Shown in pieces: positions 1 to 21,610 of a stretch of DNA of 21,610 nt. A model generated the notes under the pieces. It had not been told where the DNA came from. It did not search any database and saw nothing but the letters and a program-made list of their open reading frames with translations. The DNA is taken from IMG/VR virus record IMGVR_UViG_3300032002_000001; one strand, given 5' to 3'. Position numbers and translations under genes: made by a program. This DNA is from an uncultured virus (IMG/VR IMGVR_UViG_3300032002_000001) (lineage: Duplodnaviria > Heunggongvirae > Uroviricota > Caudoviricetes). Each line of letters opens with the position of its first letter. Position 1 is the stretch's first letter.

Positions 1-158
1 GTCATCCAGGGGGTGAAGGTAGAAGCGGTGTCGTTCGGCTGCCCTGACCAGCCGTAGGGGACACTCGGAGTGGTGTTATCCCCGACCGGGAAGTTCTCCT
101 CGTTCATCTCCGCGATCAGTCGGGTGGTGATCGGGCCACGAGAGACCGAGGACTTCAC
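1..158 (-). CDS. Probable tail terminator/tail completion protein, N-terminal part (runs off window)
   Basis: Not in the ORF track. GTG at 158 overlaps the upstream stop (GTGA) and follows SD GAGGAGG. Frame is open to the window edge: MKSSVSRGPITTRLIAEMNEENFPVGDNTTPSVPYGWSGQPNDTASTFTPWM. Position after an HK97 gp10-like gene fits. Confidence 0.55.
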   Translation of the reverse strand, partial: MKSSVSRGPITTRLIAEMNEENFPVGDNTTPSVPYGWSGQPNDTASTFTPWM

Positions 159-601
159 GAGGCCTCCTCGGTCAACACTTGGATGTTGGCCTCAGCTACA
201 GCAGGACCCAGGCTCTCCTTCCAGGCCTCGAAGGCAGGACGGACGAAGGGACGGGCCTTGGTACCGGGGTGGTTCACCTTCTGCACAACCACCATGTTCC
301 CGCCTACCTTGAACGCCAGTGCCTTCTTGTTCTTGGCTCGGATCTCGTGCGCCCTGGTCCCGAACTCCACGTAGGGCGCGTGCTTCGCAGTCGGCCCGAC
401 GATCACCCGGTTGGGCTCCACCCGGACCCCGAGGGACTCCCTCAGCTCGCCGGTCTTCACCGGTACCCGGATCTCCATCTCGGTAAGCAGGAAGTTGGCA
501 CTCTCCACCATCACCTGCTGGGTGGTCACCTCTGAGCGCTTAGCCGTCATCCGGAGAGCTTCGGCCAGCTTGGAGATGTCAGCGCTGGCTACCTGGGTCA
601 T
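155..601 (-). CDS. HK97 gp10-like neck/tail-completion protein
   Basis: Typical motifs VPVKTGELRESL, APYVEFGT, VNHPGTKARPFVRPA; located in the neck module. Confidence 0.85.
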   Translation of the reverse strand: MTQVASADISKLAEALRMTAKRSEVTTQQVMVESANFLLTEMEIRVPVKTGELRESLGVRVEPNRVIVGPTAKHAPYVEFGTRAHEIRAKNKKALAFKVGGNMVVVQKVNHPGTKARPFVRPAFEAWKESLGPAVAEANIQVLTEEAS

Positions 602-879
602 CGCTCCAACTCCTTGGGGTTAACCGGGACCAGAGCGCTGCCAGTCTTCTTCTGCTTGCTGTGCTTGAACGCCCGGATCGCATTTGGGGTGTCGAACCTA
701 GAGTCAGCCACCCGCGAGAGCTGGCCCACCCGCTTTTTGGCGTACGGGTTCTTCGCGCCGCCAGCAAAGATCTGCGCACCCTTCCCGGAATGGATGCCAG
801 CTCTCATGATCTGTGCATCTCGCTGGGTGAGGTGGATGCCCTTGGAGATGGTGTGCTCAACACCGAACGCGCTTATCAT
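598..879 (-). CDS. Small basic protein with SAFGVEH leader (putative head cargo)
   Basis: Begins MISAFGVEHTISK; ATGA overlaps with both neighbours; Lys/Arg-rich remainder. Confidence 0.7.
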   Translation of the reverse strand: MISAFGVEHTISKGIHLTQRDAQIMRAGIHSGKGAQIFAGGAKNPYAKKRVGQLSRVADSRFDTPNAIRAFKHSKQKKTGSALVPVNPKELER

Positions 880-1289
880 CCGATCCCCGTTACCGAGTAA
901 CGACGGGTGGCCCGGAGCTCACCAGCCTTGGCTGAGGACTGGACCTGGAACCGTTTCCCCACCATCTGCTCATCAGTGTCGGCTGCGGTGATCACGATCT
1001 CGTCGTTCTTCTTCAACAGCGGGGAGTCCCAGGGCAGGGAGATCTGGGTGGTAGAGATGTCCAGTTCAGCGTCAGTGTCCCCAAGTCCGACCACATTGGC
1101 TCCGGAGATCTCCCAGACCCGGCAGACGCCCTCGTAGAGCACCTCACGGGAGCCTGGGGTGTAGACCAGAGTGTCGTCGTCGTGCCCACCCTGAGTGATC
1201 CGTTCCGCCCTGCAGGTATAGCCCATCATCACCCCAGCAGCCCTGCTCCGGACGTACTGGAGAGCGTACGAGGTGATGTAGGTGGTCAC
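876..1289 (-). CDS. Head-to-tail stopper (DUF6093-like)
   Basis: 137-aa beta-rich protein (YEGVCRV, ISLPWDSP, NDEIVIT, GKRFQV, ATRRY) located downstream of the adaptor. Confidence 0.7.
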   Translation of the reverse strand: MTTYITSYALQYVRSRAAGVMMGYTCRAERITQGGHDDDTLVYTPGSREVLYEGVCRVWEISGANVVGLGDTDAELDISTTQISLPWDSPLLKKNDEIVITAADTDEQMVGKRFQVQSSAKAGELRATRRYSVTGIG

Positions 1290-1498
1290 TAGGCGATGAT
1301 CCCGGCAGCCCGCAGCGAGGCCAGCAGCTCGTTCACCTTGGTCGCAGTAGTAGCCGCAGTAGCGCTACCAGGAGTAGGGATGTCAGCCACCGCAGCACCC
1401 TTACCCAGCGGAGCGCTGCTGTCACTCAGAGCCAGGGCGATCTTGTAGGGGACCTCCAGGCTGATCAACTTGTCGAACTTCGCCTTGTCGTATGCCAT
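1289..1498 (-). CDS. Head fibre/decoration-like small protein
   Basis: C-terminal GAAVAD...ATKVNELLASLRAAGIIA matches the common phage head-fibre terminal motif; coupled to both neighbours. Confidence 0.65.
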   Translation of the reverse strand: MAYDKAKFDKLISLEVPYKIALALSDSSAPLGKGAAVADIPTPGSATAATTATKVNELLASLRAAGIIA

Positions 1499-1971
1499 CA
1501 GGTACCAGGCTCCTCGTAGGGGTTGTAGGAATAGAAGTCTCTCGACCCGTACTCCTGGCGTCCAGCTGCTAGATCATCGTGCATCCCCGTACCGAAGTTG
1601 AACGGAGCGATGTTCGGGTCCTGCTCCTCGTAGGGGGTGATGCCGCCCACATCAGGAAATCCCCCTACGAGGAGACTCTTGTGCTGCTGACGCAGGCTGG
1701 CAGCTAGTTCGCGGAACTGCTGTGCGACTACACCCAGACCGATGTTCACTCCATCGGCAGAGATCGACGCTTCCCGTGCGTAACGCGCAGCAAGTACTTC
1801 TGCACAGGCAGCGGCGACATACTCCACACTGCCCAGGCGATCCTTCCACTTCGAGAGCATGAAGTTGATCTCCTCGTCCTGCATGAAGGGTTCTGAGGAG
1901 TTCGTGTCCTGCAGCAAGAACCTGACCTGGTCCTTGTCTGAGGTGGTGGGATCGGCGTAGTTGAAGCTCAC
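1498..1971 (-). CDS. Head-to-tail adaptor
   Basis: DQVRFLLQDT...MQDEEINFML...AAACAEVLAARYAR pattern typical of adaptor proteins; synteny. Confidence 0.8.
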   Translation of the reverse strand: MSFNYADPTTSDKDQVRFLLQDTNSSEPFMQDEEINFMLSKWKDRLGSVEYVAAACAEVLAARYAREASISADGVNIGLGVVAQQFRELAASLRQQHKSLLVGGFPDVGGITPYEEQDPNIAPFNFGTGMHDDLAAGRQEYGSRDFYSYNPYEEPGT

Positions 1972-2615
1972 TTAGCTCCTCCGAAACTCGACCCTCCGAA
2001 GCTAGGCTTGCTCGCTCCGAAGCCAGCACTGGGGGAGGAGGACAGACCAGCACCGGGCTTCTTCTGCATCCCCATCCGCTTCTGGCGACCAGCCATGAAC
2101 GCCTGCATCGGACCCTTGGGCTGCTGAGGCTTAGCGGGGCCACCAGCGAACGTTCCTGCCGCTCCCCCGGGCTTCTGAGCTCCACCCTGGAAGGTTGGCT
2201 TCTGGGGCTTCATCAGGCCAGCAGAGACGCCCTGACCGCCTCCAGTCTGAGCACCACCACCCCGGAAGGCTGAGGAACCAGGGAGACGGAAGCCAGCCTT
2301 GGCCACTGCACTCTTCTTCTTGTAGCCCACGGCTCCGCCAGCACCACCAACGGTGAGACCAGCAGCCCCACCCGCTGCGTACTTGCCTCGGGTGTTCAGA
2401 CCCCCACCGATAGTGTTCGAAGACTTCTTGCCCTTCTTGGCCGCGATGTGTCGAGACTCGGTGGTCTCCTTCAACTTGGCGTTGGTGAAGATCCCATTCG
2501 GACGAGAGGAGACGACTGTGTGGTTGAGGATCGGACCCTTGGCAGAAAACGACTGGCTGACGACTCGCATCCGCTTGGAGACCTCAGTGTGCTCCACCCC
2601 GAAAGCTGAGTACAT
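1968..2615 (-). CDS. Basic Gly-rich protein with SAFGVEH leader (putative head cargo)
   Basis: Begins MYSAFGVEHTEVSK; one glycine-zipper segment (YAAGGAAGLTVGGAGGAVGY), then VAK, then a low-complexity G/Q/K/P tail. Confidence 0.7.
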   Translation of the reverse strand: MYSAFGVEHTEVSKRMRVVSQSFSAKGPILNHTVVSSRPNGIFTNAKLKETTESRHIAAKKGKKSSNTIGGGLNTRGKYAAGGAAGLTVGGAGGAVGYKKKSAVAKAGFRLPGSSAFRGGGAQTGGGQGVSAGLMKPQKPTFQGGAQKPGGAAGTFAGGPAKPQQPKGPMQAFMAGRQKRMGMQKKPGAGLSSSPSAGFGASKPSFGGSSFGGAK

Positions 2616-3031
2616 CAGAACTTCTTCTTCCTGTTCCCAGCTATCGTTCCAGCGCCAACCGCTCCAGCACCACCAATAGCAGCACCGCCAGTAACACCAG
2701 GCCTACGCTGCATCGCAGCGCCTGCGCGGCGCATCGCACCACCCATCCGGACCTGAGTAGCACCAGCAGCCCGAGCTCCAGCGCCCAGAGCGTTAGCCTG
2801 ACGTTGAGCCTTGGGGGTGAAATTCATCCCCTTCGACCCGAACATCCCAGGGGAACCCTTAGCTGCTTGCTGGGTGATTCTGCCTTCCTTCATGGCCTTA
2901 GCGCCTTGTACGCGCAGCTTCTGGCCACCGGTGGACATCCCTCGACCCATAGCGCCACCTAGACGGGAGACAGCGCCCAGTCCCCAAGCCTTGGAGACCT
3001 CACCGTGGTCTACTCCGAATGCGCTCTGCAT
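2615..3031 (-). CDS. Basic Gly/Ala/Met-rich protein with SAFGVDH leader (138 aa)
   Basis: Start reassigned from 3070 to ATG 3031 (MQSAFGVDHGEVSK). This matches the paralog leaders and lies just after the upstream stop at 3036. C-terminal glycine zipper followed by RKKKF. Confidence 0.7.
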   Translation of the reverse strand: MQSAFGVDHGEVSKAWGLGAVSRLGGAMGRGMSTGGQKLRVQGAKAMKEGRITQQAAKGSPGMFGSKGMNFTPKAQRQANALGAGARAAGATQVRMGGAMRRAGAAMQRRPGVTGGAAIGGAGAVGAGTIAGNRKKKF

Positions 3032-3035
3032 CGTC

Positions 3036-3341
3036 CTAGTCCTTCTGTCCAGCCTGCTCCTTGACTTCATCCACGTCGTACTCAGGTGGATTCACCAGGA
3101 TGTCAGGTTCGGTCTCTTCCTGATCTACACCACTGTGGAGACCCAGGCTGTAGTTCCGCTTAGCGACTTCCTCTTCCAGCTTCTTCAGGTCGTACTCCGG
3201 AGGATTCAGGAAGTAGGCGGGTTCGGTCTGACCCTCGTCATCCTCACCGTCGATCCCGAGGGAGAAGGTGTGGCCCACATCCTCGTTCAGGTTCGGCTCG
3301 TAGCGAGGCGGGTTGTTCTCGTTCACGTTCTCGTCACTCAT
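3036..3341 (-). CDS. Acidic hypothetical protein with NPPxY repeats
   Basis: ATGA-coupled to the upstream gene; contains NPPRYE, NPPEYD, NPPEYD. Confidence 0.65.
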   Translation of the reverse strand: MSDENVNENNPPRYEPNLNEDVGHTFSLGIDGEDDEGQTEPAYFLNPPEYDLKKLEEEVAKRNYSLGLHSGVDQEETEPDILVNPPEYDVDEVKEQAGQKD

Positions 3342-4075
3342 GACAGGATTCCCTTTCGGCCCTTACCGGCTTCTTCTGCGGCGAGAACGCGCTCTCGCTC
3401 TTCCTCGGAGATGTCGGAGTCGAGATACTCGTTGACCTCGACCACGCTGTGCTCAGAGGGGTCATAGAGATCTTCCTCGGTGATGGCCCGCTCTTCGTCT
3501 TCCTCTTCCTCGGTGTCCTCCGGATCAGACTCTGGGTCCATCACGGCAGGCTCTGCAGGCTCGTAGGTGTCCTCGTCCCGGACCAGCTCAGCTGGCTCGG
3601 TCTCGCCTACTGGCTCCAGTTCGTCCTCCGGAGGCTCGTTCTCCTCGTTCTCCGCTGCCAGCACCTGCTCGGTGAGGGCAGCCTCGTGAGCCTTGGCGTG
3701 GAGAGCGGCACCCTGATCCGGAGTCTCCTCCCACGGGGTGAAGGTCTCGTGATCAGCGATGGGGTGCTCCAGATCCATCTGCCGAGGCTTGTTGTAGGCA
3801 CTGGATCCACCCAGCACCTTCACGTCCTCGCGCTTGATCAGCCCCAGCTTCCGAGTGATGTCACGCTTCACCCAGACGTGGTGGTACCAGTGACGCGGCA
3901 GATCCTTGCTGTCATCCACCACGGCAACCAGGCGACGGGTGCGGACCAGCATGTCGATCTTGGCTCCGAGGTCCTGATCGAAGTCATCACCCATCTTGTA
4001 GTCCACGCCATCGAAGGTGAAGTCGCGGGCGCAGATGAAGTGGATCGCAGTATTACGGTCCAGCTGGGACGGCAT
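3338..4075 (-). CDS. Capsid-associated hypothetical protein (small N-terminal beta domain, acidic linker, C-terminal helical motif)
   Basis: SD AAGGAG. N-terminal FTFDGVDYKMGDDF and C-terminal SVVEVNEYL...VLAAEEAGKGRKGIL resemble small modules often encoded just after phage capsid genes. Confidence 0.65.
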   Translation of the reverse strand: MPSQLDRNTAIHFICARDFTFDGVDYKMGDDFDQDLGAKIDMLVRTRRLVAVVDDSKDLPRHWYHHVWVKRDITRKLGLIKREDVKVLGGSSAYNKPRQMDLEHPIADHETFTPWEETPDQGAALHAKAHEAALTEQVLAAENEENEPPEDELEPVGETEPAELVRDEDTYEPAEPAVMDPESDPEDTEEEEDEERAITEEDLYDPSEHSVVEVNEYLDSDISEEERERVLAAEEAGKGRKGILS

Positions 4076-4085
4076 CTCTTACTCC

Positions 4086-4607
4086 TTACCGGAAGGGATC
4101 CGGGAGCGGGTTCTTGGTGACACGGGCAGCGCTTTGTCCCGCAGCCTGTCCAGCTCGGTATCCAGCGCTCCCCTTCTTAGTCGCGCCCCCGAAGAGGGTG
4201 GGCATGTGTTCACCCCGGACTCCGATGCCCTGGGACTTCATCGCCTGGTTGTGACCACGCTGGAAGTTCCGGTTGTAGTTCTTCTCGCCCCGGACCTTCA
4301 TCGCACCCTTGACGGCCTTGACCGGGTTTAACGCCTTCTCGATGTCACCGTGGTCTACACCGAATGCAGATACGCTCATATTCTTCTTCACCTTCTTTTT
4401 CCGTGTGGCCTTCGCGCCAGCTACCAAACCACCCATCGCACCGAGTCCACCTGCAGAGGCTGCACCAGCAGCAGCCAGACCCTTGGTCCCAGATGGCCCA
4501 CGACGAATGAGTTTGTACCCACCAGCAGCACCTGCTGCACCACCGGCAGCAGCACCGGCGTAAGCGTTCCGCTGTCGCCGCTGCCAGTAGGTCTTCTTCT
4601 CGGCCAT
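4086..4607 (-). CDS. Two-module basic glycine-zipper protein with internal SAFGVDH leader
   Basis: SD AGGAG. N-terminal module has two Gly/Ala hydrophobic segments; residues 77-91 are MSVSAFGVDHGDIEK. Confidence 0.7.
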   Translation of the reverse strand: MAEKKTYWQRRQRNAYAGAAAGGAAGAAGGYKLIRRGPSGTKGLAAAGAASAGGLGAMGGLVAGAKATRKKKVKKNMSVSAFGVDHGDIEKALNPVKAVKGAMKVRGEKNYNRNFQRGHNQAMKSQGIGVRGEHMPTLFGGATKKGSAGYRAGQAAGQSAARVTKNPLPDPFR

Positions 4608-4623
4608 CTCTCTCCTAACTACT

Positions 4624-4652
4624 GAGGGGCTGGGGCAGAACCCCAGCCCCTC
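4624..4652 (-). terminator. GC-rich hairpin after the major capsid gene (terminator/attenuator or mRNA stabiliser)
   Basis: Perfect 12-bp inverted repeat GAGGGGCTGGGG / CCCCAGCCCCTC with a 5-nt loop; no U-tract. Confidence 0.7.
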
Positions 4653-4669
4653 TCAGGTAGTGCCTAGCG

Positions 4670-5668
4670 TCAGGCGATGGCGCTCGCCAGGAAGATCCCC
4701 ATGTCAGGTGCAACGACCTTCATGTCGTAGGTCATCTCACCCTCGATGCGGTCTGAGGCGATGTGGTCCATGCGGAACCGCTTCATCCGGATGCCATAGC
4801 TGTTGCCAGCCAGGTAACCGTTCCAGGTGAAGGTATAGCCCGCAGCAGGCGTCATCAGGGACGGAGAGCTCGGTGAGTAGCAGAGCAGAGCCGCCTTGGA
4901 GTTGGTCATGAAGGAGTACGTCGCAGCGGTGTCCTGCTCCCGCAGGTCGTTGCGCTCAGCAACGTCCGTGACGGTGGCGTAGGAGACCAGCACCTTCTCC
5001 ACATCGAAGAGGGTGGCGAGCAGATCCGTGGTGACCACACCACGCTGGGTGTACTTGATCCGGTCGATGATGTCCGGGTGGTTCTTCAACTGAGTGATCG
5101 TCTCAGCTCCGAGCACCAGGGTGTTCGCCTTCCTACCGGACTGACGGACGAACTCCGTCTGCAGGTTGGCGAACTGGACAATCGGGTCGGACGCCGCGTC
5201 GTTCCACTGGAGGAACTGGGTGGAGTTCGGGCCGGAGGCCACACCGGTGTAGTCCTTACCCCAGACACCCGTCTTGAAGTAGGTGTTGTTCCAGTCGAGG
5301 TCGCGCCGGAGCAGCAGGTGGTTGGTGACGTTCAGAGTCGCGTCCTTGTCCAAGCTCCAGTTGGAGTCGGCGTTGGCGCGGATCTGGTCATCGATGTCCT
5401 TGTGCACACCGAACACCTGGGCGAAGTAGGTATCGGTGTCGAACTTCCAACCGGTACCAGCCGTCTCGGTGCCGGGTGCGCGCTTCTGCGCGTCAGTCCG
5501 ACGCCAATCCGACTTGCTGTACTTCCAGTACATATCGGACTGCTTGGAGACCGGGACGCGAGGAAAGATCTTGTCCGCGATGAACGTGGACTTATCCTGC
5601 ATCCAGGCCACCGACACGTTGGTGAGCGGCTGATTTACGTGAAGGTCGCTCTGAGTCGGGTTAGGCAT
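4670..5668 (-). CDS. Major capsid protein (gpE-like, HK97 fold)
   Basis: 332 aa; DLHVNQPLTNVSVAW, IADKIFPRVPV, WNDAASDPI, LKNHPDIIDRIKY; strong SD AGGAGG; follows the scaffold and cement genes. Confidence 0.92.
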   Translation of the reverse strand: MPNPTQSDLHVNQPLTNVSVAWMQDKSTFIADKIFPRVPVSKQSDMYWKYSKSDWRRTDAQKRAPGTETAGTGWKFDTDTYFAQVFGVHKDIDDQIRANADSNWSLDKDATLNVTNHLLLRRDLDWNNTYFKTGVWGKDYTGVASGPNSTQFLQWNDAASDPIVQFANLQTEFVRQSGRKANTLVLGAETITQLKNHPDIIDRIKYTQRGVVTTDLLATLFDVEKVLVSYATVTDVAERNDLREQDTAATYSFMTNSKAALLCYSPSSPSLMTPAAGYTFTWNGYLAGNSYGIRMKRFRMDHIASDRIEGEMTYDMKVVAPDMGIFLASAIA

Positions 5669-5683
5669 TACTCACTCCTCCTA

Positions 5684-6088
5684 TCAGAGCTGCAGCAGCA
5701 GGACGGAGACGAGCTCGCCTGCGTTGGCGGTGGACGTAAGGGCAACTCCGACCGTTGGGCCAGCACCAGCGGTGGCAGCCTGTCCGTCAGCGGAGACCTT
5801 GATGTTGGCACCAGCGGTGATCGCCACATCGGCTACCACCTTGCTGACCCCACGAATCCCCACGGTCGCGGCGTTACCCGCGTTCTGGGGCTTGTTCTGC
5901 AGCACACCGATGACTACGTCATCCGCGTCCGCGATCCCAACCTGGTGAACTCCGGTGACCTTCACGAAGTGGTACTGCTTACCACCGTGAGGGTTAGGGG
6001 CACCGGGGGTACCAGGAGGGCCGGTGTAAACGGCGAGCGAGCTATCCGCGTTCAGCGTGATAGACCGAAGGCTCTCTTCGTAAGCCAC
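5684..6088 (-). CDS. Capsid cement/decoration protein (DUF2190-like)
   Basis: GVLQNKP...ATVGIRGVSKVVA...AITAGA...DGQA...VGVAL...AGELVSVLL pattern; immediately upstream of the capsid gene. Confidence 0.8.
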   Translation of the reverse strand: MAYEESLRSITLNADSSLAVYTGPPGTPGAPNPHGGKQYHFVKVTGVHQVGIADADDVVIGVLQNKPQNAGNAATVGIRGVSKVVADVAITAGANIKVSADGQAATAGAGPTVGVALTSTANAGELVSVLLLQL

Positions 6089-6113
6089 GGCTCTTCCCTT
6101 CCTTCCCTATCTC

Positions 6114-6914
6114 TCAGATTCCCCGGCGCTCGGAGAGGTACTCGTCGTAGGCTGCGGGGTTTTCATCGAAGACCTTGGAGATCATGGCCTCGCGGCTACC
6201 CCCGTCGCTCTTCTGGATGTTCTCATTGGCGTAGGCCTCGACCACTGCCATCGGGTCAGCGTTCTCACCCGATCCCTGGTAACCGACCTCTTCGTAGAGG
6301 ATGGTTCCAGCGGTCTCCAGGCACTTAGCGATCACTGCGCAGTCGTCGTAGCTCATCGTCTCGGCCATCCGGTAGAGCACCGGACCGAGCTCCTGAGGAT
6401 CAACCGGGAGGTTGTACTCCTGAGCCTTGGAGACGTACTCGCGGGTCAGGCGGAGATCCCGCTCAGCCTTAGCGATGGACTCGAACTCCTGGTGCTGGTT
6501 CTGCAGCTCTTCGATCCGTCCCAGCGCCTTGGCGATGACCGCGTCACGGTCCTCGTCGCTGAAAGCCTTGGAGAGCTCTTCCATGATCTCCTTGGAGAAG
6601 CTGGACGGCTCTTCCTCGTGGTCCTCGAAGAAAGCGGACTTACCGACAGTCTCCGGCTCACGCTCTTCTGCGCCTTCCTCTTCACCGACGAACTCGTACG
6701 CAGCGCCATCCTGGTCGTACACGATGTCACCTACGTTGAGGTCGTCCTCATTGAGGACTTCACCATCCTCGTTGTAGATATCGAACTCGGGCATTTCATC
6801 CTCCTCAGGAGCCCTCTTAGCGATGGTGATCATCGCGTGCTGATTCGCGCCTTTGTCGACCAGGGAGATCTCATCGATCTCCATGTTCTTCAAGTTCCGG
6901 ATCGGCCGTGGCAT
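6114..6914 (-). CDS. Scaffolding protein with N-terminal prohead-protease fragment (EISLVDKGAN)
   Basis: Acidic, helical protein upstream of cement/capsid. Residues 8-33 match the L.E[IV]SLV..[PG]AN..A strand of HK97-family proteases. SD GAGGTG. Confidence 0.75.
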   Translation of the reverse strand: MPRPIRNLKNMEIDEISLVDKGANQHAMITIAKRAPEEDEMPEFDIYNEDGEVLNEDDLNVGDIVYDQDGAAYEFVGEEEGAEEREPETVGKSAFFEDHEEEPSSFSKEIMEELSKAFSDEDRDAVIAKALGRIEELQNQHQEFESIAKAERDLRLTREYVSKAQEYNLPVDPQELGPVLYRMAETMSYDDCAVIAKCLETAGTILYEEVGYQGSGENADPMAVVEAYANENIQKSDGGSREAMISKVFDENPAAYDEYLSERRGI

Positions 6915-6951
6915 CTTTCACCTCTGATTACAGTCTCTGAGCTCTGTCACG

Positions 6952-8094
6952 TCAGTCTTCGTCAACATCGAAGAGTTTGGAGATCTCCTCCAGGTAGTTC
7001 TCCGTCTTCCCGATCTCTCCAGTGGTGCCCAAGCTCTTGTAGACACCCCAGCTCTCCGACTTCCGCTTCCGCTCCAGAGCCATCGAGCCAGCAGCCAGAC
7101 CTGCTCCAGCTGCGCCCAACTTTCCGGCAGCGCGGAAGTTCTTGTTGGCACCGGTGTGCAGAGCCTTGTAGGCCTTCTTCTGGCTCTTAGCCTTGTCCCC
7201 GGCCTTCTTCTGCTTGATCCCCCGAGCGGTCTTCACACCAGCAGCCAGAGCAGTCGCCCCTGAAGCACCAGCTGCTGCTCCCGGGTAGATGTTGTTCCGG
7301 CGCTGACGGTTCCGCTCTGAGTCGAAGTTCCGAGCAGTAGGAGTCCAGTTCTTCCTCACCGGTCGCTTCCTGCTCTCCGCACCGGTGTAGGCAGCGAAGT
7401 TGAACGCGCTCGCACCACCGATACCAGCAGAGGTAGCCAGCACTGGCACTGTGGCAGCCTTGATCCGGTCGCGCTCTGGATCCTTGGGCTTAGGCGCAGC
7501 CACCCTGTTCTTCAGCGCCGGGATCTTCCGTAGTGCGGTACGCCCAGGGCGAGAGGCTGCCATCGTGCCCCCGAGCGCTGCGAGCCCGAGCGCACCGGTG
7601 ACCTGTGAAGAGCGACCCTGGATCTTCTTCCGACGCCGGATCTCGGTATCGGACATGGTCCGTGCCTTGCCCACAGCTTCCTTCTTCCGGTCGATCTTTC
7701 GGTCGATCTTCTTCTTCGCATGGCGTCCAGCCGCCAGGTTCCCAGCCAGGGTGCCAGCCGTTGCCGTGCCATACACCGCCCCGATGGTGCCCAAGCCAGC
7801 AGGGCTAGGCTTCACCTTCCGGCTGACCTGGAACCCGGTCTTCAGTGCACTCCCGGTGCTCTTCAGCTTCCCATGCCCACCCACGTGAGATTCAGTACCT
7901 GGGATCTTCACCTTCTGCCGGGAGTGGCCGTACTGGATCTTCCCCGCCGCGATCCCCGGCTTCGCCTTCCGAGCAGCCCGAGACGCGCCATAGCCAGCAG
8001 CGGCTCCACCGAGTAGACCACCATAGGCTCCGGCGTCAGCAGTCTCTCTGATCTTCCGGTTCTCCTGTGGGGTGTACTTCCGACGATCTGCCAT
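6952..8094 (-). CDS. Basic Gly/Ala-rich modular protein (putative cleaved head cargo polyprotein)
   Basis: Coupled to the upstream gene (TGATG); six glycine-zipper hydrophobic segments flanked by K/R clusters; short acidic C-terminus. Confidence 0.7.
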   Translation of the reverse strand: MADRRKYTPQENRKIRETADAGAYGGLLGGAAAGYGASRAARKAKPGIAAGKIQYGHSRQKVKIPGTESHVGGHGKLKSTGSALKTGFQVSRKVKPSPAGLGTIGAVYGTATAGTLAGNLAAGRHAKKKIDRKIDRKKEAVGKARTMSDTEIRRRKKIQGRSSQVTGALGLAALGGTMAASRPGRTALRKIPALKNRVAAPKPKDPERDRIKAATVPVLATSAGIGGASAFNFAAYTGAESRKRPVRKNWTPTARNFDSERNRQRRNNIYPGAAAGASGATALAAGVKTARGIKQKKAGDKAKSQKKAYKALHTGANKNFRAAGKLGAAGAGLAAGSMALERKRKSESWGVYKSLGTTGEIGKTENYLEEISKLFDVDED

Positions 8095-9527
8095 CAGTCT
8101 CGGACCCCACGGCCGTGGATGGAGAATCCAGTCCGCTCCCCGCTCTTGACCTTGGCCCAGAGCTCAGGGTCGTTCACCTGGTAGCCCACCCACCAGCCAG
8201 TGGGAGTGTCCTCAGGGAGACCCAACGCAGATTTCTTCTCCGGGGTCACCACGAACGATTCGATCATGTGGGACTTAGCAATGGGCGTCCCCATCACCTC
8301 ATCGCGCAGGTGCATGTCCCCGCCCTTGCGGGACTTGTGGACGTACTCGTAGGCGCTCTTCTCCACCTCATCGATGGCGATGTAGTCACCCTGGAGATCC
8401 ACCACCGGCTCGCCGTTCATCTCCACGATGGAGGCCCAGCCGAAGACCTGCTGCTTGTCTGTGTCGACCTTGGAGAACTCACCCTCCCAGCGGACATCGA
8501 CATCACTCTTCTTGAAGGTGGCGTAACCTGCTGCCCCAGCAGCCAGAGCGCCACCAGCAGCGATCAGGTGACCCCGCTTCACATCCTTGGCCCGACCGCG
8601 CTTCAAGCCATCCTTCTTCTCGGCGGCAGCCTGGTACTGGTCAAATCCCTTGGGATCACGGTAAGGGCCTGGGCGTCCAGTCACGTCCTTCTTCACGCGG
8701 TGCTCGACTACGGTCTTCTTCCGGTACTTCCCTCGGGCCTTCTCCCCGAGTCCGTAGCCACCAGCAGCGGCACCACCGACACCAGCGGCACCGACTGCTC
8801 GGATCGCCCGTCGAGTAGTCCGGGAGGTCTTGGTAGCCTCAGTGGCAAGGGTGTTCAGATTGTGAGTCGCAAATCTAGCGTTGGAGGCGGTTTGCGCCAC
8901 GTCCTGTTTGATGCGACGAAGCGAACCCACCTTCGGTGGACGACGGATCTTCGAGATGTTCTTAGTCTCTACCTTGTTGGGGAGCTTCTTGAACTTTCCC
9001 TTGGAGTACTCCGCTCCCTTGCCCGCCGCACGCGCGGCCGTGGTGATCGAGGCCTGAGTTAGCTGGCCCTTGGTCGGGACCTTCTTCGCCTGTTCCTCGA
9101 TCTCCGCGATGCTCTTGTGGATGTCCTTCTTCTTCTTCTCGTCCTTCTTCGCGGAGCGAGCCAGCACCCGGTTAGCCACCAGGTCACCACCGAGGTTGGT
9201 GCCCTGCAGAGCCAGACCAGCGCCAGCACCAGCAACCGCAGGGATGGCCCACTTGGTCTTCGGAATCTTGACCTTGCCACCCTCCTTCTTAGCCCGCTTC
9301 AGGCTCCGGTAGGAGTCACCGAGCGCAGCGGTACCCGCAGCGATACCGATGGCATTTGAAGCCAGAGCCACCCGGGCCTGGTTCCGGTTCCGCTTCTCTC
9401 GCGCAGACAGGTCAGCCCCATCCGGGTTGGCCTTGTGGATCAGGTCGTCCGCCCCACCCCCGTAGAGCAGGTCAGCTACCTCACGGAACACCTGGTCCGT
9501 GGCATACCGCTTCGCTACCTCACTCAT
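8094..9527 (-). CDS. XkdF-like prohead serine protease (aa ~341-477) fused to basic glycine-zipper modules
   Basis: VFGWAS, VDLQGD, GGDMH (H406), MIESFV, GWWVGYQV, WAKVKSGERTGFSIHG (S469). Confidence 0.85.
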   Translation of the reverse strand: MSEVAKRYATDQVFREVADLLYGGGADDLIHKANPDGADLSAREKRNRNQARVALASNAIGIAAGTAALGDSYRSLKRAKKEGGKVKIPKTKWAIPAVAGAGAGLALQGTNLGGDLVANRVLARSAKKDEKKKKDIHKSIAEIEEQAKKVPTKGQLTQASITTAARAAGKGAEYSKGKFKKLPNKVETKNISKIRRPPKVGSLRRIKQDVAQTASNARFATHNLNTLATEATKTSRTTRRAIRAVGAAGVGGAAAGGYGLGEKARGKYRKKTVVEHRVKKDVTGRPGPYRDPKGFDQYQAAAEKKDGLKRGRAKDVKRGHLIAAGGALAAGAAGYATFKKSDVDVRWEGEFSKVDTDKQQVFGWASIVEMNGEPVVDLQGDYIAIDEVEKSAYEYVHKSRKGGDMHLRDEVMGTPIAKSHMIESFVVTPEKKSALGLPEDTPTGWWVGYQVNDPELWAKVKSGERTGFSIHGRGVRD

Positions 9528-9553
9528 ATCTCAATGGTCTCCTTAGCCGCTAC

Positions 9554-11581
9554 TCAGATGGAATCATCACCGAAGTCGAGTTCTTCCATCTCCACATCCG
9601 GCATCATGGACCGAATCTCAATCGGCGGGCCGTATTGGTGGTGGGCGTAGTTCTCGTGCTCAGTGAGATAGGTACCGTTGGTAGTCCAGGTCTCGTAGGC
9701 GTAGGTGGTCGGATAACTCTCCTGCACCGTCCTGCCCAGTGAAGAGTCGTGACCCTCTTCCAGCTTCAGAATGGTGATCTTGAAGTCGTTGGGTTCCAAG
9801 CCCCACTCGTCGGCAGCCTGATCGTAGGTGATCATCGGGCCATCGATAGGTGTGCCATCCTCATCTTCCCAGTTCACCTTCATATGCGGGCTACGGGTGA
9901 CGTAACCTTCCGGGTCATTCCCCTGAGAGGCAATAGTCTCAACGACTGCCCGGATATCGTCATCGTCCAGACGTGCGGTGAGCTGAGCACCATCCCGGGT
10001 GACCATGGTGACCTCGCCATTCAGCTCCCAGGAGATGTGTCGGATGTGCTCCTTGATCAGATCCTCGAAGGCCTCGGTGGCTTCCAGCGCAGCCTTGGAC
10101 TCATCGGGAGAGAACTCGGTGGTATGGGTCATCTCCACCTTCATGTCTGGGTCGAACTCCGTGGGTTCCACCACCGCGTAGACCGGACGCTCCATCTTGA
10201 TCACCGGCTGCCGCCAGACCCGACGACGGTGCTTCTTCGGAGCACGCTGAGCCAGTAGCTCCACGATCTGCTGCTGCAGCCTGAGCTTCTGCGCGGCAGG
10301 CATCTTGTATGTCACCTGCTGCATCTGAGCCTTCTGCTGACCCAGCTGCACCTTCTCCGAGACAGCACTAGGCATCACTACGCGCTGAGGCATCCGGACC
10401 CGCTCAGGCATCTGCACTCGCTCCGGCATCTGCACCCGCTCGGTAGTCTCGGTGGGCATCACCACCCGCTCCACTGTTTCCACCGCTTCCTTCACAGGCT
10501 CGATCACCTGAGCAGGCTCGATCACCGCACGACGCTCCCGCTCGATCACCGGCCTAGTTCGAGGAGCCGTAGCCTGTGCCCGCTGCTTCGCGGTGAATCG
10601 ACCACCTCGCCCGCGTGGGTGCTCCTCGTTGAACTCCTGGAGCTCTGATCCACTCAGGTCCTTCTGGAAGTACTCGATGGACATCCGACCTGGATCCACC
10701 ACCCGGACCTCACACCGGCAGTTCGGATGCACGCCTGGGACGTAGATCTCGATCCCGTTGGGCAGCTTGAACCGCTCAGAGACCAATACCTTCTTCCCGT
10801 GCAGAGGAGCGCACTGAGGACAGGTTCGTTCATCCCGAGCAGTCAGCCAGACCTTCTGCGCCTCCTGGGAGAGGTTGCCCTTCTCCTGTAGCCAGGTCCA
10901 GGCAGTCTGCTGCGCCTGCTGGTTGAGGTTGTGCACCTCCTGCTTAGCGAAGCCCTTGAACCGCTGGTTGAGAGATCGGTTGATGTACTCCAGCGCCTGA
11001 GCCTTGCGAGGGCGAGGGGTAGCGGTAGTCACCTTCTGCGGAGCCGCCAGAGCCACGTAGGAGTTCATCTGTCGCGGGGTGAGCCCGTAGGCATCCAGCA
11101 CCTTCTCCGCCGCTGCCTTGGGTGGGATCTTCCGGTTCAGGTACAGGTGGAAGCCCTGGACCAGCGCCTCCTTGGAGGTTTCGTTGAAGTAGGTCCCCAT
11201 CCGAGAGGCGTGCTGCTCAGCTAGGGCGTAGAGGGTGGACATCGGGATGTCCTGTGCCCGGGAGTTCCGGTAGGCCCGGACGTAGGCCTGAATCGCCGCA
11301 GGACCCACCAGCTTGTTGAATCGGCCCAGGTAGATCTCCGAGGCAGCATCCACCAGCCGTACCAGAGATGCACCAGTGACCTCCCTCTGCTTCAGCAGAT
11401 CGTGTCGGACCCGGTTGATCACCAGCATCCGATAGGACTGCAGAGCAGCCTCGATCTGCTCCTGCGGTGAACCGATACTGCGTTGGTCTAGCTGCCGCAG
11501 CGCCCCAGGCTCGATGTCAGAGAAGAGCAGCGAGACATAGGGATTCGGCTTAGCTGAGGATGGATCCGCCACCCTGGTCAC
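9554..11581 (-). CDS. MuF-like (SPP1 gp7-type) minor head protein with long C-terminal extension
   Basis: KVWLTARDERTCPQCAPLHG...HPNCRC at ~10705-10856. Start could instead be GTG 11572. Confidence 0.85.
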   Translation of the reverse strand: MTRVADPSSAKPNPYVSLLFSDIEPGALRQLDQRSIGSPQEQIEAALQSYRMLVINRVRHDLLKQREVTGASLVRLVDAASEIYLGRFNKLVGPAAIQAYVRAYRNSRAQDIPMSTLYALAEQHASRMGTYFNETSKEALVQGFHLYLNRKIPPKAAAEKVLDAYGLTPRQMNSYVALAAPQKVTTATPRPRKAQALEYINRSLNQRFKGFAKQEVHNLNQQAQQTAWTWLQEKGNLSQEAQKVWLTARDERTCPQCAPLHGKKVLVSERFKLPNGIEIYVPGVHPNCRCEVRVVDPGRMSIEYFQKDLSGSELQEFNEEHPRGRGGRFTAKQRAQATAPRTRPVIERERRAVIEPAQVIEPVKEAVETVERVVMPTETTERVQMPERVQMPERVRMPQRVVMPSAVSEKVQLGQQKAQMQQVTYKMPAAQKLRLQQQIVELLAQRAPKKHRRRVWRQPVIKMERPVYAVVEPTEFDPDMKVEMTHTTEFSPDESKAALEATEAFEDLIKEHIRHISWELNGEVTMVTRDGAQLTARLDDDDIRAVVETIASQGNDPEGYVTRSPHMKVNWEDEDGTPIDGPMITYDQAADEWGLEPNDFKITILKLEEGHDSSLGRTVQESYPTTYAYETWTTNGTYLTEHENYAHHQYGPPIEIRSMMPDVEMEELDFGDDSI
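10370..10471 (-). repeat. Imperfect 18-bp coding repeats, [EQ]RV[QVR]MP x5
   Basis: ERVVMP-TETT-ERVQMP-ERVQMP-ERVRMP-QRVVMP in the MuF linker. Confidence 0.85.
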
Positions 11582-14500
11582 CCTTCTTCTTCTGCTCTAG
11601 CTCACCGAAGGGTGCCTTCTCGTGCATCCTGCGGAACACGTCGTTGACCGCCTGGAAGTCCGACTGGTTCAGCGCGAGGAAATGATCCACGTCCTCAACC
11701 CCGCGTACGTTGTCCTTCTCAGCCCGGACTGCGGCGGCGAAGTTCTGGATCTGCTTCACCAGGTTGTCGTCGGTAGTCTCGTCCTTCAGCCAACGAGCCG
11801 CCCTGTCCGCGTTGTCCGCGTAGTTCTGCATCCGACGCTTGTGTTCCGACTGATTCCCTTCCGACCGATCATAGGATCGCTGCGCAGCCGGGGCAGGGAC
11901 GACGATGTCCCCGGCACCCCGGTCCTCGTCACTGACTCCCTGGTTCAGAGCCCGGACCTCATGCAGTGCTCGGAGCCTAGCCTCGATCAGCTCAGGGTTC
12001 CGGAACAGGTGATCCAGGGCGGGAGCCCCTCGCTTCACCTTCAGGTCCTTGACCGCCTCCAGCCGCATATCAGGATCCAGCGGACCACCAGCAGCCTGGA
12101 TGTAGCCGTTCAGATTCAGAGCAGCGTTGAACTCCTGCTCCAGTTCTGCATCCACCATCCTCGATAGCGGGCGGAGGACAGTGATCCCACCCAAGGTCTG
12201 GGCGTCCAGTTGCGCCAGGCGCTTAGCCCGACCAGCGTCATCCTCAGGAGCGTCAGGGAACTTGTAGGGCTTGGAACCCCAGATCCCGATCAGGTCATCG
12301 GTGTACTCCTCCTGACCCAGCTTTCCGGAGGCAGCCTTGTAGGCCACTCCAGCCTCACCCAGATCGACGCCAGCCTCTTCTAGGCGATAGAACCACTTGT
12401 CGAACTTCTGCTGCTTCGCCGGGTCTCGGAGATCGGCAGCGGTGTAGTTCCGGGCGGCACGGTCATCAGGTGACGCACCCTCCATCTCCACACCGGCCAT
12501 CCGCTCCTGGATACCTCGGGCAGCCTGGGCGTACTCGATCCGCTGACGCACCTCAGCGGCAGCATCGGCAGGAGTGGTCTTCTTCTCCTCGGTCTCCGCC
12601 GCCTCTTCGGCCTCCTCATCACTGGGAGCCCGGGTGGGCTTGCGGTGAATCTGGTAGTCCGCATCCGCCGCTGAGAACTTGTTGCCCTGATGGGAGAACG
12701 GCGAGGTGGCTGCGTTGTTGAACAGACCAGCGGCCGCATAGGCGGGACGATTCCGACCCGGCTCCACGTAACCCCGGTCAATGTTCGGAGTCACACCCTC
12801 CGGGTCAAGGGTGACCGAGTTCTTCCGGCTCTTGATGTAGTAAGGGAACTGCTCCTGTAGCGCCCGGAGGGCAGCGTCATAGCCCACACCGTTCAGCCGG
12901 AACTTCGTCTCCTTCTGCTCCGCCATGTGCTTCAGAGCGTCATCGATGTACTCCTCAGCGTTCTCATCGGTACCCAGGGCACGCGCTGCAGCCATGTGCT
13001 CGGCGTACTGCTGCAACTCTGGGGTCAGCTCCGGGGAGGACTTGAAGTCTTCGATCCGCTCCTGGACCTTGGCGTTGATCTCCATCGGACGGAGCCCCAG
13101 TCCCTGGTACTCCTCCATCACCGTGGCGCGGATCGCATCCTTGGTAGCCGGGTCCAGGTCCCTGCGGTCGATCTGCTGAGACTGCACCGCGTCCAGCAGT
13201 TGTGCGTAGCGGCGAGTCATCCGCTTCGCCTTGTCGTTGTGCCGACGCCCGCCCCGGAAGTCCTCCTCGAACTCCACGGTGAAGGTGCCAGAGCGAGAGA
13301 CCACGGTGAGCTGGCGAGCACCCGACATCAGTCCGGTGTAGATGTCTTCAGTGGTAGGACCACCCACAGAGCGGGTGCGGATGTACTCCCCACCCTTCAG
13401 CCCCTTCAGGTGCTTCAGGTTGAAGGGCAGATAGTGATCATCACCGTAACCCACAGCCTGAGAAACGATCCGTCCCTTGCTGTCCAGGATCACACCCTCT
13501 GAGGGCGGAGTGTTACCCGAAGCCAGCTGCAGGTTGTACAGCCCCTTCCTAGGCATCCGGTTCTCCAGGTGAGCAGCGATCACCCGACGACCGTTAGCCC
13601 GCTCCTCCCAGGTAGGTACCCGACGCTTGGCGTTCTCCCGGACCGCAGCCATCTGGCTGGGAGCAGGAGTCCTGGGGTTCTTCAGATTCGCCCGACGATC
13701 CTCCGGCACATTGCCGTAGGGGTCTGAGTCGATGGCCAGCTTGGTGTCGTTCACCGCAGCCTCGTACGCCCGGACCATCGGTCGGTCCGGAGTCTTCTCC
13801 GTACCCCGGTAGCGGTAGGCAGCCCGACGTGTAGGCGGGCCGAACACTGCCTCTGCCTCCGCCCCGTGGTCACCTACGAACTGACCGAACCGAGCTGCAA
13901 GGGCCACCTTGGATCCCGGAGGAGCAGCAGCCCCAAGCAGTTCGGATCCAGACTTGATCCTGCGGTAGGTCTGCGCGTTGGTGTTGTACCGGTCGTTCTC
14001 CTCGATCCGGCCCCAGTCGGTGGCGAAGGAGTTGAACCCCTGGTCGACCTGGTTCAGTGCCCGGACCCGTCCAGCGTTGGCCTGAGAGGACTGTGCCCCC
14101 AGTGCACTAGCCAGACCGAAGTAGGCCCCACCCAGAGTGAGCGCAGTAGGCCGAGCGTCCAGTCCCACCAGATCTTCGTACTTCGCATCCCACTTCAGGT
14201 CTGCGGGGCGAGTGGAGGTAGCCGTGGTGGTGTACACCTGCTTGGTGCGCTTGTCCCGAATGTGGGCGATCACGTCGTGGTCACCAGGGTTTCCAGAGTG
14301 ATGCACAGTGCTCAGGAAGTTGGACAGCTGCCGGTACTGGTCCTGGTAGGCAGCCAACTCCTCGTCGCTCAGCCGCTCCCTACGCTGACCGCGATTCTTA
14401 GCTTCCTCCCCCGGCAGACCCATCGCGTGGGCCGTGCGAGTGTGCAGGGGCTTCTTCTGGTTGGTAGTGACCTTGGTCCGGAATCGACCAGTAGAGGGGT

Positions 14501-15101
14501 CACGTGAGAAGTCGGACTCCCGGAATCGGTAGCCGTAGTCATAGGGCGAGGGACTCTTGGAGATCTGGGAGAAGGCCTCGGCGTAAGGCTTGACCCCCTC
14601 GGGATCCTTCAGCGCCTTGGAGACCAGAGCCTTCTTCACCATCTCCGTGCGCCGCTTAGAGATGTGGTTCACCCGACGCTGGAGAGTGCGGAGGTTCTTG
14701 GAGATGGTGTCCTCCAGCACCTCACCTACCACGGCGTTGACGAACATCTCCGCTGAGTCCTCATCCATCTTCATGATGAGGTCGTAGGCCTGTCGAGCAG
14801 CCTTGTGGTTGAAGTCAGAGGTGCTCGCCTTGAAGATCGGCTCGTAGTGCTTCTTCACCGGGCTGACCTTCAGCCCCTTCGCCTCGCGCTGCTTCATCCG
14901 AATCTCCTTGCCAGCTTGTCGCAAGTAGTGTCCCCTCTTGCTGGTCTTCCCGCCACCGACACCAGGGAGCGCCTGATCCGTACTCGCGGCCTTGGTCTTC
15001 TTTGCCTGCAGGTGCATCTTCACCTCACGCCGCTGGACCGGAGACAACTGGTCTGCGAACTTGTAGGCCTTCAGACTCGGGACGTAGCTCTTGGAGATCA
15101 C
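11550..15101 (-). CDS. Large (1183 aa) putative internal virion protein with degenerate JAB/MPN-like domain
   Basis: GTGA-coupled to portal and located between portal and MuF. N-terminal [IV]xK-rich region, RDPSTGRF motif, JAB-like segment at aa 535-611. Confidence 0.7.
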   Translation of the reverse strand: MISKSYVPSLKAYKFADQLSPVQRREVKMHLQAKKTKAASTDQALPGVGGGKTSKRGHYLRQAGKEIRMKQREAKGLKVSPVKKHYEPIFKASTSDFNHKAARQAYDLIMKMDEDSAEMFVNAVVGEVLEDTISKNLRTLQRRVNHISKRRTEMVKKALVSKALKDPEGVKPYAEAFSQISKSPSPYDYGYRFRESDFSRDPSTGRFRTKVTTNQKKPLHTRTAHAMGLPGEEAKNRGQRRERLSDEELAAYQDQYRQLSNFLSTVHHSGNPGDHDVIAHIRDKRTKQVYTTTATSTRPADLKWDAKYEDLVGLDARPTALTLGGAYFGLASALGAQSSQANAGRVRALNQVDQGFNSFATDWGRIEENDRYNTNAQTYRRIKSGSELLGAAAPPGSKVALAARFGQFVGDHGAEAEAVFGPPTRRAAYRYRGTEKTPDRPMVRAYEAAVNDTKLAIDSDPYGNVPEDRRANLKNPRTPAPSQMAAVRENAKRRVPTWEERANGRRVIAAHLENRMPRKGLYNLQLASGNTPPSEGVILDSKGRIVSQAVGYGDDHYLPFNLKHLKGLKGGEYIRTRSVGGPTTEDIYTGLMSGARQLTVVSRSGTFTVEFEEDFRGGRRHNDKAKRMTRRYAQLLDAVQSQQIDRRDLDPATKDAIRATVMEEYQGLGLRPMEINAKVQERIEDFKSSPELTPELQQYAEHMAAARALGTDENAEEYIDDALKHMAEQKETKFRLNGVGYDAALRALQEQFPYYIKSRKNSVTLDPEGVTPNIDRGYVEPGRNRPAYAAAGLFNNAATSPFSHQGNKFSAADADYQIHRKPTRAPSDEEAEEAAETEEKKTTPADAAAEVRQRIEYAQAARGIQERMAGVEMEGASPDDRAARNYTAADLRDPAKQQKFDKWFYRLEEAGVDLGEAGVAYKAASGKLGQEEYTDDLIGIWGSKPYKFPDAPEDDAGRAKRLAQLDAQTLGGITVLRPLSRMVDAELEQEFNAALNLNGYIQAAGGPLDPDMRLEAVKDLKVKRGAPALDHLFRNPELIEARLRALHEVRALNQGVSDEDRGAGDIVVPAPAAQRSYDRSEGNQSEHKRRMQNYADNADRAARWLKDETTDDNLVKQIQNFAAAVRAEKDNVRGVEDVDHFLALNQSDFQAVNDVFRRMHEKAPFGELEQKKKGDQGGGSILS

Positions 15102-16984
15102 TTCTTTGGCTTCTTCTTCGCTGGTGGCTTCTTGGTCTGCCTGCTCACCTCACGCAACTGCTGAGACTTCAGCTTCGCCCGCTTGGACTCTGAGGCGTCC
15201 TTCCGGCGCATCAGCTCAGCTTCTCGCTTGGTCTTCCTCGACTCCATGGTGTCCTGGAGCCGCATCCGCTCCTTCTCCCGACCGTGCTTCTTCTGCTCGA
15301 TGGAGTCAGTGAGCTTCAACTTCTCCGCTTCCCGCTTGGCCCGCTTCTCCTCGTTCGGGTCCTCAGGCGGCGGCATCATGGCATCCATCCGCTGCTGCTC
15401 CATCATCGCCTGGTCTTCCTGACCAACCGGATGCTTGCGGCGCTCCAGCTCTGCCTCCTGTTCGGAGAAGGCCATGTCGCGGGACATCTCCGGTGGCGGG
15501 GTCTGAGACCACATCTCCGCCTGCTCTGGGCTGTAGCCCTGGGAGGCCATGTCTGCCTTCTGCTGCATCCCGAGCACACCCATCTGGGAGTCGGCGTACT
15601 CCATGGCCTGCTGCTGCATCAGCATCTGACGCTTGAACTCGATGGTCTCGTCCGTCATCTCCGGCAGGCGCGCAATGTCGCGCATGAACTTCTCCAGCTC
15701 CGGATCCGGGAACCATTGCATACCTGCGCCCGAGGTGGCGGAGATGAACCCAGCCAGTTGCTGCAGGTCAGGCGGGTCGACATTAGAAGGTTCAAACTGC
15801 GGCAGTTCATCCAGCTTCCATCCGTTGACTTCGAACAGGCGAGGGACTGCGTACCGGTTGAGAGTGTCTGCGATGGCCTTGACGATGGCGTTCAGGGAGG
15901 CCCGGAAGATTCCGGTCTTGTCGGTGTGCATGGAGTAGGTGCCCACCTGCTCATGCCCGACCAGGATGAAGTCAGCCAGCACACTCATCAGGATCCGCTG
16001 CTCGTAGCGCTGGATGATCGAGTTGGTGTCGAACTGACGCGAGCCAGAGGAGGCCATCAGCTCGAACTCATAGAGCGGCTGCTTGGTCTCTGGGTCGTAC
16101 TCAATGGGGAGGACCAGGCCCTCGTTCTCGTCCCGCCGTACGCCCCGGACCATCTTCCGGAAGGCCTCGACAGTCTTCGCCTGCGGGGTGCCCTTCTCTG
16201 CCAACAGGAAGTGGGCAGGGACCTTACCCACCGGCATACCGGCCAGGTCCCGCTCGACACCGATGGCTTCGAACTCCTCCAGCCGCTTCTTGAAGTACCA
16301 GGAGCGGTAGGCGGTCCGGAGCAGGGAGAGCCCCTCAGGGTTGCCCTTGGACAGGTTGGTGCGGAACAGCAGGCTCTTCTCGATGGGCAGAGTGGTGGTG
16401 GCATAGGTGGGCGGAGCCATCTGCACCATCGCCCGGATCCCACCGGTCTTGTCGAACCCCCAGCGCATCAGAGTCTCTTGGGATCGGATCGGCATCTTCC
16501 GCCACCCGATCAGACCGTCCTCGTACTTCGAGCGCTTCTTGGGATCCTTCTGCCAGGGACCGAGCCTGCGCTTGTAGACGATCTCGTGCCAGGACCACCC
16601 GTAGGTGATCATCGAGAGCACCTCACCGATGAAGTCATCCCAGGAGTGGGACATGTCCTCCATGCAGGATTCCAGGAACTCCTGGGCCATCACCGACTCT
16701 TCGGTCTGGTCGCAGGGGACGACCTTCCACTCCACCTCGCGGACCAGCTTGTCGATGGCGAACAGCAGAGCGCCCACCATCGAGTCGTTCATCGACATCT
16801 CGCGGTAGACCTTGACGGCCTTGCGCCCGCGTAGTGCCGGGAGGAACTCCTCATCGATGTAACCGGCCGTACGCTTCAGGCCAGTTACACCGAGCTCAAC
16901 CATCGGCCCCACATTCTTGGGGGGCTCTACATCAGCGGCATCATCGAAGATGTTATCGCCAACAGGAAGGTTGTTACTCGGCAT
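15098..16984 (-). CDS. Portal protein (DUF935/Mu gp29-like) with C-terminal extension
   Basis: Follows terminase; ELGVTGL, YGWSWHEIVYK, NPEGLSLLRTAYRSWYFKK, IGVERDLAGMP, NRYAVPRLFEVNG. Confidence 0.9.
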   Translation of the reverse strand: MPSNNLPVGDNIFDDAADVEPPKNVGPMVELGVTGLKRTAGYIDEEFLPALRGRKAVKVYREMSMNDSMVGALLFAIDKLVREVEWKVVPCDQTEESVMAQEFLESCMEDMSHSWDDFIGEVLSMITYGWSWHEIVYKRRLGPWQKDPKKRSKYEDGLIGWRKMPIRSQETLMRWGFDKTGGIRAMVQMAPPTYATTTLPIEKSLLFRTNLSKGNPEGLSLLRTAYRSWYFKKRLEEFEAIGVERDLAGMPVGKVPAHFLLAEKGTPQAKTVEAFRKMVRGVRRDENEGLVLPIEYDPETKQPLYEFELMASSGSRQFDTNSIIQRYEQRILMSVLADFILVGHEQVGTYSMHTDKTGIFRASLNAIVKAIADTLNRYAVPRLFEVNGWKLDELPQFEPSNVDPPDLQQLAGFISATSGAGMQWFPDPELEKFMRDIARLPEMTDETIEFKRQMLMQQQAMEYADSQMGVLGMQQKADMASQGYSPEQAEMWSQTPPPEMSRDMAFSEQEAELERRKHPVGQEDQAMMEQQRMDAMMPPPEDPNEEKRAKREAEKLKLTDSIEQKKHGREKERMRLQDTMESRKTKREAELMRRKDASESKRAKLKSQQLREVSRQTKKPPAKKKPKK

Positions 16985-17009
16985 ATCCCCAGTGTCTCCT
17001 ACCTGTCGA

Positions 17010-18521
17010 TCAGACCATCAGGTTGTATTCCTGCTCGGCCTCTTGGGTCTTGTTCCGGACCTGCTCTACGTTCCAGGAGCCAGTGCGGTGCGCTGCGTGA
17101 TTCTCCCGCATCTCCTTCTCCATCCAGGTCACCATGTCCTCTTCCTTCATGCTGGCCCACGGGATCACCGCTGGGGCCATGTTGGACACGGTCTTCCAGG
17201 CTAGAGCCATTGAGCACACCTCGTCGGGGAGGTGGAACTCCTTGGCCTTGGAGTAGACATCATCCACAGAGCAGTACAGGTGTGCCTTGTAGAAGACGTT
17301 GATCCTCGGTGCTCGGATCCGGTCGTTCTCCACTGCGGAGATGTACTCACTGAGCATGTTGTCACGCTGCTCCCCGACCATCTTGAAGCCACGCGCGCGG
17401 GTGTCGAGGTAGTCGTGGATAACCCCACCCAGTCCAGTGGCGTCGTGGATGGCCTGAGCGTTGTACTTCTTCATCAAGTCGTTGAACGCCTTGATCATCA
17501 CCGGGTAGGGGCGACGCCTCATCCGGATCCAGTAGACCACCCGGATCGGCAGCAGGGTCACATCGAAGACCGTGATCACCGTCCAGTCCATCGCCTTGGC
17601 CCAGTCAGCAGAGATCACGTACTCCCGGTCCATCCTGGGGATGTCGAACCGGTACTCCTGGTACTCCCGCTGCACCTTCTCCTTGTAGTGCTCGGTCTTC
17701 TCCCACTCAGTCTCGAAGGTCCGCTCCACTGCCTCGGAGTCGAAGGCACGGGTACCGATGGAGGGCTCACCGAGTTCGTACTCGACCCGCCACATCTCAG
17801 CCGGGATCTCTCGACGCTTCTGCTCCACGAACTCTGGCATCAGCCAGCCGTCGATGGGGTTCATCGTCTCCCGGTAGCACCAGGTGTAGATCGGGAGGTT
17901 CTCCTCCTGGAACCGCTGGTACTCGGTGGCGAAGGTCTTGTCCGGGTACTGCCAGGTGGAACTCATCGCGGTCTGAGCCATGTTCCACTCTCCGCGCCAG
18001 TTCTTCTGGGGCATCGGCTGACCCTTGGCTGCGTCGAAGATGTCCTGGTCCATCTCATCGATCTCATCCAGGAGCAGGGTCTCTGGGTGCGGACCACGGA
18101 CTGTCTTCTGGGATGCGGTGAGCGGCTGGATCACCGCTTTGTTCCGCAGCCGGATTCTGGTAGAGCTCTCGTCCCGGATCAGGTACCGAGGAGCGTGGGT
18201 GGACTCCCAGGCGTCCCGGATCGTGTTGTGGATGTTGACCGACTGGTTCAGTGAGCCACCCAGGATGTTCACATCCGAGCCCTTCACTGCGGCCATGGTC
18301 AGACCGAGGATGGAGAGCAGCCGGGATTTCCCAGAGAGACCACGAGAGCCGTGGATCAGGATCTGGGGCTCACGGTTGAAGTAGGCGGTAGCGAACGCGT
18401 CGAAGGGCGCGTCGTGGTCATCGCACACCTTGGTGCGGGGGATCTTGTGATCCCAGAGTGCTTGGGTGAGGTACCAGAGTTCTTCGTCGTTCTTCGGTCC
18501 TCGTTCGAGGATGACGCTCAC
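17010..18521 (-). CDS. terL: Terminase large subunit
   Basis: Walker A variant GSRGLSGKS, Walker B LLLDEIDE, motif III SST, nuclease ISADWAK..D, HDATGLG, PDEVCSMALA. Confidence 0.93.
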   Translation of the reverse strand: MSVILERGPKNDEELWYLTQALWDHKIPRTKVCDDHDAPFDAFATAYFNREPQILIHGSRGLSGKSRLLSILGLTMAAVKGSDVNILGGSLNQSVNIHNTIRDAWESTHAPRYLIRDESSTRIRLRNKAVIQPLTASQKTVRGPHPETLLLDEIDEMDQDIFDAAKGQPMPQKNWRGEWNMAQTAMSSTWQYPDKTFATEYQRFQEENLPIYTWCYRETMNPIDGWLMPEFVEQKRREIPAEMWRVEYELGEPSIGTRAFDSEAVERTFETEWEKTEHYKEKVQREYQEYRFDIPRMDREYVISADWAKAMDWTVITVFDVTLLPIRVVYWIRMRRRPYPVMIKAFNDLMKKYNAQAIHDATGLGGVIHDYLDTRARGFKMVGEQRDNMLSEYISAVENDRIRAPRINVFYKAHLYCSVDDVYSKAKEFHLPDEVCSMALAWKTVSNMAPAVIPWASMKEEDMVTWMEKEMRENHAAHRTGSWNVEQVRNKTQEAEQEYNLMV

Positions 18522-18811
18522 GCCAACCTCTTAGGGAGTAGGTCCCGGAGCTGTAGGGGTCCGTCCTCTGTCAAGAAGATGGTCCACTTCCCGACTGGGC
18601 AGATCACCGTGTAGTGCCAGGGAATCTCGGTATCGGTCCGGGACAGGTCGATGCAGAACTTCCCGTTCACCAGCTCCACTTCACGCGCAATGGTGGCGAT
18701 CATCTTCCCGTCCTCCTCCCACCACATCCGGGAGGGGATGAAGGTGACCTTTCCGTCTGCAGGCTGCCCGCTAGGTAGAACGAACCGACCGTTGATCTGA
18801 ACTGTCTTCAT
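18518..18811 (-). CDS. Small beta-rich protein resembling the N-terminal domain of actinophage tail fibre proteins (97 aa)
   Basis: ATG 18811 follows SD AGGAGG and is preferred over GTG 18838. GRFVLPSGQPADGKVTFIPS...GKFCIDL...WHYTV...LRDLLP. Overlaps terL (GTGA). Confidence 0.55.
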   Translation of the reverse strand: MKTVQINGRFVLPSGQPADGKVTFIPSRMWWEEDGKMIATIAREVELVNGKFCIDLSRTDTEIPWHYTVICPVGKWTIFLTEDGPLQLRDLLPKRLA

Positions 18812-18842
18812 GGGTCCTCCTAGCGGGCCACCTGTCACAACT

Positions 18843-19205
18843 CTAGAACTTGACGCCGCCAGCGAGAAGCAGCACCAGGAGCACGATGCCGACGATGGCG
18901 AGGACCAAGATGATCACTCCACCTGCGCTGTCGTACCGGTACACACCGTTCTCGTCCTGCGGACGACGTTCCAATGGGTTCCCGAACATTCCGTTGTCAC
19001 CTCCTCTGGTGGGCACGTTCTGTTGGGCGGTGATGCCGGTGTAGGTCCAGACAAAGGCCAGGATCGCCACCGTGACCGTGAACCACCCCGGTACCTCTGG
19101 CTGGGTAGCGAAGTAGATAGCGGCCGCACCGGTGATCCCTGTAGTGATCCATTGGATCAGGTAGAGCACCTTTCGGGCCTGTGGGTAGTCGTCCAGGGGG
19201 TTCAC
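18843..19205 (-). CDS. Holin-like membrane protein (3 predicted TM)
   Basis: Directly after the endolysin (GTGA overlap); two N-terminal hydrophobic helices and one C-terminal helix. Confidence 0.7.
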   Translation of the reverse strand: MNPLDDYPQARKVLYLIQWITTGITGAAAIYFATQPEVPGWFTVTVAILAFVWTYTGITAQQNVPTRGGDNGMFGNPLERRPQDENGVYRYDSAGGVIILVLAIVGIVLLVLLLAGGVKF

Positions 19206-20014
19206 TTCTTGATCTCCTCTTCCTCACGCAGGCGACGACGCTGCGCCTTCACCTGATCGATGTAGGTGTCCAGATCATTCTGGAGACCACCACCGACCTT
19301 CTTGATCTCATCCAGCGCCTCGGAGTAGGCGATGGACTTCTTGATCGCGTCAGTGATGTTCGGGGTCGTGCTCCTGGGTGCCACGTCAACCTTCTTCCCG
19401 TTCAGAGCGTTCTGAATGTCTTCGCGCAGACCGATCATGGAGAGGTTGCCCGGATCCCACTTGTAGTCGCTCCACTCCCCGTGCCCGATCACGGACTTCG
19501 CACTCCAGCCGTGGTGATCACAGATCGAGGCCCACAGCTTCACCAGAGAGGCGTAGGCAGCCTTGCTGGGTGGGTGTCCACCGGAGTAGTAGATCTCCAC
19601 CCCGTAGAAACAGTCGTTCCCATCTGCCGCTCCAGCCTCACCCTGGTGCTTGTCTGAGGGCGGGGGCTTCAGGTCGTAGTTCTCTCGCTGCACTGCCCGG
19701 AGGACATCAGGATCGCCACCTCCAGCGTGGTTCGCCCGACCGATGGAGATGATGTCCACGGTGCCGTCGTCGTTGAGCCCGAAGTGTGCGAGCGGGCCAG
19801 GGAGGTCTGAGCGACCCTGGACGATCAGGTTCCGGTTAGCACTGTCCGAGCCATCCGACCCGGTGTGGTGAGTGACGCAGCCGTAGACCGGACCGAAGCT
19901 CAGGCCGGTCTCGTTATCGCGCCCGTAGGTGCGCCAGTTGCCTACTGCTCGGTACTTCACGTCCCAGCGCTTGAAGGTGGCTAACAGTTCGCGTGCGGTG
20001 ATCGGTGGTGACAT
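19202..20014 (-). CDS. Endolysin, N-acetylmuramoyl-L-alanine amidase (Amidase_2)
   Basis: VTHHTG, GRSDLPGPLAH, GRANHAG, FYGVEI, VIGHGEW...KWDPG; SD AGGAGG. Confidence 0.92.
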   Translation of the reverse strand: MSPPITARELLATFKRWDVKYRAVGNWRTYGRDNETGLSFGPVYGCVTHHTGSDGSDSANRNLIVQGRSDLPGPLAHFGLNDDGTVDIISIGRANHAGGGDPDVLRAVQRENYDLKPPPSDKHQGEAGAADGNDCFYGVEIYYSGGHPPSKAAYASLVKLWASICDHHGWSAKSVIGHGEWSDYKWDPGNLSMIGLREDIQNALNGKKVDVAPRSTTPNITDAIKKSIAYSEALDEIKKVGGGLQNDLDTYIDQVKAQRRRLREEEEIKK

Positions 20015-20028
20015 ATGTCCTCCTACCT

Positions 20029-20439
20029 TCAGGATCCGTACTCTGGCGAGCCAGCTGCCCTCGGGCCTCTGGCGACGATCCGCTCTAGGTCTCGGATCCT
20101 CTTGATGTGCTCCTCCCGCTCAGTCCGGAGACGAGCAGCTTCTACTCTCGCGTCGTGTAACTCCCTACGCAGCAGCCGAGCCTCTTCGACGCACTCGTCC
20201 ATCTCCTCCTTCATCAGCTTGACCTTGGCGCGCTCCGATGCGATCTCCGCTGCATTCTCCTCGCGCTCCTGAGCCAGCTCCTTGCGTAAAGGGTCCACGA
20301 GCTCGCGGGCGGCGGCTGTGATCACTGCCGTAGCATCGGCACCAACCTTCCGGCGTTGCGCGATGGCGTTGACGATGGCTACCGCAGCACCTCCAGTGAG
20401 AAGGGCAGCGGCCAGCATGGCGATGGTCTCGGGTGTCAC
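20029..20439 (-). CDS. Membrane-anchored coiled-coil protein of the lysis cassette
   Basis: N-terminal hydrophobic helix (IAMLAAALLTGGAAVAIVNAIA) followed by a long E/R-rich coiled coil. Confidence 0.7.
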   Translation of the reverse strand: MTPETIAMLAAALLTGGAAVAIVNAIAQRRKVGADATAVITAAARELVDPLRKELAQEREENAAEIASERAKVKLMKEEMDECVEEARLLRRELHDARVEAARLRTEREEHIKRIRDLERIVARGPRAAGSPEYGS

Positions 20440-20882
20440 GCAGCCTCCTGCTTCTTGATCGCCCGAGAGATGACGTACGCGATGTGACGGGCACGCGTGA
20501 GCGCAGCCAGGCCGAACCCAGCGACGATCAGTACCGTCACCGTACCGCTCCAGCCGATGTAGAGAGCGATCAGCACCGCGTAGAGCATGGCTGATGGCCC
20601 TACGATCAACATGCTGATCTCCTCCAGGGTCAGCGCAGTGGCTATGTGGCTACGAGGCCAGTAGGCACCGACGATGCCGAGAGCAGAGCCCAGCGATAGC
20701 GATAGCCCCCACGTGAAGCCTGCCCAGTCTGGGAGTAGCGCGTTCACCGATCCTGCCGTCTCTACCCCGAAGACCAGGGGGATCCCCGACACAGCACACA
20801 GCATCAGGAGATAGATCTGGAAAGGATGGCGTCCCGCTAGCAAGGGGTTCGTGTAGGGGACTTTGTCCGGAATCGTATGCAT
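20436..20882 (-). CDS. Four-TM membrane protein (holin-like)
   Basis: Four hydrophobic segments; SD AGGAGG; located in the lysis cassette. Confidence 0.7.
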   Translation of the reverse strand: MHTIPDKVPYTNPLLAGRHPFQIYLLMLCAVSGIPLVFGVETAGSVNALLPDWAGFTWGLSLSLGSALGIVGAYWPRSHIATALTLEEISMLIVGPSAMLYAVLIALYIGWSGTVTVLIVAGFGLAALTRARHIAYVISRAIKKQEAA

Positions 20883-20896
20883 CCCATCTCCCCCTC

Positions 20897-21610
20897 CTAG
20901 GGCTTCTCAATCCAGACTAGGCTCAGCTCACCAGAGCGTGGCTGTTCCCCGACTGACTTGATCACCGAGTAGTCCTCAGGGAAGCCAGAAGCCTTCACTG
21001 GATCCTTGAAGTCGAGTCCGAAGCCCTTGATGTCGTCGGCCACCAGATTCGGCCAGTAGGTCTCCGGGATGGTGAACCACTTAGCTTCTTCCTTGGCGAT
21101 GGTGCCGATCTTGGTGATCTCGTTGCGCGCGGGCTGGGTACTCAACCCCGACAGAGTGGTGGCATCGTGCCGGAACAGGTAAACGTTGGCGCTGGGCTTA
21201 CCGGTGTCGTTCCCACGATGCAGATAGATCTGCGCACTCCGGATCTCTGGGGTGCCCTGGCTACCGATGTTGTTGGTGATCTCGTGGCCGTAGAACCAGA
21301 ACCCACGCGAGCTAGGCGAGGCGTATTGCTGCTTCAGCTGACCGGAGACCATCTCGCCGCCAGTCCAACTCCCGCTCTGGTTCGCCCGGATCCGAGCTTC
21401 CTTCTTGATGTTGTTGGCCGCATCCACACTCCGCTTCGGGAGGTCGATGAAGGTGTGGTTCCCGGCTGACCAGTTGCCGTTCCAGTCCTCAGCCCACCCT
21501 GAGAAGAAGTACCGGTCTTCAGGCAGGTTGGTCTCCTGGTTGGGATTCCGGGTCCACTGCTTGTACTGGACCACCGAGGAGTCCGGGTGCGACTTCCCGT
21601 CCTTGAACCC
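20897..21610 (-). CDS. Minor tail protein, C-terminal part (5' end outside window)
   Basis: Frame stays open upstream of GTG 21574 to the window edge (GFKDGKSHPDSS). GFWFYG...AQIYLHR...KWFTIP...GFGL...SGELSLVW resembles the C-terminal domain of siphophage minor tail proteins. Confidence 0.6.
   Translation of the reverse strand, partial: GFKDGKSHPDSSVVQYKQWTRNPNQETNLPEDRYFFSGWAEDWNGNWSAGNHTFIDLPKRSVDAANNIKKEARIRANQSGSWTGGEMVSGQLKQQYASPSSRGFWFYGHEITNNIGSQGTPEIRSAQIYLHRGNDTGKPSANVYLFRHDATTLSGLSTQPARNEITKIGTIAKEEAKWFTIPETYWPNLVADDIKGFGLDFKDPVKASGFPEDYSVIKSVGEQPRSGELSLVWIEKP

What the first reader, a model, noticed from the sequence alone, without database searches (positions are those of the whole stretch)
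598..4607. Family of cargo genes sharing a SAFGV[ED]H...[IV][SE]K leader: candidate capsid-targeting sequence
Seen: four otherwise unrelated proteins share MISAFGVEHT-ISK (879-841), MYSAFGVEHTEVSK (2615-2574), MQSAFGVDHGEVSK (3031-2990) and internal MSVSAFGVDHGDIEK (4379-4335). Codons are synonymously diverged (Ser AGC/TCA/AGC/TCT, Gly GGT/GGG/GGA/GGT, Val GTT/GTG/GTA/GTA), so conservation is at the peptide level. The payloads are divergent and strongly cationic, and the genes sit tightly among conserved capsid/neck genes. Known: T4 internal proteins carry a short N-terminal capsid-targeting sequence removed by the prohead protease. Inference: this is an independent address-tag-plus-cleavage system that loads variable basic proteins into the head, possibly for ejection into the host. 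I do not recognise the motif as a described family.
Basis: partly seen in the sequence, partly recalled or inferred. Interest (0 to 1): 0.9.

Follow-up and report, generated by a model that had tools for sequence, protein, structure and literature searches.

The report
Detachable tag on basic phage proteins
An uncultured group of roughly 80-kb phages puts the same seven-residue peptide, fenced off by a lysine site, on four to eight small, very basic proteins encoded among their head genes, most likely as a clip-off label for loading them into the capsid, but no experiment has tested this.

Summary
Four window ORFs share SAFGV[ED]H followed by [IV][SE]K, at the stated coordinates. The codons differ synonymously and the proteins have no other detectable similarity. 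The window is the head module of an uncultured phage: TerL, Mu-type portal, MuF-like protein, XkdF-type protease, scaffold, major capsid protein (MCP) and neck genes.

The tag is a family trait of one clade whose MCPs are 59-83% identical to the window's. Five genomes at least 99% complete carry 4-8 tags each, against 0 for a reversed-pattern control. In fetched relatives, 126 unique N-tagged proteins all have basic bodies (median pI 11.6) and fall into 62-74 unrelated sequence clusters.

The tag also occurs at C-termini and at internal joints. A hydrophobic-x-Lys site always lies on the cargo side, so the layout is that of an excisable label.

The same DNA pattern in cellular genomes gave only single, never N-terminal, chance hits. 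No Pfam or PHROG family, no cultured phage and no paper searched holds the motif.

Loading into the capsid and cleavage by the protease remain inferences.

This scan noted the same tag at least six times before, on other DNA, with the same reading.

Verdict: a real feature and a new variant of the T4-type capsid-targeting idea. Interest 0.6.

The parts
598..879 (-). 93-aa basic protein (pI 10.8) with an N-terminal tag, MISAFGVEHT-ISK (879-841). It occupies the slot between the DUF6093 gene and the gp10-like gene.
1968..2615 (-). 215-aa basic Gly/Ala-rich protein (pI 11.4) with an N-terminal tag, MYSAFGVEHTEVSK (2615-2574).
   Evidence: No Pfam or PHROG family.
2615..3031 (-). 138-aa basic Gly/Ala-rich protein (pI 12.0) with an N-terminal tag, MQSAFGVDHGEVSK (3031-2990). 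The ORF is open up to 3070, but 3031 is the likely start.
4086..4607 (-). 173-aa basic protein with an internal 'joint' tag (4379-4335). The tag is flanked by KKKVKK-N on one side and IEK-A on the other. In relatives the part after the tag is a separate N-tagged protein.
6952..8094 (-). 380-aa basic Gly/Ala-rich protein between protease and scaffold. It is the ortholog of a class that carries the tag at its C-terminus in 11 of 19 relatives. Here the tag position reads SLGTTGE, so the tag has been lost.
8094..9527 (-). 477-aa protein with a basic N-terminal part and an XkdF-type protease domain (aa 350-475, nt 8103-8480). It is the candidate enzyme for the Lys sites. Its own N-terminal leader (9527-9432) ends in LIHK. 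It carries no tag.
6114..6914 (-). Acidic scaffold-like protein (pI 4.2). Its disordered linker holds VGK-SAFFEDH...SFSK (about 6647-6591). VGK is present in all 25 aligned homologs and VGK-SAFF in 19 of them, so this is probably a protease site.
4670..5668 (-). Major capsid protein (phrog_1005). It marks the clade that carries the tag.
3338..4075 (-). Conserved acidic 245-aa protein interleaved with the tagged genes: a small beta domain, an acidic linker and a two-helix C-terminus. Its role is unknown.

Best explanation
SAFG[VI][DE]H is a short linear address tag. While the prohead is being built, the tag would dock small, very basic, Gly/Ala-rich proteins onto an internal component, either the acidic scaffold core or the inner face of the capsid protein. 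The XkdF-type prohead protease would then cut at the hydrophobic-x-Lys site that always lies between tag and cargo. The 9-20-residue tag peptide would leave with the scaffold fragments, and the basic proteins would stay inside with the DNA. There they could neutralise DNA charge and possibly be ejected.

Shown here: the tag, its flanking Lys site, its position-independence, its restriction to basic head-operon proteins of one phage clade, and selection at the peptide level.

Inferred: docking, the identity of the receptor, cleavage by this protease, and the fate of the cargo.
For: 1. The motif is real and not chance. It gives 4 matches in the window against 0 in 100 shuffles. Five genomes at least 99% complete (76-83 kb) carry 8, 4, 6, 4 and 7 tags, all on the coding strand of the structural region, and the reversed pattern gives 0.

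2. Control in cellular genomes. The same DNA pattern gave 120 stretches, all single-copy. Of these, 87 encode the peptide in frame, 0 of 87 are N-terminal, and 6 of 87 are followed by hydrophobic-x-K. A viral scan that did not require ATG gave 145 unique in-frame instances. Of those, 91 have Met two residues upstream and all 91 are followed by hydrophobic-x-K.

3. Selection acts on the peptide. Among 126 unique N-tagged ORFs, Ser uses AGC 61, TCA 19, AGT 19, TCG 13, TCC 10 and TCT 3; one ORF has Thr (ACC) at that position. Gly uses all four codons.

4. The cut-site logic holds.
- Hydrophobic-x-K occurs in residues 10-19 of 99% of tagged proteins, against 5% of 1,143 control 10-aa windows taken from the same proteins.
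- [IVF][SEA]K occurs in 91% against 0.4%.
- The spacer between His and this site varies from 0 to 9 residues, so tag and site are read separately.
- C-terminal tags lack a downstream site. In 17 of 19 of them a K or R lies 0-5 residues upstream, for example VSK-SAFGVDHE-stop.
- Internal tags have a site on both sides, as in window 4379-4335 and in L321, L425, L313 and L330.

5. The same kind of site ends the conserved N-terminal leader of the protease protein. It also sits in the disordered linker of the scaffold (VGK; pLDDT below 50).

6. Cargo. All 125 bodies scored have pI above 9 (median 11.6), with K+R 19%, D+E 3.6% and G+A 32%. They fall into 62-74 BLAST clusters, 48-58 of them singletons.

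7. Context. Tagged genes occupy fixed slots among head genes: protease|tag|scaffold, MCP|tag|acidic protein|tag tag|p157, and DUF6093|tag|gp10-like. The loci share conserved MCP, protease and portal genes (median identities to the window 80%, 68% and 66%), while cargo bodies have no homologs beyond a near-identical contig.

8. Precedent. T4 internal proteins carry a 10-20-residue N-terminal capsid targeting sequence that binds the prohead core and is removed by the prohead protease (passages read in PMC7411985 and PMC3012670). P1 DarB has an N-terminal capsid signal (passages read in PMC9024508).
Against: There is no proteomic, structural or genetic evidence that any tagged protein is in a virion or prohead, and no member of the clade is cultured. 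The best capsid-protein identity to any isolated phage is 43.8%.

The specificity of XkdF-type proteases is unknown to me. I found no solved structure and no paper on it.

The window's protease and its 380-aa basic protein carry no tag. The tag therefore cannot be the only route into the head, if these proteins go there at all.

All cargos are basic and the scaffold is acidic, so plain electrostatics might suffice for loading. That leaves the tag's role open.
Confidence: 0.55

Rival explanations
1. The tag is a docking element (exosite) for the protease, not for the capsid. Its purpose would be controlled processing of basic, possibly harmful proteins. Loading itself would happen through charge attraction to the acidic scaffold.
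For: The Lys site is always beside the tag. Every cargo is basic and the scaffold has pI 4.2. The scaffold carries a partial tag, SAFF, directly after a conserved VGK site, as if S-A-F were read together with the site.
Against: Removing 14 residues from an N-terminus has no evident benefit unless the peptide did something beforehand. The 0-9-residue variable spacer fits a separate binding event, though it does not say to what. C-terminal tags are cut away as tiny peptides, which looks like removal of a used label.
Confidence: 0.2
2. The tag has nothing to do with head assembly. It would be a signal read by host machinery (a membrane-insertion, export or degradation signal) on small glycine-zipper membrane proteins involved in lysis, exclusion or entry.
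For: Of 126 cargos, 52 contain GxxxGxxxG and 67 have an uncharged stretch of 18 residues or more. Three have sub-threshold Pfam glycine-zipper hits, and one relative is named YcfJ by JGI.
Against: The genes sit inside the head and neck operon in fixed slots, not in the lysis cassette, which lies at 19202-20882 in the window. Hydropathy is low: only 2% reach a 19-residue Kyte-Doolittle mean above 1.6. Known signal peptides and terminal degrons, as far as I recall them, work from one end of a protein only, whereas this tag occurs at the N-terminus, the C-terminus and internally. In the 120 stretches listed from cellular genomes, no multi-copy or N-terminal instance appeared.
Confidence: 0.12
3. 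The released SAFGV[DE]H peptide is itself the product. It could be a protease cofactor, as I recall for adenovirus pVIc, or a signalling peptide.
For: The peptide is far more conserved than anything it is attached to. Every configuration would release a 9-20-residue peptide containing it.
Against: Four to eight copies per genome on different carriers are not needed to make a cofactor. I have no evidence of export. The adenovirus analogy is recalled, not tested.
Confidence: 0.05
4. It is a DNA-level repeat (a recombination site or regulatory element) that happens to be translated, or simply chance.
For: None beyond the repetition itself.
Against: Third codon positions vary freely, and Ser switches between the AGY and TCN codon families. 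There were 0 matches in 100 shuffles and 0 with the reversed pattern in six viral records.
Confidence: 0.01

Closest known systems
Capsid targeting sequence (CTS) of phage T4 internal proteins IPI-III and Alt (passages read in PMC7411985 and PMC3012670)
   Same: A short shared peptide sits on otherwise unrelated, mostly basic head proteins. It lies next to a prohead-protease site. It is thought to bind the scaffolding core and to be removed at maturation.
   Different: There is no sequence similarity. The T4 CTS is N-terminal only and ends in an L/I-x-E type site cut by gp21. Here the tag works at the N-terminus, the C-terminus and internal joints, the site is hydrophobic-x-Lys, the protease is XkdF-type (Peptidase_S78_2), and the phage is about 80 kb with a lambda-E-like capsid protein. 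Function is proven in T4 and unproven here.
N-terminal capsid signal of phage P1 DarB (passages read in PMC9024508)
   Same: An N-terminal stretch of about 30 residues is sufficient to carry a reporter into the capsid.
   Different: It is a single protein, not a shared multi-gene tag. In the passages I read, no shared motif and no flanking cut site are described.
Propeptides of giant-phage head and ejection proteins (SPN3US; passages read in PMC7411985)
   Same: Several head proteins lose a propeptide to the prohead protease, and a targeting role is proposed.
   Different: Those propeptides are long (111-130 residues) and are cut after an AXE-type motif by a T4-like protease. They are not a short conserved tag.
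Encapsulin cargo-loading peptides (recalled, not checked here)
   Same: A short linear peptide on cargo binds the inside of an HK97-fold shell.
   Different: As I recall, they are usually C-terminal, not cleaved, and have a different consensus. The receptor here is unknown.
Adenovirus core protein precursors pVII and pX and the pVIc peptide (recalled, not checked here)
   Same: Very basic DNA-associated core proteins are trimmed by the maturation protease inside the capsid.
   Different: That is a eukaryotic virus with a different protease and motif, and it has no shared address tag.

Membership tests
T4-type capsid targeting sequence system | A short peptide shared by otherwise unrelated head-module proteins | tested here: met
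   There are 4 in the window, 126 unique N-tagged ORFs in relatives, and 4-8 per complete genome.
T4-type capsid targeting sequence system | The tag is N-terminal and ends in the gp21 motif (L/I-x-E) | tested here: not met
   The site here is [IVF][SEA]K, present in 91%. The tag also occurs at C-termini and internally.
T4-type capsid targeting sequence system | A T4 gp21-type prohead protease | tested here: not met
   The only protease domain found in the window is Pfam Peptidase_S78_2 (XkdF), at 66 bits.
T4-type capsid targeting sequence system | The tag is sufficient and necessary for encapsidation and is removed in the prohead | not testable with these tools
   This needs virion or prohead proteomics or reporter fusions, and no cultured member exists.
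Encapsulin cargo-loading peptide | An uncleaved peptide that binds an encapsulin shell protein encoded nearby | tested here: not met
   The shell gene is a phage major capsid protein within a full head, portal and terminase module. A conserved cut site flanks the tag.
Any curated protein family (Pfam-A, PHROGs) | A match at or above the family threshold | tested here: not met
   None of the 4 window cargos has a Pfam hit. In PHROGs three have no hit and the 173-aa protein has only a weak one (phrog_30212, unknown function, E 0.004). Of 94 proteins scanned (5 from the window, 89 from relatives), 93 have no Pfam family at the gathering score; the exception is a partial GNAT match.

The most novel reading that the evidence does not exclude
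This clade uses a modular, position-independent addressing code for the prohead interior. A seven-residue tag, usable at either end of a protein or at a joint between two proteins, is excised at flanking Lys sites by an XkdF-type protease and loads a fast-evolving set of protamine-like, glycine-zipper proteins that travel with the DNA. The protease itself may enter by a second code: in some relatives its leader, once cut, would expose a near copy of the capsid protein's N-terminus. If so, any protein could be packaged into these heads by adding seven residues and a Lys site at whichever end tolerates it.
Probability: 0.35. Interest if true: 0.75.

Novelty: new variant of a known kind. Interest (0 to 1): 0.6.

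Why it matters
Capsid-targeting tags have been shown experimentally in very few phages (T4 and P1, from the passages I read). They are the basis of protein-packaging and delivery tools.

A second, unrelated tag would show that clip-off address labels evolved more than once in tailed phages. This one is shorter, works at either terminus and pairs with a different protease family. It would also give a first substrate motif for the uncharacterised XkdF protease family.

It also points to a class of extremely basic internal proteins in mid-sized phages. These proteins may matter for DNA condensation or for entry.

The limit is that everything rests on metagenomic sequence.

Tried and rejected
1. 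Complex prediction of capsid protein (alignment A5) + scaffold residues 104-266 (A3) + 40-residue tagged N-terminus (A1). The tool's verdict was 'no answer': score 0.22, mark 0.32, and the controls were not run. This says nothing for or against binding. The receptor is still unknown.

2. My idea that the protease itself carries the tag was wrong. None of the complete protease ORFs from relatives listed is tagged. The tagged ORFs I had seen beside protease fragments are the next gene downstream.

3. My idea that the scaffold's SAFFEDH is a full internal tag does not hold. Only 1 of 33 scaffold ORFs, the window's near-twin, matches SAFxx[ED]H. What is conserved is VGK-SAFF. The segment is disordered in the AlphaFold2 model and does not dock onto the helical domain.

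4. tblastn of the 93-aa protein against 50,697 phage records found no match even at E of 10 or below. The three distant cultured relatives I fetched (Kharcho, ValentiniPuff, Kovu) have 0 tags under a relaxed pattern.

5. The scan of cellular genomes found only chance singletons in the 120 rows shown.

6. The window's own assembly is not held, so the rest of its genome was not examined.

7. A profile search of 5.8 billion proteins gave 60 hits at E of 1 or below. All came from metagenome assemblies and none from a cultured phage or isolate. None has a precomputed Pfam domain. The only names given are 'hypothetical protein', one 'YcfJ' and one 'MAG: Desulfurellales bacterium' record. Only the 7,997 candidates sharing the most words were scored, so 60 is a lower bound.

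8. A PDB sequence search with the protease profile gave nothing usable (best E 0.92).

9. A fold search with the acidic 245-aa protein gave no match at E of 0.001 or below, only weak SH3-like and B. subtilis YqbF rows.

10. Literature. No paper in the library holds the five motif strings I searched. Searches on capsid targeting sequence/prohead protease/actinobacteriophage, on XkdF/cleavage site and on targeting signal/HK97 returned nothing on this tag. Subscription-only papers are not covered.
Full report
THE WINDOW

All long ORFs lie on the minus strand and form a phage head module. In gene order they are:
- large terminase, 17010-18521
- Mu-type portal, 15098-16984 (Pfam Portal_Mu, 127 bits)
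- a 1183-aa protein with no family, 11550-15101
- a MuF-like protein, 9554-11581
- a 477-aa protein whose C-terminal 126 residues are an XkdF-type protease domain, 8094-9527 (Peptidase_S78_2, 66 bits)
- a 380-aa basic protein, 6952-8094
- an acidic scaffold-like protein, 6114-6914
- a cement or decoration-like protein, 5684-6088
- the major capsid protein (MCP), 4670-5668 (phrog_1005, E 2e-85)
- the region of the finding
- neck genes: phrog_1732 at 1498-1971, DUF6093 at 876-1289, and an HK97-gp10-like gene at 155-601

G+C is about 0.61 throughout. There is no tRNA gene. An Amidase_2 lysin (19202-20014) lies upstream of the terminase, beside an ORF with a hydrophobic, membrane-protein-like sequence (20436-20882; my reading).

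THE OBSERVATION

One looser match, SAFFEDH, lies in the scaffold. The DNA pattern for AFGV[DE]H matches 4 times, against 0 in each of 100 shuffles. Apart from the tag, the four proteins have no significant pairwise similarity (E of 0.28 or higher). Their pI values are 10.8-12.0.

A FAMILY TRAIT OF ONE UNCULTURED CLADE

The window's own assembly is not held. The nearest record, an 8.8-kb viral contig, has the same four tags.

It yielded 145 unique in-frame instances:
- 91 have Met two residues upstream, and all 91 are followed by hydrophobic-x-K
- 20 have a Met within six residues
- 13 lie within 25 residues of a stop codon
- 21 are internal; several of these are chance hits in unrelated contigs

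The same DNA pattern in 596 Gb of cellular genomes served as a control. Of these, 87 are in frame, none is N-terminal, and 6 are followed by hydrophobic-x-K.

tblastn of the window's proteins against the 307 fetched viral loci, many of which overlap on the same contigs, shows the tag-bearing loci belong to one lineage. Median identity to the window is 80% for MCP, 68% for protease, 66% for portal and 62% for scaffold. The three N-tagged window cargos (93, 215 and 138/151 aa) find only the near-identical contig; the 173-aa protein matched 28 loci over short stretches around the tag.

In the second scan, the loci split by number of tag copies and by presence of the clade's core genes as follows:
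- two or more tags, with core genes: 44 loci
- two or more tags, no core genes: 11 loci, all but two of them about 1 kb or shorter
- one tag, with core genes: 31 loci
- one tag, no core genes: 50 loci
- no in-frame instance and no core genes: 6 loci

Five genomes at least 99% complete (76-83 kb, one with terminal repeats) hold 8, 4, 6, 4 and 7 tags, all on one strand. The reversed pattern gives 0.

No cultured phage is close. The best MCP identity among 50,697 phage records is 43.8%, and three of those distant relatives have no tag. A profile of 88 tagged N-termini searched against 5.8 billion proteins returned 60 hits at E of 1 or below. All came from metagenome assemblies and none has a precomputed Pfam domain. 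Only the best 7,997 word-sharing candidates were scored.

ANATOMY OF THE TAG

In 158 unique N-terminal cases from the first scan, the consensus is M-x-S-A-F-G-[V145/I13]-[D96/E62]-H-[G129]. A spacer of 0-9 residues (mode 2) follows, then [VI][SEA]K, then usually A, G or S. In all, 157 of 158 have hydrophobic-x-K.

In 126 unique complete ORFs, hydrophobic-x-K occurs in residues 10-19 of 99%, against 5% of 1,143 control windows from the same proteins. [IVF][SEA]K occurs in 91% against 0.4%. Ser is encoded by both codon families and Gly by all four codons, so the constraint acts on the peptide.

The tag is not tied to the N-terminus:
- Nineteen unique cases lie at a C-terminus, where the protein ends 1-19 residues after His. 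One of these looks like a chance hit outside the clade.
- C-terminal tags have no downstream Lys site. In 17 of 19 a K or R lies 0-5 residues upstream, for example KKKKVSK-SAFGVDHE-stop or ...PYAKRDxx-SAFGVDH.
- Internal tags have a site on each side. The window's 173-aa protein is one of these (KKKVKK-NMSV-SAFGVDHGD-IEK-A). The part after its tag is a separate N-tagged protein in other contigs.

The Lys site is therefore always on the cargo side. This is the layout of a label meant to be removed.

The same kind of site ends a conserved leader at the N-terminus of every complete protease ORF I listed (...LL[FY]GGGxDxL[IV][SA]K). It also occurs as VGK in the scaffold of all 25 aligned homologs, 19 of which continue SAFF. 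In an AlphaFold2 model (mean pLDDT 65), that scaffold segment lies in a stretch with pLDDT below 50, ahead of a helical C-terminal half.

THE CARGO

All 125 bodies scored have pI above 9 (median 11.6). K+R is 19%, D+E 3.6% and G+A 32%, and the median length is 109 residues.

They form 62-74 BLAST clusters, with 48-58 singletons. Of 126 cargos, 52 contain GxxxGxxxG, yet only 2% reach classical transmembrane hydropathy. Of 94 proteins scanned against Pfam, 93 match no family at the gathering score. One 118-aa cargo has a partial GNAT match.

Tagged genes occupy fixed slots: between protease and scaffold, between MCP and a conserved acidic protein, between that protein and phrog_1732, between DUF6093 and the gp10-like gene, and, in some genomes, upstream of the terminase or portal. 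The window fills the second, third and fourth slots. Its first-slot protein (380 aa) aligns with a class that carries the tag at its C-terminus in 11 of 19 relatives, but here the tag position reads SLGTTGE. More distant clade members often have only the first-slot tag, so that slot may be the ancestral one.

INTERPRETATION

The best-supported reading is an excisable address tag. The peptide would dock basic proteins to something inside the assembling prohead. The XkdF-type protease would cut at the Lys site, and the cargo would stay with the DNA.

This matches how the T4 capsid targeting sequence is described. [quoted passage not shown] P1 DarB has a comparable signal (PMC9024508).

It is not the same family. 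The sequence, the cut motif, the protease family and the phage type all differ, and T4's tag is N-terminal only.

What I could not show is loading, cleavage or ejection. One complex prediction gave no verdict and is recorded only under things tried. The rival readings are a protease-docking signal with charge-driven loading, a host-read signal on glycine-zipper membrane proteins, an active released peptide, and a DNA-level repeat. I put these at 0.2, 0.12, 0.05 and 0.01.

PRIOR NOTES OF THIS SCAN

Look-ups made after I had recorded my own reading show the same tag was reported at least six times on other DNA, with the same interpretation. Those are unchecked AI notes and not independent evidence. 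One of them pointed me to PMC3012670, which I then read in passages.

NOVELTY AND SCORE

I found the motif in no paper and no curated family. The principle is known; the implementation is new. It is position-independent, uses Lys sites and an XkdF protease, and carries exclusively basic cargo. I rate it a new variant of a known kind, with interest 0.6.

Noticed in passing
window 9432-9527 (minus strand); L297, L292, L300, L339 and L330 protease ORFs: The protease protein has its own conserved N-terminal leader ending in h[SA]K. In 5 of 19 unique clade ORFs the residues right after that site read like the capsid protein's N-terminus: P-S-Q-S-D-V-H-V-N-S-P against MCP M-P-N-P-T-Q-S-D-L-H-V-N-x-P-L. 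The MCP version is nearly invariant in the clade and conserved in the wider MCP family. The protease may be loaded by mimicking the capsid N-arm. The window's copy is degenerate (LIHK-ANPDGADLS).
   Followed up: partly
window 6591-6647 (minus strand): The scaffold linker holds VGK-SAFFEDH-EEEPS-SFSK. VGK is present in all 25 aligned homologs and VGK-SAFF in 19 of them. The segment is disordered in the AlphaFold2 model. It is probably the site where the protease cuts the scaffold in two.
   Followed up: yes
window 6114-6914 and 8094-9527: The scaffold starts with an EISLVDKGANQ module. In PHROG head-maturation-protease families this module lies in the same polypeptide as the protease domain (phrog_3017, phrog_80, phrog_3244). 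Here a 380-aa basic gene separates protease and scaffold, as if a fused protease-scaffold gene had been split by an insertion.
   Followed up: no
L079:2375-2728 (minus strand), protein P0211: One tagged 118-aa cargo in a relative matches Pfam GNAT Acetyltransf_1 above the gathering score (28.3 against 20.7 bits), but only over profile positions 48-88. It is the only possible enzymatic cargo among the 94 proteins scanned.
   Followed up: partly
window 3338-4075 and 3036-3341: Two strongly acidic proteins (pI 4.3 and 4.1) are interleaved with the basic tagged genes. The 245-aa one is conserved across the clade: a small beta domain (pLDDT 80-92), an acidic disordered linker, and a two-helix C-terminus ending RKGIL. 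Fold search gave no significant match, only weak SH3-like and B. subtilis YqbF rows. It could be a partner or chaperone of the basic proteins.
   Followed up: partly
window 11550-15101: A 1183-aa protein lies between the portal and the MuF-like gene. It has no Pfam or PHROG match but is conserved in the clade (33 loci, median 40% identity). It is a candidate large internal or ejected protein.
   Followed up: no
window 6952-8094: The 380-aa protein has lost the C-terminal tag that 11 of 19 orthologs carry. Other orthologs show variant tags (SAFGINHA, SAFGIVHD). Tags are therefore gained and lost within the clade.
   Followed up: yes
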